Part shown: piece after piece, positions 1-64,000 of the stretch
Position numbering within the stretch: the stretch's first letter is position 1
Layout of the letters: the number at the start of each line of letters is the position of its first letter
NCBI GenBank assembly: GCA_965214585.1
Contig: OZ243957.1
Coordinates: 567,331 to 631,330, forward strand
Length of the DNA stretch: 64,000 nucleotides
From: Pyrinomonadaceae bacterium
GTDB lineage: Bacteria; Acidobacteriota; Blastocatellia; Pyrinomonadales; Pyrinomonadaceae
Direction of reading: 5' to 3'
The notes under the pieces: generated by a model
Database searches by the model: none
What the model was told of the DNA's origin: nothing
The model's input: the letters and a program-made list of their open reading frames with translations, nothing else
Program-made: the position numbers and the translations under genes

Positions 1-248
1 GGACGCGTCTTTGGCGAAGAGCGTCGGCAGCATCGCATTTTTCAGAAACTCTCTTAAATTCGTGCCGTATTTTTTATCGAATGCTTCAACGTCGTCCCTC
101 TTAAAACCCAAAGCGGAAAGCAGGACTTCGGTTTTTTCCGCCGGGGACGCGTCAGCACTCGAAAGCGTTACGAGAATATCTTTTGTGCCGCCGCCGGATG
201 CTGAATTTTGAACGGGCGGCGAGCCGTAATTGGAAATCGGTCTGGTCA
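1..248 (-). CDS. hypothetical protein, N-terminal part only; gene runs off the window start
   Basis: Minus-strand ATG at 248 preceded by AAGGAG at -10; open frame continues to position 1 without stop (MTRPISNYGSPPVQ...). Confidence 0.4.
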
Positions 249-485
249 TTTGAAAAACTCCTTTTGAGAAATGATTTTACTTTATTTAAAAGCCAAAAGA
301 TAAAATTAAGCCTTTGTAAAGGTTATCGCCAAAAAGTCTGATTTGTTTCCTATTTTTTTCAAATTATTTTCTTACTTACGAATTTCCGCTGATTAAAAAT
401 TTTATGTGCCTGCATTTTTAAGAATTTTGCGGTAAAATCAAATCGTTTTTATCCGAAAAGTTTATAAATCAGAGGAAAATAATTA

Positions 486-1493
486 GTGATAATCGAATCA
501 TCCGCGCCAACCAGAGTAGATTTAGCGGGCGGAACAATTGACATTCCGCCGCTTTTTTTGTTTCACGAAAATGCGGCAACCGTAAATTTCGCCGTTGATC
601 TGCTGGCGAAATGCCGTATTGAAACCAACGACGACGATAAAATCGTTCTTGAATCAATTGACCGCCGGGAAAAATTTGAAACTTTGCTGGAAAATATAGG
701 CGATCTGGCAAACGAGCCGCGTCTTGAACTGCTTTCAAAACTCGTCTATTTTTTCAAACCCGAAAAAGGTTTTACGATGACAACCGAATCGGAAGCACCG
801 GCGGGCGCGGGACTTGCGGGTTCTTCGACCTTGAATATTGCCTGCATCGGCGCGTTAAATAAATTCGTCGGCAATCGTTACCAGCCCGAAAAATTTATTC
901 CGATAGCGGCAAACATCGAATGTCAGGTGATTAAAGTTCCGACCGGATTTCAGGATTATTATTCGGCGCAATACGGCGGCGTGGCGTGCATTCATTTTCG
1001 CCCCGACGGAATCGAGCGCGAAGCATTAAAATTTGACACGAAAACGCTCGAAGAGCGAATCGTCGTAATTTACACGGGCGAGCCGCGTAATTCCGGCACG
1101 AATAACTGGGAAATCACAAAAAATCATATTGACGGCGACCGGAAGATTTTCGATATTTTTGAAAATATCCGCGACACATCGCTTGCTCTGCGCCATTCTC
1201 TGCTCGAAAATGATTGGCAGAAAACGGGCGAAGTGCTAAAAATCGCGCATCCGCAGCGTCTGCGGCTTTCGCCGAATATCACCACTCCGCGAATGGATTT
1301 GCTGATCGCCAAAGCGGAAACGAACGGCGCGATGGCAACCAAAGTCTGCGGCGCGGGCGGCGGCGGCTGTATCGCTTTTTTCTGCGAAAAAGACCGTAGG
1401 AGCGATGTTGAAAAGGCTCTGCGCGAAGAAGCGGACGTAAAAGTTTTAGACTGGAGATTATACGACGAAGGCTTACTGGTAAAAGAATTTTGA
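486..1493 (+). CDS. GHMP-family sugar kinase (heptose/fucose-kinase-like)
   Basis: 335 aa; GTG start; GHMP ATP-binding motif PAGAGLAGSSTL, and C-terminal GHMP motif VCGAGGGG. Confidence 0.75.
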   Translation: MIIESSAPTRVDLAGGTIDIPPLFLFHENAATVNFAVDLLAKCRIETNDDDKIVLESIDRREKFETLLENIGDLANEPRLELLSKLVYFFKPEKGFTMTTESEAPAGAGLAGSSTLNIACIGALNKFVGNRYQPEKFIPIAANIECQVIKVPTGFQDYYSAQYGGVACIHFRPDGIEREALKFDTKTLEERIVVIYTGEPRNSGTNNWEITKNHIDGDRKIFDIFENIRDTSLALRHSLLENDWQKTGEVLKIAHPQRLRLSPNITTPRMDLLIAKAETNGAMATKVCGAGGGGCIAFFCEKDRRSDVEKALREEADVKVLDWRLYDEGLLVKEF

Positions 1494-1579
1494 TAATAAA
1501 AGCAAACGCGATTTGTTTTTTTGTCTTCCAATAACCGTTCGCCTTTCCCCGAAACCACTTACTTTCAAGGAGAAAATTT

Positions 1580-2344
1580 ATGAAAAAATTATTTTTATTG
1601 ACGATAATTTCTATCTTCGCTCTAAGTTTGGCTGTGCAGGCGCAGATAGATGATTCCAATTACTATTCGAGAAATTTGGACAATTACGCCCGCGATTTAA
1701 AGCGTTATTCGGTTGATTTAGTTGACGCAACCGAACGCGATCTGCGGCGCGGGCGCAGAAATAATTCACGCGCCGAAGTGCAGAACGCTTTTCGCGCCCG
1801 TCAACTCGATGCCAGCGCAGGACTTCTCCAGCAAATGATTTCCGATAATCGTCCGGCGGATGAATTGCGCTATGCGACTTCAGCCATTTCCGATTTACTG
1901 CGCGGCGCACCGAATTATGGTTTGGGCGGAAATCTCTGGCGCAGCGCGGCAAATTCTCTGAATGACATTAATCGTGAATTAGGCGGCGGTAATTTCGGCG
2001 GCGGCAGAGATAACGACAGGGACAGAGACAGAGGCAGAGATAGAAATTCAAGCGGAAGCGTCGTCTGGCGCGGAGTTGTTGACAACAGAATCCAGCTTGA
2101 AATCAGCGGACGCAGAATCACACAGCGCACGACTGCCGGAAAAACTTATCCGAACGGAACTTATAATTTTACCTCGTCGCTTCCCAGAGGAAATGTGAAT
2201 ATTGATGTTGATAAAAAGGACGGACGCGGAAAAGTTCGTGTTTTGCAGCGACCTGATCGCTCGAACAATTACACGGCGGTAATCGAAATCGAAGACGACG
2301 ACGGCGGCGCGGATAATTATCAACTGGAAATTTTCTGGAATTGA
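1580..2344 (+). CDS. secreted hypothetical protein, Gly/Asp/Arg-rich
   Basis: 254 aa; AAGGAG SD 8 nt upstream; N-terminal signal peptide MKKLFLLTIISIFALSLAVQA; DRDRDRGRDR low-complexity tract. Confidence 0.65.
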   Translation: MKKLFLLTIISIFALSLAVQAQIDDSNYYSRNLDNYARDLKRYSVDLVDATERDLRRGRRNNSRAEVQNAFRARQLDASAGLLQQMISDNRPADELRYATSAISDLLRGAPNYGLGGNLWRSAANSLNDINRELGGGNFGGGRDNDRDRDRGRDRNSSGSVVWRGVVDNRIQLEISGRRITQRTTAGKTYPNGTYNFTSSLPRGNVNIDVDKKDGRGKVRVLQRPDRSNNYTAVIEIEDDDGGADNYQLEIFWN

Positions 2345-2361
2345 GGTTTCGAGTAATTTAA

Positions 2362-2542
2362 GAAGCTGTTTGGTAATTGTATCGCAGGCTTCCAGCCGGC
2401 AGTCTTGGCGGCTTCCAGCCGCCAAATTTATCTGTTTTTCCCGCCAATTCGAGTAAATAAGGCTCGAATTGGCGGCTGGAAGCCGCCAAGACTGCCGGCA
2501 AGACGGGCGGCGTTACGTTTTTTTTGAGTTTCCAAACAGCTT
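2362..2542. repeat. nested palindromic element: perfect 30-bp inverted arms (2396-2425 / 2469-2498) inside outer 12-bp arms (2362-2373 / 2531-2542), inner 11-bp IR in spacer
   Basis: ccggcagtcttggcggcttccagccgccaa and its exact reverse complement ttggcggctggaagccgccaagactgccgg read directly from sequence; lies between convergent genes. Confidence 0.8.
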
Positions 2543-2548
2543 CTAATA

Positions 2549-2586
2549 TAAAAAAAGCGGTTGGTGAAAATCAGCCGCTTTCTTTA
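2549..2586 (-). terminator. rho-independent terminator downstream of purQ (bidirectional; A-run/T-run on both sides)
   Basis: hairpin aagcgg...ccgctt (2555-2580) flanked by aaaaaaa and T-rich run; immediately 3' of purQ stop. Confidence 0.55.
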
Positions 2587-3291
2587 TTTTTCGTTGTTTA
2601 TCTTATCAATCGAATTGGTCAGCGAGCGAAAAATATCGCGTCCGTCATTTGAACCGAGCAGATTTTCGCAGGCTCTTTCCGGGTGCGGCATCATTCCGAG
2701 AACATTTCCCCGCACGTTGCAGATTCCGGCGATGTTCGAGCGCGAACCGTTCGGATTCGCTTCATCTGTAACTTCCCCGTTTTCGTCGGAATAACGAAAA
2801 ACAATCTGATTATTTTCCTCCAGTTCCGCAAAAGTTTCGTCGTCGCAAACGTAATTCCCTTCGGCGTGTGCGACGGGAATTGACAAAACTTCGCCCTTTT
2901 CGAGTTCATTCGTAAACGGCGTTTCCGCATTTTCAACTTTTATATCAGCGTGGCGGCAAATAAAGTGCAGATTTTTATTTCGCATCAACGCGCCGGGCAA
3001 AAGTCCGCTTTCGCAGAGAATCTGAAAGCCGTTGCAGATTCCGAAAACAAATTTTCCTTCCGCTGCAAAATCCTTAACTGCCTTCATCACGGGCGAAAAA
3101 CGCGCCAACGCTCCGGCACGCAAATAGTCGCCGTAGGAAAAACCGCCCGGCACGATCACCGCGTCGTAACCTTTCAGATCGGTTTCCTTGTGCCAAACGA
3201 AATCAACCGGCTGACCGACGTGCTTGCTAATAACGTGATAAGCGTCGTGGTCGCAATTTGAACCGGGAAAAACTATAACTCCGAATTTCAT
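2584..3291 (-). CDS. purQ: phosphoribosylformylglycinamidine synthase subunit PurQ (glutamine amidotransferase)
   Basis: Start chosen at [14 protein letters not shown] (canonical PurQ N-terminus); catalytic GICNGFQ and HPER motifs; longer ORF to 3366 would overlap purS. Confidence 0.85.
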
Positions 3292-3355
3292 AAATTTATT
3301 GATAGTTCGTTGTTCATTGGTCATTGTTTTCACAATCTTTACAATTAACAATGAA

Positions 3356-3607
3356 CTATGAACCATTCACCAATTCCACCCGATAATCTTCGATCACCGG
3401 ATTTGCCAAAACGTCCTTAGCGATTCGTTCCGCCGTTTCTCTCGCCTTTTCTTCCGAGAGATTTTTATCAAGAGCGATCTCGAAATATTTGCCCTGCCGC
3501 ACGTCTTCTATTTTCTCGAATCCGAGCAGTTCCGCCGAATGATGAATCGCTTTGCCCTGCGGATCGAGAACGCCCGGTTTTAACGTAACATAAACTTTTG
3601 CTTTCAT
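3356..3607 (-). CDS. purS: phosphoribosylformylglycinamidine synthase subunit PurS
   Basis: Start at [18 protein letters not shown] (canonical PurS); AAGGAAA SD-like upstream; ~83 aa. Confidence 0.85.
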
Positions 3608-3752
3608 AATTTTCCTTTGGCGAAAAATAAATTTTACGCAAATTCTTGAGTTTTGCAACGTCTTTGTGATAAATTCTCGTTACACAAAAGTTTTAACGCC
3701 TAAATTTACCAACTTTAAACAAAACAAAAAAAAAGGAGATTCAGAAAAAATT

Positions 3753-4142
3753 ATGCAAAATACAGAAGGAAAAACTGCACTCGGACTTGATGCAAATGTC
3801 GGGGCAATGTTGTGTTATATACCGATTTGCCTTATTGGTTTAATTTTCAGCATTATCGTAATAGTTCAGGATAAATCAAACAAACTCGCGCGATTTCACG
3901 CTTTTCAGGCACTTCTGCTGATGGCTGTCGGAATTGTATTAGGATTAGGATTCGGTTTACTTATGGGAATTTTTTCCGCCATAACAGGTTCTACAATAAT
4001 CGGTTTGCTTGGCACTCTGGTAAATATAGTTATCTCGTTAGGGCTTCTTATTGCTTTCATATTTTGCGCTGTCAAAGCATTTCAAGGGGAAATGTTTAAA
4101 CTTCCCGTGATCGGCGATATGGCTGATAAATGGTCGAGTTAA
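3753..4142 (+). CDS. small integral membrane protein, DUF4870-like
   Basis: ATG at 3753 preceded by AAAGGAG at -13; two long hydrophobic helices; ARFHAFQALLL motif typical of DUF4870/TM2-like small membrane proteins. Confidence 0.55.
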   Translation: MQNTEGKTALGLDANVGAMLCYIPICLIGLIFSIIVIVQDKSNKLARFHAFQALLLMAVGIVLGLGFGLLMGIFSAITGSTIIGLLGTLVNIVISLGLLIAFIFCAVKAFQGEMFKLPVIGDMADKWSS

Positions 4143-4173
4143 TATATTGAGAACAATAAAAATTATGTGAAAA

Positions 4174-4202
4174 AGGCAGGCTTTCAAAGTCTGCCTTTTT
4201 TA
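4174..4202. terminator. bidirectional rho-independent terminator between convergent genes
   Basis: 8-bp stem aggcaggc/gtctgcct with 7-nt loop, A-run upstream and TTTTTT downstream. Confidence 0.65.
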
Positions 4203-5387
4203 TTTGACGGATACGGCGTGATATTTTCTGAGAATTTCCAAAGTCTTTTCAATCGGAATCGCTTCGATTTTATTGCCGTCGCGTCCCGTCATTGTTGATG
4301 CTCGAAACAGCGAATTGTAGATCGCTTCTTCCGTTGCTTCCACAGCGGCGAGAAAAAGCGGCGACATCAAATCGTTTGCCAGAACTCTCGTTTGACGGAC
4401 ATTTTCGCCCGCGCGAATGCGGTTTTCCGTCGCCGTGCTGAACGCGATGACATAATCGCCGCTGCCGTTCGTCGCAGGCGAACCCGTCCGCGCCAAGCCT
4501 AAAATTGCTCGTGCCGCAAGCCGTTCGAGATTTCGCGCGTCGAGAGGCGCATCTGTTGCCACAACAATAATTATCGAGCCGTCCGCTTTGTCGCTAACAT
4601 CTTTTGAGATATTTTTACCGCCCGATTCAATTTGTTCTTTCAAATAATACTTCCCTAATTCGCGTCCGACAGGCGCACCGTTGATCGTCAAAACGCCGCC
4701 GAAATTCGTCTGCACCAAAACGCCGATTGTGTAACCGCCCGCCGATTGCGGCACGATGCGCGAAGACGTGCCGATTCCGCCTTTGAACCCGAACGCGATT
4801 GTTCCCGTTCCCGCGCCAACCGAACCTTCTTCAACCGCGCCCGATTTTGCCGATTTTATCGCTTCAAAAACTTCTTTTTGTCCAACGTGCCGCCCGCGTA
4901 TGTCATTTAGAAAACCGTCATTCGTTTCCGCCACAATCGGATTTACCGAGCGCACATTTTCATTTCCCGAAAGCCCAAGCATATATTCAATTAAAGCGTC
5001 GGCAACGCGCGGAACATTCAGCGTATTCGTCAGCAAAATCGGCGTTTCGATCTCGCCGAGTTCCTTAACCTGCGTCGAACCCACGAGTTTCCCGAAACCG
5101 TTTCCGACGAAAATCGCCGCCGGAACTTTTTTTTGGAAAAGATTTTCACCGTGCGGCAAAATCGCGGTAATGCCCGTTCTAATGTTGTCGCCTTTTATCA
5201 GTGTCGAATGTCCGACTTTCACGCCGTCAACGTCCGTAATCGCATTGAGTTTTCCCGTCGGCAAAATTCCGACCTCAACGCCCAAATCTCTGGCTCGCGG
5301 GCGTTCTTTTTCCGTTTGAGCGAAAATCTGCGTCATAAAAATCAGAATTGAAAAAACTGCGATAAATTTTTGAAGAAAATCAGCCAT
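4200..5387 (-). CDS. DmpA/OAT-family (peptidase S58) L-aminopeptidase/D-Ala-esterase-like protein, secreted
   Basis: 395 aa; signal peptide; S58/DmpA-like Gly-rich motifs (SVGAGTGTIAFGFKGGIGTSSR). Confidence 0.7.
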   Translation of the reverse strand: MADFLQKFIAVFSILIFMTQIFAQTEKERPRARDLGVEVGILPTGKLNAITDVDGVKVGHSTLIKGDNIRTGITAILPHGENLFQKKVPAAIFVGNGFGKLVGSTQVKELGEIETPILLTNTLNVPRVADALIEYMLGLSGNENVRSVNPIVAETNDGFLNDIRGRHVGQKEVFEAIKSAKSGAVEEGSVGAGTGTIAFGFKGGIGTSSRIVPQSAGGYTIGVLVQTNFGGVLTINGAPVGRELGKYYLKEQIESGGKNISKDVSDKADGSIIIVVATDAPLDARNLERLAARAILGLARTGSPATNGSGDYVIAFSTATENRIRAGENVRQTRVLANDLMSPLFLAAVEATEEAIYNSLFRASTMTGRDGNKIEAIPIEKTLEILRKYHAVSVK

Positions 5388-5669
5388 AAGTTATTTTTAA
5401 ATGTATCCGATTTAGAAGTTATGAGAATTAAAATAAAGACAGTTTCGGAATAGCTGATAAATTATAGATAAAGGATGATAACTGCACCCGTTTTATCTAT
5501 CAGTTTTCATCTTTCATCTATAATCTATTCCGAAATAAATTCCTCGACTGCGTAACTTCTGAGATTATAAAAACTGCTTTGAAATATTTCCTATAATTCT
5601 AAGCCAAGTTACAATGTTTATCGAAAGATATTTTCTTGAAGAATCGGTTAGCAACAAATTAAACTTTTT

Positions 5670-5744
5670 GTCAGTAGCGTCGGCGTGAGCCGATGCGCTC
5701 GTCGCGTCCGCATTGACGCATCGGCTCACGCCGACGCTACTGAC
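5670..5744. repeat. palindromic repeat family A copy 1 (28-bp perfect inverted arms gtcagtagcgtcggcgtgagccgatgcg, 19-bp loop)
   Basis: exact reverse-complement arms at 5670-5697 and 5717-5744; related copies at 34986-35063 and 55521-55615. Confidence 0.8.
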
Positions 5745-5777
5745 TTGCACACTATTTCTTAAAATAAAGGGAAACAT

Positions 5778-7145
5778 TTGAACGAAATCAAACCGACAGT
5801 AATGAAATTCGGTGGAACGAGCGTCAAAGACGCGGCGGCTTTTGCGCGTGTCGCCGGGATCGTCGCGGGGCAAAAAGACTTTTCGCCCGTTGTCGTAACT
5901 TCCGCGATGGCAAGATTTACGGACGCTTTGCTGAACGCCTTTGAAACGGCAAAAAAAGGCGACTCAAGCGTTGCGTTTTCTTCTTTGACGGAACATTTCG
6001 ACAGGCACGAAAAAGTTTCAGACGAACTTCTCGAAGAAACGCAAAAAACCGCTTTTGAAATAGAATTAAGACTTGCCAGAGGCGAACTTTCCGATCTGCT
6101 TTTGCGCGTTGAACGCCGAAGTTTGCCGCTTTCGATGCTTAAAGACGCGATTGTTTCCTACGGCGAACAGCTATCTTCGCATCTTTTGGCGGAAGTCTGT
6201 AAGGTAAATAGAATAAACGCCAGACAAATGGACGCACGGCGTTTGATCGTAACGGACGAAGAATACGGCGCGGCGCATCCCGTTTGGAGCGAAACGGAAA
6301 AGTTAATAAATTTAGAATTGGAAAATTTGATCGCGGACGGCGAAGTTCCCGTTCTCGGCGGTTTTATCGCGGCGAGCAGAACAGGCGAAACGACGACTTT
6401 GGGGCGCGGCGGTTCGGATTATTCGGCGGCACTAATCGGCGCGGCACTTCGCGCAAGGGAAATTCAAATTTGGACGGACGTAACCGGCGTTTTGACGTGC
6501 GATCCGCGAATTTGCCCCGAAGCCGAAACTTTGGACGTGCTTTCCTACGAAGAAGCGGCGGAACTCGCCTATTTCGGCGCGAAAGTTCTGCATCCCAAGA
6601 CGATAAAACCCGCCGTTGATTACGAAATCCCCGTCCGCGTCTGCAACTCCAATCAGCCGCACGAAAAAGGCACGATGATCTTAGCCGAAAGCAAAGTTTC
6701 GCCGAATAAGATCAAATCAATCGCGCACAAAACGGGAATTACGATTGTGCGAATCTCGTCGGCGCGGATGCTCGGCTCTTACGGTTTTATGAGCGCGTTA
6801 TTCCAGATTTTTGAACGCTTCCGCACCGTGATTGACGTAATTTCAACGTCCGAAGTTTCCGTCGCTTTAACGCTTGACAACACCGATTCGCTTGACAAAA
6901 TAATCATCGAATTAGAACGGCTCGGCGAAACCGAAGTCGAGCATAACAACGCCGTCATCTGCGTCGTCGGCGAAGGTCTGCGCTCGACTTCCGGCTTGGC
7001 TTCAAAACTTTTTTCGACCATCGAAGACATCCCGATTTCGCTTATCTCCCACGGCGCGTCGAGCGTAAATTTAACTTTTGTCGTCAAGGAAGAAAAAGTT
7101 GCGGACGTAATAAAAAGGCTGCATAATAAATTTTTTAATGAATAA
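5778..7145 (+). CDS. lysC: aspartate kinase
   Basis: 455 aa; VMKFGGTSV N-terminal kinase motif, C-terminal ACT domains; TTG start with AAGGGA upstream. Confidence 0.85.
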   Translation: MNEIKPTVMKFGGTSVKDAAAFARVAGIVAGQKDFSPVVVTSAMARFTDALLNAFETAKKGDSSVAFSSLTEHFDRHEKVSDELLEETQKTAFEIELRLARGELSDLLLRVERRSLPLSMLKDAIVSYGEQLSSHLLAEVCKVNRINARQMDARRLIVTDEEYGAAHPVWSETEKLINLELENLIADGEVPVLGGFIAASRTGETTTLGRGGSDYSAALIGAALRAREIQIWTDVTGVLTCDPRICPEAETLDVLSYEEAAELAYFGAKVLHPKTIKPAVDYEIPVRVCNSNQPHEKGTMILAESKVSPNKIKSIAHKTGITIVRISSARMLGSYGFMSALFQIFERFRTVIDVISTSEVSVALTLDNTDSLDKIIIELERLGETEVEHNNAVICVVGEGLRSTSGLASKLFSTIEDIPISLISHGASSVNLTFVVKEEKVADVIKRLHNKFFNE

Positions 7146-7256
7146 TTGCTCTTGACACAATCGGCTTAAACATAGAGTAAATGCTGAACAAATAAAATTA
7201 TTGCGGCGCATCCCAAATGGAATAATATATACATTCCTTGCAGAACATAAAATTTT

Positions 7257-7303
7257 GAGAAAAGGGCTTTTGGATTTGATAATTTCCAAAAGCCCTTTTC
7301 TAC
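7257..7303. terminator. bidirectional terminator hairpin (16-bp stem) between convergent lysC and M16 peptidase genes
   Basis: gaaaagggcttttgga / tccaaaagcccttttc inverted arms separated by 11 nt. Confidence 0.6.
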
Positions 7304-7319
7304 AATTAAATTTCCCGCA

Positions 7320-10088
7320 TTATCTAATTACTTCCCCGTCAGCGTTCAATTTAATAACTTCGCCGAAACCCAAACTGCGAACGCCTGTTTCGATTTTTGA
7401 AACGTCGCCGACGATCAGCCAGATTATTTCGTCGGGACGGACAAATTTTCGTCCGGCGGTTTCAAGCTGCGTTTCGGTCAAACCGCGCATCTTTGCACCG
7501 TAGTTTGCCCAATAATTGTCGGGCAAATTGTAATTTACAAGGTCAATCGCCGCCGATTCGAGCGACGAAAGTGTTTCAAATCTGCCCGGTAATCTCAAGG
7601 TCATATTTCGCATAATGCTTTGGAATTCTTCGCCCGTTACGGGACGATTTCCGGCGACATCGGCGATCTCTTTTTTGACTTCGACGATTGATTCCTTCGT
7701 TTTGTCCGTCTGCACGGGCGCGAGAACGAGAAATGTTCTTTGCCCACGAGCGTCGCGCAATGCGCCGGAAGTTCCGTAACTCCAATGTTTGTCGAGCCGC
7801 AAATTGCGATTCAGACGCGACGTTGACATTCCGCCAAAGTTGCGGAAAAGCGGTTCGCCCGCAAGGTCTTCCGGTTGTCCGCTGGCTTCGGAAATGTGCG
7901 CGGCGACGATGGTTGATTGCGGTGCGCCGGGTTTATCAATCAAGTAGATTTTTTTGCCCGCCGTTTTCGCCACGTTCGAGATGTTTTTCTTCGGCGCAGT
8001 TCCGGCTTTCCAATTGCCGAACGCTTCTTCGAGCATCGGCGTAACTTTTGCCAGCGTCGTGTCGCCCGTAACAATAATCGTCGAACTTCCCGGTTTGAAC
8101 CAATCGGAATGCCATTTTATTAAATCTTCGCGTGAAATTGTTTGTATAGTTTCTTCCGTTCCCGAATTTGTCGTGCCGTAAGCGTGATTTGCGCCGTAGA
8201 GAATCGCGGGCAGAATCCGCAGAGCAAGCTGGTTTGCCGTCGCTTTTTCCTGTCCGATCTGCGCGATGCGGTTTTGTTTTTGAATCGTAAAAAGTTCGTT
8301 CGGAAACGCCGGATTCAAAACGACATCCGACATAATTCCGAGCGACGGTTTCAGATTTTCCGAAGTCGCCTGAAGGCGAACAAACGACAAATCGAGCGAA
8401 CTTCCGGTATTCAAACGCGCTCCCAAAGAATCCAATTGATTGACAATTTCAAACGCATCGCGCGTTTTCGTGCCTTCGTCCATCAAACTCAAAGCAAGCG
8501 AAGCAAGTCCGGCTTTCGACGGCGAATCCGAAGCGTAGCCCGCATCAACCGCGAGCGCGACATTTACAATCGGCGCGGAATGTCTTTCAAGTAAAATCAC
8601 ATTCAAACCGTTTTTGAGTTTCGCGCGTTGAACTTCGGGAAATTTGATTTCCGGCGCATTACTAAGCGGCGGCAAAATCTTGCGGTCAATTTCCGTTTTT
8701 CCGGCAGTCAAATTATCGAACGGTTTGACGAGCATCGTGTAATGATTCGCCTTCAACCATTTATTCGCCGTCATTTTAACCATTTCCGGCGTTGCCGTCG
8801 CCATCGCTTCCAGACGTTTCAAATAAAAATCGGGTTCGCCGCCGTAAGTCATACTTTCCGCCAAAATATCCGAACGTCCGCCGAAACCGCCGAGCCGTTC
8901 CGTGCCGCGCAAAAAGCCTGAAAGATTGCGGCTTTGCGCTCTTTGTAATTCTTCATTTGTAACGCCTTTTTCCAATGCTTCATTGATAATCGCGTCCATT
9001 TCCCTTTCGACATCCGCCGGATTGACGTTCGGTTTGACCGTTGCGATAAAAATCACGCTGCTCGCCAATTCGCCGTCGTTGACAAACGCCGAAACGTCCG
9101 TCGCCAACTCTTTTTCGTAAATCAGTTTTTTATTAAGCCGCGCACTTTTTGAACCGGAAAGAACATCGGCAAAAAGACCGAGATTCTGCAATTCCAAATC
9201 TTTCCAAGCCGGAGCGTGATAAACGCGGTAAATCCTCGCTTGCGGAACTCTGTCCTGCATTTCGTCGCGGATATTTCTGTCTAACGCCGGAATCCATTTT
9301 TCCGTTCTCGGAAGCGGCGGTCCCGGTTTTATGCCGTCGAAATATTTTTTGACAAGTTCCAAAGCTCTCTGCGGCGTAATGTCGCCCGCTAAAGAAATGA
9401 CGGCGTTGTTCGGTCCGTAATAAGTCCGATACCATTCTTTAACATCTTCCAAAGACGCGGCATTCAAATCTTCCATCGAACCGATGGTTGACCACGAATA
9501 AGGATGCGAATACGGATAAATCTTCGCGCTGATCTCGGAAAAAACGCCGCCGTAAGGACGATTTTCACCCTGCCGTTTTTCGTTTTTTACAACTCCGCGC
9601 TCGCGCTCAAGCATTTCTTTTGAAATATAATTTTCCAGAAAACCCATTCTGTCCGCTTCCAGATAAAGCGTTCTTTCTAAAGCGGATGTCGGCACGTCTT
9701 CAAAAAAATTCGTCCGATCCGTGTTCGTCGTCCCGTTCCGATTATTCGCGCCGATGTCGTCCATCGCTTCGCGGAAACCCGACGGGAAATTTTCCGAACC
9801 GTTAAAAAAGAAATGTTCAAAAAGATGTGCAAATCCCGTCTTGCCGCGTTTTTCGTTGCGCGAACCGACGTGATACCACATATTTACGCCGACAACGGGA
9901 ACGCTCTTGTCTTCGTGAACAAGCAGAGTCAAACCGTTGTCGAGAACAAATTTTTCGTATTTGATGTTGTAACGGCTTTTGTCGAATTTTTGTTTGTTGT
10001 TCATCTGCTGTGCAAAAACAGGCGTTTGCGCCAATTGTGCCGCAACTAAAAATAGAGCGACGAAAAAGATAAAAAATTGTCTTTTCAT
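7320..10088 (-). CDS. secreted double-unit M16 (pitrilysin/insulinase-family) zinc metallopeptidase
   Basis: 922 aa; signal peptide; inverted zinc motif HLFEH(x)nE; two tandem M16 units; AAGGA SD. Confidence 0.8.
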   Translation of the reverse strand: MKRQFFIFFVALFLVAAQLAQTPVFAQQMNNKQKFDKSRYNIKYEKFVLDNGLTLLVHEDKSVPVVGVNMWYHVGSRNEKRGKTGFAHLFEHFFFNGSENFPSGFREAMDDIGANNRNGTTNTDRTNFFEDVPTSALERTLYLEADRMGFLENYISKEMLERERGVVKNEKRQGENRPYGGVFSEISAKIYPYSHPYSWSTIGSMEDLNAASLEDVKEWYRTYYGPNNAVISLAGDITPQRALELVKKYFDGIKPGPPLPRTEKWIPALDRNIRDEMQDRVPQARIYRVYHAPAWKDLELQNLGLFADVLSGSKSARLNKKLIYEKELATDVSAFVNDGELASSVIFIATVKPNVNPADVEREMDAIINEALEKGVTNEELQRAQSRNLSGFLRGTERLGGFGGRSDILAESMTYGGEPDFYLKRLEAMATATPEMVKMTANKWLKANHYTMLVKPFDNLTAGKTEIDRKILPPLSNAPEIKFPEVQRAKLKNGLNVILLERHSAPIVNVALAVDAGYASDSPSKAGLASLALSLMDEGTKTRDAFEIVNQLDSLGARLNTGSSLDLSFVRLQATSENLKPSLGIMSDVVLNPAFPNELFTIQKQNRIAQIGQEKATANQLALRILPAILYGANHAYGTTNSGTEETIQTISREDLIKWHSDWFKPGSSTIIVTGDTTLAKVTPMLEEAFGNWKAGTAPKKNISNVAKTAGKKIYLIDKPGAPQSTIVAAHISEASGQPEDLAGEPLFRNFGGMSTSRLNRNLRLDKHWSYGTSGALRDARGQRTFLVLAPVQTDKTKESIVEVKKEIADVAGNRPVTGEEFQSIMRNMTLRLPGRFETLSSLESAAIDLVNYNLPDNYWANYGAKMRGLTETQLETAGRKFVRPDEIIWLIVGDVSKIETGVRSLGFGEVIKLNADGEVIR

Positions 10089-10178
10089 AGAATTTTCCTT
10101 GATTTTGTTTATTAAAAATTGTCCGAATTATTTACGGAATATAGCAAAAAATTGTTTCAGTAAGTATAAGTAAATGAT

Positions 10179-10360
10179 TAGGTCAAATTCGCGGAGCGGA
10201 CTGGAGCGCAAGCGTCCCCGCTTGCAATGAGCGCAGAGCGCGAAAAAATGTTGATTATCTGCGGCGTTTAAGTTATCAAACATCTTTTCGCGTCGAAGCG
10301 ACGCTCAATGCAACCGGGACGGATTGCGCTCCAGTCCGCTCCGCGTTTTTTTAAGACCTA
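10179..10360. repeat. MITE-like repeat family B copy 1 (TIR gcggagcggactggagcgc / gcgctccagtccgctccgc)
   Basis: 19-bp terminal inverted repeats at 10191-10209 and 10327-10345; internal cgcttgcaatgagcgc...gcgaaaaaatgttgattat shared with copy at 30950-31059. Confidence 0.75.
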
Positions 10361-10380
10361 ACCATTTACAAAATCGGTTC

Positions 10381-12708
10381 TCATACCGAGAAAGTTAAGA
10401 TACCGCTTTTGTCTAACTTTACGCTGACTTTACGAATTTTCCGTTCGTGATTTTCCAACAAAAACTTCGCCAACGGCGCACTCAAAAGCGTTTCAATCGT
10501 GCGCTGCAAAGGTCTCGCGCCGTAACTCGGATCAAAACCTTTTTCTGCTAAAAATTCGATTATTTCTTTTGTCCAGACGAGTTCGATATTTTTCTCCGTC
10601 AAGCCTTCGCGCTTCATTATCGCACCGATTTCCTTTTCCGTAATTTCATAAAGCGCATTTTTATCAAGCGTTTTAAATTGCACGACGGCATCGAGCCGAT
10701 TAAAAAATTCGGGACGAAAAAACTGTTTTATTTCCTTCAGATTCAAGATGTTTTCGTTTTCATTAAAACCGATTTCGCCCTTTGCAAACCGCTTCGCGCC
10801 GAGATTTGAAGTCATAATAACAACGCTCGACGTAAAATTCGTAACGCGCCCGAAACGGTCTGTCAATCTGCCTTCGTCAAACAAACCCAAAAGCACGTCA
10901 AAAACCTGCGCGTCCGCTTTTTCGACCTCATCAAAAAGCACGACGCTAAACGGATTTTCGCGCACTTTTTGAATCAAATCCGAAGGCGAACCGTGCGATT
11001 TCGTCAACAGCCGCGTCGCCGAACCGATACCAGAATACTCGCTCATATCAACGCGCACGATTTTCTCTTTCTGCTCATCAGTTTCGCCGAAAAAGAAACG
11101 CGCCAAAACTTTTGCAAGTTCGGTTTTCCCAACGCCCGTCGGACCCGTAAAAAGCAAAACTCCAAGCGGACGCGCTTTGTCATTCAAACCTGCTTTAAAT
11201 GTCGTAACAATTCCCGCAACTTGCTCGCACGCCTGCGGCTGCCCGATAACCTGACGCTCGAACTCCGCGACAACATCTTCAAAATTCAGAGTGATTTCAT
11301 CCAGCAAAAACAGTTCGGGCAAACCCGTCAATTTTATAAAATTTTCAATGACATCTTCGTTCGTAATCTCTTTTTTCCCCTTTTCAAAAACCTGCGCTAA
11401 AAACTGCGTCGTTCGTCCGGGAAATTTTTGATACGGCACGAAGCGCGAAAAAAGTCTGTAAATCAAATTTATCGAGTTTGCCGAATATGAAATGTGCCGA
11501 TTTCGCGCCTGAATTTCGGCAATCTGCGTCAAAACGTCCAACGCCGCTTCCGCCGTAAATTCCGGCAGATGAACAATCTGAAACTGCGCCGCAAAATTCG
11601 GCAGCATTCGCCGGCAAGCGTCCAATTCGGCGGATGTAGCTTCGCAAATCAGACGAAGTTCATTGCGCTCCAAATACGGCACGAGAAACGCCGCCAAACT
11701 TTCATTCGCATCGCGCCCGCCGTATCGCACCAAATCAAGCAGATTTTCCGCGCACAAAACGCCGTCAATATCGGAAAGTTCGCCGATTACTAATTCAAGT
11801 CGCTCTTCCCATTGCCCCAAATACTGCATTCCGGCGATCAATCTGCCGCCGTTCGTCTGCCAAAAACGATGCTTCGGATTTTTGTCTTCCCAATCTTCCT
11901 GCGCTTCCGTTTTGCCGCTTAAATCCCTTTCAATATTTCGCACCGCTTCTGTCAAAACGGTAGTTTTCCCCGTTCCGTTTTCGCCCAAAATTATCACGCT
12001 CGCCCGTTCATTCGTCAGACGTTTTACCAAATCATTAACTTCCGCGTCGCGCCCGTAAGCCTTTGAAATTTTTTTGTTTAAATATTTCGCGCCAAGCGGT
12101 TCGGCGACTTTTTCGAGATTCGGAATTTCCTTAAAAGTTTCCGTTTCCTTTTTCCTGCGCCGCGACTGAAACGAGATTTCTTCGAGCCAAAACTCTTTCG
12201 GCGGCAAAACGCTTGCCAAATCAAGCGGCGTTTGCCCGCGCAATTCTTCCTGAACTTTCATCCGCACCAGATTTTTCAATTCGCTCTCCCGATTAAAAAC
12301 AAATTCGATGTCAAACAACGGCAAACTCGCATAAAAATCGCCGCCCGCATTTTTCCAATACACACACGCCACGCGCAGCGGAAAAACTTCTTCCGCCGTA
12401 AAAGTCCTTTTTTTCAACGGACGCTTGCTCTTTTTCCGCCGCCCTTCGTCATCGGTTTTGATCTCGAATTCCGGGCGCAGTTCAACACGAAATTCCAACA
12501 ATTTCGCCTCCGAATATTCCGGCTGTTCGCGCCAATATTCATCTTCAAAAAGCCATTGCAAATGCTCTTTGAGTTCCGAAACAGCACGATCTTTCTTCGC
12601 ATTAAAAGCCGCCGGAGGAAAATATTCACCTTCGCCCGTAATCGCGTGCGCGGTAAAATTTCCGCCGAAATCCTGCCAGATTAAAATTGGAATGCGAAAT
12701 GTCGCCAT
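10381..12708 (-). CDS. ClpA/ClpB-family double-ring AAA+ ATPase paralog 1 (novel N-domain, degenerate D1 Walker B, no M-domain)
   Basis: 775 aa from MATFRIPIL (ORF extends to 12747). D1 Walker A GENGTGKTT, Walker-B position LCAENL. D2 Walker A GPTGVGKTE, Walker B VVLFDEVEKA, sensor SNLG, arginine finger/sensor-2 GARPLQR. IGF tripeptide at the ClpA IGL-loop position. Confidence 0.8.
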   Translation of the reverse strand: MATFRIPILIWQDFGGNFTAHAITGEGEYFPPAAFNAKKDRAVSELKEHLQWLFEDEYWREQPEYSEAKLLEFRVELRPEFEIKTDDEGRRKKSKRPLKKRTFTAEEVFPLRVACVYWKNAGGDFYASLPLFDIEFVFNRESELKNLVRMKVQEELRGQTPLDLASVLPPKEFWLEEISFQSRRRKKETETFKEIPNLEKVAEPLGAKYLNKKISKAYGRDAEVNDLVKRLTNERASVIILGENGTGKTTVLTEAVRNIERDLSGKTEAQEDWEDKNPKHRFWQTNGGRLIAGMQYLGQWEERLELVIGELSDIDGVLCAENLLDLVRYGGRDANESLAAFLVPYLERNELRLICEATSAELDACRRMLPNFAAQFQIVHLPEFTAEAALDVLTQIAEIQARNRHISYSANSINLIYRLFSRFVPYQKFPGRTTQFLAQVFEKGKKEITNEDVIENFIKLTGLPELFLLDEITLNFEDVVAEFERQVIGQPQACEQVAGIVTTFKAGLNDKARPLGVLLFTGPTGVGKTELAKVLARFFFGETDEQKEKIVRVDMSEYSGIGSATRLLTKSHGSPSDLIQKVRENPFSVVLFDEVEKADAQVFDVLLGLFDEGRLTDRFGRVTNFTSSVVIMTSNLGAKRFAKGEIGFNENENILNLKEIKQFFRPEFFNRLDAVVQFKTLDKNALYEITEKEIGAIMKREGLTEKNIELVWTKEIIEFLAEKGFDPSYGARPLQRTIETLLSAPLAKFLLENHERKIRKVSVKLDKSGILTFSV

Positions 12709-12709
12709 A

Positions 12710-12952
12710 TTATGTGATGAGAACGTCAAAGATTGAGCCGAAATCAACTACTTTGGAAGCAAATAAAAGACACGCCTTCAAATCTTCTTCCTCTAAATCA
12801 GGATAATCATTCAAAATTTCCTCAAACGTCATATCCGAAGCGAGCATTTCCAGAATATCTACCACCCGATAACGCAAACCGCGAACCGTTAAGTTTCCGT
12901 GACAGATTTCTGGATTCATCGTGATTCGTTTTAGTAAATCTCTTTCGCTCAT
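12710..12952 (-). CDS. DUF433 domain protein (antitoxin-like), translationally coupled to Clp-like ATPase 1
   Basis: MNPEICHGNLTVRGLRYRVVDILEMLASDMTFEEILNDYPDLEEEDL matches DUF433 consensus; stop TAA 1 nt before the ATG of the downstream ATPase gene; ORF is open up to 13126 so start uncertain. Confidence 0.55.
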   Translation of the reverse strand: MSERDLLKRITMNPEICHGNLTVRGLRYRVVDILEMLASDMTFEEILNDYPDLEEEDLKACLLFASKVVDFGSIFDVLIT

Positions 12953-13377
12953 AAAGAAAAATTCTAACTCGTTTTCGGTTTCATTCCAAACAAATTTGCC
13001 TTTTACTTTCTCACGCTGTAATCTTTCCGAATTTTTTATCACTAATAGACGAGTCGGCAAATTAAACGCCGTTTGAAAATTTAAAGGAGAATTTCCAAAC
13101 CACATAATTTGTCCGCCAATTCTCACAAATTCGCCGTTTTTGTTGTTAAAGCGGCGGCGATTATCTCACCGATCATATCCTCCGGCGGCACGAGTTTTTC
13201 GGAACGCGCTTTCTGCAATAAAAACCGTTCCGAAAAACTCGTGCCGCTTTCAGCAAACGACGAACATAAAAATTATTGCTTTTCGTCGTTTGAAAATGTA
13301 TATTTGGCAAAGTATCTTTTCCATAAAATTTGTTCACCGCCGAAAAAATAAAAAACTGTAAAAGAGGTTTTAAACAA

Positions 13378-13620
13378 ATGGATTTAGTAAAAGAAATTAC
13401 CGTTAAATCAAATTCGCTGCCGTTCGATCTTCAGCGTGAGGTGTTGGATTTTGTCGAGTTTATCGCGCATAAAAATCGTTCCGCAAATGAAGCGAAACCG
13501 TCCGCATTTCGGAGTGTGCGGGGAATTTTGAAAAACCGGAACTTAGAAAATCTTGAACGGGATTTAGCCGAAGTGCGCCGCGAGATGTGGCAAAACTTTC
13601 CGCGTGAGGAAATGAAATGA
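13378..13620 (+). CDS. DUF2281-like type II antitoxin
   Basis: 80 aa; AGAGG SD; LPFDLQREVLDFVEFIAHK motif shared with antitoxins at 39031 and 39405; ATGA overlap with following PIN gene. Confidence 0.6.
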   Translation: MDLVKEITVKSNSLPFDLQREVLDFVEFIAHKNRSANEAKPSAFRSVRGILKNRNLENLERDLAEVRREMWQNFPREEMK

Positions 13621-14024
13621 GCGCGATTGTTTCCGACACACATTCGCTTTTGTGGTATCTAAACGATTCCGCCAAACTTTCGGCTGACGCGCTTTTTTCT
13701 TTTGAACAAGCCGAAACGGATGGTCAACCGATTTATATTCCGGCGATTGTTTTAGTCGAAATACGTTATCTCGTCGAAAAGGGGCGCAATATTTTGGAGA
13801 GTGATTTTCAGTTGATAATCGGCGAAATGAAGAATCATCTGTCGGCTTTGACCTTTGCGCCGTTAAATCAACCGATCGCCGAAAATTTAGAACAAATTCA
13901 GCGCACTATTGTGCCGGATATGCCTGATAGAATTATTGCCGCAACCGCTTTTACATTGGGTGTGCCGCTTATCAGCAAAGACAGCCAAATTCAAAATCTG
14001 ACGAATATCAAAGTTGTTTGGTGA
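13617..14024 (+). CDS. PIN-domain ribonuclease toxin (VapC-like)
   Basis: 135 aa; PIN acidic residues (D6, E-x, D near C-term IIAATAF motif); 4-nt overlap with upstream antitoxin. Confidence 0.75.
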   Translation: MSAIVSDTHSLLWYLNDSAKLSADALFSFEQAETDGQPIYIPAIVLVEIRYLVEKGRNILESDFQLIIGEMKNHLSALTFAPLNQPIAENLEQIQRTIVPDMPDRIIAATAFTLGVPLISKDSQIQNLTNIKVVW

Positions 14025-14057
14025 TAATTTGGGAGAGGAGATTATAAACGACAAAAT

Positions 14058-17000
14058 TCAATCATTTATAAAATACGCATTTTTTGTCGCTAAACCGCTT
14101 AAAACAAAACTCCTAAGTTCACGAAAAGTCAGATTTTCCTTCGTAATCAAACCGGAACGAAAATCTAAAGCGATACCGCGTTCGTTGTAAATTCGGACGA
14201 CGGAAAAATCTTTTTCGGACTTTTTCTTGAGGTTTTCCGCGTAGATTTTTGAAAAACTTTCACTTGTTTTTAATTCGATAACATCAATTTCAATCGGCGT
14301 AAAATCGCCGCGTTTGGAAACGAAAATGTGATTGCCTGTTTCCGCGTTTGCCAAATCAAAAGCGAACATTCCTTCGAGCATCAGAAACATTTCAAAATAA
14401 TCGGTTTCAATCTCGTCGCCGTTTAATTCCGAAATTTTCAAACCCAATTCCTGTGCGAAAAATCGGCGATAGTTTTCCATAAATAAAGGAATTTTTTCCT
14501 TGCCGAAATAAACATCGGCACAACGAAAAATCATCACACATTTCGCGCTCAGAGGCTTTTCCAAATTTCCCGCAACTGCTTCTAAAAACGCCGTTTCGCG
14601 CCAAACGTCCTGCACATATTCTTCCGCCGCATTTCCAAAATCGGGATTTTCGAGCGCGAGATTTTTCAATTTGTTCGACAAATTTGAACCGCTTAAAAAC
14701 CTGCCGAAATCAATTTCCGCGTTTTTCAAAGAAACCAGACTCCGCCTTCCGGCTCTGGACTTTGGACTACGGACTCTGGACTCTTTCCAGCCGTCAGCGC
14801 GTTCGATCATTCGTTCGACGCGCTTGACGTATTCCTGCGCGAGAAAATATTTCGCCTGATTTTCGTCGTTCGGATCAATTTCTCCGTCGGGTTTAAGATG
14901 CAAAATCCCGGCTTCGATGCGGTCTAAAACGTCTTCGATTTTGTCGAGTTCCGCCGAAACATCCGAAAAATCGTGTGTTTGCCAAACGCTCGCGTCAAAA
15001 GCGAGAGGTTTGATTTCTTCGACGTTTGTTACAAATTCTTCTTTGAGGCGCGAAATTTTCACAATCGTCGGCGCGTTCGTATCAATCGCGGCGAGTCTAT
15101 TGGCAACGGGCTGAATTAAATTTCTCTCAATCGCACGTTTCAACGCCCGCGCACCGAGTTCCGCGTTGTAACCTTCATCAACAATTTTCTCCAGCGCGGA
15201 AGGTTCGAGTTCGATGCGGCAATTTCGGCGGACAAAACCTTCGCGGGCGAAAACTTTCTGCAATTGCAGACGCGCAATTCGCCCGACTTCTTCGCGGCGC
15301 AGATTTTCAAACGGAATAATTTTGTCCAGACGGTTAAAAAATTCCGGTCTGAAAAATTTCTCCGCCGCTTGCCGGTAAATGTTGGCGTTTGATTCGTTTG
15401 TTTCACGAAAACCGAGTTTGATATTCGCTTCGCGCGTGCCGAGATTCGATGTCAAAATTATCAACGCATTTGAAAAATCCGCCGTCCGCCCGAACGCATC
15501 GGTCAGGCGACCTTCGCCCAAAACCTGCAAAAGCAAATTAAAAACATCCGCGTCGGCTTTTTCGATTTCATCCAAAAGCACGACGGAAAAAGGCTGTCGT
15601 CGAATTGCACTCGTCAAAAGTCCTTCCGGTTGGTCAAACGTGCCGACCAGCCGCGCCACGTCAAACGGCGACACAAATTCGTTCATATCAAACCTAAGGA
15701 GTTTTTCTTCCGCACCGTAAAGATACGCGGCGATCTGCTTGGCGGCTTCGGTTTTCCCAACGCCCGTCGCGCCGAGAAACAGAAACGACGCAAGCGGTCT
15801 GCCCGTGTCATTTAGCCGCGCTTTGGCGATTGAAATAACATCGGCGGCGGCTTCGATTGCGGGTTTTTGTCCGATTAAGTTTTCGGAAATCTTTTCGACG
15901 ATTTCCGTCTTTTCCAGTTTTTCGCGGTCATCCAAAAACGCCACTTTCAAACCGCTTTTCGCCTCAAATTCTTTTAAAACATCGTCGCGTGAAATTTCGG
16001 AATCTTGAAATTTATTGGCGATTTGTTTCAAAAAACTCGCCGCCTTTCCGGGAAACGACGCTTCGCGGTTATAACGTCTTTGCAAATCGAGCGCGGTTGG
16101 TAAAACGTCCAAATCGAAACGGCAATCGTGTTTGTGTTCGGCTTCGCGCCTGACCGAAAGCGCGATTTTCAGAGTCTTTTCTTCGCTCGTTTCTTCGAGC
16201 CGGAAAACGTGAAAAAGTTCAGCAAAACTGCGGTCTTTTTCCTTCAAAACGCGAAAAGTTTCCGGCGTAATTTCGCCGACAACGCGAACGTCGCGGCGTT
16301 CGATATACGGTTTTAAAACCTGCGCGACATTCAAATCCGAATTCGCGCTCACGCCCGCGAAAAACAGTCCGAGCAAATCATCAAAATACAACAAATGATT
16401 GTGTTTTTGCGCCGTCTTCAAAATCGCCGTCAGCCGATTTTCCCATTGCCCGACAAACGACATTCCCGAAATCAGACGCTGCGGCGAAATCAGCCACGTC
16501 AGATTTTTGTCCGAACTTTTATTTTTGCGGCTGGTCAATTTTTGAAAAACGTATTCGTGAATCAAATTTGTCTTCCCGACCTGATTTTTACCGACGACGA
16601 TCACCGGGCGTTTGTCCTTTGATTCCAACAACTTAGTAAGTTCGTCTAACTCGTTTTCACGCCCGTTCGCGCGTTCCAAATCGTTGGGAAAAAGTTCGTC
16701 CAAGCTGCGTCCGACGCGCCGCAATTCGCGTCCGCCGTCGAGATGCGATTCGCCGCCGAGCATCGCAAACAGATTTTCCTCTTGGGCTTCATATTTTTGC
16801 GGCAGATGCACATTCAATTCGAGCGTCGTAACAAACGCTTTAACTATAAAAGTATTATCTTCCGGGGTTTGCGAATCTTCCCCGTCGCGCCGTTCGAGAT
16901 GGCGAAAATGTTCGGTCAAAACTTCCACGGCGCGAGTCTGCAAATCTTCGCCGCGCTCGATTTCAAACCAGATTTCCGGCACATTCGGCGTGAACGCGAT

Positions 17001-17318
17001 TTTTTTGCCGAATGCGTCAAGGATCACGAAAAGATATTCGCAATCGAAACTTTTTGAAGCGAGAAACAGACGAAATTTCAAAATCTTCGACGAAAAAACG
17101 GGCGAAAATGTGAACCACGCAAGATCGTAATGACGCGGCTTTTTCCCGTGTTCTTCAAACTGATTTCGCAAACTCTGCGTCAATTTATTGATCGCTCTCT
17201 GCAAACTTTTTCCTTGCTCGGAGGTGTTCAAATTAAAAAGCGGACGCACTACAACCGTCGGCGCGGAATTCTTCAGCGGTTTATGTTCGGTTGCCAAAAT
17301 TGGAATTGTCAGCAGCAT
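14058..17318 (-). CDS. ClpA/ClpB-family double-ring AAA+ ATPase paralog 2 with ~230-aa unique N-domain and ~330-aa C-terminal extension
   Basis: 1086 aa. D1 GKNQVGKTN with Walker B LLYFDDLL (DD not DE). D2 GATGVGKTE, VVLLDEIEKA, SNLG, GARALKR. LGF at the IGL-loop position. N- and C-domains are paralogous to those of the gene at 17990-21229. Confidence 0.8.
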   Translation of the reverse strand: MLLTIPILATEHKPLKNSAPTVVVRPLFNLNTSEQGKSLQRAINKLTQSLRNQFEEHGKKPRHYDLAWFTFSPVFSSKILKFRLFLASKSFDCEYLFVILDAFGKKIAFTPNVPEIWFEIERGEDLQTRAVEVLTEHFRHLERRDGEDSQTPEDNTFIVKAFVTTLELNVHLPQKYEAQEENLFAMLGGESHLDGGRELRRVGRSLDELFPNDLERANGRENELDELTKLLESKDKRPVIVVGKNQVGKTNLIHEYVFQKLTSRKNKSSDKNLTWLISPQRLISGMSFVGQWENRLTAILKTAQKHNHLLYFDDLLGLFFAGVSANSDLNVAQVLKPYIERRDVRVVGEITPETFRVLKEKDRSFAELFHVFRLEETSEEKTLKIALSVRREAEHKHDCRFDLDVLPTALDLQRRYNREASFPGKAASFLKQIANKFQDSEISRDDVLKEFEAKSGLKVAFLDDREKLEKTEIVEKISENLIGQKPAIEAAADVISIAKARLNDTGRPLASFLFLGATGVGKTEAAKQIAAYLYGAEEKLLRFDMNEFVSPFDVARLVGTFDQPEGLLTSAIRRQPFSVVLLDEIEKADADVFNLLLQVLGEGRLTDAFGRTADFSNALIILTSNLGTREANIKLGFRETNESNANIYRQAAEKFFRPEFFNRLDKIIPFENLRREEVGRIARLQLQKVFAREGFVRRNCRIELEPSALEKIVDEGYNAELGARALKRAIERNLIQPVANRLAAIDTNAPTIVKISRLKEEFVTNVEEIKPLAFDASVWQTHDFSDVSAELDKIEDVLDRIEAGILHLKPDGEIDPNDENQAKYFLAQEYVKRVERMIERADGWKESRVRSPKSRAGRRSLVSLKNAEIDFGRFLSGSNLSNKLKNLALENPDFGNAAEEYVQDVWRETAFLEAVAGNLEKPLSAKCVMIFRCADVYFGKEKIPLFMENYRRFFAQELGLKISELNGDEIETDYFEMFLMLEGMFAFDLANAETGNHIFVSKRGDFTPIEIDVIELKTSESFSKIYAENLKKKSEKDFSVVRIYNERGIALDFRSGLITKENLTFRELRSFVLSGLATKNAYFIND

Positions 17319-17330
17319 TCTTTTTCGATT

Positions 17331-17463
17331 TTCACCACGGAGGCGCGGAGGACACGGAGTTTTTTAAAGTAAAGACATTAAAATTTGGAACTTCAAACGA
17401 AACTCGGCAAATTTAAAATATCACTTTAAAAACCTCCCGTGTTCTCCGCGCCTCCGTGGTGAA
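17331..17463. repeat. hairpin element D copy 1 (29-30-nt inverted arms ttcaccacggaggcgcggag[g/a]acacggag, ~74-nt loop)
   Basis: arms at 17331-17359 and 17434-17463; begins 13 nt upstream of ATPase-2 start codon. Confidence 0.8.
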
Positions 17464-17469
17464 CCCGTC

Positions 17470-17841
17470 TTAGTTCACAACTCTTTTGATACCTTGTTTC
17501 AAAAGCACTACATTAAAATTCATCAATAAACCTACCTTTTTTTGTGCCAACTTCAGATATGTCAAAAGTTGCGCCTGATGAATCGGTAATAATTCACGAA
17601 CTGATTTTATTTCGAGGATAATTTTATCTTCGACGATAATATCAAGTCGGTAATCCACATCAATTGAAACACCTTCATAAATTATCGGCAAATAAACCTG
17701 AGTTTCAATATTTAAGCCCGCTTTTCTCAACTCATACGCCAAACATTTTTCGTAAGCACTTTCTAAAAGTCCGGGACCTAAAATCCTGTGAACTTTAATC
17801 GCACATTCAATAATTTTTCCGCTGATTTCGCTAAATTCCAT
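17470..17841 (-). CDS. GxxExxY family protein (PD-(D/E)xK nuclease-like fold)
   Basis: ATG at 17841 with perfect AAGGAG SD; GPGLLESAY = GxxExxY signature; D...EIK nuclease-like motif (RLDIIVEDKIILEIK); 123 aa. Confidence 0.8.
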   Translation of the reverse strand: MEFSEISGKIIECAIKVHRILGPGLLESAYEKCLAYELRKAGLNIETQVYLPIIYEGVSIDVDYRLDIIVEDKIILEIKSVRELLPIHQAQLLTYLKLAQKKVGLLMNFNVVLLKQGIKRVVN

Positions 17842-17857
17842 AAATCTCCTTTTATTT

Positions 17858-17986
17858 TTCACCACGGAGGCGCGGAGAACACGGAGATTTTTTATTGATA
17901 TTTTGATTGGTTAAAATCTAACTGAATCTTAAATCTTAGAATCCCACTTTAAAAAACTCCGTGTTCTCCGCGCCTCCGTGGTGAAA
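17858..17986. repeat. hairpin element D copy 2 (29-nt near-perfect inverted arms, ~71-nt loop)
   Basis: arms at 17858-17886 and 17958-17986; ends 4 nt before the stop codon of ATPase 3. Confidence 0.8.
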
Positions 17987-17989
17987 TAT

Positions 17990-20900
17990 TCATCCAATCA
18001 AATTTTCCGATGTTTCAATTAAATTCGTTTCAATCCACTCGATTAAAACCGTTTGCAAATCAATATTTTCAAGCGAAAAAGTCTTTTCCAAAAACAAATC
18101 TTTGACCTTATTTTGTGCCAAATCATAAACGCGCCGTTCGGTTTGAAACTTTACGGAATCGCGTTTTATCAAATCTTCGGGAAGTTCGTATTTTACAAAT
18201 TCCGCTTCGGTTAAATCAATCAAAACGCGGTTGCTTCGCGTGCCGTGAACAAAGCGGTGAACGCCCGTTTCTGCGCCGAAACGCGGCAGAGCGAGTTCGC
18301 CTTCGATGGAAAGCAAAACGCCGAAAGTTTCCTGTGATGCGGACTTTATAAATTTTTCCGCGTCCGCGATTTCCTTGCGATAGACGGCGCGATTAAAAAG
18401 CAGTTTGTCTTCGATTTTAACGTCTTTTTGTTTTTCCGTCGTGAACGCCAGACAATTTGTGATTTCCGCTTTTGAATGTTTGAAACAAACCGCGAACAGA
18501 CGCAAAAGTTTGAATAACTCGCTCGCGTTTTCGCTGAAAAATGCGAGTTTTATTTCGTTCGGATTTTGATATTGGAATTTCAAAAGTTTAAAAAGATAAT
18601 CTTGAAACTGATTTTCTTTTTTAATTATTTCATCGGCGTATTTTCGGTTTTCGCCCGCCGATTTTCCGTAGATTTCAAGCAGAATTTCATCTTCCGTTCG
18701 GCTGACTTCAAAGGCAAAATCTTTAACATTTTTCAAAAATTTTTCGATTTTCAATTTGCGTTCGATGCGTTTTCGGTCTTCGTCATAAATCCATTTCCCG
18801 CGTTTTTGGGCGGCTTCAAGCCGAATAATTTGATAAATTTCATCGCTTAATTCGGTCAAACGATAACTGGTGAGAAGTTTCTGCGTTCGGCGGCGAAGTT
18901 CGGCGATGCGTTCGGCATTTGTCGCTAAAATTGCCGTCGCCGTTTTACGCTTTTTCGGTTCGTCTTCGCGGATAAAATCGAGCGCGATTTTTCCGTTTTT
19001 AACTGCGGTTTCGACAATCAATTTTTCATCCGTCGGGCGCAAATTGAGTTCGGCGGAAAGCGGCGCGAGCAGATTTTTTTCAATAATCCGTTTCAGCGGA
19101 CGCGCTCCGTAACGAATGTCGTAACCCGTTTTTGCTAAATGCTTTAACACATCTTTGCCGATTTCCAATTTAACGGGACGAAACCGCAAACCGTCGCGCA
19201 TTTTCAGTTTTTCGATTTCCAAATCGGCGATTTTCAACACGGTTTTTTCGTCCAGCGGCGCGAACGGAACGATGCGGTCAAGCCGATTAAAAATTTCCGG
19301 TCTGAGAAAATCACGGACGGCGGAATCGAAATGTTTAACGGCGGCTTGTTTTTGCCGCGAATTATTTACAAAACCGGACTTTCCGCGCTGAAATTCGCTC
19401 GCGCCGAGATTTGATGTCATTACGATAATCGAATTTGTAAAATCCGCCGTGCGTCCGGCGGAATCGGTCAGACGACCTTCGCCGAGCATCTGCAAAAGCA
19501 GATCGAAAAACGAAGAATGCGCTTTTTCAAATTCGTCTAAAAGCACAACCGAGAAAGGCTGTTCGCGCACCTTCGCCGTTAAAAGTCCTTCCGCTTCGCC
19601 CGTTCCGCCGATCAGACGCTGCACCGAAATTGCGTTTGAAAATTCGCTCATATCAAAACGAATCATTCTCGATTCGTCGGAAAAGAAAAATTTGGCGAGC
19701 GATTTTGTCAATTCGGTTTTGCCGACTCCGGTTGGACCGATAAATAAAAGCGAAGCAATCGGTTTTCGCGGGCGCGTGAGTTTTGCTTTAACCGTTGCAA
19801 TCAAATCGGTTATCAGTTTCACGGCTTCATTTTGTCCGATGACTTTTTCCGCAAAAAACTTTTCCGTTTGCGATAAATTGAGCCGGATTTCGTCATTTAA
19901 AAGCAGTTCGGGCAAACCTGTTTCGTTTGAAAATTCCGCGTAAACTTTTTTTATCGAAAGTGTTTCGCCGTTTTCCAAACCGGCAAAAACATTTCGCAAA
20001 AATCTGGCAGGTCTGCCGGGAAAAGCCGAATATGTCGAATATCGGCGATGAATTTGGTCAATCGTTTTTATCGCGTTTGTGTCGGCTTTGTTTGAAAATT
20101 CCTTCGCCGCCGATTCTAAAATTTTCCGGCTCGTTTTTTTGTTCGGTTCTTCGATGCGGATTTGCTGAAACGCGCTCAAAAGATTCGGGTCGCTTTTTTC
20201 CAGAACCGGAATTTGTTCGGGTGTGCATTCGACGGCGACGACGATTTCGCCGCGGGCGATTTTCGGGCGCAGAAACGACGCGATGCCTTGCGTCGAATGG
20301 CTGCTTTTGCCGACTTCGAGCAGTTCGATCAAGTTTCCCAAATGCAAAATCGCGTTTTCTTTTTTCGCCTCGTCAATCAATTTTGAAGCGCGTTCCTGCC
20401 ACATTCCGAATCCGGTTTGTCCGGCGATCAGACGCGCACCGCTTGTCGCCCAAAACTTAAATTCCTTCAAACCGAGTTTTTCACGACGGCGCACCATTTC
20501 ATTGAAAATTGCCGTTTTTCCAACGCCCGCCGCGCCGACTAATAAAACGCCCGTCCGCTGATTTCCTTTGAAAATCTCCGCTAGAAGTTCCGTCTGTTTT
20601 TCCGTTTCGTAAGCGGTTTTTAGTTTTACGTTTGTTAAATCCGTGCCGATTTCTTCTAAAACGGATTTCTTTTCCGCTTCGTCTTTTTCTTCGGCAATCG
20701 CGCGTTGCTTCGCCGTCGGAAGATTGACGGCGAGTTCGTTTTTTTCGATGGAAATATTTTCGGTGCGTTCGAGCCAGCGCAGATATTGCAGAGATTTCGT
20801 CCAACCGTCGCGTTTGAGCGCGGCGAGAATTTCCGTTTCTATTTTCGCTTCAAAATCCTTTTGTTTTCTGGATAAAACAGCGATGTGAAGCGCGGGAATA

Positions 20901-21229
20901 TATGCGTAAAAATAACCGTCTTCGCGCTCGATTTTTACATAGTGAATTTTTACTTTCACCGCATCGCGCCACATTTCCGTCTTTTTCGGCGGTTCGATTT
21001 CCAATTCGATTTCCTTGATCTCCGCGTTTTCCGGCACGATTCGCTTGTATAAATTCGCGGCGTAATCGGCTTTTAAAATCACGTCTGCGTTAACACGGGC
21101 GTTATGTTTTGCCGAATCTTCTTTTGTGTGAAAGCGCGATATTTCGGGAAAATTCAACGCTTCGGAAATGAAAGTTTCGTCTTCGAGATGCTGCGTCAAA
21201 ATTATGAGCGAAAAAAAATGTGTCGGCAT
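17990..21229 (-). CDS. ClpA/ClpB-family double-ring AAA+ ATPase paralog 3 with unique N-domain and ~330-aa C-terminal extension
   Basis: 1079 aa. D1 GAAGVGKTA with degenerate Walker B LHLGNLIE. D2 GPTGVGKTE, VVLLDEFEKA, SNLG, GARPLKR. SGF at the IGL-loop position. C-terminal AETGxHxFV motif shared with paralog 2. Confidence 0.8.
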   Translation of the reverse strand: MPTHFFSLIILTQHLEDETFISEALNFPEISRFHTKEDSAKHNARVNADVILKADYAANLYKRIVPENAEIKEIELEIEPPKKTEMWRDAVKVKIHYVKIEREDGYFYAYIPALHIAVLSRKQKDFEAKIETEILAALKRDGWTKSLQYLRWLERTENISIEKNELAVNLPTAKQRAIAEEKDEAEKKSVLEEIGTDLTNVKLKTAYETEKQTELLAEIFKGNQRTGVLLVGAAGVGKTAIFNEMVRRREKLGLKEFKFWATSGARLIAGQTGFGMWQERASKLIDEAKKENAILHLGNLIELLEVGKSSHSTQGIASFLRPKIARGEIVVAVECTPEQIPVLEKSDPNLLSAFQQIRIEEPNKKTSRKILESAAKEFSNKADTNAIKTIDQIHRRYSTYSAFPGRPARFLRNVFAGLENGETLSIKKVYAEFSNETGLPELLLNDEIRLNLSQTEKFFAEKVIGQNEAVKLITDLIATVKAKLTRPRKPIASLLFIGPTGVGKTELTKSLAKFFFSDESRMIRFDMSEFSNAISVQRLIGGTGEAEGLLTAKVREQPFSVVLLDEFEKAHSSFFDLLLQMLGEGRLTDSAGRTADFTNSIIVMTSNLGASEFQRGKSGFVNNSRQKQAAVKHFDSAVRDFLRPEIFNRLDRIVPFAPLDEKTVLKIADLEIEKLKMRDGLRFRPVKLEIGKDVLKHLAKTGYDIRYGARPLKRIIEKNLLAPLSAELNLRPTDEKLIVETAVKNGKIALDFIREDEPKKRKTATAILATNAERIAELRRRTQKLLTSYRLTELSDEIYQIIRLEAAQKRGKWIYDEDRKRIERKLKIEKFLKNVKDFAFEVSRTEDEILLEIYGKSAGENRKYADEIIKKENQFQDYLFKLLKFQYQNPNEIKLAFFSENASELFKLLRLFAVCFKHSKAEITNCLAFTTEKQKDVKIEDKLLFNRAVYRKEIADAEKFIKSASQETFGVLLSIEGELALPRFGAETGVHRFVHGTRSNRVLIDLTEAEFVKYELPEDLIKRDSVKFQTERRVYDLAQNKVKDLFLEKTFSLENIDLQTVLIEWIETNLIETSENLIG

Positions 21230-21385
21230 ATTTTTTGGATTTTAGCAGAGATTTTGGAAATGATGAAGATAAAAATTTTTAGCGATGGTCAGGATGAATA
21301 AATTATTCGTCTTTTACAAAATTTGCGAAATTAAAATTTTCGCGCGGATTTTACTAAAAACCGGCTCGCAGTTATTATTTATTTT

Positions 21386-22534
21386 ATGCAAACTGCCGAA
21401 AAGATAAAAGAATTTCAATTACCGAATCGCCTGCAAAAAGTTCAACCGACTTTGATCAGACAGATTTTCAACCGCGCTCTGCCCGATTCGATAAATTTCG
21501 GTTTGGGCGAACCGGATTTGCCGACTCCGCGTTTTATCCGTGAGGAAGCGGCGCGTGTAACTCTTGACGAACAAAACGGTTATACGGCGCACGCGGGACT
21601 TCCTGAGCTTAGAAAAAAAATTGCCGAGCAGTATCCGCATCTCGATTTGGGCTTGGAGCAGGTTTGCGTCTGCGTCGGTTCGCAGGAAGCGATGACCGCC
21701 GCGTTTTTGGCGACTATTGATAAAGGCGACGAAGTTCTGATTCCGAATCCGGCATTTCCGGCTTATGTTAATTGCGTAAATTTAGCGCAGGGCGTTCCGG
21801 TTTTTTATAATTTGCCTGCGGAAAATGATTTTGCTTTTGATGTTGAAGATTTTAAAGCGAAAATCACGCCGAAAACAAAAGCCGCAGTTGTTATTTCGCC
21901 TTCAAATCCGACGGGGAAAATTTTTACAAAAGAGGATTTAGAGCAAATTGCCGACGTTTTAAAAGATACGGGAATTTATCTGATTTCCGACGAAATTTAT
22001 TCGGAACTTTATTTTACGGACGAAAAACCGCGTTCGGCTTCGGAATTTTACGACAGAACTCTGATCGTTTCGGGTTTGTCGAAATCTCTGAGTATGACGG
22101 GTTGGCGAATGGGCTGGCTGGCTGGCGCAGACACCGATGTTGTCAAAGCGGTTTTGACAATTCACGGATTTTTGACCGTCTGCACCTCGACCATTACGCA
22201 GAAGGCTTCGCTTTTGGGTTGGACGGACGAAGCCGAAAAAGCGAAAGCCGAAGCGCGTGAAATTTATAAAAAACGCGGAGAATTTTTGATAAAACTTCTT
22301 GATGAAGAATTGGGCTTACGCGGAACTTCGCCGGAAGGCGCGTTTTATACGATGGTTGACGTGCGAAAACTCGGCGATGATTTTGAACTTGCCGAAAAGT
22401 TTCTGGCAAACCGCGTTATCACAGTTCCCGGCGTGGCGTTCGGTTCGGAAGCGAAAGGTTTTTTGCGCGTTTCGTTTTGCAATAATGAAGAAAAAATTGC
22501 GGAAGGCGTAAGGCGTATGAAAGAAGTTTTGTGA
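21386..22534 (+). CDS. pyridoxal-phosphate-dependent aminotransferase, class I/II (aspartate aminotransferase-like)
   Basis: 382 aa; PLP lysine motif SGLSKSLSMTGWRMGW. Confidence 0.8.
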   Translation: MQTAEKIKEFQLPNRLQKVQPTLIRQIFNRALPDSINFGLGEPDLPTPRFIREEAARVTLDEQNGYTAHAGLPELRKKIAEQYPHLDLGLEQVCVCVGSQEAMTAAFLATIDKGDEVLIPNPAFPAYVNCVNLAQGVPVFYNLPAENDFAFDVEDFKAKITPKTKAAVVISPSNPTGKIFTKEDLEQIADVLKDTGIYLISDEIYSELYFTDEKPRSASEFYDRTLIVSGLSKSLSMTGWRMGWLAGADTDVVKAVLTIHGFLTVCTSTITQKASLLGWTDEAEKAKAEAREIYKKRGEFLIKLLDEELGLRGTSPEGAFYTMVDVRKLGDDFELAEKFLANRVITVPGVAFGSEAKGFLRVSFCNNEEKIAEGVRRMKEVL

Positions 22535-22679
22535 TAAATCGTAAAATCGGGAAAAGGTTAAAAAATTTCAGACGAGCGCGGCAGATTTAATAAATAAATC
22601 GTCGCGCTTTCTTTTTTGGTGCGGTTAAATTAAACTTAGCACTTTTAATAATCATATTAATTCGGACAAATTTAATAAA

Positions 22680-23720
22680 ATGAGCAGAAAATATCGAGTA
22701 GGAATTTTAGGAGCGACAGGCACAGTCGGGCAGCGTTTTGTCCAGCTTCTTGAAAATCATCCGCAGTTTGAGATAACGGCACTTGCGGCTTCGGAGCGTT
22801 CGGCGGACAAGTCGTATCGTGAAGCGTGCGCTTGGAAACTGACGGGCGATATGCCGGAAAGCGTAAAGGAAATCAGAGTTCAGCCGATTGAGCCGCCGCT
22901 TGACTGCGATCTGGTTTTTTCGAGCCTGCCGTCGAGTGCGGCGCGTGAAGCGGAAGAAAAATTTGCCCGCGCGGGTTATCCGGTTATCAGCAATTCTTCG
23001 GCATATCGGATGGACAACGACATTCCGCTTTTAATTCCCGAAATCAATGCCGAACATCTCGGTCTGATTGATTTCCAGCGGGAAAAACGCGGTTTCGACA
23101 AAGGTTTTATCGTAACGAATCCGAACTGCTCGGTTGTTACATTTGCTCCGCCGCTTGCCGCTTTGCACGGAAAATTCGGCGTTGAATCGGTTTTTATAAC
23201 GACTTTGCAGGCGATCTCCGGCGCGGGTTATCCGGGCGTTTCCTCGTTTGATATTATGGATAATGTTTTGCCGTATATCGCCGGCGAAGAGCCGAAAGTG
23301 GAAACCGAAGCGCAGAAAATTCTCGGCGAATTAAAGGGCGAACAAATTGAAAAAGCTGATTTTACCGTGAGCGCACAATGTTTTCGCGTTCACGTTCTCG
23401 ACGGACACACGGCTTCGGTTCGCGTAAAACTAAAGCAGACCTCGACGCTCGAAGGCGTAACCGATGCAATGGTTAATTTTCCGAAACTCGCTCTGCACTC
23501 TTCGCCCGAACAATTTATATACGTTTGCGACGAGCCTTCGCGCCCGCAGCCGCGCCTTGACCGCGACAACGGCGGCGGAATGACGATCACCGTCGGCAGG
23601 CTTTTCCCGGACAATATTTTCGATTACCGTTTTGTTTGCCTGAGCCATAACACCGTGCGCGGCGCGGCGGGTTCGGCAATTCTGAATGCGGAACTCTTAA
23701 TTGACAAAAATTTGATTTGA
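22680..23720 (+). CDS. asd: aspartate-semialdehyde dehydrogenase
   Basis: 346 aa; N-terminal Rossmann GILGATGTVGQ; catalytic Cys in NPNCS motif. Confidence 0.85.
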   Translation: MSRKYRVGILGATGTVGQRFVQLLENHPQFEITALAASERSADKSYREACAWKLTGDMPESVKEIRVQPIEPPLDCDLVFSSLPSSAAREAEEKFARAGYPVISNSSAYRMDNDIPLLIPEINAEHLGLIDFQREKRGFDKGFIVTNPNCSVVTFAPPLAALHGKFGVESVFITTLQAISGAGYPGVSSFDIMDNVLPYIAGEEPKVETEAQKILGELKGEQIEKADFTVSAQCFRVHVLDGHTASVRVKLKQTSTLEGVTDAMVNFPKLALHSSPEQFIYVCDEPSRPQPRLDRDNGGGMTITVGRLFPDNIFDYRFVCLSHNTVRGAAGSAILNAELLIDKNLI

Positions 23721-23800
23721 AAAAATATTAGTAGTTAGCTGCTCGCTGCTAAATACGGCGAACTATCTTAACAACGAACTACAAAACATTAACAAAAAAA

Positions 23801-24910
23801 ATGCTTATTGCCCCGAAACCAAAACAGAGATTTGCCGGAAAGGTATTGATTGCCGCGGCGATAATCGCCGCCGTCATACTATTTTTCCTGCTGTTTTATT
23901 ACGCGATAGACGTAATTTTATCGCTCTTTGCGGGCGTTCTGATGGCGATATTTTTTCGTAAATTGGGCAACAAGCTGAGTCACTACACGAACTTGCCGAT
24001 AACCGTATCGGTTATTTTCGTCGCTTTTCTTTTGATTGGTATTCTCGGCTGGGGCGCGTGGACGCTCGCTCCGAAAGTCGCCGATCAGATAATGAATCTG
24101 CGCGGCGAATTTCCGCTGGTGATGGAAACGGTTAGAACGAGATTAGCCGCATATAATTGGGGAAGATTGATTCTCGAACAGATTCCCGAATGGGATACGA
24201 TCATTGACACGGTTATTTCGGGAGCTTTTCTCAGACGCATCGGCGGATTTTTCTCAACCGGAGTCGGAATCTTCGTAAATTTTATAATCGTCGTTTTGGT
24301 GGCGATTTATCTGGCAATTGAACCGAAAACATACATTGAAGGATTTATAAAACTTTTCCCGTTCGAGCGGCGCGAGCGAATGCGCGAAGTTATCTATGTA
24401 ATCGGCGACACTCTGTTCTGGTGGCTGCTCGGAAGATTTGCCGCGATGATTCTGATCGGCATTTTGATAACCCTGGGCTTGATGTATCTGAATGTTCCTC
24501 TCGCTTTAACGCTCGGAATTATCGCCGCGCTTTTCGATTTTATACCGAACTTCGGTCCGATTCTGTCGGTCATTCCCGCCGCGCTGATCGCTCTCGCCGA
24601 AAGTCCGACGACTGCTTTATATGTCGTGATCTTATACGTTGTCATACAATTTATGGAAAGCTATCTGATAACGCCTCTGATTAACAAAAAGACAATCGAA
24701 CTACCGCCCGTTCTGACCATTGTTTTCCAGATTCTGCTCGGCGTTCTCATCGGCGGACTCGGACTTATTTTGGCATCACCGATCTTAGCCGTAATAATAG
24801 TTTCGGTCAAAATGCTCTACATCGAAGACGTTTTGGGCGACAAAGCGGAAGTTCCGGTTGAAATACCCGATATTGAAGCAGAGAAAGAAAAGGAAGAATC
24901 GGAAAACTGA
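23801..24910 (+). CDS. AI-2E family transporter (PerM-like)
   Basis: 369 aa polytopic membrane protein; paralog of next gene (FIPNFGPILS motif in both). Confidence 0.75.
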   Translation: MLIAPKPKQRFAGKVLIAAAIIAAVILFFLLFYYAIDVILSLFAGVLMAIFFRKLGNKLSHYTNLPITVSVIFVAFLLIGILGWGAWTLAPKVADQIMNLRGEFPLVMETVRTRLAAYNWGRLILEQIPEWDTIIDTVISGAFLRRIGGFFSTGVGIFVNFIIVVLVAIYLAIEPKTYIEGFIKLFPFERRERMREVIYVIGDTLFWWLLGRFAAMILIGILITLGLMYLNVPLALTLGIIAALFDFIPNFGPILSVIPAALIALAESPTTALYVVILYVVIQFMESYLITPLINKKTIELPPVLTIVFQILLGVLIGGLGLILASPILAVIIVSVKMLYIEDVLGDKAEVPVEIPDIEAEKEKEESEN

Positions 24911-24958
24911 GGAGATTTACAATTTTTCCGTATTAACTCGGAAATTTCAATAAATTAA

Positions 24959-26095
24959 ATGACGGAAATCGTTAAACAAAACCACTTTATCAAACGCCTT
25001 TTAATTATCTGCGCGGTAATCACGCTGATAATTCTCTTAGTATTTTTCTTTATCAATGTTATAGACGTATTGATGCTGGCGTTTGCGGCTGTTTTGCTGG
25101 CTGTTTTTCTAAACGGTCTGGGAAATCTTTTAAGCCGTTTCGTCAATATCTCCGAAGGCAAATCCGTTCTGCTCGTTTCGTTAATCTTGCTCGTAGTTTT
25201 GGGAATAAGCATCGCTTTGCTTGCGCCGAGCGTTGCCGAGCAGGTCAGGCATCTGCGCGAGGAACTTCCCGAATCCGCCCGAACTTTGAGCGCGAATTTA
25301 TCCGAATACAGTTGGGGCAGAGCGATTATCGAAAATCTGCCAAGCACCGACGACATTATCAACAGAATCAGTTCGGCAAACATTTTATCGAGCGTCGGCG
25401 GATTTTTCTCTTCGACGGTAGGAATGATCGCCAATTTTTTTATAACTATTTTGGTGGCGATTTATCTGGCAACCGAACCGCAGACATATCTGAATGGATT
25501 TGCAAAACTTTTTCCGATCAAACGCCGCCGACGCGTGCGCGAAGTTACGGCTGAAATCGGCGAAACTCTGCAATGGTGGCTGATCGGCAAGTTCGGCTCG
25601 ATGCTGGTGATCGGCGTTTTAACTTGGATCGGTTTGTCAATTATCGGCGTTCCACTCGCCTTAACGCTCGGTCTGATCGCCGGACTTTTATCGTTTATTC
25701 CGAATTTCGGTCCCATTTTATCGGCGATTCCGGCAATTTTGCTGGCGTTCATCGAAAGTCCCGTTACCGCGCTTTACGTTATCGGTTTGTATATCGCCGT
25801 TCAACTGATCGAATCGAATCTGGTCACGCCCTGGATTGAACGGCAAACCGTCGAAATGCCGCCTGCTCTGACGATTCTGGCGCAATTGATCTTAGCCGTT
25901 TTGATCGGCGGATTAGGCTTGGTTTTGGCAACTCCGATTGTCGCAGTCGGAATGGTTTTAGTGCAGATGCTTTACATTGAAGACGTTCTGGGCGACGCGG
26001 ATACGGAAATTAATCAAGAAAATAATCTGGTTGATATAGCCGAAGAAAAAATCACGGACGCAAAAGACGCGGTTGTAAATTTAACTCACGAATAA
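24959..26095 (+). CDS. AI-2E family transporter (PerM-like), tandem paralog
   Basis: 378 aa; same architecture and shared motifs with 23801-24910. Confidence 0.75.
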   Translation: MTEIVKQNHFIKRLLIICAVITLIILLVFFFINVIDVLMLAFAAVLLAVFLNGLGNLLSRFVNISEGKSVLLVSLILLVVLGISIALLAPSVAEQVRHLREELPESARTLSANLSEYSWGRAIIENLPSTDDIINRISSANILSSVGGFFSSTVGMIANFFITILVAIYLATEPQTYLNGFAKLFPIKRRRRVREVTAEIGETLQWWLIGKFGSMLVIGVLTWIGLSIIGVPLALTLGLIAGLLSFIPNFGPILSAIPAILLAFIESPVTALYVIGLYIAVQLIESNLVTPWIERQTVEMPPALTILAQLILAVLIGGLGLVLATPIVAVGMVLVQMLYIEDVLGDADTEINQENNLVDIAEEKITDAKDAVVNLTHE

Positions 26096-26167
26096 GGTCA
26101 GATCAAAAACTTTTTTTCATAATGATTAATTGGTCTGATTTTTAAGTTTTTTGGTAATTGAAGTTTT

Positions 26168-26305
26168 GCGGGCGAGAGAGCAACCCTTCCTGACCTGCCA
26201 TCTTTTTATTCTTGAGCAGTTAATTGTAGTAATCTGTTCAAGATAAAGTGAAAAAGCAACAGGTTATCAAATTTACAGGTTTGGAAGGGTTGCTCTCTCG
26301 CCCGC
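26168..26305. repeat. MITE-like repeat family E copy 1 (23-bp TIR gcgggcgagagagcaacccttcc)
   Basis: perfect TIRs 26168-26190 / 26283-26305; second copy in inverted orientation at 55346-55488. Confidence 0.75.
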
Positions 26306-26339
26306 TGTGTAACAAGTAAAAACGCCGGATAATTTAAAG

Positions 26340-26489
26340 ATTGCTCTATTAATTACAAATTAGGCATTGATAATTTTGGCATTATGTCACGAAAAAATCT
26401 AATACGGCTTACCAGTAAATAGGTTCGATATAATGCAGAAACACGCACGAAGTAAGTGTGTCTTTTGCACACTTACTTCGTGCGTGTTT
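26340..26489. repeat. repeat family F copy (aggcattgataatt...tgtcacgaaaaaa) followed by 25-bp-stem perfect hairpin (26431-26489)
   Basis: shared motif with 35085-35160; gcagaaacacgcacgaagtaagtgtg / cacacttacttcgtgcgtgtttctgc exact inverted arms. Confidence 0.65.
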
Positions 26490-26559
26490 CTGCAAAACCG
26501 ACTTATCATACCTGCCAAATGATTCTCGGTATAAAACATACAAGAGATAAAACAAAGGT

Positions 26560-26700
26560 GCTGTCTGCAAATACGCGAATCAGTAGTTGAAAATAGCTTC
26601 GTTCTTATTCTTTCAGCCTGTTAAGACAGGTTGAAACGCCGACTCAACATTTATTTTTCAACTACTGATTCGCATAAATGAATTTTTGCCTGTGATTAAA
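26560..26700. repeat. palindromic element H (21-bp arms gcgaatcagtagttgaaaata / tatttttcaactactgattcgc)
   Basis: arms around 26573-26593 and 26652-26672 read directly. Confidence 0.6.
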
Positions 26701-26749
26701 CGGCAATCCCCATAACTGTCGCGCTTTCAACCTTTATCTACGCTCTTAC

Positions 26750-27742
26750 TCACTTAATTTTTTTCCAATTATCCAAAATATAACCCGCAATTCCGGGAAT
26801 AATATTGCGGTCATTCGCTTGGTTTTCCGTAAAAACTACCAACACGAATTTCAAACCGTCCGCCGTTTCGATGTAAGCCGCATCGTGGCGCGTTTTGGAA
26901 GTCCAACCGGCTTTTGACCATAACTTTGCGTTTTTCATATCGCGGTTTATCAACGCGATGCCCGTAAAACCGTGCGCTTGGTCTTCGATGTCGTCTGTTT
27001 TTGAAAACGGATCGCGTTTCATCAACTCCAACATTTTTCGGCTTTTTTCCGGCGAAACTGCTCTGCCTAAAGCGATTTCCGCCATTAATTTTGCGGCTGC
27101 TTTGGTCGTCAGCATATTGCGGTTTTCGCCCGCGTAATTGCGAAACTGCTGTTCGCGCCCGTAAGCGTCTTCGCAGTGAGTTTTCTGGTTGACGTTGATA
27201 TTCGCGTAGCCGCGTGAAGCGAAATAACGATTGACCGCGTTTCGTTTGTAAGCCCAGTTTTTAAACTCTTTTTCGGGCAGTTCGCCGCCGCTTGCCGTGT
27301 CGGTTATCACGTCTAAAATATACTGCGTCGCTTCGTTTGACGAAACTTCGATCATATCTTTTAAGCCGCGTTCGAGTTCGCCGGTCATCTTGATTTTGCC
27401 GTCTTTTAATTGCTGCTCAAGCGCGACCATATAAAACATTTTTACGACGCTCGCCGGATAAATCTGCGAATCGCCTTTGAAACTCGCGGTTGTAAGATTG
27501 TTCGGATCGCGCAGATCAATCAGAGTCGCGGCAACTTCGTCGGGTTTCACTTTTCCGCTTGCGAATTTTTCAGCCAGCGCGTGCGTTACGGCATCACCTA
27601 TAAGCGTTTGAAGTTCGTCGGATTCGACGAGTTTTAGCGGTTTGTAATTTTTATCCGCCGAATCGGATTTTTGCGCGAATGAATTGCTGTAAATTCCGCC
27701 GATGCAAAATAAAGCGACGAGCAAAAAAGTTAATTTTTTCAT
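26750..27742 (-). CDS. secreted class A beta-lactamase-related serine hydrolase
   Basis: 330 aa; signal peptide; S-x-x-K (ASVVK), SSN-like (SSNEAT) and KxG-like motifs. Confidence 0.65.
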   Translation of the reverse strand: MKKLTFLLVALFCIGGIYSNSFAQKSDSADKNYKPLKLVESDELQTLIGDAVTHALAEKFASGKVKPDEVAATLIDLRDPNNLTTASFKGDSQIYPASVVKMFYMVALEQQLKDGKIKMTGELERGLKDMIEVSSNEATQYILDVITDTASGGELPEKEFKNWAYKRNAVNRYFASRGYANINVNQKTHCEDAYGREQQFRNYAGENRNMLTTKAAAKLMAEIALGRAVSPEKSRKMLELMKRDPFSKTDDIEDQAHGFTGIALINRDMKNAKLWSKAGWTSKTRHDAAYIETADGLKFVLVVFTENQANDRNIIPGIAGYILDNWKKIK

Positions 27743-27835
27743 AGAAATCTCCTCTAAAGTCTTTACGAAAACATTTTTTCAGAGTATAAACGAAAAACCA
27801 ATAAATTTCTAAATTCGGGGAAAAACATCAAAATT

Positions 27836-29140
27836 ATGACTGACGAAAAACTCGTTCGCGGCATCAGCCGTTGGGATTTGACGGCGATCACGATCAACAC
27901 GATTATCGGCGCGGGAATTTTCGGTCTGCCATCAAAAGTCGCCGCGCTGATCGGCACATACAGCCTCGTCGCGTTCGCCGTCTGCGCCGTGATTACGGCG
28001 TTTCTCGTAATTTGTTTTGCCGAAGTCGCCAGCCGTTTTCGCACAACCGGCGGAATGTATCTCTACGCGCACGAAGCGTTCGGCTCGCTCGCCGGTTTTG
28101 AAGTCGGCTGGCTTTACTGGGTCGTGCGCGTGACGACTTTCGCCGCCAACTGCAATTTACTGCTCGCTTATCTCGGTTTTTTCTACCCGTCGGCAAATGA
28201 AGGCGGCGTTCGCATTTTGCTGATCGCCGTAATAATTCTGGTAATAACGTGGGTAAATTTTATCGGCGTAAAAGAATCGGCGATTGTTACAAACATTTTT
28301 ACAGTCGGAAAAATCGTGCCTTTGCTGATTTTTGCACTTGTCGGGATGTTTTTCATTCAACCGGAAAATTTCAATTTTACCGCTTCGCCCGGATACGGAA
28401 ATTTTTCCGAAGCCGTTTTGATTTTAATTTACGCCTTCGTCGGCTTTGAAGCGGCGGTAATTCCGGCGGGCGAAACGAAAGACCCGCAAAAAAACGTCCC
28501 GTTCGCGCTTTTAACCGCGCTCGCAATTTGCGCCGTTTTGTATATTTTAATTCAAATCGTTTCCATCGGAACGCTGCCGAATTTAGCAAGTTCCGAACGC
28601 CCGATTGCCGATGCCGCAAGCATATTTCTCGGCACATTCGGCGCGTCATTTATTACAATCGGCGCGTTAATTTCGATTTTCGGCAACTTAAACGGCGGTT
28701 TTCTAACCGCTTCGCGCATCCCGTTTGCGATGGCGGAACACAGAGAACTTCCCCAAGTTTTGGCAAAAACGCACGACAAATTTAAAACGCCGTTCGTTTC
28801 CCTGTTTCTGACATCAATCGTAATTTTCATTTTCACCCTGCAAACATCGTTCATCGCCGCTTTAACAATCAGCACGATCACGCGCTTGATCGTCTATTCG
28901 ACAACCTGCGCCGCGCTGCCCGTTTTCCGCAACCGCGAAAACGCGCCGAAAGCCGAATTTCTCGTTCCGTTCGGCGTAATCGCTTCGATTTTATCTCTGA
29001 TTTTAGTCATTTGGCTGCTGACCAATGTTGATTTTCGCAAAGAAGGTCTGGCGATTTTAGCCGTCGCGCTCGTCGGTTTGGTTTTATATTTCGTCAACAA
29101 ATTTTTCAGTAATAAAGACGAAGAAATTGCCCGCGAATAA
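27836..29140 (+). CDS. APC-family amino acid permease
   Basis: 434 aa; ~12 TM helices; APC signature region GAGIFGLPSKVAALIGTYS. Confidence 0.75.
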   Translation: MTDEKLVRGISRWDLTAITINTIIGAGIFGLPSKVAALIGTYSLVAFAVCAVITAFLVICFAEVASRFRTTGGMYLYAHEAFGSLAGFEVGWLYWVVRVTTFAANCNLLLAYLGFFYPSANEGGVRILLIAVIILVITWVNFIGVKESAIVTNIFTVGKIVPLLIFALVGMFFIQPENFNFTASPGYGNFSEAVLILIYAFVGFEAAVIPAGETKDPQKNVPFALLTALAICAVLYILIQIVSIGTLPNLASSERPIADAASIFLGTFGASFITIGALISIFGNLNGGFLTASRIPFAMAEHRELPQVLAKTHDKFKTPFVSLFLTSIVIFIFTLQTSFIAALTISTITRLIVYSTTCAALPVFRNRENAPKAEFLVPFGVIASILSLILVIWLLTNVDFRKEGLAILAVALVGLVLYFVNKFFSNKDEEIARE

Positions 29141-29376
29141 ACGCGAATAAGCGCGAATAAGAAAAGAAATATTTAACAGGGATGAAGGGAATTAACGGGA
29201 TGGAAAATGATTCAAAATTCAAACTCAAAAAATCAAAAACTAAATCCTATAAAATAAAAATCCCTGTAAACCTCCTTCATCCCTGTTAAATATTTCTTAA
29301 AAATCTGTGTTTATCCGTATCTATCTGCGGCTAAAATTTCTTTTCTTATTCGCGCTTATTCGCGCCGATTCGCGGG
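29125..29376. repeat. nested palindromic element: outer ~40-bp inverted arms (cgcgaataa x3 tract) enclosing MITE-like family C copy 1 (29166-29297)
   Basis: gcccgcgaataaacgcgaataagcgcgaataagaaaagaaat vs atttcttttcttattcgcgcttattcgcgccgattcgcgggc; inner TIR tttaacagggatgaagg / ccttcatccctgttaaa. Confidence 0.8.
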
Positions 29377-29386
29377 CAAAATATCT

Positions 29387-30190
29387 TCATTTCAGACGAT
29401 AAACGCCAACTGACAATCTTTCCGCGAAACCTTCTTTGACTAATTGATGATTGGCTCGTCCCGCTTCCTTGCGCGTGATTCCGATTGCTTTGGCAAATTC
29501 GCCGCGAAGCGTTAAACCGCACATTTTGAGGAAAGCTTTGGCGAGTTCCAAAACGGCTTTTTCGCGTGAAACTTTTTTTGCGAGTTCGGCGGGAAAACGC
29601 GCCTCACTAAGCGTCCAGAGATATGTAAATTTCGGTTTATACAAAACTTCGTAAGGAATAACTTTCAACGCACGCTGTAATTTATCGAGTTCTTTCGTCA
29701 AATTCGCTTTCTTTTCGATCTTTGCATCTTCGCGCAAATCCGCCGTTGATGATTCCCATTCGCGCCGCAAAACTTTTAAAATTTTCTGTGCATCGTCCGA
29801 AAAAACTTCTTTTTCCTTTGATTTCGGAACGCCGTAAATCGCATTAAAGTAAGCAATCAAACGAGGCGCAACGAACATCGCGCGTCCCTTTACCAGTTTT
29901 GAATAATAAACTTTTCCGCCGCGCATCACCTCGTCTTTAAGCGTCCACGCCAAACTCATTTCGTAATCCTTCTGCACATTTCTCGGCGAATGCGCGTCGC
30001 GTCTGCCGCAAACGGCGATATAAACGCTCGGCAAATTCGTGCGCGAATCCGTGAGCGCGAGGCAAAATCCCAAATCTTCAACGAGCGTTTCGACCTGCGA
30101 AGCCGTTTCGATTTTCAAAATCTCCTCGCGCCGCCATTTTTTATCGCGGTAGTGGACAAATTCTTCGGGTAATTCAGTTATTATGCTCAT
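29387..30190 (-). CDS. hypothetical protein with C-terminal winged-helix-like segment
   Basis: 267 aa ORF in strong coding frame; C-terminal AKAIGITRKEAGRANHQLVKEGF resembles wHTH; no firm family call. Confidence 0.5.
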   Translation of the reverse strand: MSIITELPEEFVHYRDKKWRREEILKIETASQVETLVEDLGFCLALTDSRTNLPSVYIAVCGRRDAHSPRNVQKDYEMSLAWTLKDEVMRGGKVYYSKLVKGRAMFVAPRLIAYFNAIYGVPKSKEKEVFSDDAQKILKVLRREWESSTADLREDAKIEKKANLTKELDKLQRALKVIPYEVLYKPKFTYLWTLSEARFPAELAKKVSREKAVLELAKAFLKMCGLTLRGEFAKAIGITRKEAGRANHQLVKEGFAERLSVGVYRLK

Positions 30191-30378
30191 TTTTTTTATT
30201 TCTTAAATTGTTGATATTGATATATTGTTGAATTTGTCGGGTTATAATCAAGCGTGGAAATTGTTTTCAAAACGAAAAATCCGATTTTTGAAACTTACAA
30301 TATATGTTTTTTCGTTATATATTATGGGAAACATATTTCAAATTGTTTTTGAAATGCGCGTGGAACGGGAGATTTACA

Positions 30379-30942
30379 ATGTTTAATTCTCTGATAATTT
30401 TTTTGGCAGTCGGCGGACTCGGTTTCTTGTTTTTAGTCGTGTCGCTCATTCTCGGCGATTTGTTCGAGGCATTCGATCTTGATTTTGACGCGGATTTTGA
30501 CGCGGACGGCGGAATGGAGATTGGAATTCTCGACAGCCGCGTTATCAGCGTGTTTTTAACGGCTTTCGGATTCGTCGGCGCGGCGGCTTTGAAATTCGGT
30601 TTGACCGTTTTGGTCAGCACCGCGCTTGGCGTTGGAAGCGGGATTTTATTCGGCGCGTTGATTTTCGGATTCGGCTATCTGCTTCATACGCAGCAGGCTT
30701 CGAGTTCTGTTTCCGAAAGGGATTTGATCGGACGCACGGCAAAGGTCGTCGTCGCCATCAAACCCGGAACTGTCGGGCAGATTTCGTGTCGAATCGGCGA
30801 AGAAAGAGTCGAAAAACTGGCGAGAACGCGCAACGGCGAAGAATTAAAAGAAGGCGTGACGGTTTTTATCGAAGAAGCGGCGGGAAATTCGTTTATCGTC
30901 AGCAGTATGGAAAATCACGCGCTTTTATCTGATGAAATTTAG
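30379..30942 (+). CDS. NfeD-family membrane protein (short form) upstream of flotillin
   Basis: ATG at 30379 with GGGAG SD; N-terminal TM helices; C-terminal OB-fold-like segment; operon with SPFH gene. Confidence 0.65.
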   Translation: MFNSLIIFLAVGGLGFLFLVVSLILGDLFEAFDLDFDADFDADGGMEIGILDSRVISVFLTAFGFVGAAALKFGLTVLVSTALGVGSGILFGALIFGFGYLLHTQQASSSVSERDLIGRTAKVVVAIKPGTVGQISCRIGEERVEKLARTRNGEELKEGVTVFIEEAAGNSFIVSSMENHALLSDEI

Positions 30943-30949
30943 AGCAAAA

Positions 30950-31059
30950 TGACTGGAGCGCGGGGCGTTCCCGCTTGCAATGAGCGCGTAGCGCGAAAAA
31001 ATGTTTGATTATTAGAATTTCCAGTTATTAACGTCTGTTTTGCCGCTCGCGCTCCAGTC
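30950..31059. repeat. MITE-like repeat family B copy 2 (TIR gactggagcgc / gcgctccagtc)
   Basis: shares gactggagcgc...cgcttgcaatgagcgc...gcgaaaaaatgtttgattat with 10179-10360. Confidence 0.75.
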
Positions 31060-31154
31060 GTTTTTCAAAGTTATAAAAGTTTTCTTACAGGAAAAGGCGT
31101 TTGCGCCTAGAGGTTCTGACTTGCAAACCGCAAGTTTAATTTGAGGTAAATAAA

Positions 31155-32846
31155 ATGTTTGAATTTGGAATTTTCGCGCTCGTCGCAATTGCTGCCGTAG
31201 TGCTTGCCTTAGTTGCCGCGTTTTGGATTATCAGCGGCTATTATATAAAAGTTTCGCCGAACAAAGCGGCGGTAATTTCAGGTAAAAAACGGAAATTAGC
31301 CGACGGCACGACTGTCGGTTATCGGCTTGTGCGCGGCGGCGCGACGCTTGTTAAACCGTTTCTCGAAAAGGTCGAATATCTGGATTTGAATGTTATCACC
31401 GTTCCGCTTTCGACGAATCGCGCCTACACGGTCGAAGGCGTTCCCGTTTCGGTCAAAGCCGTCGCCAACGTCAAAATTAAAGGCGATGATACTTCCCTAC
31501 GTTCAGCGGCTGAGAGATTTCTCGGAATGAGCGATAACGAATTTCACCAACTCGTTTTTCAAACGCTCGAAGGTCATCTTCGCGCGATTTTGGGAACTTT
31601 GACGGTTGAGGAAATTAACAATGACCGCTTGAGTTTCGCGCAGAAACTGACAACGGAAGCGGCGGGCGATTTAGAAAAAATGGGAATCGGTCTGGACGCT
31701 CTGACGATTCAGGAAATTTCCGACGACGAAGGTTATTTGGACGCGCTCGGCAAACGTAGAACGGCGGAAGTCAAGCGCGATGCCGAGATCGGACAGGCGG
31801 AAGCGAACCGCGATTCAAAAATCAAAGCGTCGCTCGCGCTGCAGGAAGGCGAAAAAGTGCGGCTTGAAACTGAGGCGTTGATCGCGCAATCGAACCGCGA
31901 AACGGAAATTCAAAAAGCGCAGGTTGCGGCGGAAATTGAAAAGGAACGCGCCCGCGCCAGACAAGCCGGACCGCTTTCCGAAGCGCAGGCGAAACAGGAA
32001 GTTGTCGCCGAAGAAGTCCGCATCGAAAGAATTCGCACGCAAGAGCAGATCGCCGTTCAGGAACAGGAAGTTTTGCGGAAGGAAAAAGAACTCGAAGCGA
32101 CGGTTGTGAAACAAGCCGAAGCCGAAAGAACCGCGTCGGTTTTGCGGGCGCGTGGCGAACAGGAAGCGCAGATTCTGCAAGCCGAAGGTCGCAAACAGGC
32201 GGAAATTGCCAACGCCGAAGCCGAAGCGCAAAAATTACAGCGCGAAGGCGAAGGTCGCGCAAAAGCCGTCGAAGCCGAAGGTCGCGCCGAAGCGGAAAGA
32301 GTTCGCGCGTTAGGTTTGGCGCAAGCCGAACAATTGCAAGCGAAAGGCTTGGCGGAAGCGAAAGCGACGGAAGCGCAGGGACTTGCGGAAGCAAAGGCGA
32401 TTATGGAAAAAGCGGCGGCGTGGCGCGAATTTAACGATGCGGCGCGATTGCAGACGATTCTCGAAAAACTGCCCGAAATCATCGAATCTTCCGCGCCCGT
32501 TTTTCAAGCAATTGCCGAACCACTCGGCTCGATTGATAAAGTCGTAATGATCGAAAACGGAAACGGAAACGGCGATAATAAAAGTTCGGGTTTGAACAAA
32601 TTTGCCCAAACGAGTCCGAATCTGATTTTCGGTCTTTTGCAGCAAATGCAGGCACTCGGTTTGAGTTTGCCCGATGTTTTAGCGCAACTCGGAATTGAGC
32701 AGAAGGACGGCAAATTAGGTCTTGCGTCAAACGGCGAAGCGGAAAAAAATGTTTCGCCCAAGGAAAAACCCGTCGTTTCGTCGAATACGGAAAATGGCAA
32801 AGCGCGGATCATCGAAAAAACCGACGGCAAAGAAGAAAATATTTAA
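31155..32846 (+). CDS. flotillin-like SPFH/Band-7 protein (FloT/YuaG-like) with long Ala/Glu-rich coiled coil
   Basis: 563 aa; N-terminal TM; SPFH domain; EA-rich repeats (AEAKAxEAQGLAEAKA). Confidence 0.8.
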   Translation: MFEFGIFALVAIAAVVLALVAAFWIISGYYIKVSPNKAAVISGKKRKLADGTTVGYRLVRGGATLVKPFLEKVEYLDLNVITVPLSTNRAYTVEGVPVSVKAVANVKIKGDDTSLRSAAERFLGMSDNEFHQLVFQTLEGHLRAILGTLTVEEINNDRLSFAQKLTTEAAGDLEKMGIGLDALTIQEISDDEGYLDALGKRRTAEVKRDAEIGQAEANRDSKIKASLALQEGEKVRLETEALIAQSNRETEIQKAQVAAEIEKERARARQAGPLSEAQAKQEVVAEEVRIERIRTQEQIAVQEQEVLRKEKELEATVVKQAEAERTASVLRARGEQEAQILQAEGRKQAEIANAEAEAQKLQREGEGRAKAVEAEGRAEAERVRALGLAQAEQLQAKGLAEAKATEAQGLAEAKAIMEKAAAWREFNDAARLQTILEKLPEIIESSAPVFQAIAEPLGSIDKVVMIENGNGNGDNKSSGLNKFAQTSPNLIFGLLQQMQALGLSLPDVLAQLGIEQKDGKLGLASNGEAEKNVSPKEKPVVSSNTENGKARIIEKTDGKEENI

Positions 32847-32950
32847 CAGGGATAAAGGAGATGAATGGGATGAGAAAAAGTTAAAAATCAAAAATTTTAG
32901 ATTTAACTTTCATCCCTGTTCATCTCCTTTATCCCTGTTAAATGTTTCTT
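32838..32950. repeat. MITE-like repeat family C copy 2
   Basis: atatttaacagggataaaggag...ctcctttatccctgttaaatgtttc; begins within the last codons/stop of the flotillin gene. Confidence 0.75.
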
Positions 32951-33128
32951 ATTATCTGTATAAATTTGTGCATATTATCTGCGGCAGAAATTCCTGCATT
33001 TAATTTCGCGGTTATTCGCGGGCAATTTCTTATTTCTGTTAATGTATAAAGAAAAGGCGGGCTGCAATGCTCGCCTTTTCTTTATGCCTTCGCTTCGTGT
33101 AAAATTTATAGTTCGCTTTAACGGAAAA

Positions 33129-34409
33129 ATGAAAGAGAATATAAAAACAACACGGCTCGAAAACGGCTTGACGATTATCACGGAAAAAATGCCAGACGTG
33201 CGAAGCGCGACGCTCGGATTTTGGTTTAAGAAAGGCTCGCGCGACGAACCTGCGAATTTGAACGGCATTTGCCATTTTATCGAACACGCCGTTTTCAAAG
33301 GGACGCAAAAACGCAACGCGCTCGACATTGCCGTTGAATCCGACCGGCTCGGCGGAAATCTCAACGCTTTTACGTCGCACGAAGAAACCGCTTTTTTGAT
33401 AAAAGTCGTGGACAAAAAGATCGCGCCCGCCTTTGATTTGATCGCCGATATGCTCGCCAATCCGATTTTTGGCGAAAAGGAAATGCGACGCGAGCGCGGC
33501 GTTATTTTGGAAGAAATAAAAATGGTCGAAGACACGCCCGAAGAACTTTTGACCGAACTTTTTCTGCGCGATTTTTTCCCCTCTCACGCCATCGGCTTGC
33601 CGATTGAAGGCACAAGAAAAACCGTCAAAACCTTCAAAAGCGAAGTTGCCGCCGAATTTCATCGGGAAAATTACACATCTGAAAATCTAGTCATAACTTG
33701 CGCGGGAAATGTTTCGCATAAGGAAATCGTCGAACTTGCCGAAAAGAATTTTGTAAAAAACACAAAAGCCAAAAACCAAAAGCCAAAAACCAAAGACCAA
33801 AAGCCAAATGTTTCAAATCCGATTTTGCTCAAAAAAAAATCAAATCTCGAACAAGCGCACTTGATAATCGCCGTTCCGTGGATAAAATCAAGCGACGAAA
33901 AACGCTACGCTGCATCGCTTTTGACGAGCATTTTAGGCGACGGAAATTCTTCGCGCCTTTGGCAAAACGTCCGCGAAAAACGCGGTTTAGCATATTCCGT
34001 CGGCGCAAGCGGTGATTCGTTTGACGATTGCGGAGTTTTCTCGATCTACGCCGGAACTTCGCCCGAAAAACTCGCGGAAGTCATTGATTTATCAATCGGC
34101 GAAATGCGGAAAATAAAAAAATTCGGCGTTGCTGTCAACGAATTAGATTTAGCAAAAGAACAAACTGTTGCTTCGATCTTATTGAGTTTAGAATCGAGTT
34201 CCGCCCGCGCCGAAAATCTCGCGCACAATGAAATCGTTCACGGCAGACAAATTCCCGTCGAAGAAACTTTGCGAAAGATCGAAAATGTGGAAATTGAAGA
34301 AATCCAAGCAATTGCCGAAGAATTTTTCCAAACTGAGAAAATCGCGCTCGCGTGTTTAGGAAACTTGAACGGCTTGAAAATTAAAAGAGAAAGATTGGAC
34401 GTTTCATAA
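33129..34409 (+). CDS. M16-family zinc metallopeptidase (single unit)
   Basis: Start at MKENIKTTRLENGL (ORF extends to 33042); inverted zinc motif HFIEHAVFKG. Confidence 0.75.
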   Translation: MKENIKTTRLENGLTIITEKMPDVRSATLGFWFKKGSRDEPANLNGICHFIEHAVFKGTQKRNALDIAVESDRLGGNLNAFTSHEETAFLIKVVDKKIAPAFDLIADMLANPIFGEKEMRRERGVILEEIKMVEDTPEELLTELFLRDFFPSHAIGLPIEGTRKTVKTFKSEVAAEFHRENYTSENLVITCAGNVSHKEIVELAEKNFVKNTKAKNQKPKTKDQKPNVSNPILLKKKSNLEQAHLIIAVPWIKSSDEKRYAASLLTSILGDGNSSRLWQNVREKRGLAYSVGASGDSFDDCGVFSIYAGTSPEKLAEVIDLSIGEMRKIKKFGVAVNELDLAKEQTVASILLSLESSSARAENLAHNEIVHGRQIPVEETLRKIENVEIEEIQAIAEEFFQTEKIALACLGNLNGLKIKRERLDVS

Positions 34410-34410
34410 A

Positions 34411-34962
34411 ATGAGAGAAGAAATCAAAGGCGAAAAAATTATTCTGCGAAAGTATGAAAGCGATTTCGCGCCGCTTTTGTTTGAAGCCGCGCTCGAATCG
34501 CAGGGCGGAGAATTTACACATTGGATGCCTTGGTGTCACAAAGATTATGCGATCAAAGACAGCGAATCTTTTCTCAAAGAGTCTGCTGAGAATTGGAAAG
34601 AAGAAACGCAGTTTGCCTTTGCGATTTTCGATGCGGAAACAGACGAATTTCTCGGCGGCATCGGACTAAATCAGCCGAATACGGTTCACAGAATGTTCAA
34701 TCTCGGTTATTGGGTTCGCACGTCTTGCCAAAAACGCGGAATTGCAAGCACGGCGACTAGACTTTTGGCGCAGGCGGCGTTTGAAGATTTAATTATCAAC
34801 CGCATCGAAATTTTAACGGCGGTTGAAAATAAACCGAGCCAAAAAGTCGCCGAAAACGCGGGCGCGGTTCGTGAAGGAATTCAGCGCAAACGCCTTGTTA
34901 TCGGCGACAAAATTCACGATGCGGTGATTTTTTCTTTAATTAGAGAAGATTTTGAAAGCTAG
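34411..34962 (+). CDS. GNAT-family N-acetyltransferase (RimJ/RimL-like)
   Basis: 183 aa; GNAT acetyl-CoA motif region QKRGIASTATRLLAQAAFEDL. Confidence 0.7.
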   Translation: MREEIKGEKIILRKYESDFAPLLFEAALESQGGEFTHWMPWCHKDYAIKDSESFLKESAENWKEETQFAFAIFDAETDEFLGGIGLNQPNTVHRMFNLGYWVRTSCQKRGIASTATRLLAQAAFEDLIINRIEILTAVENKPSQKVAENAGAVREGIQRKRLVIGDKIHDAVIFSLIREDFES

Positions 34963-34985
34963 GGCGGATTTAGATTGATTGTAGA

Positions 34986-35160
34986 GTCAGTAGCGTCGGC
35001 GTGAGCCGACGCGTTTTGTGCAGACAAACATTGACCAATCGGCTCACCTCGGACGCTGCTGACAATTTATTCCTTTTATAAACTGCTCTAATTAGGCATT
35101 AGGCATCAGGCATTGATAATTATGTCACGATAAAAAACATCTAAAATATGCTGATTGTAA
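34986..35160. repeat. repeat family A copy 2 (34986-35063, imperfect arms) followed by family F copy (35085-35160)
   Basis: gtcagtagcgtcggcgtgagccgacgcg ... aatcggctcacctcggacgctgctgac; aggcattgataattatgtcacgataaaaaacatctaaaata. Confidence 0.65.
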
Positions 35161-35185
35161 ACCTTATATCAATTCTTAATTCGCT

Positions 35186-35890
35186 CTAATTTTTATAAGC
35201 AATCGGATCAATCGCGCCCGCCTTTTCAAATCCGCGCAGCCGCAAAGCGCACGAATCGCAAGTTCCGCAGGCTAAATCTTCGCTGCGGTAACACGACCAA
35301 CTCAAATGAATCGGCGCGTTCAATTCCAAGCCTTTCCGCACGATCTCGGCTTTTGAAAGATGAATAATCGGCGTTTCAATTTTTATATTCGTGTCGGGTT
35401 TTGTTCCCGTTTCGATAGTTTTCTCAAATGCGGCGTAAAATTCGGGACGACAATCTGGATAACCTGACGAATCTTCGGCAACCGCGCCGATGTAAATTGC
35501 ATTTGCCTTTAAGACTTCCGCCCAACTCGTCGCAATTGAAAGCATATTTGCATTGCGAAACGGCACATAACTCGTTGGAATTTCCTTCGACTGCAAATCC
35601 GCTTCCGAAACTTCGATTGCTTTATCAGTTAATGAAGAACCGCCGATTTTCGCTAAATATTCAATCGAAACATCGAGCCGTTTTTCAACATTATAAAAAT
35701 CCGCGATGTCGTTAAATGATTTTCGCTCCCGCTTTTCGGTTAATTGCCCGTAAGAAATGTGCAGAAACGCGATTTCGCCCGTTTCTTCTTTAGCAATTGC
35801 GGCGGTTACGCACGAATCCATTCCGCCCGAAACCAGAACGATTGCGGATTGCGAAGTGAAATTTGCGGATTTGTTTTCGGAATTTATCAA
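35186..35890 (-). CDS. queC: 7-cyano-7-deazaguanine synthase
   Basis: 234 aa; PP-loop SGGMDS; C-terminal zinc-binding CxxC...CxxC (CGTCDSCALR). Confidence 0.85.
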   Translation of the reverse strand: MINSENKSANFTSQSAIVLVSGGMDSCVTAAIAKEETGEIAFLHISYGQLTEKRERKSFNDIADFYNVEKRLDVSIEYLAKIGGSSLTDKAIEVSEADLQSKEIPTSYVPFRNANMLSIATSWAEVLKANAIYIGAVAEDSSGYPDCRPEFYAAFEKTIETGTKPDTNIKIETPIIHLSKAEIVRKGLELNAPIHLSWSCYRSEDLACGTCDSCALRLRGFEKAGAIDPIAYKN

Positions 35891-35892
35891 AC

Positions 35893-36516
35893 TTATGCGA
35901 CTTTTTTGATCTGTTCGGAATATTCTGAAATTTTCTTGACGGCTTTTTCCTTTTTGCCGACATTCTTAATGTTTTGAGCAATGTTAAATGCTTTCTTGAT
36001 TTTACCGTCAGTTGCAAAAACTTCGGCGATTTCCGCCAAGACACTTGAGCAATCTATTCTATTTTGAAGGTTTTCAGAATTTTCGCCGTTTTGAGCAATT
36101 GAAATCGCTTTTTTCCAAACTTCATCGGCTTTGAAAAGGGCGTTATTTTTTCGGAGCGATTTGGCGATATTATGTAAAAGTTCGGCTTGCTGCCAAGCGG
36201 CGAGATTTTCGTTTTCGCCGTTGTGTTCGGCTTCGGAAAAAACAAATAACGCGCGTTCGAGATGTCCGATTTCCGCCATTTTATCGGCAATTGTCCGCAA
36301 CGCTTCGCTTTTTTCGTAGCTTGCCGAAATCAATTGAGCAATCCCGTGTGCCTTTTGCCAGTCATCATTTTTTAATAACCATTCGATAATTTCAAATAAC
36401 TGCAAATCTCTATCTTCTTCATCTTTTATCGCCAAAGCCAGACTGACAATTTTAAAACTATTTTGATAATTGTCTGCTTGTAAAAGTCTTTCGATTTTTT
36501 CCACTTCGCTGTTCAT
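35893..36516 (-). CDS. hypothetical protein (alpha-helical repeat-like)
   Basis: 207 aa ORF between queC and queE; no recognisable catalytic motifs. Confidence 0.5.
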   Translation of the reverse strand: MNSEVEKIERLLQADNYQNSFKIVSLALAIKDEEDRDLQLFEIIEWLLKNDDWQKAHGIAQLISASYEKSEALRTIADKMAEIGHLERALFVFSEAEHNGENENLAAWQQAELLHNIAKSLRKNNALFKADEVWKKAISIAQNGENSENLQNRIDCSSVLAEIAEVFATDGKIKKAFNIAQNIKNVGKKEKAVKKISEYSEQIKKVA

Positions 36517-36521
36517 AATTT

Positions 36522-36839
36522 CTATTTAAGCACATTTTTTGCATATTTTGACAGTAATTTTTTAGTTTCCGCAACATCTAAATTTGGAAAACGCAAAGAC
36601 CAATGACCTTCGCCAAATTGCGGAGTAAATTCGGCAATACCGTTTTTCAATAAAGGCTCAATAATTTCGGCAATCGTTCCTTCAGTTTTCTCGCCTTCGT
36701 ATTTTGCTTGAATTTCAAGATTGAATTTATAATCAGGCAAAGGATTTTCAAAAACTGAAACGCCGTCTTCGTCAACACGAAATGCTCCCGGATTTGTGCC
36801 GTTCAAGCCGCGATAAAGAACGAGAGTGATTTTATTCAC
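36522..36839 (-). CDS. hypothetical protein occupying the usual queD position (not QueD-like)
   Basis: 105 aa; lacks QueD CxxxHGH zinc motif. Confidence 0.45.
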   Translation of the reverse strand: MNKITLVLYRGLNGTNPGAFRVDEDGVSVFENPLPDYKFNLEIQAKYEGEKTEGTIAEIIEPLLKNGIAEFTPQFGEGHWSLRFPNLDVAETKKLLSKYAKNVLK

Positions 36840-36842
36840 AAA

Positions 36843-37490
36843 TCAAACTCCGTGAACATTCGCGCCCCAAATGTATTTGTGAAGCTGCAAATTAAGCCGA
36901 ACTTTCAAACCGCTTCGCGCCACAGTTTCAGCAATTTTCTGCAAATTTTCAATGCCGAAAATCGGCGAAATTAAAATCTCTTTTGCGCGATTTTCCAAAT
37001 CATATTTTTCGATGATTTCTTTGGCAAATTCCCAATCGTTCAGATCGGCGATAACGAATTTTACTTCGTCTTTTTCCCCGTTCAATCTTTCCAGATTCGC
37101 CCAATGATTTCTTTCGGATTCGCCCGACGCGGGACATTTTACGTCCAAAATTATCTTCGCACGTTCGTCAACTTTTTCGGTTGACATAAACCCGCCAGTT
37201 TCGATCAAGACTTCATAATCTTTATCCAAAAGCTCGGAGATAAAAGGAAAAACATTTTTCTGCGCGAGCGGTTCGCCGCCTGTAACTTCGACCAAATCGC
37301 AGCCGAATTCTTCTAATTTTGCAAAAATCGCTTCAAACGAAATCCGCTCGCCGCCCGTAAAAGTGTATTCCGAATCGCACCAAACGCAGCGCATCGGGCA
37401 GCCCGTCAAACGCACAAAACTGCAAGGTCGTCCGGCGTGCGACGATTCGCCTTGGATTGATAAGAAGATTTCGGTAATTCGCAAATCCAT
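36843..37490 (-). CDS. queE: 7-carboxy-7-deazaguanine synthase (radical SAM)
   Basis: 215 aa; radical-SAM cluster motif CPMRCVWC. Confidence 0.85.
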   Translation of the reverse strand: MDLRITEIFLSIQGESSHAGRPCSFVRLTGCPMRCVWCDSEYTFTGGERISFEAIFAKLEEFGCDLVEVTGGEPLAQKNVFPFISELLDKDYEVLIETGGFMSTEKVDERAKIILDVKCPASGESERNHWANLERLNGEKDEVKFVIADLNDWEFAKEIIEKYDLENRAKEILISPIFGIENLQKIAETVARSGLKVRLNLQLHKYIWGANVHGV

Positions 37491-37492
37491 AA

Positions 37493-37630
37493 GAAATAAT
37501 TTTAACAGGGATGAAGGAGATAGTCAGGGATTGGAAGAAAATTTTATCGTCGGGACAAAACCCGAATCAAAATCCAATTCATTCGTTTATCCTCTTTATC
37601 GCCTCCATCCCTGTTAAAATTATTTCTTCC
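37493..37630. repeat. MITE-like repeat family C copy 3
   Basis: tttaacagggatgaaggagat...cctccatccctgttaaaattatttc immediately upstream of queE. Confidence 0.75.
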
Positions 37631-37692
37631 CCGTCTTTGCGCCTTTGCAACTTTGCGTTAAACTTTTGTTAATTCAAACAGGAGCAAATTTT

Positions 37693-39018
37693 ATGAAAAA
37701 ACAATTGAAGAAGTTTATCAAAGAGATCGGCAAGGACGCGGTGGCGATAATTCCGGCGGCTCACGAAAAGACGCGCAGTTATGATACGGAATATAAATTC
37801 CGGCAGGATTCGGATTTTTGGTATCTGACCGATTTTCCCGAACCGGACGCGATTGCGGTAATCGTGCCGAAAAACAGGAAAAATAAATTTAATCTGTTCG
37901 TCCGCCCGCGCGATCCGGCGATGGAAACTTGGTATGGACGGCGCGAAGGTGTGGAAGGCGCGAAGAAAAATTTCGGAGCGAACAAGGCTTTTCCGATTGA
38001 TAAATTCGACAACGAACTGCCGAAAATTCTCGACGGAGTTGACAAACTTTATTACCGTTTCGGCGTTGACCGCGAGCTTGACGAGAAGATTTTGGATTAT
38101 CTTTCAAAACAGCGTTTTAAGCGTTTGAAAACCGCTTATCCGCCGCACACGATTGTTGATCCGACCGTTTTGATTCACGAAATGCGGCTGCACAAAACCG
38201 AAGAAGAAATCGAATTGATGGAAAGAGCCGCCGAAATTGCCGCCGAAGCGCACATTTTAGCGATGAAAAACTGCAAACCGGGAATGAACGAATCAAACAT
38301 CGAATCAATTATCGAACATCATTTTCGGATGAACGACGCGAACGGCGTGGCGTATAATTCCATCGTCGGCGGCGGCGGAAACGCGACGATTCTGCACTAC
38401 GTCGAAAACAACGCCGAACTCAAAGACGGCGAACTGCTTTTAATTGATGCGGGCTGCGAATACAAAGGCTACGCTTCGGACATCACACGAACATTTCCCG
38501 TCGGCGGCAAATTCACCGAGGCGCAACGCGACGTTTACGACATAGTTTTAGACGTTCAAAAGGCTTGCGTCGAAGCGACAAAACCGGGAACGACGGTTAA
38601 AGAACGACAGGATTTATCAATCGAAATGCTCACCGAAGGAATGAAAAAACTCGGACTTCTCAAAGGGAAAACCGAAAAACTTATCAAAGATAAAAAATAC
38701 GAAAAATATTATATGCACGGAGTCGGACATTACATCGGAATGGACGTTCACGACGCGGGCAGATATTTTAACGACCAAACGGCAAAAGACTCGCGCCCGT
38801 TCGCCGCCGGAATGGTCTTAACCGTCGAACCCGGACTTTATATTCCGCTTGACGACAAAGACGCGCCCGCCAAATATCGCGGAATCGGCATCCGAATTGA
38901 AGACGACGTTTTAGTAACCGAAGACGGCAACCGCAATCTGACGACGAAAGTTCCGAAGGAAGCTGAAGAAATCGAGGAACTTATGAACAAAGGAAAATCC
39001 AAAAGCGCGAAAAAATAG
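37693..39018 (+). CDS. pepP: Xaa-Pro aminopeptidase (M24B)
   Basis: Start at MKKQLKKFIKE with AGGAG SD (ORF extends to 37645); M24 metal ligands (HGVGHYIGMDVHD, E...E). Confidence 0.85.
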   Translation: MKKQLKKFIKEIGKDAVAIIPAAHEKTRSYDTEYKFRQDSDFWYLTDFPEPDAIAVIVPKNRKNKFNLFVRPRDPAMETWYGRREGVEGAKKNFGANKAFPIDKFDNELPKILDGVDKLYYRFGVDRELDEKILDYLSKQRFKRLKTAYPPHTIVDPTVLIHEMRLHKTEEEIELMERAAEIAAEAHILAMKNCKPGMNESNIESIIEHHFRMNDANGVAYNSIVGGGGNATILHYVENNAELKDGELLLIDAGCEYKGYASDITRTFPVGGKFTEAQRDVYDIVLDVQKACVEATKPGTTVKERQDLSIEMLTEGMKKLGLLKGKTEKLIKDKKYEKYYMHGVGHYIGMDVHDAGRYFNDQTAKDSRPFAAGMVLTVEPGLYIPLDDKDAPAKYRGIGIRIEDDVLVTEDGNRNLTTKVPKEAEEIEELMNKGKSKSAKK

Positions 39019-39030
39019 AGGTAAAAACAA

Positions 39031-39279
39031 ATGCAGACGGAAATTGCAGATACAATTTATAAAAAGGTAAAAACTCTGCCGCCCGAAAAACAGGAAGAAG
39101 TTTTGGAATTTATCGAAGAAAAAATATCTTCTTCCGAAAAAAAGGATGCTCGTCCGATTTGGGAAGTGGCAAAAGAGATCAGCGAAAGCGTTCCGCTTGA
39201 GGAATGGGAAAAACTCCCTTCCGACGGTTCGATAAATCACGATTACTATCTTTACGGTGCGCCTAAGAAAGAAAAATGA
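39031..39279 (+). CDS. DUF2281-like antitoxin (cassette copy A)
   Basis: 82 aa; LPPEKQEEVLEFIEEK motif; 85%-type paralog of 39405-39650. Confidence 0.6.
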   Translation: MQTEIADTIYKKVKTLPPEKQEEVLEFIEEKISSSEKKDARPIWEVAKEISESVPLEEWEKLPSDGSINHDYYLYGAPKKEK

Positions 39280-39356
39280 AAAAAGTTTTTGCCGATACAT
39301 TTTATTGGGTGGCTCTCATCAACATTAAAGATCAATGGCGGGAACATATTTTATAA
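39276..39356 (+). pseudogene. internally deleted PIN-toxin remnant (26 codons) of cassette copy A
   Basis: MKKVFADTFYWVALINIKDQW matches N-terminus of intact PIN at 39647 then jumps to the PIN C-terminal/spacer sequence ttttataattttgctttagagatg. Confidence 0.6.
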
Positions 39357-39404
39357 TTTTGCTTTAGAGATGAAATTTATTCAGGAAAAATAGAGGTAAA
39401 TAAA

Positions 39405-39650
39405 ATGCAGAATGATCTATCAAAAGTCGTAGCGGAAAAAGTGGCGGTTTTGCCGATTGAAAAACAGCAAAAGGTTCTGGATTTTGTTGAATCAATCGAG
39501 GAAGCAAAAGAGCCGCAGAAAAAATCTTTGTTTGAAAAAATAGAGGAAAGAGTCAGCAGATTATCCGAAGAAACATTAGAGAAATTGCCAACCGACGGAG
39601 CGGAAAATCTTGATTATTATCTTTACGGTTCGCCGAAAAAATCAAAATGA
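39405..39650 (+). CDS. DUF2281-like antitoxin (cassette copy B)
   Basis: 81 aa; LPIEKQQKVLDFVESIEE; ATGA overlap with downstream PIN. Confidence 0.65.
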   Translation: MQNDLSKVVAEKVAVLPIEKQQKVLDFVESIEEAKEPQKKSLFEKIEERVSRLSEETLEKLPTDGAENLDYYLYGSPKKSK

Positions 39651-40054
39651 AAATGGTTTTCGCAGACACATTTTACTGGGCGGCTTTGCTAAATCCGAAA
39701 GATCAATGGCATCTGGAAGTTAAAACCGTTCAAAAAAATTTAGGAAAATTTCGATTGGCTACAACCGAAACCGTTCTGATCGAACTTCTTAACTTTTTTT
39801 CCGAATACGGAGCAGAAATGCGTCAAACCGTCGTTGATACTTCGCGCGATATTTTAACCGATTTAGAAATCGAATATATTTCACACTCGCCCGAAATATT
39901 TCTTGAAGCATTGGATTTTTACGAAAAACGTCTTGACAAAGGTTACAGTTTGACCGATTGTATTTCGATGCTGACAATGAAAAACTTGGATTTACAAGAA
40001 ATTCTCACGCACGACAATCATTTTGAGCAGGAAGGTTTTATAATTTTGCTTTAG
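39647..40054 (+). CDS. PIN-domain toxin (VapC-like), intact copy
   Basis: 135 aa; MKMVFADTFYWAALLNPKD N-terminal PIN Asp; C-terminal THDNHF. Confidence 0.7.
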   Translation: MKMVFADTFYWAALLNPKDQWHLEVKTVQKNLGKFRLATTETVLIELLNFFSEYGAEMRQTVVDTSRDILTDLEIEYISHSPEIFLEALDFYEKRLDKGYSLTDCISMLTMKNLDLQEILTHDNHFEQEGFIILL

Positions 40055-40157
40055 AGATGAAAATTTATTCGGGAAAAAATAAAGGTAAATAAAATGCAGA
40101 ATAATCTATCAAAAGTCGCAGTAGAAAGGTAATAGAGGCAGGTAAATACAGAAAACT

Positions 40158-41330
40158 ATGAAAATTACAAAAATATTTTTTTTGACATTTGTGTTGATTT
40201 TTTGTGCGAATGTCTTTGCACAAACGAAGCCAACGCCGTCGCCGACTCCCGAAGCCGAAATCAGAGAATCCATACTGACGATCAGAATGGCTCAGATCGG
40301 GACGGTTTCGGCTAAAACCCGCGAGGATTTTGAAAATGCCGCGAAATTGATGCAAAACAGCAGACACGAGGAAGCGATTTCCGCGTGGACGGATATTATC
40401 AAAACAAATCCGAAATTGATGACGGCTTTTAATAATCGCGGTTATTCGTATATGCAGTTGGGAAAACTCGATTCAGCCATTGAAGATTTCAATACGGCGT
40501 TGAAAATATCGCCGATGTCAATAACTTATAACAATCGCGGTATGGCTTTTTCCAATAAAGGTGATCTGCCGAAATCTCTGGCGGACTATTCAACTGCTAT
40601 CCGTTTAAATCCGAAAGAACCGCTTAATTATAATAATCGCGCGGATGTATATCTGAAAATGGGCGACTTTAAGCTCGCTCTGGCTGACCAAAATCAAGCG
40701 ATCTCGATTTCGCCGAATGAAGGATTATTTTTGTCCAATCGGTGTGCTACACATCTCAAAATGAAATCCGTCGAAGCGGCGATAAAAGACTGCAACAAAG
40801 CCATCGAATTAAACCCTAAATTATCGCTTGCCTATATGAATCGGGGCAATCTATATTTTCAGGTTTCGAGTTTCGAGTCCGCCTTAGATGATTTTAATTC
40901 TGCTCTGAAACTTGACGATTCGCTGAACGATCTATACGCTTCACGCGGAGTTGTTTTAAGTCAACTCGGACGATTTGAAGAAGCGGTTGAAAGTTTCAGC
41001 AAAGCGATAAACGCCCGACCTTCGGCTGTCGTCTATCTGCATCGCGCTTCGGCTTTTGCAAATCTCGGCAAAACCGTTTTAGAATCGGCTGATTATGACA
41101 AAGCACTTGAGATAGAGCCGAATAACGCGGTTGTTTACAACAATCGTGGAATTTATTATTTAAACAAGGGCGATTCCAAAAAGGCTTTATCTGATTTTAC
41201 CAAAGCAATCGAGCTAGACCCTAAGTTAATCATCGCTTATCAAAACCGGGCGTTTCTATACAAACAGATTGGCGAAACGGAAAAAGCCGAATCTGATGAA
41301 AAGTCTGTCGAAGCGATTCAGAAACAATAA
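40158..41330 (+). CDS. secreted tetratricopeptide-repeat protein
   Basis: 390 aa; signal peptide; ~9 TPR units (AxxxYNNRGxxYxxxGxxxxAxxDFxxAI). Confidence 0.75.
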   Translation: MKITKIFFLTFVLIFCANVFAQTKPTPSPTPEAEIRESILTIRMAQIGTVSAKTREDFENAAKLMQNSRHEEAISAWTDIIKTNPKLMTAFNNRGYSYMQLGKLDSAIEDFNTALKISPMSITYNNRGMAFSNKGDLPKSLADYSTAIRLNPKEPLNYNNRADVYLKMGDFKLALADQNQAISISPNEGLFLSNRCATHLKMKSVEAAIKDCNKAIELNPKLSLAYMNRGNLYFQVSSFESALDDFNSALKLDDSLNDLYASRGVVLSQLGRFEEAVESFSKAINARPSAVVYLHRASAFANLGKTVLESADYDKALEIEPNNAVVYNNRGIYYLNKGDSKKALSDFTKAIELDPKLIIAYQNRAFLYKQIGETEKAESDEKSVEAIQKQ

Positions 41331-41351
41331 ATGCTTTGAAAAATAAAGATT

Positions 41352-41768
41352 ATGACAATCGAAGAAATAGGCATAAATCTTCCCGCGCTGTTTTGTGCGC
41401 TTTTTGTGAGCGTGCTTTTCGTTCAATCGGGACTCGACAAGGTTTTCGATTGGAAGGGAAATCTCGAATGGCTGAACGGGCATTTTTCGGAAACTTTTTT
41501 AAGCGGTTTTGTGCCGATCTTGCTTGGGACGATTACCGTTTTGGAAATTGCGACTGGCGTTTTGAGCGGCGTTGCCGTCGTTTACTTTCTGATTTTCGGT
41601 TCAACCGTTTTGATATTTTACGCTTCGATTCTCGGCGCGTGTTCGGTTCTCGCCTTGTTTTTCGGGCAGAGAATCGCTAAGGATTACGCTGGCGCGGCGG
41701 TTCTCGTGCCGTATTTTATATTGCTGATAATTATGATGTTTTTGTCGAATCCATATTTGAAAGTTTAG
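41352..41768 (+). CDS. DoxX-family membrane protein
   Basis: 138 aa; 4 TM helices; SGLDKVFDW motif typical of DoxX. Confidence 0.55.
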   Translation: MTIEEIGINLPALFCALFVSVLFVQSGLDKVFDWKGNLEWLNGHFSETFLSGFVPILLGTITVLEIATGVLSGVAVVYFLIFGSTVLIFYASILGACSVLALFFGQRIAKDYAGAAVLVPYFILLIIMMFLSNPYLKV

Positions 41769-43120
41769 TTGTAATATTCGATTTTGCGGTATTCGATGTA
41801 TTTTTGTGCCGTGTAACCGTCGCCGAGTTTACCTTCTTTTACTTCGACAATTCGTTTTGTCCAGTTTCCATTTTTGTCAAAATCTTCATAAGTGTAACGG
41901 TAAACGCTGTCGGGACGATCTTTGTCATCGTGAACGTAAATTTTCTCGATGACATTTCCTTTGTCGTCAAAAATTTCAATCGTTTTTGAGGTTAGTTTTC
42001 TCGCTTTGTCAAAAGAAGATTTCGCAAGTTTTCCGTCCGCATATTCATAAACGGTTTTTTCGCTCAAATCGCCGTCGTTGCCGAATGTCTGTGCTTCCGA
42101 AAGGCGATTTTCCGAATCGTATTTGTAAAGCATTTTTGACGTGAAACGCTCGTCTTTCGGTTTTACGGGCGCGTCGGGATTTGACGGCAGACCGATTGCC
42201 ATAATTTGAAAAGAGTCGAAATCTACCGAGCTGTATTTTGAAACTCTCGCGCCGTCAATAAAGCCGTAAGCCGTAACGCTCATCGGCAAGCCTTTGAAAT
42301 TGTAGAAAATTCTCTTAGTGCGATTGCCGCTTTCGTTATAAAAATCTTCGCTGTCCGGGTTTCTGCCTTGCGAATACCATTCGCCCGATAAATCTTCGCT
42401 TTCTTCCAAAACGTATTTTATTTTTCCCTTTAGATTTTCTTCCTGTGCGTCGGACGTAAACCTTTCAGCAACCGGCGTTTGCGGAAGCGGCGCGGGCGTT
42501 GCTTGGTTTAATTTTTTCTCGATAATTTCTTTGGTCGAAATTAATTCTATCGAATCGAATCTTTTGAGAATCTGCGGCTTTTTATCGTCGGAAGCGAATT
42601 TCGCCATCAAAATATAAATTTTATCGTCGTCTAAAATGTGCCGCACGATAATATTTCCGCTCGGAACTTTGGCGGTAAACTGATCTGCCGGATATTTTTT
42701 GAACTTGAAATCCTTGACGCTTTTAACCGCTTTGTCGGCGGTGACGAACATTTTGTCAATCACGTTTTTCTGCAAATCGTCAAAAATCCGCCTCGTTTTT
42801 TTATCCGACAATTTTTCAACAGACGGTTTTAAGTTGATGTAACCGATCTGATATTCGGCTTCGGGCTGACTGAATTTGAAGATCGCGCCCGTTCCCAAAT
42901 TGTTCGTATCACGCAGGCGAAGTCCCGCATAGCCGCGCACATCGTTGGGAATATCAATCTTAAATTCGCCTTCGATTGAAGTAAAAATCGGCTCGATCTT
43001 TCTTTTTTCGGAGTTTCCGTCCGAAACAGGCGGCGGCACTTGGGCAATAATAAAAGAGCAAAAAATTAACGCTGAGAATGAAATGAAAATTAAGTTTTTT
43101 ATCATTGTAAAATCCTTCAA
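41765..43120 (-). CDS. secreted hypothetical protein
   Basis: 451 aa; signal peptide MIKNLIFISFSALIFCSFIIA; no assignable domain. Confidence 0.55.
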   Translation of the reverse strand: MKDFTMIKNLIFISFSALIFCSFIIAQVPPPVSDGNSEKRKIEPIFTSIEGEFKIDIPNDVRGYAGLRLRDTNNLGTGAIFKFSQPEAEYQIGYINLKPSVEKLSDKKTRRIFDDLQKNVIDKMFVTADKAVKSVKDFKFKKYPADQFTAKVPSGNIIVRHILDDDKIYILMAKFASDDKKPQILKRFDSIELISTKEIIEKKLNQATPAPLPQTPVAERFTSDAQEENLKGKIKYVLEESEDLSGEWYSQGRNPDSEDFYNESGNRTKRIFYNFKGLPMSVTAYGFIDGARVSKYSSVDFDSFQIMAIGLPSNPDAPVKPKDERFTSKMLYKYDSENRLSEAQTFGNDGDLSEKTVYEYADGKLAKSSFDKARKLTSKTIEIFDDKGNVIEKIYVHDDKDRPDSVYRYTYEDFDKNGNWTKRIVEVKEGKLGDGYTAQKYIEYRKIEYYN

Positions 43121-43304
43121 GTTGGTTATTTATGGATTAAATCTCAAAAACTAAGGTTGTATAAATTAGACAAATTTAGAAGTAGAAATTTATGCCCGCG
43201 AAAAACACGAAACAAACGAAAATAAAATAAAAAATGTTGTTAATTCTTTTTTTCGTAAATTTTCGTGTTTTTCGTGGGCAGTTTTCTTAAAATATACGAA
43301 GTTT

Positions 43305-44681
43305 TTAACGGTTTTTTAATTCATTTATTGCTTTCGCAAAATCGCTGTAAATTTTATCTTTTTCAATAAATTTTCCATTTTCCGTTATCCATTTTCCATT
43401 AACAATCGTTCCCTTTTGCATCGTTTCATCAGATGCGTAAACCATTGTGTTCAAAAGATTTTCGGGCGAAGAAGTGAAAAGCAAAGGATGCGTCGCGGAA
43501 ATTACGGAAGCATCAAAAGGCTCGCCGACGGCGAAGTATTTTTTCTCGAAATTACTCATCGCGCGTCTGCCCGCAATTGTCGCTTGATTTATCGCGTAAG
43601 CTGCGCTGTTTCCGTTTGATTTATCGGAAAATGTGTCGCGTTTGTGCGAAATCAGTCTTTGCCCGTAATCGAGCAGGCGCAATTCTTCAAACGGATTCAG
43701 AGAAACGTGCGAATCAGTTCCAATGCTCCAATTTCCGCCCGCTTTTTGAAACTCTCGAAGCGGGAAAATTCCATCGCCCAAATTCCCTTCCGTCGTCGGA
43801 CAAAGCACGACGTTTACGCCCGTTTCGGCTAAATCTTTTATTTCCGCTTCGTCCAAATGCGTCGCGTGAACAAAATGAAATCTGTCGGAATGTTCGACGT
43901 TTTCGAGCATCCAGCGAACAGGACGACTTCCCAAAAATTCGACGGAATCTTCAACTTCTTTTAACTGTTCGGAAATGTGTATGTGAAACGGAACATTTTT
44001 CGGAAAATTTGCCGCAACTTCTTTTATTGCTTCAATTTCCACCGCTCGCAGCGAATGAATGCCGATTCCAACATTCGCGCCGTCATAATTTCTGCAAACT
44101 TTTTCCGTCGCTTCGTATAATTTTCGGTAATCGTCAATTGTCTTTGAAATAAAACGTCTTTGATTCGATTCGGGCGATTTGTTTAAAAATCCGCCTTTTT
44201 GATAAAAGATCGGAATGAGCGTGATTTTAATTCCCGTTTTTTGTGCCGCAGAAACCAAACGCTCGCCCATTTCCGCCAAATTCGCATAAGGTTTTCCGTT
44301 TTTATCGTGATGCAGATAATGAAATTCGGCTACATTCGTGTAACCGTGTCTGAGCAATTCGTGGTAAAGCATCGCGGCAATCGCTTCAAATTGTTCGGGA
44401 TTTACATTAAGCGCGAGGCGATACATCTGTTCGCGCCAACTCCAGAAATCGCTCTTTTTCTTATTTCGCGGATGATTTTCCGCAAGCCCCGCCATCGCAT
44501 ATTGAAATGAATGCGAATGCGCGTTCTGAAATCCGGGAAGCGCGTAACCATCAATAAATTCGGCGTTTTTTTCTTCGGCGTTTTTCTTTATCGAAACTAT
44601 CGCGCCTTCGCCGTCCGTTTTAACAACGGCGTTTTCCAACCAGCCGTCGTTTTGTAATAATTTTTTGAAATAAAATTTCAT
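43305..44681 (-). CDS. amidohydrolase-superfamily deiminase (formimidoylglutamate deiminase HutF-like)
   Basis: 458 aa; metal-binding HSH motif (GFQNAHSHSFQ), downstream HxxxD region. Confidence 0.65.
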   Translation of the reverse strand: MKFYFKKLLQNDGWLENAVVKTDGEGAIVSIKKNAEEKNAEFIDGYALPGFQNAHSHSFQYAMAGLAENHPRNKKKSDFWSWREQMYRLALNVNPEQFEAIAAMLYHELLRHGYTNVAEFHYLHHDKNGKPYANLAEMGERLVSAAQKTGIKITLIPIFYQKGGFLNKSPESNQRRFISKTIDDYRKLYEATEKVCRNYDGANVGIGIHSLRAVEIEAIKEVAANFPKNVPFHIHISEQLKEVEDSVEFLGSRPVRWMLENVEHSDRFHFVHATHLDEAEIKDLAETGVNVVLCPTTEGNLGDGIFPLREFQKAGGNWSIGTDSHVSLNPFEELRLLDYGQRLISHKRDTFSDKSNGNSAAYAINQATIAGRRAMSNFEKKYFAVGEPFDASVISATHPLLFTSSPENLLNTMVYASDETMQKGTIVNGKWITENGKFIEKDKIYSDFAKAINELKNR

Positions 44682-44745
44682 TGAATAAATTTAAATAACA
44701 AGATTTGCCCGCGAAATACGCGAAATGACGCGGAAGAAAGAGGGA

Positions 44746-44850
44746 AATTTTTACAGGGATAAAGGAGATGAAGGAGATAAAAAATTTCACATTTCACATT
44801 TCAAAAAAATCCCTGTTCATCACCTTCATCCCTGTAAAAAAATCTTAAAT
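44746..44850. repeat. MITE-like repeat family C copy 4
   Basis: ttttacagggataaaggagatgaagg...caccttcatccctgtaaaaaaatc. Confidence 0.7.
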
Positions 44851-44875
44851 TTTCTTCTTTTCACAGACAATTTTT

Positions 44876-45688
44876 TTAAATGGTTTCCAACTCCGAAATT
44901 AAATTCTCAAATGTCCGTTTCAAAAGTTTCTTCACTTTCTCCGCCTTTTCAAAATCGTAATTTAATTCCTTTGCGTCCATATATAAATCCTTACTCATCT
45001 CAAGCTGCAAAGCGTGAACATTTTCAGACGGTTTTCCTTTCGAGCGCGTCAGAAAACCGCCTTTGAACGGTTCGTTATGATTTATTTGCCAATCGCTCGT
45101 TTTCAAAGTTTCGAGCGCGATTTCAATAAACTTTTTATCGGCGGTTCTTCCGTCATTGTCGCCCAAAATAAAATCGGGAAACGGCTCTTTTCTGATTGTT
45201 TCCACGCGCCTTCTGATCGAATGAGCGTCCCAAAATAAAACTTGTCCGAACTCGTTTTTCAAATCGCCGATAATGTCGTCAATCTTTTGATGATACGGAT
45301 GATAATAATTTTCTAAGCGTCTTTCGATTTCCGCTTCATTCGGCTCAAACTCTTTTTTCGCGTAAATATCTTCGCCGAAAAAATCCGTCGTCGGACAAAC
45401 GGCGGTGATAATTCTTCCGTCGTCATAAAGCGGTTTTCCCTTCGGCTCGCGGTTCAAATCAATCACCCGGCGCGAATATTTCGCGTAAATTGTCGTTATT
45501 CCGAGTTCGGCGGCGAAATCGTAAAGTTTCTCTAAATACCAATCCGTATCGTCCAAAACTTCGAGCGATTCGGCGGCGTATTGATTTATCAAATCTGCGG
45601 GAAATTCCGTTCCGCAATGCGGAATGCTCAAAACGAACGGCAGCTTTTCCGCTTTCGGTTCGATGATGTAAAAAGGATTTGAATTCAT
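44876..45688 (-). CDS. N-formylglutamate amidohydrolase family protein (HutG-like)
   Basis: 270 aa; N-terminal PFVLSIPHCGTEFP motif typical of FGase family. Confidence 0.7.
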   Translation of the reverse strand: MNSNPFYIIEPKAEKLPFVLSIPHCGTEFPADLINQYAAESLEVLDDTDWYLEKLYDFAAELGITTIYAKYSRRVIDLNREPKGKPLYDDGRIITAVCPTTDFFGEDIYAKKEFEPNEAEIERRLENYYHPYHQKIDDIIGDLKNEFGQVLFWDAHSIRRRVETIRKEPFPDFILGDNDGRTADKKFIEIALETLKTSDWQINHNEPFKGGFLTRSKGKPSENVHALQLEMSKDLYMDAKELNYDFEKAEKVKKLLKRTFENLISELETI

Positions 45689-45703
45689 TTGTTGATTTTA
45701 TTT

Positions 45704-46771
45704 TTATTGTAAAATTTTCTCAATCGCGGCAATTACGCTTTCGGTTTTCACGCTCAAAATACATTTCGGCTCGTCAAATTCCTTACAAAAATAACCCGCG
45801 CAAGGCTGACACGGAAGATTTTCAAAGACGATCTCATTCGGCTGGTTCGTCCAAGGTCGCCAGTGATCGCGGTTTGACGAACCGAAAATTACAACCGTCG
45901 GCGTTTTGACAGCCGCCGCGATGTGCGCGATTCCCGAATCGTTTCCGACGAAGATTTTTGCCCGCGAAGCCAGAGCAGTAATTTCGGGCAAAGTTAAATT
46001 ATCAAAAGTTAAAATCGGAATTTTAGAAAATTTTTCGAGTTTTTCTAAAACTTCGCGCTCTTTTTTTGTCGCAATGGCAATTGTCTGTAAGCCTTTTTCG
46101 CGCAGAAGTTCCGCGATTCGCGCAAAACTTTCCGTCGCCCATTGCTTTGTATCAAACGCGGCTGTCGGATGAAAAAGCGCGAATTTCCCGAAAAAATCTT
46201 CGTCCTTTTCACCAAAATAAACTTCGCGTTTCTGCGCCTCTACGGTTAATTTTTCCTTCAAAGAATATAAAGCGTTTTCCGTTACAGCCAAATGAGTTTT
46301 CGGTTTATCTTCAACGGGAACGCCGACGAAACCCAGAAGCGCAAGCTGCTGTTCGGCGGAATGTAATCTTTCTTTCTTCCAAAAATCCGTCGGCGAAGTC
46401 AAAAGATGATTGTAGAGAAACGAATATCTGTAATTTGAAAAACCGATGCGATGAGTTGCACCGCTTGCGCGAATCAGAAAGGTCGAAGTCGTTCCGCCGT
46501 GCAGATTAAACGCGACATCGTATTTTGTTCGGCGAATCTCACGCGCGATTTTTACGCGGTCTTTTGCGTCTTTTGAAACGGTCAGAATATTATCAACTTG
46601 CTCAAAACCATCCAAAACAGGTGCGACCCAATCTTCGAGCAAAACGTCAATCTGCGCATCGGGCAAAAACCGCCGAAGCGCGATGAGCGAAGGAGTTGAC
46701 AAAACCGTGTCGCCGATCGAACGAAGGCGGACGACCAGAACGCGGTTTACATTTTGCCAATTTATTTTCAT
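45704..46771 (-). CDS. glycosyltransferase family 9 (LPS heptosyltransferase-like)
   Basis: Start at MKINWQNVNRVLVVRLRSIGD (ORF extends to 46837 into tandem repeats); GT9 RxxxxGD motif. Confidence 0.7.
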   Translation of the reverse strand: MKINWQNVNRVLVVRLRSIGDTVLSTPSLIALRRFLPDAQIDVLLEDWVAPVLDGFEQVDNILTVSKDAKDRVKIAREIRRTKYDVAFNLHGGTTSTFLIRASGATHRIGFSNYRYSFLYNHLLTSPTDFWKKERLHSAEQQLALLGFVGVPVEDKPKTHLAVTENALYSLKEKLTVEAQKREVYFGEKDEDFFGKFALFHPTAAFDTKQWATESFARIAELLREKGLQTIAIATKKEREVLEKLEKFSKIPILTFDNLTLPEITALASRAKIFVGNDSGIAHIAAAVKTPTVVIFGSSNRDHWRPWTNQPNEIVFENLPCQPCAGYFCKEFDEPKCILSVKTESVIAAIEKILQ

Positions 46772-46772
46772 C

Positions 46773-46842
46773 GAGTTGGAGAGTTCGGAGAGTTCGGAGA
46801 GTTTTCTTTTAACTCTCAAAACTCTCAAAACTCTCAAAATTC
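46773..46842. repeat. tandem nonamer/heptamer repeat palindrome (ggagagttc x3 facing aaactctca x3)
   Basis: gagttggagagttcggagagttcggagagtt ... aactctcaaaactctcaaaactctcaa read directly. Confidence 0.8.
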
Positions 46843-46849
46843 TATAAAC

Positions 46850-47026
46850 TCAATTTTCAACCGTCGCTTCGTCAACAAGCATCACGGGAATTTCGTCGCG
46901 GATCGGATAAACTAAATTACAATCGGAATTTGTGCATTTCAAACCGCTTTCGTCATCTTTAATTTTAACTTCCGATTTGCATTTCGGACATCTCAAAATT
47001 TCTAAAAGTTCGGGACTGATCGCCAT
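46850..47026 (-). CDS. Trm112/YcaR-like (UPF0434) zinc-ribbon mini-protein
   Basis: 58 aa; MAISPELLEILRCPKCKSEV...CTNSDCNLVYPIRDEIPVML matches Trm112-like CPxC motif pair; below the 60-aa ORF-track cutoff. Confidence 0.55.
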   Translation of the reverse strand: MAISPELLEILRCPKCKSEVKIKDDESGLKCTNSDCNLVYPIRDEIPVMLVDEATVEN

Positions 47027-47343
47027 AAATTATTACTCCAGATTTTATAAAATTTAAATCAGAACCGTGAGCGGCAGCGAATAAATTAAATAATTGGTGT
47101 AGGGTTAAGAGTAACGGCTTTAGCCGTGAAAACGCCAGCGAAGCGCGGCGTTTTCTCACCACTAAAAGCGTTACTCTTACTACATATTCAAAAAAAGGTT
47201 GAGGACTTACCAAGTCGCTATCGCTCCCTGTTCTGATTTAAATTTTAACTCAAACGCGCCTTAGCGCAAAACCGCAAAAAAGGGACGAGAGATAAATTTC
47301 CCTCGCCCTTCTCATTTCTCACTTCTCACTTCTCACTTCTCAT

Positions 47344-48516
47344 TTATTCTTCTGCCGCATCTGCGGTTTTCGTGCCGCATTCGGGGCAGAATTTCGCGCC
47401 CGGCGCGAGTTCGTGTCCGCATTCGGCACATTTTTGTTTTTCCTGCGACGAGCCGCATTCGGAACAGAATTTCGCGCCTTCTCTTAGCTGCGCTCCGCAT
47501 TTAACGCACGGAACTGTTTCGACTTGCATTTTCGCTCCGCAATCGGCGCAGAATTTTGCGTTCGGATTGTTTTGTTTTCCGCAGCTTGGGCAAGCGACGG
47601 TTTGTGTCTGTCCGCCGCTTCCGCCTTGCTGTTGATTTACGCCCTGACCGCCGCCGAAGGCGTTGACCATTTGATTTCCGACGGCAAAACCCGCGCCTAA
47701 GCCCGCGCCTAAACCTGCGCCGCCGCCTTCGTTTTGCGCCGCGTCACGCATCGCGTCCGCTGCTTGAAACTGCGCGTAGGTTTGCGCGTCGCCGAGTGCG
47801 CCCATTGAAGCGCGTCTGTCCATTGCTTCTTCGACCTCTTTCGGAAGGCTGACGTTTTCGACGTAGAATTTTGTAACTTCGAGTCCGTAATCGGAAAAAT
47901 CTTCGTTGATCTTGGCGCGAATTGATTCACCGATTTCTTTGTATTGCGCGGCAAGATCGAGCGCGGGAATCTGCATTTCCCCGATTGCGTCGGAAAACTC
48001 GGTAACAATCGAGCGTTTTAATTGCGCGTCAATATCTTCCGTGTCGAAATGCGCGTTTGTTCCGGCGACTTCCTTGATAAACTGCTGCGGATTGGCAACG
48101 CGCAGACTGTATGCGCCGAAAGCCCGCAAACGCACGATGCCGAAATCTTTGTCGCGCAGCATAATCGGGTTCGATGTTCCCCATTTCATATCGGTAAACT
48201 GCTTTGTGTTGACAAAATAAACTTCCGATTTGATCGGCGAATTAAAACCGTGTTTCCACGCGCCGATCTTTGAAAGAATCGGCGTATTTCCGCCGTCAAC
48301 CGTGTATCTTCCGGGACCGAAAACGTCCGCCACCTGTCCTTCGTGAACAAAAACCGCCGCCTGCGATTCGCGCACGATTAATTGCGCTCCGTTTTTGATT
48401 TCCTGTCCGTGAACCGGAAAACGATACAAAATTGTATCCTGAGTTTCGTCGAGCCATTCGATAACTTCGATAAACTGATTTAACGCTTCATTTTTAACTT
48501 TATCCCAAATTCCCAT
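47344..48516 (-). CDS. SPFH/Band-7 domain protein with Gly-rich linker and four C-terminal zinc ribbons
   Basis: 390 aa; SPFH core; CPSCG...CADCG, CVKCG...CSECG, CAECG...CPECG motif pairs. Confidence 0.7.
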   Translation of the reverse strand: MGIWDKVKNEALNQFIEVIEWLDETQDTILYRFPVHGQEIKNGAQLIVRESQAAVFVHEGQVADVFGPGRYTVDGGNTPILSKIGAWKHGFNSPIKSEVYFVNTKQFTDMKWGTSNPIMLRDKDFGIVRLRAFGAYSLRVANPQQFIKEVAGTNAHFDTEDIDAQLKRSIVTEFSDAIGEMQIPALDLAAQYKEIGESIRAKINEDFSDYGLEVTKFYVENVSLPKEVEEAMDRRASMGALGDAQTYAQFQAADAMRDAAQNEGGGAGLGAGLGAGFAVGNQMVNAFGGGQGVNQQQGGSGGQTQTVACPSCGKQNNPNAKFCADCGAKMQVETVPCVKCGAQLREGAKFCSECGSSQEKQKCAECGHELAPGAKFCPECGTKTADAAEE

Positions 48517-48628
48517 TTTTAATCTCCTTTTTTTCTAAAAACATCAATTGATATACGGCTTTGATTTATAGATTGTTCGCTATAAATATGACACAAAAAT
48601 CTTCCTAAGCAAAATTTTGAACAGCAAA

Positions 48629-49120
48629 TCAATTTTTATAAACTTTGTTTTTACGATTTTCCCAAAAGATTTTGTATGTGTAAAACATTAGAATCACAAG
48701 AGTTGCGCCAAAAGCATCAATCAGAACATCGTAAACCGAACCCGTTCTGGCAGGATTAAAACTTTGATTGTATTCATCAATCGAGGCAATCGTGATAACT
48801 AAAATAAAAGACGCTGAAAACCAGTATTTTTGCAAAAAACGGGCGGAAGAACTCCAAAAAGCGCGGGAAGCAAAAAAAGCCAAAATTCCGTATTCGGTCA
48901 GATGCGCGAGTTTGCGTATATAGCCGTGATAAATTATCAAAGTTTCTTCGGGCGCGTTCGGAAAAATAAATTGCAGAAACGGACGAATAATGCGCGATGT
49001 GTTCGACATCGAAGCCGTCGTCGTCGAAGCAAAAAGCACGACGCAAATCCACAAAATTAAAGGCGCGTAACGAAAAAATCGTCCGCGCCAAACGGGTTTC
49101 TGAAAAAATATTTTTGCCAT
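48629..49120 (-). CDS. VanZ-family membrane protein
   Basis: 163 aa; 4 TM helices with VanZ-like pattern. Confidence 0.55.
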   Translation of the reverse strand: MAKIFFQKPVWRGRFFRYAPLILWICVVLFASTTTASMSNTSRIIRPFLQFIFPNAPEETLIIYHGYIRKLAHLTEYGILAFFASRAFWSSSARFLQKYWFSASFILVITIASIDEYNQSFNPARTGSVYDVLIDAFGATLVILMFYTYKIFWENRKNKVYKN

Positions 49121-49149
49121 TTACTTAGGCATAGTTTCGTAAACCGACC

Positions 49150-49431
49150 TTAATCTATCGTTTCGGGAACGGACATAAGCCCTCCGGCAGCCCCGCTTAA
49201 AACGAGGATCAGCCAACCGACGATTACCATAATCAGCGGAATCAAACCCTGCTTTTTCATCACATAAAATATGATGCCGCTAAGAGGTTGGCAAAAGAAA
49301 TTTACAACCGCCCAAATAGCTTTCTCAGCCGTCGTTTCGCCCGTTTGAATAGCGACGATGATTAGCCAAATCATACCGGCTAACAGCAATATAAAACCAA
49401 GCAATCCAAGAATACCTACTCCTGCTATCAT
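49150..49431 (-). CDS. small hydrophobic membrane protein
   Basis: 93 aa, three predicted TM helices. Confidence 0.45.
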   Translation of the reverse strand: MIAGVGILGLLGFILLLAGMIWLIIVAIQTGETTAEKAIWAVVNFFCQPLSGIIFYVMKKQGLIPLIMVIVGWLILVLSGAAGGLMSVPETID

Positions 49432-49645
49432 AATTTTCTCCTTACAAATGTTTTGAACCTTCTAAAATTTGAAAAACAAATAAAGTTTATCTGAAAATCG
49501 CAGAGATTTCAAATATTTTCGCTTATTTTAACATTTTGTCCAACCCGACATTTCACAAAATCGTGCCGAAAACGATTTTGATAAAAAAACGCAATCTCGT
49601 AAAAGATTGAGTTTTTCTCATTCATTGCTGAATTATCTCGATCTA

Positions 49646-50524
49646 TTAAACCGACGCGCCGGAAACGACTTCGATGATTTCTTTAGTAATCGCCGCTTGT
49701 CTGATGCGGTTCATATTCAGCGTCAGATCGTCAATCAATTCGCCCGCGTTTTTTGATGCCGCGTCCATCGCCGTCATACGCGAGCCTTGTTCGGACGCGA
49801 CGGATTCGAGCATTGCGCGGTAAATCTGCGTTTCGACCTGTTTTGGCAGGAGTTTGCCGAAAATCTCGGCGGGCGGCTGTTCGTAAATATATTCGGCTTC
49901 CGCCGCGTTTTCCGCTTGAGTTTCTTCCTGGGCGGCGATTGCCGGAATCGGCAAAAGCTGTTCGATTCTGATGTATTGCGTCATCACGGTTTTGAATTCG
50001 GTGAAAACGATGAAAACCTTGTCAACGCTCGCGTCTTCGGTAAATGTTTTGATAATTTTTCGCGCAACTTCCATCGCGTCCGAATGCTCCGCGCGACCCG
50101 ATCCGGTTAAATTTACATATTCTTCGACGAATTCCATCTCGCGCCGCTTAAAAAAATCGCGCCCTTTGCGTCCGACGGGAATCATTTCCGTTTGTTTACC
50201 GGAATTTTCCTTTAGAAAAGTCTGCGTCGCTTTCATCAGATTGGCGTTAAAACCGCCACACAAACCTTTGTCCGCGCTGACCAAAACGATCAGATATTTT
50301 TCGTCGCCGCGTTCGTCGAGCAGCGGATGCGAAAATTCGCCGCCGATCTTCGCGCTCAGACTGCCGAGAACTTCGCTCATTTTCACGGCAAACGGACGCG
50401 CCGCCGTTACGCTGTCCTGCGCTCTTTTTAATTTCGCCGCCGCGACCATTTTCATCGCTTTGGTGATCTGCTGTGTGTTTTTGACGGACTTAATCCGCCT
50501 TCGCATATCTAATAAACTTGGCAT
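49646..50524 (-). CDS. atpG: F0F1 ATP synthase gamma subunit
   Basis: 292 aa; N-terminal MPSLLDMRRRIKSVKNTQQITKAMKMVAAAKLKRAQ and C-terminal helix typical of AtpG. Confidence 0.9.
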   Translation of the reverse strand: MPSLLDMRRRIKSVKNTQQITKAMKMVAAAKLKRAQDSVTAARPFAVKMSEVLGSLSAKIGGEFSHPLLDERGDEKYLIVLVSADKGLCGGFNANLMKATQTFLKENSGKQTEMIPVGRKGRDFFKRREMEFVEEYVNLTGSGRAEHSDAMEVARKIIKTFTEDASVDKVFIVFTEFKTVMTQYIRIEQLLPIPAIAAQEETQAENAAEAEYIYEQPPAEIFGKLLPKQVETQIYRAMLESVASEQGSRMTAMDAASKNAGELIDDLTLNMNRIRQAAITKEIIEVVSGASV

Positions 50525-50530
50525 ATTTCT

Positions 50531-50917
50531 TTATAATTTCCGATAAGGCACAAAAACTTTTGACAACATCGGAAAATGTTTTTTATTTAATGTAACTAAA
50601 ACGACATCTTCCGCTTCCACCGTCGCCGCGATTATTGCGTCGGCTAAACCTACGCCGTGACTTTTGAAATAATCCCGCCGAAATAATCCGCCATTTATTG
50701 CAATCTCAACCGTGATTGGAATAACCTTTAAGTTTTTAACGAACTCGTCCAAAACTTTTCACTCTTTATTTTCACGAACTCCAGAATATAATTCGGCGAC
50801 TGTTACGGAAGATACAAGCGGAATTTCAATCAGATTTTCTAAATAGTTGACGGCTTCGATACGATTTCGCAAGTAATCAATCAAAACATCCGTATCAAGC
50901 AAAAGAATATCTTCCAT
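50531..50917 (-). pseudogene. PIN-domain toxin gene interrupted by an in-frame TGA at codon 53
   Basis: MEDILLLDTDVLIDYL...VRENKE-TGA-KVLDEFVKNLKV...GLADAIIAATVEAE; both halves in the same frame (50917-50761 = 156 nt, a multiple of 3). Confidence 0.6.
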
Positions 50918-51183
50918 TATTCTTCATTCCATTGCGAAAATCTGTCAAATTCTTTTCTGATTTGCGTAAAATCCGGCAAATCTTCTCGGTCTTTCCAGAT
51001 TCCTTTCGCTTGTTTCAGACTTTTCAGCCACTTTTGTTTTTCAACTTCCTTTGCGCTTTCTTCACCGATCAGTTTTTCAACCGCTTCCTGCAAAAGATCA
51101 TCCTCAGTTTTACCCGTGCGCCGCGAAAGTTCGCGCAAAAGTTCGGTTTGTGAATCAGTTAGATTGATTTGTGCCGTTGTCAT
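50917..51183 (-). CDS. ribbon-helix-helix (CopG-like) antitoxin
   Basis: 88 aa; INLTDSQTELLRELSRRTGKTEDDLLQEAVEKLI RHH fold signature; stop overlaps PIN start by 1 nt. Confidence 0.6.
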   Translation of the reverse strand: MTTAQINLTDSQTELLRELSRRTGKTEDDLLQEAVEKLIGEESAKEVEKQKWLKSLKQAKGIWKDREDLPDFTQIRKEFDRFSQWNEE

Positions 51184-51188
51184 TTTCT

Positions 51189-51569
51189 TTATTTAACAAG
51201 TGCCTGCGGATAATTCGGACTTTCGGGATTAACCGTTACCGAACGCCTCGACGGATTTAAAACCAAATCCATATCTTCCATTGGAACTGAACCTAAAAGC
51301 ACTTCGTTTCCCAAAACCAACGCGCCGACAAAACAGGAACGGTTTTCAAATCTGACACGAACCGGACCGACATACGGAACTAAATGTTTATCTCCGGTGG
51401 CGGTTATTATCTCGCGCTTTTCCGCTTCTTCAAGATTTAACTGAATTTGTATGTGCTTGGGAATACAGAGCATCAACGCGCCCGTGTCCGCCAGCGAATT
51501 TACCGTAATCGGCTTGAGATCGGTTTCTCTCGGATTTCCCAATTCGATTTCAGCATATACATAACCCAT
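51189..51569 (-). CDS. retropepsin-like (clan AA) aspartic protease
   Basis: 126 aa; catalytic ADTGA motif; located between atpA and TA pair. Confidence 0.65.
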   Translation of the reverse strand: MGYVYAEIELGNPRETDLKPITVNSLADTGALMLCIPKHIQIQLNLEEAEKREIITATGDKHLVPYVGPVRVRFENRSCFVGALVLGNEVLLGSVPMEDMDLVLNPSRRSVTVNPESPNYPQALVK

Positions 51570-51649
51570 AATTTTTGCGAAAAATTAAACTAAAAACTAA
51601 AAAAAGTAGAGCATCTTGCTTAAACTTTTCATCTTTAGTTTCTCACTAT

Positions 51650-53248
51650 TTAAGCACTTGCCATAACCGCTTCATTTTCAGACATTTCCGGCGAACTTGC
51701 GACGATTGCCGCATTCGTTTCTTCGGCGGTTTCGGCTTTATTCCAGCGAGTCGCTTTGAAATCTTCAATTGCTTCACGCAAAGACGCTTTCAAATCGTCG
51801 TCAATTGATTTTTTGTCGCGCAAAGTCTGCAAAACGCCCGGATGCGAATTTTTTATGTAATCCAGCATTTCCGATTCAAAGCGTTTCAAATCTTCGACCT
51901 CGACATCATCAACCAAACCGTTTGTCGCCGACCAGATTATCAGAACCTGATTTTCAACCTCCATCGGCTGATATTGTCCCTGCTTCAAAATCTCGGTCAT
52001 ACGTTTCCCGCGTTCGAGTTGATTTTGTGTCGCTTTGTCCAAATCCGAACCGAATTGAGCAAATGCGGCAAGTTCGCGGTATTGCGCCAAATCAATTCGC
52101 AGAGTTCCTGCAACTTGTTTCATTGCTTTAACTTGCGCCGCGCCGCCAACCCGCGAAACCGAGTTTCCGACATTGATCGCCGGACGCACGCCGGAGTTGA
52201 AAAGGTCGGCTTCGAGAAAGATTTGACCGTCGGTGATCGAGATCACATTGGTCGGAATATACGCCGAAATGTCGCCCGCCTGCGTTTCGATGATCGGCAG
52301 AGAAGTCAAACTTCCGCCGCCTCTCGCGTCCGACATTTTCGCGGCGCGTTCCAAAAGGCGCGAGTGCAGATAAAAAACGTCGCCCGGATACGCTTCGCGC
52401 CCCGGCGGTCTTCTCAAAAGCAGGGAAATCTCCCGGTAAGCCGCCGCCTGTTTTGATAAATCGTCGTAAATTGTCAGCGCGTGTCTGCCGTTATCGCGGA
52501 AATATTCGCCGATGGCGACTCCCGCATACGGCGCGAGAAACTGCATCGCCGCCGGATCGGAAGCCGTCGCGGAAACGACAATTGTGTAATCCATCGCGCC
52601 GTTGTCTTCGAGTTTTTTGACAACCTGCGCCACCGTCGAAGCCTTCTGCCCGATGGCGACGTAAACGCAGATCACGTCTTTTCCTTTCTGGTTAATGATC
52701 GCGTCAATCGCCACGGCGGTTTTTCCCGTCTGGCGGTCGCCAATGATAAGTTCCCTCTGTCCGCGACCAATCGGCACCATCGCGTCAATCGCTTTGAGTC
52801 CGGTTTGAAGCGGTTCGCTCACCGGCTGGCGGTCAATAATTCCGGGCGCGATTCTTTCAATCGGATTATAATCGTCGGTGATGATCTCGCCTTTTCCGTC
52901 AATCGGATTTCCGAGCGCGTCAACCACGCGACCAACCATCGCGTCGCCGACGGGAACGCTCATAATGCGGCGCGTGCGCTTAACTTCGTCGCCTTCTTTG
53001 ATCTTCTGAAAATCTCCGAAAAGCACCGCGCCGACCTTATCTTCTTCAAGGTTGAGCGCGAGTCCGCGCACGTCGAACGGAAATTCGAGCAGTTCGCCCG
53101 CCATAACCTTTTCGAGTCCGTGAATTTCGGCAATTCCGTCGCCCACTTTGATAACCGTCCCGACTTCCGCAACGGTCATACTCGCGTCAAAATTCTCGAT
53201 CTGTGAACGAATAATTTCGTTTATTTCGTTAGCTTTTATCGCTTCCAT
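51650..53248 (-). CDS. atpA: F0F1 ATP synthase alpha subunit
   Basis: 532 aa; P-loop GDRQTGKTA. Confidence 0.9.
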
Positions 53249-53322
53249 ATTGTTTTAAAGGTGAATGGTGAAAATGAATGAGTAAATGACGAATCTTAAA
53301 ATCAACCATTTACAATTTACTA

Positions 53323-53865
53323 TTAACCATTTACTAATTTATATTTAAGTTCTTCTAATTTTGTTTTCACAGAGCCGTCGTAAACGGTTGAACCGATACG
53401 GGTTACGACTCCGCCGATAATAGTTTCGTCAATTTCGTAATTCAAGCGCACGTCCTTTCCGGTCATTTTATTTAAACTGGTCTGAAATTCCGCTTTCTGC
53501 GTTTCGGAAAGCGGACGCGCGGAAATGATCTTTGCGGACGTGATGCCGCTTCGCTCTTCTAAAACTCCGTCCAGACGCTCGTTTATTTCGCTGATTTGGC
53601 TCAAACGGTCATTTTTCAGCAGAACGCGCAAAAAGTTTGCGGTGGTTTTCGTCGGCTTTGTTCTGGAGATCAAACTTTCCAGAACTTTAACTTTATTTTC
53701 CTGTGCAATCGAGGGATTGCCGAATGCGGTTTGCAGATCGGCGTTTGAATTTATCATCTCTTCCCAAGATTTCAGTTCCGCTTTGACCGAATCGGTTTCG
53801 CCGGATTTCATAACGACATCGGCAAGCGCGTGGGCATAGCGGCGGGCAACTGTTTCAACGCTCAT
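53323..53865 (-). CDS. atpH: F0F1 ATP synthase delta subunit
   Basis: 180 aa; OSCP/delta pattern (ARRYAHALADV). Confidence 0.8.
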   Translation of the reverse strand: MSVETVARRYAHALADVVMKSGETDSVKAELKSWEEMINSNADLQTAFGNPSIAQENKVKVLESLISRTKPTKTTANFLRVLLKNDRLSQISEINERLDGVLEERSGITSAKIISARPLSETQKAEFQTSLNKMTGKDVRLNYEIDETIIGGVVTRIGSTVYDGSVKTKLEELKYKLVNG

Positions 53866-53866
53866 T

Positions 53867-54454
53867 TTAGCTTAAACCTCCGATTGATTGAATATTGTTT
53901 CGGACAAGCTGCGCGTCTTTTTGTTCGTTCATTTGCCCTCTGATCTTTTCTTCGGCAAGGCGCACGCTTTCTTCGGCTGAGAAACGGCGAAGTTTCATCT
54001 GCACCTGCTTGTTTTTGCGCTCGACTTCGCTTTTCGCCTGTTCGCGCATCTTCGTCGTTTGAAACGCGGTTTGTTCGAGAATTCTCGCTTTTTCGGCTTC
54101 GGCTTCGGCTTTCGCGTTTTCGTGAATCTGCCTGCTTTCAACGTCCAAATTTGAAAGCTGGGTTTCCGCCGCGCCCAGTTTTTCAAGTGCGGCTTGTTTT
54201 TCTTCTTCCGCCTTTATCAACTCGGCGCGAATCATTTCGCGTTTTGCTTTAAATGCTTTTGACAGAGGTTTTTTCAAAAGATAGATCAATATGAGGACGA
54301 AAACCGCCAAATTGAAAAACCGCCACGCTTCAAAACCCGGATAATTCGCGTAAACGTCCCAAAAATGAACGGATTTCCCCCACACCGAATCGGGATCAGC
54401 CGCTTCACCGCCGGCTGCGGCAAACAGTAAAAAATTAAATAAAAAAGCTGTCAT
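53867..54454 (-). CDS. atpF: F0F1 ATP synthase subunit b
   Basis: 195 aa; single N-terminal TM then long charged helix. Confidence 0.7.
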   Translation of the reverse strand: MTAFLFNFLLFAAAGGEAADPDSVWGKSVHFWDVYANYPGFEAWRFFNLAVFVLILIYLLKKPLSKAFKAKREMIRAELIKAEEEKQAALEKLGAAETQLSNLDVESRQIHENAKAEAEAEKARILEQTAFQTTKMREQAKSEVERKNKQVQMKLRRFSAEESVRLAEEKIRGQMNEQKDAQLVRNNIQSIGGLS

Positions 54455-54467
54455 ATAAATACGTATG

Positions 54468-54676
54468 GTTAATTGTTGATAGTTAATTGTTCATTGTTAA
54501 AAAGCCAATTATCGAAATCTTTATAAAAGTAAACGGCTCGTTCAGGTTAAGAAAAACAATGAACAATTAACTATCAACAATGAACGAATTACAATTAACT
54601 ATCAACAATGAACGAATTACAATTAACTATCAACAATGAACGAATTACAATTAACTATCAACAATGAACGAATTTA
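54468..54676. repeat. 28-bp tandem direct repeat (aattacaattaactatcaacaatgaacg x ~4, 54555-54676) with an inverted partial copy at 54468-54500
   Basis: four head-to-tail identical units read directly; no unique spacers. Confidence 0.85.
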
Positions 54677-54688
54677 GAATAAATTTCA

Positions 54689-55141
54689 TCAAGCCGTTTT
54701 CAGTATATTCTGACTGATCTTATCAGCCATAATTTTCGCTTCGTCGGCGATCTGTGCTTCGGCTTTAGTGGTTTGCGCTTGTAATTCGGCAAGTTCCGCC
54801 GCCGTTCTCTGTTCGACTTCGGATTTTACGCGGCTGATCTCCGCTTCTCTCTGCAAAACGGCTTCGCGGCGTTCTCTCTCGATCAGATCGTAACTTTCCG
54901 AACGCGCTTCGAGCAGTTTCTGATTGTAAAGTTCCTGCTTTTCCTCAACGTCGCGCAGAATTTCTTCCGACTCGGTAAACCTGCCGCCGCTGCTTTTCTC
55001 GCGCTCTTCGATAACGCGATTGATCGGGCGGAAAAATGTGCGGTTCAAAATCCAGATCATCAGCAAAATCAGCGCGATATGTATAAATATCGTGCCGTCC
55101 GGCATAATCGAAACGCTTTCCTGAAAGGCAAACAAAACCAT
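54689..55141 (-). CDS. F0F1 ATP synthase subunit b' (second b-type subunit)
   Basis: 150 aa; N-terminal TM then charged helix; alternative start MPDGT at 55105 has an AGGAAA SD. Confidence 0.6.
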   Translation of the reverse strand: MVLFAFQESVSIMPDGTIFIHIALILLMIWILNRTFFRPINRVIEEREKSSGGRFTESEEILRDVEEKQELYNQKLLEARSESYDLIERERREAVLQREAEISRVKSEVEQRTAAELAELQAQTTKAEAQIADEAKIMADKISQNILKTA

Positions 55142-55345
55142 ATTCTTTTAGATAAAAATTTTTATATTAAATTGAAAGTTTGATAAACAGAACGGAAACG
55201 CTCGTCAGTTTTCAAAAGAGAAAGAATATCACGCCTGTTTTTAACGGTCAAGCAAGCCTGCAAAGTTAGAATTCGTCTTTTTGTAAGTTAATAAAGCGAG
55301 CGTCAGTTGATGCTCTAATTTTTCAAGTTTTTTTATAAAATTATA

Positions 55346-55615
55346 AGTTTTGCGAGCGCAGAACAACCCTTCCAAATCTGCTAATTTGATTATCCTAACT
55401 TTTTTCACTTGATCTTGAATAGATCATCACCAATAACTGCTCAAGATAATACAGATTGCAGGTCAGGAAGGGTTGTTCTACGCCCGCTTTTTGCAAAAGT
55501 GAAATTGCAATAAAATGATTTCGTCGCGTCCGTATTTACGCATCGGCTCACGCCGAAGCTGCCGACAAGAAACGCCGAAGCTGCCGACAAGAAACGTCGA
55601 AACTGCTGATAAGAG
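55346..55615. repeat. repeat family E copy 2 (55346-55488, inverted orientation) plus degenerate family A half-copy with 22-bp tandem duplication (55521-55615)
   Basis: aagttttgcgagcgcagaacaacccttcc...ggaagggttgttctacgcccgc; cgcatcggctcacgccgaagctgccgacaagaaac x2. Confidence 0.7.
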
Positions 55616-55695
55616 TTTCAATCAACTTGACAGTAAATCATCCGAACGCTTAATTTTAAGCGTATGAATTTCTTCAAGTCATAAATAATTTTTCA

Positions 55696-55795
55696 GGAGG
55701 CGCATCTCGTCTGGTGGCGGGCGCGGTCTTCAAAACCGTCTGCGAGATTGCGAGAGCAAATCTTGGGTGGGTTCGATTCCCACACGCCTCCGCCA
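55696..55795 (+). tRNA. selC: tRNA-Sec (anticodon TCA), selC candidate
   Basis: 8-bp acceptor GGAGGCGC/cGCCTCC. 6-bp D-stem CTCGTC/GGCGGG with wobble pairs, as in E. coli selC. Anticodon loop cTTCAAAa. Long 7-bp variable arm. T-loop GGTTCGATTCC; discriminator G then CCA. Confidence 0.7.
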
Positions 55796-55796
55796 C

Positions 55797-55835
55797 GCCG
55801 ATTTTGGATTTGGGATTTGGGATTTGGGATTTGTT
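55797..55835. repeat. tandem heptamer repeat gatttgg x4
   Basis: gattttggatttgggatttgggatttgggatttg. Confidence 0.8.
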
Positions 55836-55857
55836 GATTTGAATTTAGAGGTTTATT

Positions 55858-56247
55858 ATGACGCAGGAGGAGATGAAAACGCGGACGAAAAAATTTGCGT
55901 TACGGGTGATTAAGTTGGTTGAGAGTTTGCCGAAAACTAAGACGGCGGATGTTATTGGTCGTCAACTTTTACGCAGCGGAACTTCGGTTGGGGCGAATTA
56001 TCGGGCGGCTTGTCGCGGAAAATCAACGGCGGATTTTATTTCAAAATTGAGCATTGTTGAAGAAGAAGCGGACGAATCAATGTATTGGATGGAACTTTTA
56101 ATCGAGGCGGAAATTGTTAAGGAAACTTTGTTGTCAAATCTTTTGGATGAAGCAAATCAGATTCTTTCAATAATCGTTTCAACAATCAAAACTTCCAAAG
56201 AAAAACAAAATCCCGAATCCCGAATCCCAAATCCTAAATCGTTATGA
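55858..56247 (+). CDS. four-helix-bundle protein (23S rRNA intervening-sequence protein family)
   Basis: 129 aa; characteristic LLRSGTSVGANYRAA and EEADESMYWMELL motifs. Confidence 0.7.
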   Translation: MTQEEMKTRTKKFALRVIKLVESLPKTKTADVIGRQLLRSGTSVGANYRAACRGKSTADFISKLSIVEEEADESMYWMELLIEAEIVKETLLSNLLDEANQILSIIVSTIKTSKEKQNPESRIPNPKSL

Positions 56248-57374
56248 AAGAATGGATTTCCCTAAATATGACTCCCGGCATCGGACCGCGCAAGGCGACG
56301 CAGCTGCTTGAAAGGTTCGGTTCGGCGGAAAATGTTTTTAACGCGCGTCGAAGTGAATTGGAAAGTTTACGGCTCAAACCGGAAACGATTTTGAGTATTT
56401 TGAATCGTGAACTGCACGAAAAAGCCGTCGAAGAATTGGAAAACGTGAAAAAACTCGGCGGCGACGTTTTGATTTTGGACGACGGAAGTTATCCGTTTTT
56501 GCTGCGGGAAATTCCCGATCCGCCGATCACGCTTTATGTTTTGGGAAATTGGCAGGAATGTTTTGAAATGCCGTGCATCGGAGTTGTCGGCTCGCGCCGC
56601 TGCTCGACTTACGGGCAAAACGCTTCGGAAATGCTCGGACGCGATTTGGCGGCTCACGGAATTTGCGTCGTTTCCGGTTTTGCACGCGGAATTGATTCAG
56701 CCGCGCATCAGGGCGCGATTGACGCAAAGGGGAAGACAATCGCCGTTTTCGGAACTGGAATTGACAAAATTTATCCGAAAGAAAATGCCAAACTCGTCAG
56801 ACTGATTTTGGATTCGGGCGGCGCAATCGTTTCGCAATTTCCTCTCGGAACGCCGCCGCTTCGGGAAAATTTCCCGTATCGCAACCGCATTATTTCCGGT
56901 TTGAGTCTTGGAATTTTGGTCGTCGAAGCGTCGGAAAGAAGCGGCTCTCTGATAACGGCGCGGCTGGCGATGGAACAAAACCGCGAAGTTTTAGCCGTTC
57001 CGGGAAATATCACTTCAAAAAATTCTTTCGGCACAAATTATTTAATAAAATCGGGCGCGAAACTCGTTCAGCAATGGCAGGATGTCGTTGCCGAACTGCC
57101 TTCGGAAATCGCCGCCGAGATTTTGCCGCCGCCTGTTGATGATAAAAAATCCGTCGAAAAAACGGCGCAAAAAGAAGAGAAAATGCCCGCCGGAATCGGC
57201 GAAAATGAAAAGAAAATCTACGAAATTTTGCGAGCCGACCAAGAAACGCACATTGACGTTTTGCTGGAAAAAACCGAATTGGAATTCGGCGAATTGAACA
57301 AAGCGATTGTTGATCTGGATTTGAAAGATTTGATTCGCGTTTTGCCGGGAAACAATTATGCGAGGAAAATGTAA
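56244..57374 (+). CDS. dprA: DNA-processing protein A
   Basis: 376 aa; N-terminal SAM-like GIGPRKATQLLERFGS, Rossmann-like core, C-terminal wH; 4-nt overlap with upstream gene. Confidence 0.85.
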   Translation: MKEWISLNMTPGIGPRKATQLLERFGSAENVFNARRSELESLRLKPETILSILNRELHEKAVEELENVKKLGGDVLILDDGSYPFLLREIPDPPITLYVLGNWQECFEMPCIGVVGSRRCSTYGQNASEMLGRDLAAHGICVVSGFARGIDSAAHQGAIDAKGKTIAVFGTGIDKIYPKENAKLVRLILDSGGAIVSQFPLGTPPLRENFPYRNRIISGLSLGILVVEASERSGSLITARLAMEQNREVLAVPGNITSKNSFGTNYLIKSGAKLVQQWQDVVAELPSEIAAEILPPPVDDKKSVEKTAQKEEKMPAGIGENEKKIYEILRADQETHIDVLLEKTELEFGELNKAIVDLDLKDLIRVLPGNNYARKM

Positions 57375-57410
57375 GTGAAAAGGCAGACTATTTTGTGCTA
57401 AAATCAAACA

Positions 57411-57746
57411 ATGAACACGATAACTTCAAGCACGGAAATTACGTTTACAAAAACAAATGCGGGAGTTTTGCGAATCGGAAAAACGCGCGTTTCGCTCGAT
57501 TCGGTGATAATCGCTTTTAATTCGGGAGCAACGCCCGAACAGATTATTCAGGATTTTGACACGCTGACGCTGGCGGAAATTTACGCGGCGATTAGCTATT
57601 ATTTGAATAATCGTGAAGAAGTAAATTCTTATCTGGCAAAGCGGGAAAAACGGAATAAAGAACTTCGCAAAATCAACGACGAGCGGTTTAATCATCAAGG
57701 ATTACGCACAAGACTCTTAGCGCGTCGCCGCAAAGTTGGTAAATAA
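57411..57746 (+). CDS. DUF433 antitoxin-like protein
   Basis: 111 aa; VLRIGKTRVSLDSVIIAFNSGATPEQIIQDFDTLTLAEIYAAISYY matches DUF433. Confidence 0.65.
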   Translation: MNTITSSTEITFTKTNAGVLRIGKTRVSLDSVIIAFNSGATPEQIIQDFDTLTLAEIYAAISYYLNNREEVNSYLAKREKRNKELRKINDERFNHQGLRTRLLARRRKVGK

Positions 57747-57757
57747 GTTTTTGGACT

Positions 57758-58111
57758 ATGAAATTTCTTTCCGACGAAGATTTCAATAATCATATTGTGC
57801 GCGGTTTATTTCGGCATTTTCCACATCTTGATTTGATCAGAGTTCAAGATACCGAATTGATGGAAAAACACGATAAAGAAATTCTGGCTTGGGCGGGAAA
57901 AGAAAATCGTCTGATTTTAACTCACGATTTTGCAACAATACTTGATTTTGCTTATGAAAGAATCAGTAAAAATTTACCGATGGCGGGCGTGGTCGCTGTT
58001 CCTCAAAATTTGTCAATAGGCAAAGCAATAAATGAACTTTCCATACTAATCGAATTTAGCTTGGAAAATGAATGGGAAAGCCAAGTTGTTTTTATTCCAT
58101 TAAAAACATAA
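57758..58111 (+). CDS. DUF5615 (PIN-like) toxin partner of DUF433
   Basis: 117 aa; adjacent to DUF433 in canonical order; LILTHDFATILDFA pattern. Confidence 0.6.
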   Translation: MKFLSDEDFNNHIVRGLFRHFPHLDLIRVQDTELMEKHDKEILAWAGKENRLILTHDFATILDFAYERISKNLPMAGVVAVPQNLSIGKAINELSILIEFSLENEWESQVVFIPLKT

Positions 58112-58245
58112 ATCTTATTTTGTCAAAAGTTTGAAAGACAACGAATCGTGAAAAGTTCTCATCGGTTGTAATGCAATTTGGAAATTTACCTTTTATAGAG
58201 TAAGTTGTAAAAAAGTTTGACAGATGCAAATTTCAAATGATACAA

Positions 58246-58276
58246 GTCAGACATTGGATTGATGTCTGACTTTTTA
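58246..58276 (+). terminator. rho-independent terminator
   Basis: 10-bp stem agtcagacat/atgtctgact, 6-nt loop, TTTTT tail. Confidence 0.7.
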
Positions 58277-58358
58277 GTGACTTCGGAAGAAAAGTTTTAC
58301 AATTTCGGATTTGGAAATATTACGAAAATCGGTTTTATCAAGCGGGAAATAATAAAAA

Positions 58359-60878
58359 ATGAGTAAAAATTTAGTTATCGTAGAATCGCCGGCGAAGGCG
58401 AAAACAATCAATAAATATCTGGGAAGCGATTACAAAGTAATGGCTTCAATCGGGCATATCAAAGATTTGCCGACGAAGGAACTCGGCGTTGATGTCGAGA
58501 ACAATTTCGAGCCGACTTATGAAATTATTCCCGATAAACGCAAGCGAAATAATAAAAAAACCGTTTCCGAATTGAAAAAGGCGGCGAAGGCTTCGGACGC
58601 GATCTATCTGGCGGGCGATCCTGACCGCGAAGGCGAGGCGATTTGTCAGCATTTGGCGGAAGAATTGACCAAAAGGAATAAAAAACCCGTGCATCGCGTG
58701 ATGTTCAACGAGATCACGAAAAAGGCGATTCTCGAAGCGTTTAAGCATCCGACGGAAGTTGATCAAAACTTGGTTGACGCGCAGCAGGCGAGGCGCGTTT
58801 TGGATCGGCTTGTCGGTTACAAAGTTTCGCCGATTTTGTGGAAAACTATCGGCGGAAGGCTTTCGGCGGGAAGAGTTCAGACGGTTGCCGTGCGCCTCGT
58901 TGTTGAACGCGAGCGCGAGATCGAGGCGTTTGTCAAAACTGAATACTGGTCAATTGTGGCAAATTTAGCCGCGAAACTGCCGCCGAATTTTGACGCGCGG
59001 CTTTATAAGGTCGAAGATCAAACGGTTAAACTCGGAAAATTTGACGAAGACGTAAAAGACACGGAAATTCACATCAAGGACGAAAAACAGGCGAAATCAA
59101 TTGTCGAAGAAGCCGAAAAGCAGGATTTTGTCGTTGAAAAAGTTGTGAAAAAGGAGCGCAAACGAAATCCGACACCGCCGTTTATCACTTCAAAATTGCA
59201 GCAGGACGCTTCGCGCCGATTCAGTTTTTCGGTCAAAAAAACGATGATGGTCGCGCAGAAACTTTACGAAGGAAAAGAACTCGGCTCGGAAGGCGCGGTC
59301 GGTTTGATAACTTATATGCGCTCGGATTCGACGAGAGTTTCGCCCGACGCGCTCGAAGGCGTGCGGGAATTTATCGGCAAAGATTACGGCGACGAATATC
59401 TGCCGAAAAAGCCCAGAATTTACAGTTCCAAAAAGGCTTCGCAAGACGCGCACGAAGCGATTCGTCCGACGGACGTGAACCGCACGCCCGAAAGTTTGAA
59501 AAAATATCTGAATGCGGAAGAACTCAAACTTTACACGCTTATTTGGCAGAGATTTGTTGCGTCGCAGATGATGCCCGCAATTTTCGATCAAACGACGATT
59601 GACATAAACGCCGGGCGTTTCACGTTTCGCGCAACGGGTTCGGTGCAGAAATTCGACGGGTTTCTAAAAGTTTATCAGGAAACTCGCGGACTTTCCGACA
59701 AAAAAGATGACGACGAGGACGAAGAAGAAAGAACGCTGCCGCTCGTTGAAGAAAAAGACAAACTGAAACTCAATTCGATCACGCCGAATCAGCATTCTAC
59801 CGAACCGCCGCCGCGTTATTCGGAAGCGTCGCTCGTCAAAGTTTTGGAAGAAAAAGGAATCGGCAGACCTTCGACTTACGCGGCGATTATGGCGACGATT
59901 CAGACTAGGGATTACGTCGAAAAGATCGAAGGGCGTTTTCATCCGACGGGACTCGGAACAACCGTTAATGATCTGCTCGTCAAGAATTTTGATGAGATTT
60001 TCGATACGACCTATACGGCGAAAATGGAACAGGATTTGGACGAGATCGAGGAAGGCAAACTCGATTGGCGCAATGCGATGAAGGATTTTTACGGGAAATT
60101 CTCCAAAAAACTGACAACCGCCGAAGAAAATATTAAAAACACGAAAAAACAGGCGATTCCGACCGATGAAGTTTGCGAAAATTGCGGCGCGGGAATGGTC
60201 ATAAAATTCGGCAGATTCGGGCAGTTTCTCGCCTGCGCGACTTATCCCGAATGTAAAACCACACGCGAAGTTACAAAAAAAGGCGACGGCGAAGCCGAAG
60301 GAGAAGCCGAAGAGATCGAACCGTGCGAACTTTGCGGAAAAGATATGGCTTTAAAGCGCGGGCGTTACGGCACATTTTACGGCTGCACGGGCTACCCGGA
60401 ATGCAAAAATATTCGCAAAATTGACAAGAAAAGCGGCGAAGCGATCTCGACTCCGCCGCCGGTTGAACTCGACGAAAAATGTCCGGTTGACGGCGCGAAT
60501 CTCGTTAAAAGAACCGGACGCTACGGCGAATTCGTCGCCTGCTCGAATTACCCGAAATGTAAATACGTCAAACGCGAAACAATCGGCATCGCCTGCCCGC
60601 GAGCCGGATGCAAAGGCGAACTCGTCGTCAAAAAAACACGGCGCGGCAAAGCGTTTTACGGCTGCTCGAATTATCCGAAATGCGACGAAGTTTTCTGGGA
60701 TAAACCGATTGACAAACCGTGTCCCGAATGCAAAGCTCCGTTCGTTTTGGAAAAGACGACGAAGAAAGAAGGCACGTTCCGCTATTGCAAAAATGATGAA
60801 TGTGATTATAAAATAAGCGTCAGCGATTCAACACCAAAATCCGAAAAAGAAGCGGAAGCGAAAACTTCCGCAAAATAA
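58359..60878 (+). CDS. topA: DNA topoisomerase I with C-terminal zinc ribbons
   Basis: 839 aa; Toprim N-terminus (LVIVESPAKAKTI), active-site Tyr region, four C4 zinc-ribbon repeats. Confidence 0.9.
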   Translation: MSKNLVIVESPAKAKTINKYLGSDYKVMASIGHIKDLPTKELGVDVENNFEPTYEIIPDKRKRNNKKTVSELKKAAKASDAIYLAGDPDREGEAICQHLAEELTKRNKKPVHRVMFNEITKKAILEAFKHPTEVDQNLVDAQQARRVLDRLVGYKVSPILWKTIGGRLSAGRVQTVAVRLVVEREREIEAFVKTEYWSIVANLAAKLPPNFDARLYKVEDQTVKLGKFDEDVKDTEIHIKDEKQAKSIVEEAEKQDFVVEKVVKKERKRNPTPPFITSKLQQDASRRFSFSVKKTMMVAQKLYEGKELGSEGAVGLITYMRSDSTRVSPDALEGVREFIGKDYGDEYLPKKPRIYSSKKASQDAHEAIRPTDVNRTPESLKKYLNAEELKLYTLIWQRFVASQMMPAIFDQTTIDINAGRFTFRATGSVQKFDGFLKVYQETRGLSDKKDDDEDEEERTLPLVEEKDKLKLNSITPNQHSTEPPPRYSEASLVKVLEEKGIGRPSTYAAIMATIQTRDYVEKIEGRFHPTGLGTTVNDLLVKNFDEIFDTTYTAKMEQDLDEIEEGKLDWRNAMKDFYGKFSKKLTTAEENIKNTKKQAIPTDEVCENCGAGMVIKFGRFGQFLACATYPECKTTREVTKKGDGEAEGEAEEIEPCELCGKDMALKRGRYGTFYGCTGYPECKNIRKIDKKSGEAISTPPPVELDEKCPVDGANLVKRTGRYGEFVACSNYPKCKYVKRETIGIACPRAGCKGELVVKKTRRGKAFYGCSNYPKCDEVFWDKPIDKPCPECKAPFVLEKTTKKEGTFRYCKNDECDYKISVSDSTPKSEKEAEAKTSAK

Positions 60879-60885
60879 GGTTTGG

Positions 60886-61467
60886 ATGAAAGAAAACATT
60901 CAATTTTTGCAGGCATTTATAAAAAATCCTCTAAAAGTCGGCTCGATTGCGCCGTCTTCGCCCGAACTCGCGCAAAAAATGGTTGAAGGAATCCGCCCGC
61001 AGAGAGATTCCGTCGTTTTGGAACTCGGAGTCGGAACGGGCGCAATCACCAAGTTCTTACAGGAAATCACGCCTGATTCGGAATCTTACCTCGGCATTGA
61101 ACTCGACAAAACGCTGGTCAAATCTCTGAATGAAAAATTCCCGAATCTAAAAATCATTCGCGGCAACGCCTGTAACTTGGCGATGATTCATAAAAAAACA
61201 AAAATGGGCAAAGTCGGCTGCATTATTTCGTGCCTTCCGTTCGTTTCGATTCCGAATGACATCGGCGAGAAAATCTTGTTTGAAATTGATAAATTTATGG
61301 AGCAGGGCTGCGTTTTCCGCACATTTCAATACGCTCACGGTTACTATTTCCCTTCCGCGATAAAACTGCGCGAACATATGCGCGAGCGTTACGGAAAATC
61401 GGAAAAAAGCTCTCTTGTCGTTAAAAATATGCCGCCCGCTTACACGCTGACGTGGCGGACAATTTGA
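60886..61467 (+). CDS. class I SAM-dependent methyltransferase
   Basis: 193 aa; SAM motif I VLELGVGTGAITKFL. Confidence 0.55.
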   Translation: MKENIQFLQAFIKNPLKVGSIAPSSPELAQKMVEGIRPQRDSVVLELGVGTGAITKFLQEITPDSESYLGIELDKTLVKSLNEKFPNLKIIRGNACNLAMIHKKTKMGKVGCIISCLPFVSIPNDIGEKILFEIDKFMEQGCVFRTFQYAHGYYFPSAIKLREHMRERYGKSEKSSLVVKNMPPAYTLTWRTI

Positions 61468-61531
61468 GAATTTTTTAAATTTTTGTGTTTGTTTCCGCGA
61501 AAGATGCGTTTAACTGTTTGCATTTACCACT

Positions 61532-62623
61532 TCAAAAATCCGTTTTATCAAGATCAGCCGCAATTTTCGCCAAATATTTCACCATTTCGTCAAATTTTGC
61601 AAACCTCGGATCGTCGGTTTGCCCTTTTTTGTAACGGTAAAAAATTTGCTGCAAGACAACGGCGAGTTTGAAAACGGCGAAAACTTCGTAAAATATGAAA
61701 TTTTCCAAATTTCGTTTGGATTTCTTTTGATAAAGTTCAATCATTTCTTCGCGCGAAAGCCAGCCGTCTTTTAGCGTTACGGCTTCGAGCGATTCGATTT
61801 TCGCGGCATCGGCAAGCTGCGCCCAATGCGTCCAGTAACAGATCAGAATTCCCAGATCAATCAGCGGATCGCCGATTGCGCTCATTTCCCAATCAAAAAC
61901 GCCGACGATTTTTTCGCCCGTTTCCGCGTCGAGCATCACATTATCCAACTTGAAATCGCCGTGAACAAGCGTCGGTTTTTCGCATTCGGCGGGCAGATTT
62001 TCGCCGAGCCATTCGGAAAGATATTCCATTTCCGCAAGTTCTTCCGTTTTTGAATTTTCCCAGCGTTTCGTCCAGCCTTTGACTTGTCTTGCGACAAACC
62101 CTTCGGCTTTTCCGAGAGTTGTCAGATTATGTTTTTCAATATCAATTTCGTGTAATTCAACCAAAGCATCAATCATCGCTTCGCTGATTTTACGGCGTTT
62201 CTCCGGTTTATTTTCAATTTCGGCAGGTTCTTTTGTGCGAACAATAATTCCGCCGCGCCGTTCCATCACATAAAACGTCGAGCCGATAATCTCCTCATTT
62301 TCGCATAACAAAAACGGACGCGGCGCAAGCGTATAAACCGGATGCACGCTTTCTAAAATGCTAAATTCCCTGCTCATATCGTGCGCTTTCGGCGGAACGC
62401 GACCAAACGGCGGACGGCGCAAGACAAATTCCCGTTCGCCGAACCGCAAAAGATAAGTCAAATTGGAATGCCCGCCGGAAAACTGCTCGACTTCGAGTTT
62501 CACATTCTCTTTAAAATCAACGCCCGAAATCTCTTTTAATTTCGGGCGAACATAATTTTCGAGTTTCGCCCAATCGAGATTTTCGCCTTCCCGCACGGGT
62601 TTTGTATCTTTTGAATCTTCCAT
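61532..62623 (-). CDS. aminoglycoside-phosphotransferase-like (APH/ACAD10-11 kinase-domain family) phosphotransferase
   Basis: Start at MEDSKDTK (ATG 62623; longer Arg-rich ORF to 62866 overlaps the SDR gene); Brenner motif HGDFKLDNVMLD and DWE motif. Confidence 0.7.
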   Translation of the reverse strand: MEDSKDTKPVREGENLDWAKLENYVRPKLKEISGVDFKENVKLEVEQFSGGHSNLTYLLRFGEREFVLRRPPFGRVPPKAHDMSREFSILESVHPVYTLAPRPFLLCENEEIIGSTFYVMERRGGIIVRTKEPAEIENKPEKRRKISEAMIDALVELHEIDIEKHNLTTLGKAEGFVARQVKGWTKRWENSKTEELAEMEYLSEWLGENLPAECEKPTLVHGDFKLDNVMLDAETGEKIVGVFDWEMSAIGDPLIDLGILICYWTHWAQLADAAKIESLEAVTLKDGWLSREEMIELYQKKSKRNLENFIFYEVFAVFKLAVVLQQIFYRYKKGQTDDPRFAKFDEMVKYLAKIAADLDKTDF

Positions 62624-62634
62624 TTTTCTACTCT

Positions 62635-63414
62635 CTAAACAATCGTCCCGCCGCCGTCCACAACGAGAATTTGTCCGGTGATGTAATTTGACGCTTCCGA
62701 CGCGAGAAAAACCGCCGCGCCTTTTAATTCGCCTTCTTTGCCGACGCGCGGAATCGGGTTCGTTTTTTCGATAAATCCTTCGAGATGCTCGATCACGGCA
62801 TCGGCGAGGCGCGAGTGAAAAAATCCCGGCGCAATGGCGTTGACGCGAATGTTTTGTCTGCCCCAAGTCGCCGCAAGTTCCCTAGTCAAACCGAAAAGTC
62901 CGGCTTTACTTGCCGCGTAACCGGCATAATGCGGACCGTTCGCGCTCGACATCAAACCGGCAACCGACGAGATATTTATAATGCTTCCGCCGCCGCCGTT
63001 TTCAATCATAATTTTTCCCGCCGCCTGCGCGAAAATAAACGCGCCCGTTAAATTTACATCCAAAACCTTCTGCCATTTTTCAAGCGGCATATCTTCCGGT
63101 TTTGCGCCCCAAGAAATGCCGGCGTTGTTGATCAAAATGTCAATCGTTCCGAATTTTTCGACGGTTTTTTCCACGACGTTTTGAACCTGTTCGATTTTTG
63201 TAACGTCGCATAATTCCGCTTCCGCCCGAAAACCTCTGCCGCGAAATTCCTCAATTGTCGGCGCAAGCCATTCGTCGCGTCTGGCGCACAACATCAAATT
63301 CGCGCCCGCTTCCGCCAAACCTTCCGCCATTTCCTTGCCAAGCCCGCGCGAACCGCCGGTTACAATCGCTGTTTTTCCGCTTAAATCGAATAATTCTTTG
63401 ATATTTTTTGTCAT
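62635..63414 (-). CDS. SDR-family oxidoreductase
   Basis: 259 aa; TGGSRGLG cofactor motif; NNAG; catalytic YxxxK (YAASK). Confidence 0.85.
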   Translation of the reverse strand: MTKNIKELFDLSGKTAIVTGGSRGLGKEMAEGLAEAGANLMLCARRDEWLAPTIEEFRGRGFRAEAELCDVTKIEQVQNVVEKTVEKFGTIDILINNAGISWGAKPEDMPLEKWQKVLDVNLTGAFIFAQAAGKIMIENGGGGSIINISSVAGLMSSANGPHYAGYAASKAGLFGLTRELAATWGRQNIRVNAIAPGFFHSRLADAVIEHLEGFIEKTNPIPRVGKEGELKGAAVFLASEASNYITGQILVVDGGGTIV

Positions 63415-63427
63415 AATATTTTATACA

Positions 63428-63573
63428 GAAAGGCGGAAACCCGACAGTTATGGAGGGTGCTGTTTATTAACCGAAATTTTAGTAAATAAACGGCACTTGC
63501 AACGTTTTTTTTTAAAATCAACATTCTTCTGTTCGATCAGCACCCTCCATAACTGTCGGGTTTCCGCCTTTCT
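63428..63573. repeat. palindromic element I (35-bp perfect inverted arms, 76-bp spacer)
   Basis: gaaaggcggaaacccgacagttatggagggtgctg and its exact reverse complement at 63539-63573. Confidence 0.8.
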
Positions 63574-63611
63574 CGTCAAATCAACTTTTACAAATCAACA
63601 ATTAACCTTCC

Positions 63612-63992
63612 CTACAATCTTTCCCTTTTCAAAACCTTCAGATTTTCGCGCCAGTTTTCCGCTAAATCAAATTTATAAATCTCAAGTTCGGGCGAGATTG
63701 TTTTGGCTAAAAACCAAAAATCCCAATGAAAACTCAGAGTCGGCGCGACCAAGTAAATTATCGTCGGATGATCGGAAATTTCCAAATCGCCGAAGATTTT
63801 TGCTTTTTGCAGATTGCCGTTTCGCCTCTGCCGTTCAATTTTTCGCCAGTAATCGGCGGCTTGAAAAATCATTTCGCGGTCTGGCGCAACTTTCAGTTCG
63901 ATAATAATTAAACGCCCGTCGCGGCGCAGCGCGAGCAGATCAATTTTATCGTTTGAAGCGCGAAATTGATTGTAGATCGGCGATAAGATCAA
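63612..63992 (-). CDS. hypothetical protein, C-terminal part (PD-(D/E)xK-like IIIELK motif); start probably beyond window end
   Basis: 126-aa open frame reaching the window edge; RLIIIELKV resembles ExK nuclease motif. Confidence 0.4.
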   Translation of the reverse strand: MILSPIYNQFRASNDKIDLLALRRDGRLIIIELKVAPDREMIFQAADYWRKIERQRRNGNLQKAKIFGDLEISDHPTIIYLVAPTLSFHWDFWFLAKTISPELEIYKFDLAENWRENLKVLKRERL

Positions 63993-64000
63993 GTTCGCGT

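Follow-up and report, generated by a model that had tools for sequence, protein, structure and literature searches.

A conserved bacterial operon of three paralogous double-ring AAA+ ATPases, two of which end in a release-factor-like domain

Introduction

The closest described counterparts of the motor proteins analyzed here are ClpA and ClpC, each the product of one gene, in which a Clp_N domain is followed by two AAA+ rings with no M-domain-sized insertion. Their second ring combines AAA_2 and ClpB_D2-small modules with a GYVG pore loop and a ClpP-docking loop (IGL in ClpA, VGF in ClpC), while ClpB/Hsp104 carry a coiled-coil M-domain in ring 1. Pex1/Pex6 consists of paralogous double-ring subunits whose ring 1 binds ATP but is hydrolysis-deficient and whose ring 2 is active. 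Cdc48 lies outside the Hsp100/Clp clade. In the pair Cdc48/p97 and Vms1, a double-ring AAA+ unfoldase works with a release-factor-like module that recognizes stalled ribosomes (PMC6514570). The plant protein PrfB3, a relative of RF2, has lost both the SPF and the GGQ motif and binds mRNA 3' ends (PMC5897788).

Here, we describe a locus in a window of 64,000 nucleotides of a Pyrinomonadaceae genome, which encodes three paralogues (P3, P2, and P1). They resemble ClpA/ClpC in their two rings, ring-2 modules, loop (xGF) at the ClpP-docking position, and lack of an M-domain-sized insertion, which also sets them apart from ClpB/Hsp104. Unlike ClpA/ClpC, they have a predicted HicB-like N-domain rather than Clp_N, miss the ring-1 Walker B glutamate, have lost the ring-2 GYVG by deletion, and are three co-operonic proteins, two of which (P2 and P3) carry a 330-aa C-domain derived from a release factor. 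This C-domain shares with RF1/RF2 (and PrfH) domains 1, 2, and 4 and the "E.G.H(R)" and "R.Y...D.R" strands, but has the GGQ domain replaced, a shortened SPF/PxT loop, and a fusion to an AAA+ motor. Compared by description, PrfB3 is likewise a release-factor homologue without both functional motifs that has been put to a new use, although it is a free-standing chloroplast mRNA-stabilizing protein with no ATPase fusion. The parallel with Cdc48/p97–Vms1 is conceptual only: Vms1 is a separate, catalytically active protein of the unrelated archaeo-eukaryotic eRF1 type, whereas the module of the trio is of the bacterial release-factor type, has no catalytic domain, and is joined to the ATPase in cis. 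The way in which Walker B degeneracy differs between the paralogues resembles the pattern in Pex1/Pex6 and other hetero-hexameric AAA+ rings, but here in three bacterial paralogues rather than two, which are predicted to hetero-oligomerize. We found no description of the trio in the literature, including a review of release-factor evolution (PMC6514570), which bears out the original prediction that the architecture matches no described system. The trio is an undescribed conserved operon of soil bacteria.

Results

Three minus-strand open reading frames, transcribed in the order P3, P2, P1 (Table 1), lie where they had been predicted as same-strand double-AAA+ paralogues, and both Pfam and alignments agree with that assignment. 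Their pairwise identity is 32–35%. For P1, an alternative start at an upstream TTG (12747) would give a protein of 788 aa.

Table 1. Features of the P3–P2–P1 locus (positions in the window)
Feature	Position	Strand	Description
P3	17990-21229	-	First operon gene, 1079 aa; predicted HicB-like N-domain, ring 1 (Walker A GAAGVGKT; HLGN replaces Walker B), ring 2 canonical by motifs, release-factor-like C-domain
P3 release-factor-like domain	17993-18922	-	aa ~770-1079; alignment, profile vs PDB, hhalign
P2	14058-17318	-	Second gene, 1086 aa; divergent N-domain, ring 1 (Walker B YFDD, conserved), ring 2 canonical by motifs (LGF loop), release-factor-like C-domain
P2 N-domain	16674-17318	-	aa 1-215; predicted alpha/beta fold like the HicB antitoxin N-terminal domain
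P2 release-factor-like domain	14061-14996	-	aa ~775-1086; matches release-factor domains 1, 2, 4
P1	10381-12708	-	Third gene, 775 aa from ATG; P3-homologous N-domain, ring 1 (Walker B CAEN), ring 2 canonical by motifs (IGF loop), without release-factor-like domain
PD-(D/E)XK gene (PDDEXK_3, "GxxExxY")	17470-17865	-	Between P3 and P2; Pfam E 1.2e-43
DUF433 gene	12710-13126	-	Between P2 and P1; Pfam E 3.2e-21
Toxin-antitoxin pair	13330-14024	+	DUF2281-like antitoxin (13330-13620) overlapping PIN toxin (13617-14024); Pfam
Hairpin element, copy 1	17329-17463		Directly downstream of PDDEXK_3 gene
Hairpin element, copy 2	17854-17989		Directly upstream of PDDEXK_3 gene; abuts P3 stop codon

P3–P2–P1 is an ancient conserved operon of three paralogous ClpA/ClpC-type double-ring AAA+ ATPases. 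Among GTDB species genomes, we detected 354 relatives in Acidobacteriota, Planctomycetota, and Verrucomicrobiota, with representatives in Blastocatellia, Gemmataceae (including Zavarzinella formosa DSM 19928), Isosphaeraceae, Phycisphaerales, Tepidisphaerales, and Verrucomicrobiota. The three paralogues fall into separate orthologue groups, with full-length genes scoring ~550–1800 bits within their group, versus ~300–390 bits across groups. Where there was enough flank, P3 lies upstream of P2 in 41 of 56 loci and P1 downstream of P2 in 44 of 58; 10 of 46 P3/P2 junctions are 4-nt overlaps, and one genome with a nonadjacent P3 keeps it 1.5 Mb away. Identity to the window protein peaks within its family and declines with taxonomic distance, with no patchy pattern, and the operon is flanked by housekeeping genes. 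There is no fourth conserved gene, the best neighbor family occurring in only 9 of ~80 loci, and genes for ribosome rescue or translation are not conserved beside the operon in these ~80 loci.

All three proteins match Pfam AAA_2 (E 1e-36 to 1e-45) and ClpB_D2-small (E 1e-14 to 1e-18) in ring 2; ring 1 matches AAA_16 weakly and aligns to ClpA/ClpB D1. They thus share the layout of class I Hsp100/Clp proteins, with a pair of AAA+ modules in tandem, of which the second is AAA_2-type and carries a ClpB_D2-small lid. As predicted, they are atypical members, reaching none of the NCBIfam Clp equivalog cut-offs and scoring about one-third of those for ClpA (TIGR02639, 310–347 bits vs. 993) and ClpB (TIGR03346, 324–352 vs. 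1232); the ClpV model gives 228–271 bits (cut-off 885) and the ClpK and ClpG models 225–281 (cut-off 1900). Residues 194–743 of P2 align to 164–721 of Escherichia coli ClpA in one collinear stretch (~550 residues), so there is no M-domain insertion; models of ClpB split into two stretches on these proteins, whereas the alignment to ClpA, which has no M-domain, does not. Pfam detects no Clp_N in any of the three and nothing on residues ~1–210 or beyond ~745. Absence of both an M-domain and Clp_N had been part of the original prediction, as had a degenerate ring-1 Walker B beside a canonical ring 2, and each of these points holds. Ring 1 retains Walker A and an aromatic pore loop in all three paralogues but misses the catalytic Walker B glutamate, and each degenerate form is conserved among its orthologues: DD in 61 of 65 P2, G[NSG] in 40 of 40 P3, and, in most P1, E or D with N, R, K, or D after it, but never DE. 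In ring 2, GPTGVGKTE, LDE[IF]EKA, SNLG, and GARPL are found and conserved, and by these motifs the ring is predicted to be catalytically canonical. Its pore loop has a 5-residue deletion that takes out "YVGYE" relative to Thermus thermophilus ClpB, with loss of the GYVG tyrosine; an aromatic is present in 2 of 46 P1, 57 of 65 P2, and 15 of 40 P3.

The IGF, LGF, and SGF tripeptides that had been placed at the position of the ClpA IGL loop are real. "geIGFnene" of P1 aligns exactly on that loop and also on "kyVGFnvqd" of Bacillus subtilis ClpC, and the best PDB match for this segment is the BAP chimera 5ofo. Overall, xG[FLY] occurs in 150 of 151 orthologues, and the canonical [ILVM]G[FLYM] in 36 of 46 P1, 58 of 65 P2, and 15 of 40 P3, the P3 tripeptide being often noncanonical with SGF the commonest. 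The loop at the ClpP-docking site is therefore conserved, and we infer from sequence that the proteins are ClpP-dockable; judging by known ClpA/ClpC architecture, the C-terminal domains would share a ring-2 face with these loops, and docking could be hindered. A search with a ClpP query sequence covered the window and 84 related loci and found no clpP gene linked to the operon.

Modeling suggests that each paralogue opens with an alpha/beta N-domain like that of the HicB antitoxin, which would replace Clp_N. Profile searches with Pfam gave nothing here, and the HicB-N-like fold is a structural match of the N-domain model, with no detectable sequence similarity to HicB. Unlike HicB, there is neither a HicA partner nor a DNA-binding C-domain, and the model comprises ~170 ordered residues versus ~80–90 in isolated HicB N-domain chains. 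The proposal that the N-domains are paralogous among all three proteins survives in part: hhalign relates P1 to P3 (probability 95.6%, E 1.2e-8) and, weakly, P2 to P3 (E 3e-4), but finds no significant similarity between P1 and P2. Of the two shared patterns, "IPIL" is restricted to P1 and P2, and "FYA" to P1 and P3.

The 330-aa C-terminal extensions of P2 and P3 are paralogous as predicted (hhalign probability 92.5%, E 5e-7) and share the AETGxHxFV segment; their fold, which had been taken as novel, matches a described one. On sequence and fold comparisons, each is a GGQ-less class-I release factor homologue with domains 1, 2, and 4, a homology that rests on three independent methods. A Foldseek search with the C-domain returned release factors for all top 50 matches, 47 of them at probability 0.96–1.00, while the top 32 hits of a C-domain profile HMM against PDB sequences were all RF1 or RF2 (E down to 2.4e-11). 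The profile alignment spans RF2 22–187 and 287–325, skipping the SPF loop and the GGQ domain; RF2 residues 188–286 have no counterpart, and domain 3 (~100 aa), which bears GGQ, is replaced by ~30 residues. Conserved motifs are "AETGNHIFV" (E.G.H) and "VVRIYNERGIALDFRSGL" (R.Y...D.R) in P2, and "AETGVHRFV" and "RRVYDLAQNKVKD" in P3, where the R-to-D spacing equals that of "RTYNFPQGRVTD" in release factors. In both paralogues and in every phylum sampled, E.G.H and R.Y...D show little or no variation, but E.G.H and R.Y are 27–68 aa apart versus ~125 aa in release factors. Homology to domain 1 (PCRF region) and the codon-recognition superdomain of class-I release factors is thus present, and GGQ and domain 3 are not: GGQ occurs in only 4 of 105 C-domain sequences, and the one of these that was inspected (L062) has it within the domain-1 region. 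Compared with release factors, the loop following "E.G.H" is ~5–7 residues shorter, and stop-codon tripeptides are at chance level (SPF in 2 and P[AVI]T in 10 of 105). With a shorter stop-codon loop and no GGQ domain, the C-domain cannot act as a release factor. In a search of 1.84 billion representative proteins, 583 matched at E<=1e-10; the 150 best listed all carry the domain at the C-terminus of ~1060–1150-aa proteins or collinear fragments of them, with no free-standing copies.

The DUF433, toxin-antitoxin, and PD-(D/E)XK genes interleaved with the triad were confirmed by Pfam, and the hairpins by palindrome and fold analysis. A palindromic element of ~135–144 nt lies on both sides of the PDDEXK_3 gene (4 arms vs. 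0 expected), and copy 1 folds into a hairpin of dG -77.9 kcal/mol (z -11.3). None of the three kinds of gene is found in related triad loci (~80, three phyla), and in L024, the closest relative, the gaps measure ~130 and 0 nt at the points where genes are inserted in the window. Because they are absent from related P3–P2–P1 loci, these genes are local, selfish insertions into the intergenic gaps of the operon in this lineage. Two PADLOC models, DolB and PDC-M37B, match the ATPases (E 1e-20 to 1e-31), almost wholly in the generic AAA_2 ring-2 region and lid (~residues 377–647), and no interleaved gene matches a PADLOC defence model above noise, save for a weak Cas4-like nuclease similarity. We rejected the candidate Dodola (DolB) and PDC-M37 systems, the match being mostly confined to ring 2, with no neighbor matching a partner model and no conserved neighbor.

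Discussion

We tentatively propose, as a possibility somewhat short of an even chance, that the trio forms a hetero-oligomeric, ClpP-dockable unfoldase targeted to the ribosome by release-factor mimicry. The ribosome is probably its target. The three paralogues would assemble into one hetero-oligomeric ring, in which ring 1 would bind ATP for assembly and ring 2 would provide the motor. This is proposed because the degeneracy of the Walker B (xEN/DD/GN) and of the ring-2 aromatic is paralogue-specific, conserved, and complementary. The release-factor-like arms would act as A-site or decoding-center mimics and bring the machine to stalled, vacant, or damaged ribosomes, where it would unfold a protein bound to the ribosome or pull it out; wherever the xGF loops dock onto housekeeping ClpP, that protein would be degraded. 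More specifically, and more doubtfully, a hetero-hexameric Clp/Hsp100 machine might dock its P2 and P3 arms in the A site or decoding center of such ribosomes and pull out a nascent chain, trapped factor, or ribosomal protein for delivery to ClpP. Loss of the ring-2 pore tyrosine in P1 and most P3 would be unusual for a processive threading motor feeding ClpP and counts against the proposal. So do the lost GGQ domain and shortened stop-codon loop, PrfB3 as a precedent for reuse away from the A site, the lack of a linked clpP and of a conserved translation-related neighbor, and the possible hindrance of docking by the C-terminal domains.

The same loss, with an aromatic missing from 44 of 46 P1 and 25 of 40 P3 and a pore loop five residues shorter, is what a ClpP-independent remodeller would explain, in which ring-2 hydrolysis drives conformational work (e.g., prying factors or subunits apart) with no threading into a protease and the xGF loop has another structural role. 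The frequently noncanonical P3 tripeptide and the lack of an operon-linked clpP point the same way. We nevertheless consider it distinctly unlikely, given a near-universal xG[FLY] aligning precisely on ClpA IGL and ClpC VGF, the ring-2 aromatic of most P2, and the ring-1 pore aromatics of all three; to our knowledge, ClpB-type disaggregases have no hydrophobic-Gly-Phe/Leu ClpP-docking motif. A different departure concerns the target. The release-factor domain might have been reused as an RNA- or protein-binding, regulatory, or oligomerization module of a specialized Clp chaperone or protease, acting in ordinary proteostasis or on a specific nonribosomal client. Loss of the GGQ domain, the shortened decoding loop, the precedent of PrfB3, the lack of a conserved translation-related neighbor, and the fact that P1 works without the C-domain all favor such reuse, but we judge it rather unlikely: domains 1, 2, and 4 are all kept with core motifs conserved over three phyla, and the restriction of the domain to this architecture among the 150 best matches argues that it has a specific, conserved role tied to the motor. 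We know of no binding partners of the release-factor fold core other than the ribosomal A site, RF3, and PrmC.

Far less probable than any of these is the accessory stress or anti-phage defence island of the original prediction, in which the ATPases would cooperate with the toxin-antitoxin, DUF433, and PD-(D/E)XK genes. The mobile-looking hairpins and toxin-antitoxin genes inside the cluster and the DolB and PDC-M37B matches speak for it, but those matches are to generic ring-2 sequence and lid, and the interleaved genes resemble defence genes no further than the weak Cas4-like similarity. Without these genes, the triad recurs with its order unchanged across three phyla, between housekeeping flanks, and diverges with taxonomy; co-occurrence of triad, DUF433, and GxxExxY genes was seen in no related locus. 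This is in essence the evidence that the original prediction had named as telling against it.

If the more doubtful reading of a hetero-hexameric machine that docks in the ribosome and delivers to ClpP is right, the trio would be a prokaryotic, cis-fused functional analogue of the Cdc48–Vms1 pathway of ribosome quality control and, among bacteria, the first natural Hsp100 ring that is heteromeric.

Three ATPases outside every named Hsp100 group

P1, P2, and P3, the three Clp-type double-ring AAA+ ATPases of the window, are transcribed in the order P3, P2, P1 and share 32 to 35% pairwise identity. Pfam assigns ring 2 of each protein, the second AAA+ module, to AAA_2 (E 1e-36 to 1e-45) with its lid ClpB_D2-small, gives a weak AAA_16 signal alone for ring 1, and finds no Clp_N. 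In a search of PDB sequences, P2 194-743 aligned with Escherichia coli ClpA 164-721 in a single collinear stretch, and there is therefore no M-domain–sized insertion. P1, P2, and P3 are thus members of the Hsp100/Clp class-I superfamily that, as the original prediction had it, have neither Clp_N nor M-domain. The NCBIfam models for ClpA, ClpB, ClpV, ClpK, and ClpG all match them, at about one third or less of the curated cut-offs (324 to 352 bits against 1232 for ClpB, 310 to 347 against 993 for ClpA). Set against every named Hsp100 member, the three proteins fall outside on cut-offs, Clp_N, M-domain, ring-1 Walker B, and the ring-2 GYVG loop. Residues ~1-210 and those beyond ~745 have no match in single-sequence Pfam, NCBIfam, or PADLOC searches. 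Most of the 120 matches listed for P2 are full-length relatives (43 to 84% identity over 97 to 100% of the query), mostly from Pyrinomonadaceae and other Blastocatellia, which their sources label merely "AAA family ATPase" or "ClpA/ClpC"; these matches assign the window to Acidobacteriota. One P3-like homologue (P0196, 1448 aa) is ~350 aa longer than the others and has extra AAA-type Pfam matches, which may reflect a fusion or a gene-calling artefact.

Features of the operon and of the surrounding window
Feature	Position	Strand	Description
Imperfect inverted repeat	10185-10350		49 nt, 84% complementary, 68 nt between arms; in the gap between the P1 end and the M16 peptidase gene
P1	10381-12708	minus	ORF, 775 aa from ATG; TTG at 12747 would give 788 aa
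DUF433 gene	12710-13126	minus	Pfam
Perfect inverted repeat	13185-13247		22 nt, GCGGCACGAGTTTTTCGGAACG, 19-nt loop
DUF2281-like antitoxin overlapping PIN toxin	13330-14024	plus	Pfam
P2	14058-17318	minus	ORF, 1086 aa
Palindromic element	17329-17463		arms CACCACGGAGGCGCGGAGRACACGGAG
PDDEXK_3 ("GxxExxY") gene	17470-17865	minus	Pfam
Palindromic element	17854-17989		arms CACCACGGAGGCGCGGAGRACACGGAG
P3	17990-21229	minus	ORF, 1079 aa
AI-2E family transporter gene	23801-24910	plus	tandem paralogous pair with the next
AI-2E family transporter gene	24959-26095	plus	
SPFH/Band-7 protein gene	47344-48516	minus	glycine-rich linker, double zinc ribbons at C-terminus
tRNA-Sec gene	55696-55791	plus	Rfam 70.9 bits; ARAGORN anticodon TCA

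The C-extension descends from class-I release factors

The part of P2 and P3 that follows ring 2 had been described as a paralogous extension of unknown fold. The paralogy was confirmed (hhalign 92.5%, E 5e-7), while the fold proved to be that of release factors. When P2 745-1086 was modeled using AlphaFold2 with 94 orthologues and no templates (pLDDT 91.3, pTM 0.90), all of the top 50 Foldseek matches in the PDB were release factors, 47 of them at probability 0.96 to 1.00 and with E down to 7.7e-7. The low global TM-scores (0.3 to 0.4) are to be expected, because one domain is missing and the others are arranged differently. We also combined the C-extensions of ten P2 and nine P3 proteins, drawn from several phyla, in a profile HMM and ran it on every PDB sequence; each of the top 32 matches was RF1 or RF2 (Thermus thermophilus RF2, E 2.4e-11; Streptococcus mutans RF1, 6.8e-10). 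The alignment covers RF2 22-187, comprising domain 1 and the part of domain 2 that reaches to the strand EAGVHRLVRP (AETGVHRFV in P3, AETGNHIFV in P2), and RF2 287-325, which is domain 4 (IRSYVLDKNYVKDHRTGL, with counterparts VVRIYNERGIALDFRSGL in P2 and RRVYDLAQNKVKD in P3). RF2 188-286, comprising the SPF loop, the next strand, and the whole GGQ domain, has no counterpart beyond ~30 profile positions.

The motifs E.G.H and R.Y...D hardly vary, if at all, in P2 and P3 C-domains from all phyla sampled, and E.G.H and R.Y are 27 to 68 residues apart, versus ~125 in release factors. Among 105 C-domains, GGQ is found in four, lying within the domain-1 region in the one case examined (locus L062), and SPF and PxT occur at chance level. 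The C-domain therefore shares its ancestry with release factors but, without GGQ, PxT, or SPF, fails their functional definition. A per-member Pfam scan at E ≤ 10 detected PCRF in one of 19 C-domains (E 0.054); annotation is missing because single-sequence Pfam overlooks the relationship. A C-domain profile searched against 1.84 billion representative proteins matched 947 at E ≤ 1e-3 and 583 at E ≤ 1e-10. In every one of the best 150 matches listed, it forms the C-terminal end of a protein of ~1060 to 1150 aa or of a collinear, N-terminally truncated fragment of such a protein; in this sample, the release-factor derivative occurs only fused to this ATPase. Taken together, three independent and concordant comparisons show that the C-extension is a class-I release-factor descendant that has no catalytic domain.

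The N-domains preceding ring 1 are unrelated to the C-domain (hhalign E 0.31). Their proposed three-way paralogy holds in part: P1 and P3 are clearly homologous (95.6%, E 1.2e-8), P2 and P3 are weakly related (E 3e-4), and the P1/P2 comparison is not significant. A profile of P1 and P3 orthologues matched nothing in PDB sequences, even at E 10, and a per-member Pfam scan at E ≤ 10 gave nothing meaningful; the similarity of the N-domain to HicB is therefore purely structural.

Motor motifs are lost in a paralogue-specific manner

As predicted, ring 1 has a degenerate Walker B and ring 2 is catalytically canonical in all three proteins (GPTGVGKTE, LDE[IVF]EKA, SNLG, GARPL). Walker A is retained in ring 1 of P1, P2, and P3, and Walker B reads CAEN in P1, YFDD in P2, and HLGN in P3. 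This loss of the catalytic Glu is specific to each paralogue and conserved within it, with DD in 61/65 P2 orthologues, G[NSG] in 40/40 P3 orthologues, and, in most P1 orthologues, an E or D that precedes N, R, K, or D. The pore loops of ring 1 still have an aromatic (M.YLG in P1, MS[YF]VG in P2, ..GFG in P3). The ring-2 pore loop is five residues shorter than in ClpB, YVGYE being gone together with the GYVG tyrosine, and has an aromatic in 57/65 P2 sequences versus 2/46 P1 and 15/40 P3. At the ClpP-docking position, "geIGFnene" of P1 falls exactly on the ClpA IGL loop, the best PDB match for this segment being the ClpB-ClpA chimera BAP (5ofo), and it also aligns with "kyVGFnvqd" of ClpC. The canonical tripeptide [ILVM]G[FLYM] is present in 36/46 P1, 58/65 P2, and 15/40 P3 sequences, and xG[FLY] in 150 of all 151.

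The triad is a conserved operon

A profile of ring 1 from P2 orthologues, run on one genome for each bacterial species, yielded 354 confirmed relatives, of which the best 80 loci are from Blastocatellia, Planctomycetota, and Verrucomicrobiota. The planctomycetes include Gemmataceae (among them the cultured Zavarzinella formosa DSM 19928), Isosphaeraceae, Phycisphaerales, and Tepidisphaerales; metagenome-assembled genomes labelled Clostridia, Heliobacteriaceae, Alcaligenaceae, and Actinomycetota look mis-binned and were left out of the argument. Classifying every ORF of these 80 loci against P1, P2, and P3 showed that each has its own orthologue group (~550 to 1800 bits within the group for full-length genes versus ~300 to 390 across), and that the genes as a rule follow one another on a single strand as P3-P2-P1. 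Where the contig extends far enough, P3 lies upstream of P2 in 41/56 loci and P1 downstream of P2 in 44/58. Junctions between P3 and P2 overlap by 4 nt in 10/46 cases, and most gaps are below 200 nt. The gaps are ~130 and 0 nt in the closest relative, and 55 and 10 nt in a 47%-identity relative. One genome lacks an adjacent P3 but keeps its orthologue 1.5 Mb away. Clustering all other ORFs of the 80 loci revealed no fourth conserved neighbor: the commonest family occurs in nine, on which ground we rejected an operon-encoded partner protease, adaptor, or ribosome-rescue gene. When the window was searched from end to end with Rfam, no RNA family was detected within the operon or close to it. Elsewhere in the window, the tRNA-Sec gene indicates that the organism probably uses selenoproteins.

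The interleaved DUF433, toxin–antitoxin, and PDDEXK_3 genes are present as predicted, and so are the hairpin elements. Near-perfect palindromic elements of ~135 to 144 nt on both sides of the PDDEXK_3 gene have arms with four pattern matches versus none expected and an RNA fold of −77.9 kcal/mol (z −11.3), with no match in Rfam. Together with the PDDEXK_3 gene they resemble a small mobile cassette, and copies of the arm are found in another Blastocatellia genome (locus L040, 483-541 and 8058-8075), where they lie immediately before P2 and immediately after P1. The perfect inverted repeat that separates the DUF433 gene from the divergent DUF2281/PIN pair is probably a bidirectional terminator or operator. 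In other loci, the P2-P1 gap holds an insertion encoding a ~1670-aa protein on the opposite strand (L010, 12859-17874), with similar large ORFs in six loci; this gap spans 6 to 7 kb in L017 and L018, and several Pyrinomonadaceae relatives have a 5- to 7-kb insertion there. Intergenic gaps of the operon thus appear to be recurrent insertion sites. No toxin–antitoxin, DUF433, or PDDEXK_3 gene accompanies the triad in related loci, and these genes are selfish insertions into its gaps. The flanks are housekeeping (aspartate kinase, M16 peptidase, aminotransferase, aspartate-semialdehyde dehydrogenase, AI-2E transporters), and the aminotransferase is found again in close relatives. What had been named beforehand as evidence against a stress or defence island, a triad kept in a core context and unlinked from the toxin–antitoxin or hairpin elements, is essentially what we observe.

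Discussion

Established here are the domain layout of the proteins, the operon that their genes form, the origin of the C-domain from a release factor that has lost its catalytic domain, and the distribution of motifs. On this basis, we propose that P1, P2, and P3 join in one hetero-oligomeric ring. The genes are co-operonic, translationally coupled, and kept together even when unlinked, and their degeneracy is complementary and conserved, the same pattern as in Pex1/Pex6-type rings. Ring 1 would serve as an ATP-binding assembly ring and ring 2 as the motor. The release-factor–like arms would target the complex to the A site or decoding center of the ribosome, a site which, with RF3 and PrmC, is to our knowledge the sole partner of the core of this fold, and the xGF loops may dock on housekeeping ClpP. 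We regard this combined model as tentative, somewhat short of an even chance, and a ribosome-docking heteromeric Clp machine as more doubtful still.

The targeting step competes mainly with reuse of the C-domain independently of the ribosome, for which plant PrfB3 offers a precedent: this relative of RF2, which lacks both SPF and GGQ, binds the 3′ end of an mRNA (PMC5897788). Docking on ClpP competes mainly with a remodeller that works without ClpP. Two observations suggest it, namely the deletion in the ring-2 pore loop and the absence of a clpP gene linked to the operon, since tblastn with an E. coli ClpP query detected none within the window or across 84 loci. Against it stand the xG[FLY] loops, which are nearly universal. 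A defence function is very improbable, and we rejected the island reading, since the triad is conserved without the interleaved genes and the PADLOC matches to DolB and PDC-M37B fall almost wholly in the generic ring 2 and its lid.

A literature search turned up neither a Clp/release-factor fusion nor the P3-P2-P1 triad, and nor did a review of release-factor evolution, where AAA+ appears only with Cdc48-Vms1 (PMC6514570).

At present, tmRNA, ArfA/ArfB, RqcH, and HflX-type factors account for ribosome rescue and quality control in bacteria, and ClpXP, ClpAP, and Lon act, as far as we know, solely after peptide release. If our model is true, release-factor domains in cis on an AAA+ unfoldase would tie ribosome recognition to unfolding and degradation in a family abundant in soil Acidobacteriota and Planctomycetota (354 species-genome matches, at least 583 sequence clusters). 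Such an unfoldase would, moreover, give bacteria a first candidate for a heteromeric Hsp100 ring of natural origin, whose division of labor is seen in paralogue-specific motif loss. Whether or not the ribosome link is wrong, a large family of "AAA family ATPase" and "ClpA/ClpC" proteins now has a defined architecture and the release-factor fold a newly documented fate, and the cultured carrier Z. formosa DSM 19928 makes these hypotheses directly testable.

Follow-up and report, generated by a model that had tools for sequence, protein, structure and literature searches.

A GxxExxY gene between paired hairpins in an ATPase operon points to an apparently undescribed, probably selfish class of mini gene cassettes

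What is a gene for a 123-residue GxxExxY protein doing between two long hairpins, in the gap that separates two large ATPase genes? The arrangement occurs in the window, the 64-kb stretch of a 4.5-Mb contig from an acidobacterium of the Pyrinomonadaceae that was analysed here, where the gene (17470–17841, minus strand, 123 codons plus stop, ATG at 17841) is followed by ATPase-2 (14058–17318, minus strand, 1086 aa) and preceded by the co-oriented ATPase-3 (17990–21229, minus strand, 1079 aa), each recognised from the ORF list and profile searches as a ClpA/B-like double AAA+ protein. Both ATPases score far under the curated cut-offs of true ClpA/B/V, and their PADLOC matches to the DolB and PDC-M37B AAA+ profiles are generic; ATPase-2 is the second gene in a conserved three-ATPase operon.

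Hairpin element 1 (17331–17463, 133 bp; identified by reading of the sequence, a repeat finder, folding and a tri-heptad regular expression) directly follows the stop codon of the GxxExxY gene and stops 13 nt short of the ATPase-2 start codon. Its arms (17331–17359 and 17435–17463), each made up of TTCAC and the heptads CACGGAG, CGCGGAG and CACGGAG, enclose a loop of 75 nt, and it folds with a dG of -73 to -78 kcal/mol (z of -10 to -12 against shuffles). Hairpin element 2 (17858–17985, 128 bp; sequence, repeat finder and folding) lies 16 nt from the GxxExxY ATG, on its upstream side, and 4 nt past the ATPase-3 stop codon (17990–17992), its arms (17858–17886 and 17957–17985) forming a perfect 29-bp core around a loop of 70 nt, with a dG of -73 kcal/mol (z of -14 to -15). 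The first-pass annotation had described two near-identical hairpins with 29-nt arms tightly flanking the gene, as well as the spacings of 13 and 4 nt to the ATPase-2 start and ATPase-3 stop codons; sequence and repeat finder agree on the former, and the coordinates bear out the latter. The arm TTCACCACGGAGGCGCGGAGRACACGGAG occurs four times in the 64 kb, always at the GxxExxY gene (0 expected in shuffles), these two copies being the only hairpins of this type in the window. The complete unit (17330–17986, ~656 bp) is delimited by its outermost arms (17330–17370 and 17946–17986), which the repeat finder scores as 98% complementary over 41 nt, exceeding the complementarity between the two arms of element 1 itself, so that the 656-bp unit can also be described as a single element bounded by inverted repeats. 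The arms are doubled here into full hairpins of ~130 bp, which places one copy of a gene-less hairpin element on each side of the gene. The window also has many further intergenic palindromes, belonging to several families.

Comparison with relatives shows that 17330–17986 is a ~656-bp insertion between two co-transcribed ClpA/B-like ATPase genes. The unit, and with it the GxxExxY gene, is missing from the orthologous three-ATPase operons of two relatives, one with a 75-nt spacer (L121) and one with a 151-nt spacer (L120) that carries a gene-less hairpin of another class at the cassette site. A sister strain (L122) has the same insertion, with 98% nucleotide identity in the gene and at least one hairpin loop flipped relative to the window. 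The cassette-like insertion at first proposed from the layout is therefore supported by orthologous loci, the unit being absent from both L121 and L120. A target-site duplication was not detected: across 108 arm pairs, no duplication of 2–8 nt stood convincingly above shuffled expectation, and left/right identity outside the arms drops to background 5 nt beyond the first heptad.

The encoded protein matches TIGR04256 GxxExxY (152 bits, cut-off 35; E 7e-45) and, as its sole Pfam match, PF13366 PDDEXK_3 (149 bits, cut-off 22; E 9e-44). Its putative catalytic residues E27, D67, E77 and K79 and the Q91xxxY95 motif are all intact, and the catalytic D...(D/E)xK signature lies on the conserved alpha-beta-beta-beta-alpha-beta core of the PD-(D/E)xK superfamily. 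Profile matches and intact putative catalytic residues together uphold the original assignment to this superfamily, and the window protein is predicted from its sequence to be a minimal Cas4/RecB-like PD-(D/E)xK nuclease. Searching PDB sequences with the family profile returned no matches, unlike a fold comparison, whose matches included the catalytic domain of I-Bth0305I. Identity with Cas4 itself was considered and rejected: with only two cysteines in its 123 residues the protein cannot form the four-cysteine Fe-S cluster of Cas4, its neighbours are AAA+ ATPases, and the PADLOC match to the Cas4 profile is weak (E 5e-4 over 50 residues). PADLOC assigned no defence system in the window, and no CRISPR-cas context was seen in the examined part of it. 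A Shine-Dalgarno sequence read directly from the DNA (AAGGAG, 17846–17851, minus strand, 4 nt before the ATG) falls outside the hairpin stem and should therefore be accessible in this copy.

The association of gene and arms extends far beyond this locus. Among 80 metagenomic GxxExxY loci (53–68% amino acid identity), 63 are bracketed by an inverted pair of upstream and downstream arms (pair score of at least 30), as compared with 1 of 71 shuffled controls. The arms follow a common grammar, TTNAC and then three C-R-C-N-R-A-G heptads ~9 nt apart, and the density of arms with three heptads drops from 5.3 per kb at up to 150 nt from the gene to 0.09 per kb at distances above 400 nt. The arms are strongly biased in their orientation, upstream arms being forward in 46 cases and reverse in 13, and downstream arms reverse in 57 and forward in 9. 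The commonest layout is arm-gene-arm', with one arm per side, two complete hairpins around the gene being found in about 15% of loci; the idea that the repeats are tied to the gene thus stands in that inverted arms flank most GxxExxY genes, but the two-hairpin arrangement from which it arose is a minority form. Could generic REP-like elements or terminators simply have chanced to lie beside a small gene? The other palindromes of the window lend this explanation some initial plausibility, yet it is scarcely credible when the arm is confined to the GxxExxY gene within 64 kb, when unrelated GxxExxY loci share its design to the extent just described, and when the hairpins bear no T-run terminator signature. 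Indeed, a scan for intrinsic terminators found none at either hairpin, the loops being 70–75 nt long and no T-run following the stems, which leaves the suggested role as transcription attenuators or terminators unsupported; the two perfect stems in this particular copy may yet be sites of RNA processing. An Rfam scan of the entire window at gathering thresholds yielded only tRNA-Sec, with no match at the hairpins and no rRNA.

The heptad word is specific to each locus. Within a locus, heptad positions 2, 4 and 5 agree at levels of 0.91, 0.69 and 0.93 (0.51, 0.32 and 0.55 after shuffling), the heptad class tracks protein clades, and distant arms on the same contig carry the word of the resident gene in 10 of 19 cases, where 1.9 would be expected. 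The family is often multi-copy with a different word for each copy, and at one locus (L185) an adjacent second GxxExxY copy, probably degraded, carries another word in its arm; no genome could be shown to contain several near-identical cassettes. When columns of the protein alignment were compared with heptad positions by mutual information, residues 8, 47 and 123 were suggestive, a signal confounded by phylogeny. A Chi-site-like role of the heptads was also considered, and was rejected on the grounds that cassettes on one contig can have different words.

GxxExxY cassettes fill intergenic gaps. In 42 of 53 loci the nearest upstream ORF points the same way as the gene (p = 2e-5), and the forward arm ends a median of 28 nt ahead of the start codon. 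In the window, a promoter scan at the cassette gave promoter-like matches only within the gene or the loops, with none standing out upstream of the gene. No promoter of the cassette's own is evident, and we infer that its expression relies on transcription reading through from the host gene upstream, in this case likely ATPase-3. These observations bear on a further explanation, by which GxxExxY is an immobile nuclease that serves the host, for instance in defence or repair, and the heptad arrays act as operators on either side of a potentially toxic gene, whose product represses it by DNA looping. Such autoregulation would fit the locus-specific words and their agreement with protein clades, the short distance between forward arm and start codon, and the weak PADLOC similarity to Cas4. 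Nevertheless, it is very unlikely, conflicting as it does with the polymorphic insertion in a conserved operon, with the dispersal of gene-less hairpins of the same arms over many genomes, and with the reliance on upstream transcription of a cassette that shows no promoter of its own.

If the cassette is transcribed together with its host operon, its arms may act as RNA, and a precedent exists in the intervening sequences (IVSs) of 23S rRNA, whose arms form an RNA stem cut by RNase III (PMC4990558). The 428-nt Coxiella IVS has a 28-bp stem of terminal inverted repeats, is excised by RNase III and carries three heptamer repeats that precede its ORF, and ORF-bearing 23S rRNA IVSs such as those of Coxiella and Leptospira are deemed selfish and are co-transcribed with the host transcript (PMC4990558). 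The parallel is reinforced by PF05635, the ORF family of these IVSs, an unrelated four-helix-bundle family without nuclease character: inverted arms of tandem heptamers were found in 40 of 44 PF05635 loci outside rRNA, and the window itself contains a PF05635 ORF (55799–56247) with inverted (GGGATTT)n arms. By analogy, the arms of GxxExxY cassettes would pair in the read-through transcript and be cut by RNase III, freeing a small mRNA from the operon transcript, and the nuclease would be unrelated cargo. The position of the cassettes just downstream of co-oriented genes, the lack of a promoter that stands out upstream of the gene, and the near-perfect stems of the two window hairpins (each 29–35 bp of potential dsRNA) all accord with this possibility.

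Pairing, however, leaves little trace across the family, where stems are poor. Identity to the complement in the spacers between heptads is 0.52 for gene-bracketing arms, against a background of 0.36, and 0.43 for solo hairpins, so that the spacers are barely complementary. Positionally matching heptads are no more alike than non-matching ones (0.90 versus 0.875), and mismatches between arms show no sense-strand excess of G·U over A·C (50 versus 70, in addition to 165 transversions). Selection for RNA pairing was rejected on these grounds, and with spacers of this kind and no G·U bias the conserved unit appears to be the heptads and not an unbroken stem. Since, moreover, the folding energy of both window hairpins is alike on either strand and a plain stem has no need of three copies of one word, the IVS-like explanation of GxxExxY arms is considered rather unlikely. 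The fact that PF05635 shares the arm type suggests another complication, namely that the function of the arms may be independent of the encoded protein, or that they may be recognised in trans.

Hairpins with the same arms but no gene are pertinent to this last point. Gene-less hairpins containing the exact 21-nt arm core were found in many phyla, in no fewer than 119 stretches, the window's own genome being absent among the 80 matches listed, and hairpins of the same word occur on contigs that have the GxxExxY gene. Their outer boundary is fixed, with the inverted partner lying downstream in 59 instances and upstream in 6, and 48 of the 57 arm pairs found by arm sequence have forward-to-reverse spacings of 8–215 nt, most being gene-less. 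Exact 21-mers shared across phyla are not read as a sign of recent horizontal transfer, since a constrained grammar in a huge family would allow their independent recurrence. As to the initial question of whether such hairpins always flank GxxExxY genes, the same arms do occur without the gene in many genomes, while the association of gene with arm is strong. It is on account of that strength that the gene-less hairpins are read as non-autonomous relatives and not as a case against the link.

The same hairpins can be viewed differently, as MITEs of hairpin type whose arms are ends for a factor acting in trans (a recombinase, a transposase or a protein of the host), GxxExxY and four-helix-bundle genes being their passengers or their addiction or defence cargo. 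An architecture common to two unrelated families of small proteins, the prevalence of gene-less elements among those found by arm sequence, an arm pair around a ClpP-like ORF at one locus (L020) and the hairpin of a different class at the same intergenic site in L120 would all follow naturally. We nonetheless regard a vehicle acting in trans as unlikely: the word varies by locus and goes with the clade to which the enclosed protein belongs, which a single trans factor leaves unexplained, each family has a design of its own (a period of 9 in GxxExxY and 7 in PF05635), and among ~200 C-R-C-N-R-A-G loci the only other gene family found inside the arms was that one ClpP-like ORF.

The preferred reading, to which we assign a little less than an even chance, is that of a self-recognising selfish nuclease cassette operating by a logic similar to that of REPIN/RAYT systems or homing genes. 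The nuclease would bind the heptads on either side of its gene, each protein lineage having its own word, and a nuclease that binds the heptads around its own gene would make of gene and arms a self-recognising selfish unit. The protein would presumably cut DNA bearing cognate arm pairs, and repair or copying with the arms as homology may then spread or maintain the gene, leaving gene-less hairpins of the same arms as non-autonomous relatives or empty sites. The logic would thus be REPIN/RAYT-like or homing-endonuclease-like with a hydrolytic nuclease as its driver, expressed by read-through from the host gene upstream. Several points count against this reading: to our knowledge, strand transfer is beyond a hydrolytic PD-(D/E)xK enzyme acting alone, no target-site duplication was detected, and the arm type is shared by the unrelated PF05635. 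The hairpin-gene-hairpin layout of the window copy is not the simplest outcome of homing into a hairpin loop. A broader proposal, tentative and appreciably less probable, is that GxxExxY and four-helix-bundle genes together constitute unrecognised and very abundant minimal autonomous elements, whose proteins of ~120 aa recognise flanking inverted arrays of locus-specific 7-nt words and whose non-autonomous partners or empty sites are the gene-less hairpins. These loci point to mini gene cassettes of an apparently undescribed class that are widespread, self-contained and probably selfish.

With 33,732 clusters at 50% identity in a profile search, GxxExxY is among the largest protein families of no known function. 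A search of open-access papers and bioRxiv found no functional study of it, only three incidental mentions, and neither heptad strings nor family names led to an account of the arm architecture in these sources. That most copies are packaged between locus-specific inverted heptads now provides a concrete hypothesis, that the protein recognises its own arms, and the parallel architecture of PF05635 offers a link to the 30-year-old puzzle of ORF-bearing intervening sequences in 23S rRNA. The arms also account for a common annotation artefact, N-terminal extensions such as "TEDTEDTE" or "HRGTE" and tiny spurious ORFs such as "SVSSVPPW". Were the recognition model true, the family would form a natural library of small nucleases with differing 7-bp specificities, and the hairpins a new REP-like element family spanning many phyla; were the reading as minimal elements true, then at ~0.45 kb the form with GxxExxY would rank as the smallest mobile unit known to be driven by a nuclease, with naturally diversified and readable DNA-word specificities.

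How, then, do these cassettes compare with known systems? RAYTs are reportedly REP-associated tyrosine transposases flanked by REP sequences, and the likeness is considerable: a small intergenic gene is flanked by an inverted short repeat that is also found in gene-less hairpin doublets, no target-site duplication is made, and the window layout matches the REPIN-RAYT-REPIN picture. The protein, by contrast, is a putative hydrolytic, Cas4-like PD-(D/E)xK nuclease of 123 aa instead of an HUH/Y1 (IS200-like) transposase, and the arms consist of three 7-nt words with non-complementary spacers instead of a single REP palindrome. GxxExxY is moreover often multi-copy with different words and spread over many phyla. 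The repeats of REPIN/RAYT systems number tens to hundreds per genome; the 64 kb covered here contain two hairpin copies. The Correia elements of Neisseria, bacterial MITEs of ~100–160 bp with terminal inverted repeats, also form long hairpins, and resemble the present elements in these respects, in their intergenic location and in possible co-transcription with neighbouring genes, whereas the elements described here show no target-site duplication, have arms built of heptads, and include a cognate protein gene enclosed by a pair of such arms.

Free-standing homing endonuclease genes, including that of the PD-(D/E)xK enzyme I-Ssp6803I, share with the cassette a small nuclease gene that is present or absent at a precise intergenic site (filled in the window and L122, empty in L121, and occupied by another solo hairpin in L120), and a gene that would interrupt its own putative bipartite recognition site. 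The cassette is set apart by the conserved repeats that form its two arms, and by gene-less arm pairs that are scattered over many unrelated sites and not confined to a single conserved target gene. From Cas4 the window protein differs in having about half the size and in lacking the four-cysteine Fe-S cluster. Finally, 23S rRNA intervening sequences differ in residing in rRNA and not between two protein-coding genes, in encoding a four-helix bundle and not a nuclease, in heptamers that are tandem at 7 nt where the GxxExxY heptads are 9 nt apart, and in their paired stem, of which GxxExxY arms bear no family-wide sign of selection. In overall plan they are nevertheless alike, both being ~0.4–0.7 kb long and enclosing a small ORF within terminal inverted repeats of ~28 bp (here the 41-nt outer arms, with arm-gene-arm' the modal form in homologues), with heptamer repeats by the start of the ORF, and both lying within a host transcript as part of which they are transcribed.

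The gene for a 123-aa GxxExxY protein (17470–17841, minus strand, with an AAGGAG Shine-Dalgarno sequence at 17851–17846 on the same strand) lies between two palindromic hairpin elements, located by inspection of the sequence and by repeat finder at 17331–17463 (element 1) and 17858–17985 (element 2). It shares its strand with both neighboring genes, ATPase-2 (14058–17318), encoding a 1086-aa ClpA/B-like AAA+ protein whose start codon is 13 nt from element 1, and ATPase-3 (17990–21229), encoding a 1079-aa paralogue, with element 2 ending 4 nt after its stop codon. The hairpin arms, TTCACCACGGAGGCGCGGAG(G/A)ACACGGAG, occur four times in the 64-kb window, all at the two elements, as against none in shuffled sequence, and the outermost arms (17330–17370 and 17946–17986) are 98% complementary across 41 nt. 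Folding energies are −73 to −78 kcal/mol per element on either strand (z-scores −10 to −15), and profile searches assign the protein to PF13366 (E 9e-44) and TIGR04256 GxxExxY (E 7e-45). The first-pass annotation had described two near-identical hairpins tightly bracketing a GxxExxY gene, and its account of elements, gene and spacing proved accurate by sequence, repeat finder, arm count, ORFs and profiles. It is well supported that 17330–17986 holds a GxxExxY cassette polymorphic for insertion, and that the hairpin arms of this cassette are the tri-heptad arms (three 7-nt words) typical of its family.

Orthologous loci bear out the proposed insertion, since the gene is absent from the corresponding ATPase-3/ATPase-2 spacers of two relatives and present in that of a third. 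In L121 (ATPase 74% identical) the spacer is 75 nt and repeat-free; in L120 (84%) it is 151 nt and holds a gene-less hairpin (5856–5990) with arms of three CGCGAA-type heptads; and the sister strain L122 carries the same GxxExxY insertion with both hairpins. The site is thus known empty, with another hairpin, and filled. Between L122 and the window the cassette gene (365/372 nt, 98%) is better conserved than the ATPase coding sequence on either side (92–95%) and has the same orientation, while the hairpin loops align better inverted and therefore appear to flip. This is clear from the alignment for the loop of the downstream hairpin (L122 6378–6510 against window 17331–17463; loop 67/75 identical inverted vs 54/75 direct) and probable for that of the upstream hairpin (5863–5984 against 17858–17985; loop 53/70 vs 43/70). 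A single arm position shows an A–T to G–C double change between the two strains. No target-site duplication, which the first-pass annotation had proposed looking for, was found for the arms. The ATPase operon has also gained a second accessory insertion, as a DUF433 gene (12710–13126, minus) and a VapBC-like DUF2281/PIN pair (13330–13620 and 13617–14024, plus), located between ATPase-2 and the 788-aa third ATPase, are missing from L120, L121 and L122. The host genes form a conserved trio of tandem ClpA/B-like double AAA+ ATPases (~1080, 1086 and 788 aa; window 10381–21229, L120 and L121), followed in the window (7320–10088) and L120 by an M16 peptidase. All three score far under the ClpA, ClpB and ClpV cut-offs, and match the PADLOC DolB and PDC-M37B AAA+ profiles only generically.

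Other repeats are present in the window. CGCGAAT-type heptads with the prefix TTTGCC, three to each arm of a gene-less hairpin, occur at 29127–29379, where a different hairpin (AACAGGGATGAAGG...) is nested within the loop, and at ~44704–44840, where only the forward arm was found, adjoining a hairpin of the AACAGGGATGAAGG kind; it is a hairpin of the CGCGAA class that L120 carries exactly at the window's cassette site. A second intergenic palindrome family, with arms of ~25–36 nt containing AACAGGGAT(R)AAGGAGAT, has four copies (29164–29298, 32837–32947, 37491–37628, 44748–44840) and is a REP-like repeat of the source genome whose sequence bears no relation to that of the CACGGAG arms. Further perfect intergenic inverted repeats of 27–36 bp with short loops (63427–63573, 2395–2499, 5670–5744, 26434–26494) may represent terminators or additional families of repeats.

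Residues invariant in 33 homologues, namely E27 of the GxxExxY motif, D67, E77-x-K79 and Q91xxxY95, read as RecB/Cas4 nuclease motifs. Fold comparison ranked Cas4 SSO0001 first (score 11.0, 27% identity), followed by Cas4 Pcal_0546 (9.2), the BpuSI nuclease domain (8.8), Dna2 (8.3) and Hjc (6.9), and Foldseek matches include lambda exonuclease; no PDB entry matched by sequence. The window protein has just two cysteines, and therefore lacks the Cas4 Fe-S module. The family comprises 33,732 clusters at 50% identity by profile search, and appears in the searchable literature in three passing mentions, with no study of its function. Its best-scoring representatives (P0361–P0370 and similar, 270–295 aa) contain two tandem GxxExxY domains, which might reflect either genuine fusion or ORF calls that read through adjacent cassettes.

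The arms are a trait of the gene family. In a protein-first sample of 80 metagenomic GxxExxY loci (53–68% identity), 63 had an inverted pair upstream and downstream, vs 1/71 shuffled controls, and the density of tri-heptad arms was 5.3 per kb up to 150 nt from the gene, against 0.09 per kb beyond 400 nt, a 59-fold enrichment, so that coincidence, the reading in which arms and gene are unconnected, is scarcely credible. Arms are mostly forward upstream (46 forward, 13 reverse) and reverse downstream (57 reverse, 9 forward). The commonest layout is arm–gene–arm'; ~15% of loci (e.g., L130, L140, L177) have, like the window, a complete hairpin at one end of the gene or at both. Database ORF calls frequently bear N-terminal extensions (TTEDTE, NHEDTK, LNHRGTEITE) that are translated arms.

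Each arm consists of T-T-[C/A/T]-A-C and three, occasionally four, heptads C-R-C-N-R-A-G spaced 9 nt start to start (range 8–11). Words vary across loci (CACAGAG, CACGAAG, CGCCGAG, CGCAGAG, CACGGAG, CGCAAAG and others), while all six heptads of one locus are of the same kind, with within-locus agreement at positions 2, 4 and 5 of 0.91, 0.69 and 0.93 vs 0.51, 0.32 and 0.55 when shuffled. The 1–3-nt spacers between heptads are barely complementary (identity 0.52 for arms that bracket a gene and 0.43 for solo hairpins, background ~0.36), heptads at corresponding positions resemble one another no more than those at non-corresponding positions do (0.90 vs 0.875), and arm mismatches are free of G·U bias on the sense strand (50 vs 70, plus 165 transversions). 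What is conserved is thus not an unbroken stem but the heptad, arrayed in inverted orientation. An RNA element of IVS type, cut by RNase III, would draw on stems such as the window's two perfect ones, which are the well-paired extreme within the family, and with the pairing signature absent it appears unlikely. Heptad class agrees with protein clade, the CACGAAG class, for example, coinciding with a clade ending -FVL, and 10 of 19 distant arms on a contig carry the resident gene's word (1.9 expected). In L185 a second GxxExxY copy, whose arm has a different word, adjoins the first on one contig, and is probably degraded, since it is split into two separate tblastn segments.

An exact scan found the 21-nt arm core in at least 119 stretches; among the matches listed these span Acidobacteriota, Planctomycetota, Verrucomicrobiota, Cyanobacteria, Chloroflexota, Gemmatimonadota, Spirochaetota, Bacteroidota and Proteobacteria, and the outer arm boundary is sharp, unrelated sequence giving way to T-T-N-A-C. 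An inverted partner lies downstream for 59 of 126 listed arms and upstream for just 6, at spacings of 9–750 nt. The idea that the arms always flank GxxExxY genes holds only in part: among the matches listed three pairs enclose one and another a ClpP-like ORF, whereas most are gene-less hairpins with 8–215 nt between arms. The latter ORF (217 aa, L020 4125–4866, a Verrucomicrobiales MAG), within an arm pair that has no GxxExxY gene, is the sole other cargo observed in CACGGAG-type arms.

The nearest upstream ORF (≥150 aa) is co-directional with the GxxExxY gene at 42/53 loci (p = 2e-5), a rule the window copy follows, while downstream orientation is random (33/58); median gaps to the neighbors are 81 and 70 nt, and the window gene has no conspicuous promoter ahead of it. 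The cassettes therefore look promoter-less and reliant on read-through from the host gene. That the arms are autoregulatory operators of a host nuclease would accord with the match of word to clade, and is set beside this apparent lack of a promoter and the many gene-less pairs; we regard it as improbable.

Four-helix-bundle '23S rRNA IVS proteins' (PF05635) fill a similar niche. Among PF05635 proteins and 57 viral-contig loci (44 distinct loci), inverted arms were found at 40/44 vs 0/44 shuffled, 32 of the 40 sets being tandem repeats of period 7. The window itself has another cassette built in this way, at 55799–56247, wedged between tRNA-Sec (55696–55791) and dprA (56244–57374), whose ATG overlaps the stop codon of the PF05635 ORF (55858–56247, plus, E 4e-18); its arms are inverted tandem heptamers, (GGGATTT) x4-5 at 55799–55832 and the complement at 56208–56241. 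This shared architecture could reflect a trans-acting factor that recognizes the arms and carries both small genes as cargo, a rather unlikely reading beside the agreement of word and clade.

The mechanism we favor, tentatively and at somewhat less than an even chance, is self-recognition, because locus-specific words match protein clades, the pairing signature is absent and the active site is intact. The nuclease would bind the heptads that enclose its own gene, gene and arms would form a selfish unit spread by break and repair, and gene-less hairpins would be its non-autonomous partners or empty sites. Self-recognition is weakened most by the same architecture in an unrelated non-nuclease family, and by the inability of a hydrolytic nuclease to transpose by itself.

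The searchable open-access and bioRxiv literature yielded no account of this arm grammar or of a connection between it and GxxExxY, and there is a realistic chance that the cassette exemplifies a minimal mobile element of a new class. It resembles REPIN/RAYT systems but is without an HUH transposase, ORF-bearing rRNA intervening sequences but is not in rRNA, MITEs but without target-site duplication, and free-standing homing endonuclease genes but without a single conserved target. The documented relative is the Coxiella 23S rRNA IVS, a selfish element of 428 nt with a 28-bp terminal stem and three heptamer repeats ahead of its S23p ORF, which is excised by RNase III (PMC4990558).

Follow-up and report, generated by a model that had tools for sequence, protein, structure and literature searches.

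Single-domain clan AA aspartic peptidases occur in prokaryotes as the COG5550 group, the 'pSNCAPs', about which 'little is known' (Llorens et al. 2009, PMC2642776). One such peptidase is Slr7088, encoded on pSYSA of Synechocystis PCC 6803 and described as a 'cluster 11' type III CRISPR-associated peptidase (Shah et al. 2019, PMC6546367). On the Synechocystis plasmids its gene lies between cmr4 and cmr3, and its knockout left interference normal and lowered crRNA only 1.24-fold (PMC6546367). A literature search found nothing relevant on the TIGR03698-type family in toxin-antitoxin or operon contexts, or on toxin-antitoxin insertions in atp operons. The locus described here combines the two: a TIGR03698/COG5550-type protease gene and a VapBC-like pair sit between the genes for the alpha and gamma subunits of an F-type ATP synthase. 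The source is a soil acidobacterium, Pyrinomonadaceae-like. The window, meaning the whole stretch of 64,000 nucleotides that was analysed, carries the operon on its minus strand in the order b'-b-delta-alpha, spacer, protease, VapB-like, VapC/PIN, gamma, with the open reading frames as the preliminary description had placed them. The atp genes and the probable end of the operon are as follows.

54689..55141, minus strand: atpF' (b' subunit), first gene of the split operon (PF00430, E=5e-11)
53867..54454, minus strand: atpF (b subunit; PF00430, E=1.7e-17)
53323..53865, minus strand: atpH (delta/OSCP; PF00213, E=9e-50)
51650..53248, minus strand: atpA (alpha, 532 aa; PF00006, PF00306 and PF02874, Pfam E=4.5e-86)
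49646..50524, minus strand: atpG (gamma), the operon's final atp gene (PF00231, E=5.7e-97)
49583..49618 (approximate), minus strand: hairpin followed by a U-run past atpG, a probable operon terminator (predicted fold)

The atpA stop and the atpG start are 1125 nt apart, and the intervening DNA holds three genes co-oriented with the operon, so the roughly 1.1-kb same-strand insert reported earlier is real. It is also accessory, as had been supposed, since alpha and gamma are adjacent in most related genomes. What about the rest of the operon? The window's atpA is 86-91% identical to its closest related loci, and the b'-b-delta-alpha-gamma order is kept across the loci of Pyrinomonadaceae and Blastocatellia. 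The lack of atpD/atpC and of atpB/atpE had been counted as a further oddity. The absence itself stands, as a motif scan of the whole 64 kb found no beta P-loop and no c-subunit motifs, but it is no anomaly: among loci with enough flanking sequence, an atpD-like gene follows atpG in 0 of 23 from Blastocatellia and in 49 of 49 from other Acidobacteriota and the outgroup. The missing subunit genes are the normal state in Blastocatellia, an ancestral split, and annotators should not count a split atp operon in this class as anomalous.

The insert consists of the following elements.

51570..51649, minus strand: AT-rich 80-nt spacer with the inverted heptamer repeat AAACTAA / TTAGTTT (RNA fold -18.4 kcal/mol, z=-1.9)
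51189..51569, minus strand: intact retropepsin-like single-domain aspartic protease of TIGR03698 / COG5550 type, 126 aa (NCBIfam TIGR03698)
51184..51192, minus strand: 9-nt direct repeat ATAAAGAAA, left copy, at the protease stop and vapB start
50917..51183, minus strand: intact vapB-like antitoxin, 88 aa, probably ribbon-helix-helix (weak profile matches and position)
50531..50917, minus strand: vapC (PIN) pseudogene, 128 codons, in-frame TGA at 50759-50761, codon 53 (PF01850)
50526..50534, minus strand: 9-nt direct repeat ATAAAGAAA, right copy, at the vapC stop and atpG start

The protease scores 69.6 bits against the TIGR03698 'clan AA aspartic protease' model (curated cutoff 57.35), which bears out the clan AA assignment made earlier from its ADTGA motif (A27-D28-T29-G30-A31). 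Neither D28 nor G30 varies among 40 homologues, and D[TS]G[AS] is present in 70 of the 77 full-length copies in the related loci fetched. An AlphaFold (AF2) model with a mean pLDDT of 83.4 and a pTM of 0.77 has as its top Foldseek matches the proteases of FIV, HIV-1 and HTLV-1 and the RVP domain of Ddi1 (probability 1.0, TM 0.58-0.73), so that both family membership and modelled fold point to a retropepsin half-barrel. The protein has no signal peptide or membrane segment. A sequence search of the PDB gave no relative, PHROGs gave no match, and viral contigs scanned with the family alignment gave none. Among relatives dN/dS is 0.06-0.19, and the dS of 0.35-1.04 compares with 0.33-1.03 when atpG and atpA are taken from these pairs. 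Such rates mark the gene as an old, selected resident, and purifying selection on it is roughly equal in strength to that acting on atpG.

The toxin-antitoxin pair has fared differently. The 88-aa product shows a pattern of one strand and then two helices that fits a ribbon-helix-helix (RHH) protein, and all its profile matches are below threshold (PF07704, E=1.5e-3; the RelB-like family NF048017, E=1.8e-3). A profile of six orthologues reached the PDB entry 7by2, 'CopG family', over the full length at E=0.076, again below threshold, and a PDB search with the sequence itself found no relative. The gene immediately precedes the PIN gene, its stop overlapping the vapC ATG by 1 nt, and its orthologues precede an intact VapC in L174-L177 and L179. 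Thus, of the RHH antitoxin proposed in the preliminary description, the antitoxin role fits the genomic position, and the RHH label is weakly supported by profiles. Read through its stop, vapC matches PF01850 at E=7.8e-15 (56 bits, cutoff 23.6). D8, E42, D93 and N111 are invariant in an alignment with 17 homologues, and the closest homologues are annotated as VapC-family toxins of exactly 128 aa. Codon 53 is Arg in 16 of the 17 full-length 128-aa homologues, and Arg or Lys overall; in the window it has changed from CGA to TGA, which divides the active-site residues between two fragments, and the nearly invariant G50 is lost as well. The identical TGA is present in L081, an independent assembly about 98% identical, so it is not a sequencing error. 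Searches for exact matches to the window's atpG and protease proteins gave none, and the 99%-identical P0001, with its contig L081, stood in for the window. An alternative genetic code is rejected, as TGA terminates 17 of the 53 long ORFs in the window. In L082 about 85 N-terminal codons of vapC are deleted and roughly the last 40 are left; the toxin is thus dispensable in this lineage. All this indicates that VapC is dead in the window through a nonsense mutation at Arg53 and that the pair is a decaying remnant. The disrupted PIN toxin reported earlier is thereby upheld, and the addiction offered with it as a stabiliser is not: with VapC a pseudogene there is no toxin to enforce retention, and addiction cannot hold the insert now. 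The relatives together form a natural series of toxin-antitoxin decay, from intact pair to nonsense toxin, mostly deleted toxin and absence.

How is this junction occupied in related genomes? The protease is present at it in at least 11 related contigs. It stands there without toxin-antitoxin genes in L083-085, L092-094, L096-098 and L113, in an intact protease-VapBC trio in L174 and L175, and with HicB in L095. VapBC is found without the protease in L178 and L179, and after a hairpin, with the sequence further upstream missing, in L176 and L177. HicB-HicA occupies the slot in L005 and L006. The junction is empty or holds only a hairpin in L001-004 and in all more distant relatives. The neighbouring delta-alpha slot carries a Uma2 gene (PF05685) in L082 and L174. 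Since the same arrangement occurs in the independent assemblies L081, L174 and L175, an assembly chimera is ruled out. All three genes have dS values near those of the atp genes on either side (about 0.8-1.0 to relatives), which makes the residency old. For vapB and vapC dS is mostly near that of atpG (window-L176, 1.03 and 1.05 against 1.16), but for vapB it exceeds atpG in some pairs (1.68 against 0.82 for window-L082, 2.6 against 0.98 for window-L174), in a comparison that leaves out the L178 vapB rows, taken from an out-of-frame slice. Either noise, given a gene of 88 codons, or an exchange of cassettes may account for these high values. Trees of atpA plus atpG and of atpG alone are poorly resolved within the clade, many nodes having bootstrap support under 50%, and so do not separate one ancient gain followed by losses from exchange by recombination among relatives. 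From these comparisons the junction appears to be an old, polymorphic accessory slot in one genus-level clade, not a fixed feature of it. A unique or recent insertion is contradicted by the many occupied junctions and their dS. An ancestral arrangement, which had been named as grounds for refutation, is borne out in part: the occupancy is old and widespread but not shared by all. The trio, likewise, does recur intact in L174 and L175 but is not obligate, the protease being alone in, for instance, L083, L085, L093, L096 and L113 and VapBC in L178 and L179.

The spacer and the gaps bear on how the insert is expressed. In the spacer AAACTAA is repeated in tandem 2.4 times, and comparable heptamer hairpins occupy the same place in L001, L003, L004, L008, L011, L014, L020, L082, L092-094 and L174; the spacer is the local form of the hairpin found in relatives whose alpha-gamma junction is otherwise empty. 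Inside the insert the protease and vapB are 5 nt apart, vapB and vapC overlap by 1 nt, and the vapC stop is 6 nt from the atpG start. A simple consensus scan found no terminator-like site between atpA and atpG (the hairpin past atpG escaped the scan, owing to its GC-poor stem), and a scan limited to consensus matches found no promoter-like site in the 5-nt gap upstream of vapB. Within vapB, at 50948-50919, a sigma-70-like hexamer pair that matches at 10 of 12 positions could drive atpG separately. With all genes co-oriented, the gaps tiny and no terminator-like site seen, co-transcription of the three genes with the atp genes, as the preliminary description had suggested, is the likeliest arrangement on the strength of gene spacing and these scans.

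The account that best covers these observations, to which we give a probability of roughly 0.74, joins a split atp operon, an old and polymorphic alpha-gamma slot, a protease that is kept, a VapBC pair in decay and read-through transcription. The alpha-gamma junction would be a long-lived slot for small co-oriented accessory genes, which mostly have no space for a promoter of their own. All three genes would most likely be transcribed by read-through from the atp promoter, and expression of atpG would pass through them. The cassettes would be old, their divergence keeping pace with that of the atp genes around them, and would be lost, decayed or exchanged by lineage, with homologous recombination via the conserved atpA and atpG flanks as a plausible route of exchange. 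The toxin-antitoxin remnant could not enforce retention, and the protease would be retained for a function of its own. With the family also lodged in his, 2-oxoacid dehydrogenase E1 and cmr operons, its presence here would tell more about family persistence than about ATP synthase biology.

Is that function tied to a toxin-antitoxin system? One could regard the protease as a functional third component, for instance one degrading the antitoxin, with the trio as a single system. The window shares the trio with L081, L082, L174 and L175, and elsewhere the protease adjoins other toxin-antitoxin parts: HicB-like genes (L095, L130), a MazF-like gene (L128), an Rv0078B-like antitoxin (L099) and possibly an AbrB-like ORF (L132), the last judged by sequence only and without a match in Pfam. 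However, most copies are solo between housekeeping genes and have no such partner, and the partners that do occur come from unrelated families, which better fits shared insertion slots. In addition, VapBC is intact without the protease in L178, and the protease is still selected after the death of VapC. The proposal is unlikely, though slightly less so than the other alternatives.

The preliminary reading of a recent mobile module of protease, RHH and PIN genes, held in an essential operon by addiction, is less likely still. The three genes are contiguous and co-oriented, the same trio is intact in L174 and L175, and the two copies of ATAAAGAAA bracket the vapBC part of the insert; duplications of pre-start nucleotides of this kind are also found in L174 and L082. 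As ATAAAGAAA is present 9 times on the two strands of the window taken together, the flanking repeat is at most suggestive. Against a recent module, two independent assemblies carry vapC as a pseudogene, dS of the three genes is about equal to that of the flanking atp genes, protease and VapBC each stand alone at the junction in relatives, and the insert has no integrase, transposase or attC-like sites, for which its gaps are too small. The idea is already largely refuted.

Equally improbable is a recruitment of the protease to ATP synthase biology, such as subunit processing or quality control, as the explanation of its retention. Its alpha-gamma position is stable across a dS of about 1 with low dN/dS (0.06-0.19) and an invariant catalytic motif, and in many loci it is closely coupled to atpG for translation, with gaps of 4-6 nt. 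Yet the close relatives L001-004, which do not have the protease, have normal atp genes, the same junction accepts HicBA and VapBC without any link to ATP synthase, and members 65-72% identical occupy his, E1 dehydrogenase, ilvD, purL and cmr contexts. The arrangement hisH-protease-hisA is found; the gene lies between E1alpha and E1beta of a 2-oxoacid dehydrogenase in 12 loci and has E1alpha as upstream neighbour in 19; other members follow ilvD and purL. A neighbour survey, built on crude ORF calling in metagenomic contigs, showed co-orientation on both sides in 11 of 22 distinct contexts. That the gene recurs in unrelated operons speaks against a role of small prokaryotic retropepsins in any one pathway. 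That the vapC TGA is decoded, as selenocysteine or by read-through, and the toxin still made is scarcely credible: a tRNA-Sec gene lies 5 kb away (55696-55795) and a small hairpin begins just past the UGA, but the codon replaces a conserved Arg/Lys and not a Cys, the hairpin does not stand out from shuffled controls (z=-1.5; 17 of 200 give an equally good fold), G50 is lost too and the L082 orthologue is mostly deleted.

To return to the slot account, its wider meaning is that an essential, stoichiometrically tuned operon can bear passenger genes in the long term, dS between carriers being about 1, and that unrelated cassettes, of at least three types, can succeed one another at one intergenic junction. 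The recurrent operon positions also offer a testable lead on small prokaryotic retropepsins. A tentative generalisation, possible and on balance rather doubtful, is that TIGR03698/COG5550 genes, perhaps with Uma2 and some toxin-antitoxin pairs, are promoter-less 'operon lodgers': small accessory or selfish genes that stay long in operons which are essential or strongly expressed (atp, his, E1, cmr), sitting between genes that are tightly coupled, that borrow transcription and whose imprecise deletion would be costly. In a stronger variant antitoxins, or whatever else the co-lodged cassettes encode, may be targets of the protease. If the lodger idea is true, the reported 'CRISPR association' would be one case of a general lodging habit.

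How then does the locus compare with known systems? PADLOC gave no match for any of the three insert proteins, and together with the negative results from PHROGs and the viral contigs this leaves phage carriage and a known defence system unsupported. An integron cassette or CALIN is rejected, as attC would not fit into spacings of 5, -1 and 6 nt. HicBA (L005, L006) shares with the insert the alpha-gamma slot, the co-orientation and the tight packing, and Uma2 (L082, L174) is packed in the same way in the delta-alpha slot; both belong to unrelated families and are absent from the window's operon. With type II VapBC modules the pair shares the antitoxin-then-toxin order, the 1-nt overlap and the acidic PIN positions D8/E42/D93 with N111, but its toxin is a pseudogene (R53 to stop), it lies inside an essential operon rather than an island, and at 5 nt after the preceding gene it has no room for an autoregulated promoter of its own. 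APRc of Rickettsia (5c9f is among the structural matches), RimB and the Rlo proteases of Pseudomonas have the fold in common with the window protease; they are membrane-anchored, secreted or part of a rimABK operon, whereas the window protease is of a different sequence family and has no signal or membrane segment. The TIGR03698/COG5550 pSNCAPs it matches in length (about 126 aa), D-T-G motif, retropepsin fold and score, with no difference at sequence level. Slr7088 is 50% identical to it over the full length and is likewise lodged within a conserved operon, but its gene runs against the direction of the cmr genes and it has D-S-E in place of the catalytic D-T/S-G; the window protease has D-T-G and is co-oriented. 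No cas gene is found among the genes called around the operon, whose neighbours are atp, VanZ, Band_7, DprA and a four-helix-bundle gene. With family members also lodged in atp, his and E1 operons, the CRISPR association of Slr7088-like peptidases may be incidental, and these contexts urge caution over the published reading of TIGR03698-type peptidases as type III CRISPR effector genes. The components of the insert all belong to known families; it is the pattern of lodging within operons that is the notable part.

How is the junction between atpA (alpha) and atpG (gamma) organised in this genome? The reading frames of the ATP synthase operon occupy 55141 to 49646 of the minus strand, in the following order:

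54689-55141, minus: b' (ORF and Pfam, strong score)
53867-54454, minus: b (ORF and Pfam, strong score)
53323-53865, minus: delta (ORF and Pfam, strong score)
51650-53248, minus: alpha (ORF and Pfam, strong score)
51570-51649, minus: 80-nt spacer between alpha and the protease gene
51189-51569, minus: 126-aa ORF, protease (TIGR03698)
50917-51183, minus: 88-aa ORF, VapB-like (position and sub-threshold matches)
50531-50917, minus: 128-codon ORF with one internal stop, broken PIN domain (Pfam)
49646-50524, minus: gamma (ORF and Pfam, strong score)

ORFs, gaps, and Pfam and TIGR03698 identities confirm the three-gene accessory insert of the preliminary description. The genes are tightly packed: 80 nt separate alpha from the protease, 5 nt the protease from vapB, and 6 nt vapC from gamma, while vapB and vapC overlap by 1 nt. 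In a simple scan, nothing resembling a terminator turned up between atpA and atpG; 3' of atpG lies a hairpin with a U-run after it. Because the gaps are minimal and atpG lacks a clear promoter of its own, protease, vapB and vapC would be transcribed within the atp mRNA. The best sigma-70-like hexamer pair of the region (TTGACA, 18 nt, AAGAAT; 10/12 matches; 50919-50948, minus strand) falls within the 3' end of vapB and could act as a secondary atpG promoter created by the insertion. The b'-b spacer is unusually long (234 bp) and holds a perfect 28-bp x4 tandem repeat at 54563-54674.

Is the absence of atpD/atpC and atpB/atpE, earlier counted as an anomaly, part of the same event? An atpG scan with one genome per species returned 80 loci, the closest being from Pyrinomonadaceae and other Blastocatellia, which keep b'-b-delta-alpha-gamma, usually with a VanZ gene next. 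An atpD-like gene follows atpG in 0/23 Blastocatellia loci with enough flank, whereas it does so in 49/49 such loci from other Acidobacteriota and outgroups; no beta or c-subunit signature occurs anywhere in the window. The split order is therefore the norm of the lineage, the split operon is ancestral, and the missing subunit genes are no part of the anomaly.

In a profile search the 126-aa protein exceeds the curated cutoff of NCBIfam TIGR03698, 'clan AA aspartic protease'. Its residues 27-31 read A-D-T-G-A, with D28 and G30 invariant among 40 homologues. Retroviral proteases and Ddi1 are structural matches of its AlphaFold model (pLDDT 83). The protein would be a cytoplasmic homodimeric enzyme. 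Neither PHROG nor PADLOC gives a match for it, and a viral-contig search found no copies on viral contigs. Little is known of COG5550-type peptidases, according to a 2009 survey (PMC2642776).

What is the state of the toxin-antitoxin pair? All antitoxin/RHH profile matches of the 88-aa protein are sub-threshold, but its gene sits where a VapB is expected, its stop overlapping the PIN start by one base. Homologues of the joined vapC ORF all measure about 128 aa and carry the VapC annotation; position 53 is Arg in 16/17 of them and position 50 a nearly invariant Gly, and the window has TGA at 53 and Asn at 50. The same TGA is present in a 99%-identical relative contig (L081), an independent assembly about 98% identical in vapC. 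TGA closes 17/53 of the window's long ORFs, so the standard genetic code applies. The in-frame TGA, first described as a stop that disrupts the toxin, is a real nonsense mutation, and the toxin is dead. L081 also carries an extra 1-nt deletion in vapC, and its atpA (4332-5929) is called as two ORFs of 142 and 390 aa; both probably reflect indel errors in a long-read assembly of low coverage and not real differences. A relative's locus, L082, keeps protease and VapB but just the final ~40 codons of VapC, a second, independent toxin inactivation. Of the earlier reading, the accessory, probably co-transcribed insert stands, but stabilisation by addiction does not, as the toxin is dead and addiction is not able to operate in this genome. 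VapB itself is intact; it may be a leftover of the pair in slow decay, or still serve some purpose as an orphan antitoxin.

Could the UGA instead encode selenocysteine? This is not credible at an Arg position with no significant SECIS-like hairpin, despite a tRNA-Sec gene nearby. That gene lies directly upstream of the atp operon in divergent orientation and is the first of two plus-strand features:

55696-55795, plus: tRNA-Sec, anticodon TCA (Rfam RF01852, 70.9 bits; ARAGORN agrees)
55858-56247, plus: four-helix-bundle gene, TIGR02436 / PF05635 '23S rRNA IVS protein' type, starting shortly after tRNA-Sec

Since it has tRNA-Sec, the organism probably makes selenoproteins. A 22-bp x3 repeat (55550-55614) precedes tRNA-Sec. 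The four-helix-bundle gene is flanked by a GATTTGG array (~5 copies, 55800-55833) and, at the 3' end, by the inverse-complement array (56208-56243), which resemble the stem around ORFs of this kind in rRNA intervening sequences. Two small plus-strand ORFs located a few kb away from the operon (57411-57746 and 57758-58111) may form another toxin-antitoxin-like module, DUF433-like and PIN-like by our own sequence reading; NCBIfam gave no supporting match for either.

Is the insert peculiar to this genome? Protease, VapB and VapC are absent near atpG in all 80 species-representative loci, but metagenomic relatives do carry them at the alpha-gamma junction.

States of the alpha-gamma junction in relatives
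alpha, protease, gamma: L083-085, L092-094, L096-098, L113 (proteases 66-80% identical to the window copy)
alpha, protease, VapB, intact VapC, gamma: L174, L175
alpha, VapB, VapC, gamma, without protease: L178, L179
hairpin, VapB, VapC, gamma (further upstream sequence missing): L176, L177
alpha, HicB, HicA, gamma: L005, L006
alpha, HicB, protease, gamma: L095
empty or hairpin only: L001-004 and all more distant relatives

The junction is an old, polymorphic accessory slot. The delta-alpha (atpH-atpA) junction holds a Uma2-family (PF05685) gene in L082 (1811-2287) and L174 (1165-1722); in L006, a 121-aa glyoxalase-like ORF (5627-5992), so labelled by sequence inspection only, is another passenger gene of the operon.

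Empty alpha-gamma spacers are 8-117 nt long and most fold as a hairpin of tandem heptamers and inverted copies; the window spacer at 51570-51649, 5' of the protease gene, is an AT-rich version of it. Predicted folds are strong (z=-5.6 in L093), and the hairpin could tune the alpha:gamma expression ratio. Pyrinomonadaceae empty spacers are usually 80-120 nt hairpins with 3-4 tandem heptamers. Heptamer hairpins of this type occupy the alpha-gamma spacers of L001, L003, L004, L008, L011, L014, L020, L082, L092-094, L174 and L176, and the heptamer differs in nearly every genome (e.g. GTTTCAG, GTGATGA, GTCCCAG, GTGGTAA). They resemble cyanobacterial STRR heptamer repeats.

How old is the association? 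Nei-Gojobori synonymous divergence of the protease tracks that of the flanking atp genes in the same genome pairs.

Synonymous divergence (dS); WIN, window
WIN-L082: protease 0.77, atpG 0.82, atpA 0.83
L082-L093: protease 0.35, atpG 0.42, atpA 0.33
L085-L096: protease 1.02, atpG 0.99, atpA 0.82

Its dN/dS (0.06-0.19, versus 0.07-0.17 for atpG) shows purifying selection. Values for vapB, vapC and atpG are 1.03, 1.05 and 1.16 in WIN-L176 and 1.18, 1.00 and 1.17 in L174-L176; vapB/vapC mostly track atpG, with some higher vapB values. By this measure, the cassettes were already next to these atp genes when the carriers diverged. In trees of atpA+atpG and of atpG only, every carrier falls within a single genus-level clade (100% bootstrap), inside which junction states are patchy and resolution poor; ancient gain with repeated loss and exchange by homologous recombination via the conserved flanks are not separated by them. 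One small sign of possible exchange lies in codon 2 of atpG: the vapBC carriers WIN, L082 and L174 have CCA or CCT there, and GCA stands in L083, in L093 (L082's close sister) and in L176, which carries vapBC too. Cassettes would spread or be lost through recombination between relatives. A 9-nt direct repeat, ATAAAGAAA, flanks vapBC on both sides, and L174 and L082 show a similar duplication of nucleotides directly 5' of the start codon, hinting at entry of the cassette precisely at the start of atpG, although the 9-nt motif is common in the window. Had every relative shared the insert, it would simply have been an ancestral arrangement; it is shared and ancient, yet polymorphic, and many junctions are empty. 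We conclude that the insert is genuine and accessory and is probably transcribed together with the atp genes; it is ancient, modular and shared with relatives, and its toxin-antitoxin portion is decaying. All components are known families; what makes the locus interesting is that an essential operon holds a long-lived cassette slot, and that an uncharacterised family of retropepsin-like proteins tends to lodge in operons.

That family is large (>4,500 matches; the best 120 all at least 65% identical, nearly all 126 aa) and lodges in unrelated operons. It lies between hisH and hisA (L088-091, L114) or has hisH upstream (L105), and between E1alpha and E1beta of 2-oxoacid dehydrogenase at 12 loci, E1alpha being the upstream neighbour at 19; these E1 copies are ~40% identical to the window protease. 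Others lie downstream of ilvD or purL, beside toxin-antitoxin parts (MazF-like, HicB-like and Rv0078B-like genes) or beside DUF29- and DUF433-type genes. Uma2 genes share the habit, sometimes in the same operons; one (L173 4544-5098) sits on a plasmid of Synechocystis PCC 7338, flanked by cmr3 and cas10. On Synechocystis plasmids, cmr4 and cmr3 of a type III-B cassette flank a protease homologue. The PCC 6803 copy, slr7088, was classed as a type III accessory peptidase by Shah et al.; in its knockout, interference was unimpaired and crRNA fell only 1.24-fold (PMC6546367). Slr7088 has D-S-E as its catalytic motif, not D-S/T-G (pSYSA, L172 4001-4381), and may be catalytically inactive; if so, the reading of that weak phenotype is affected.
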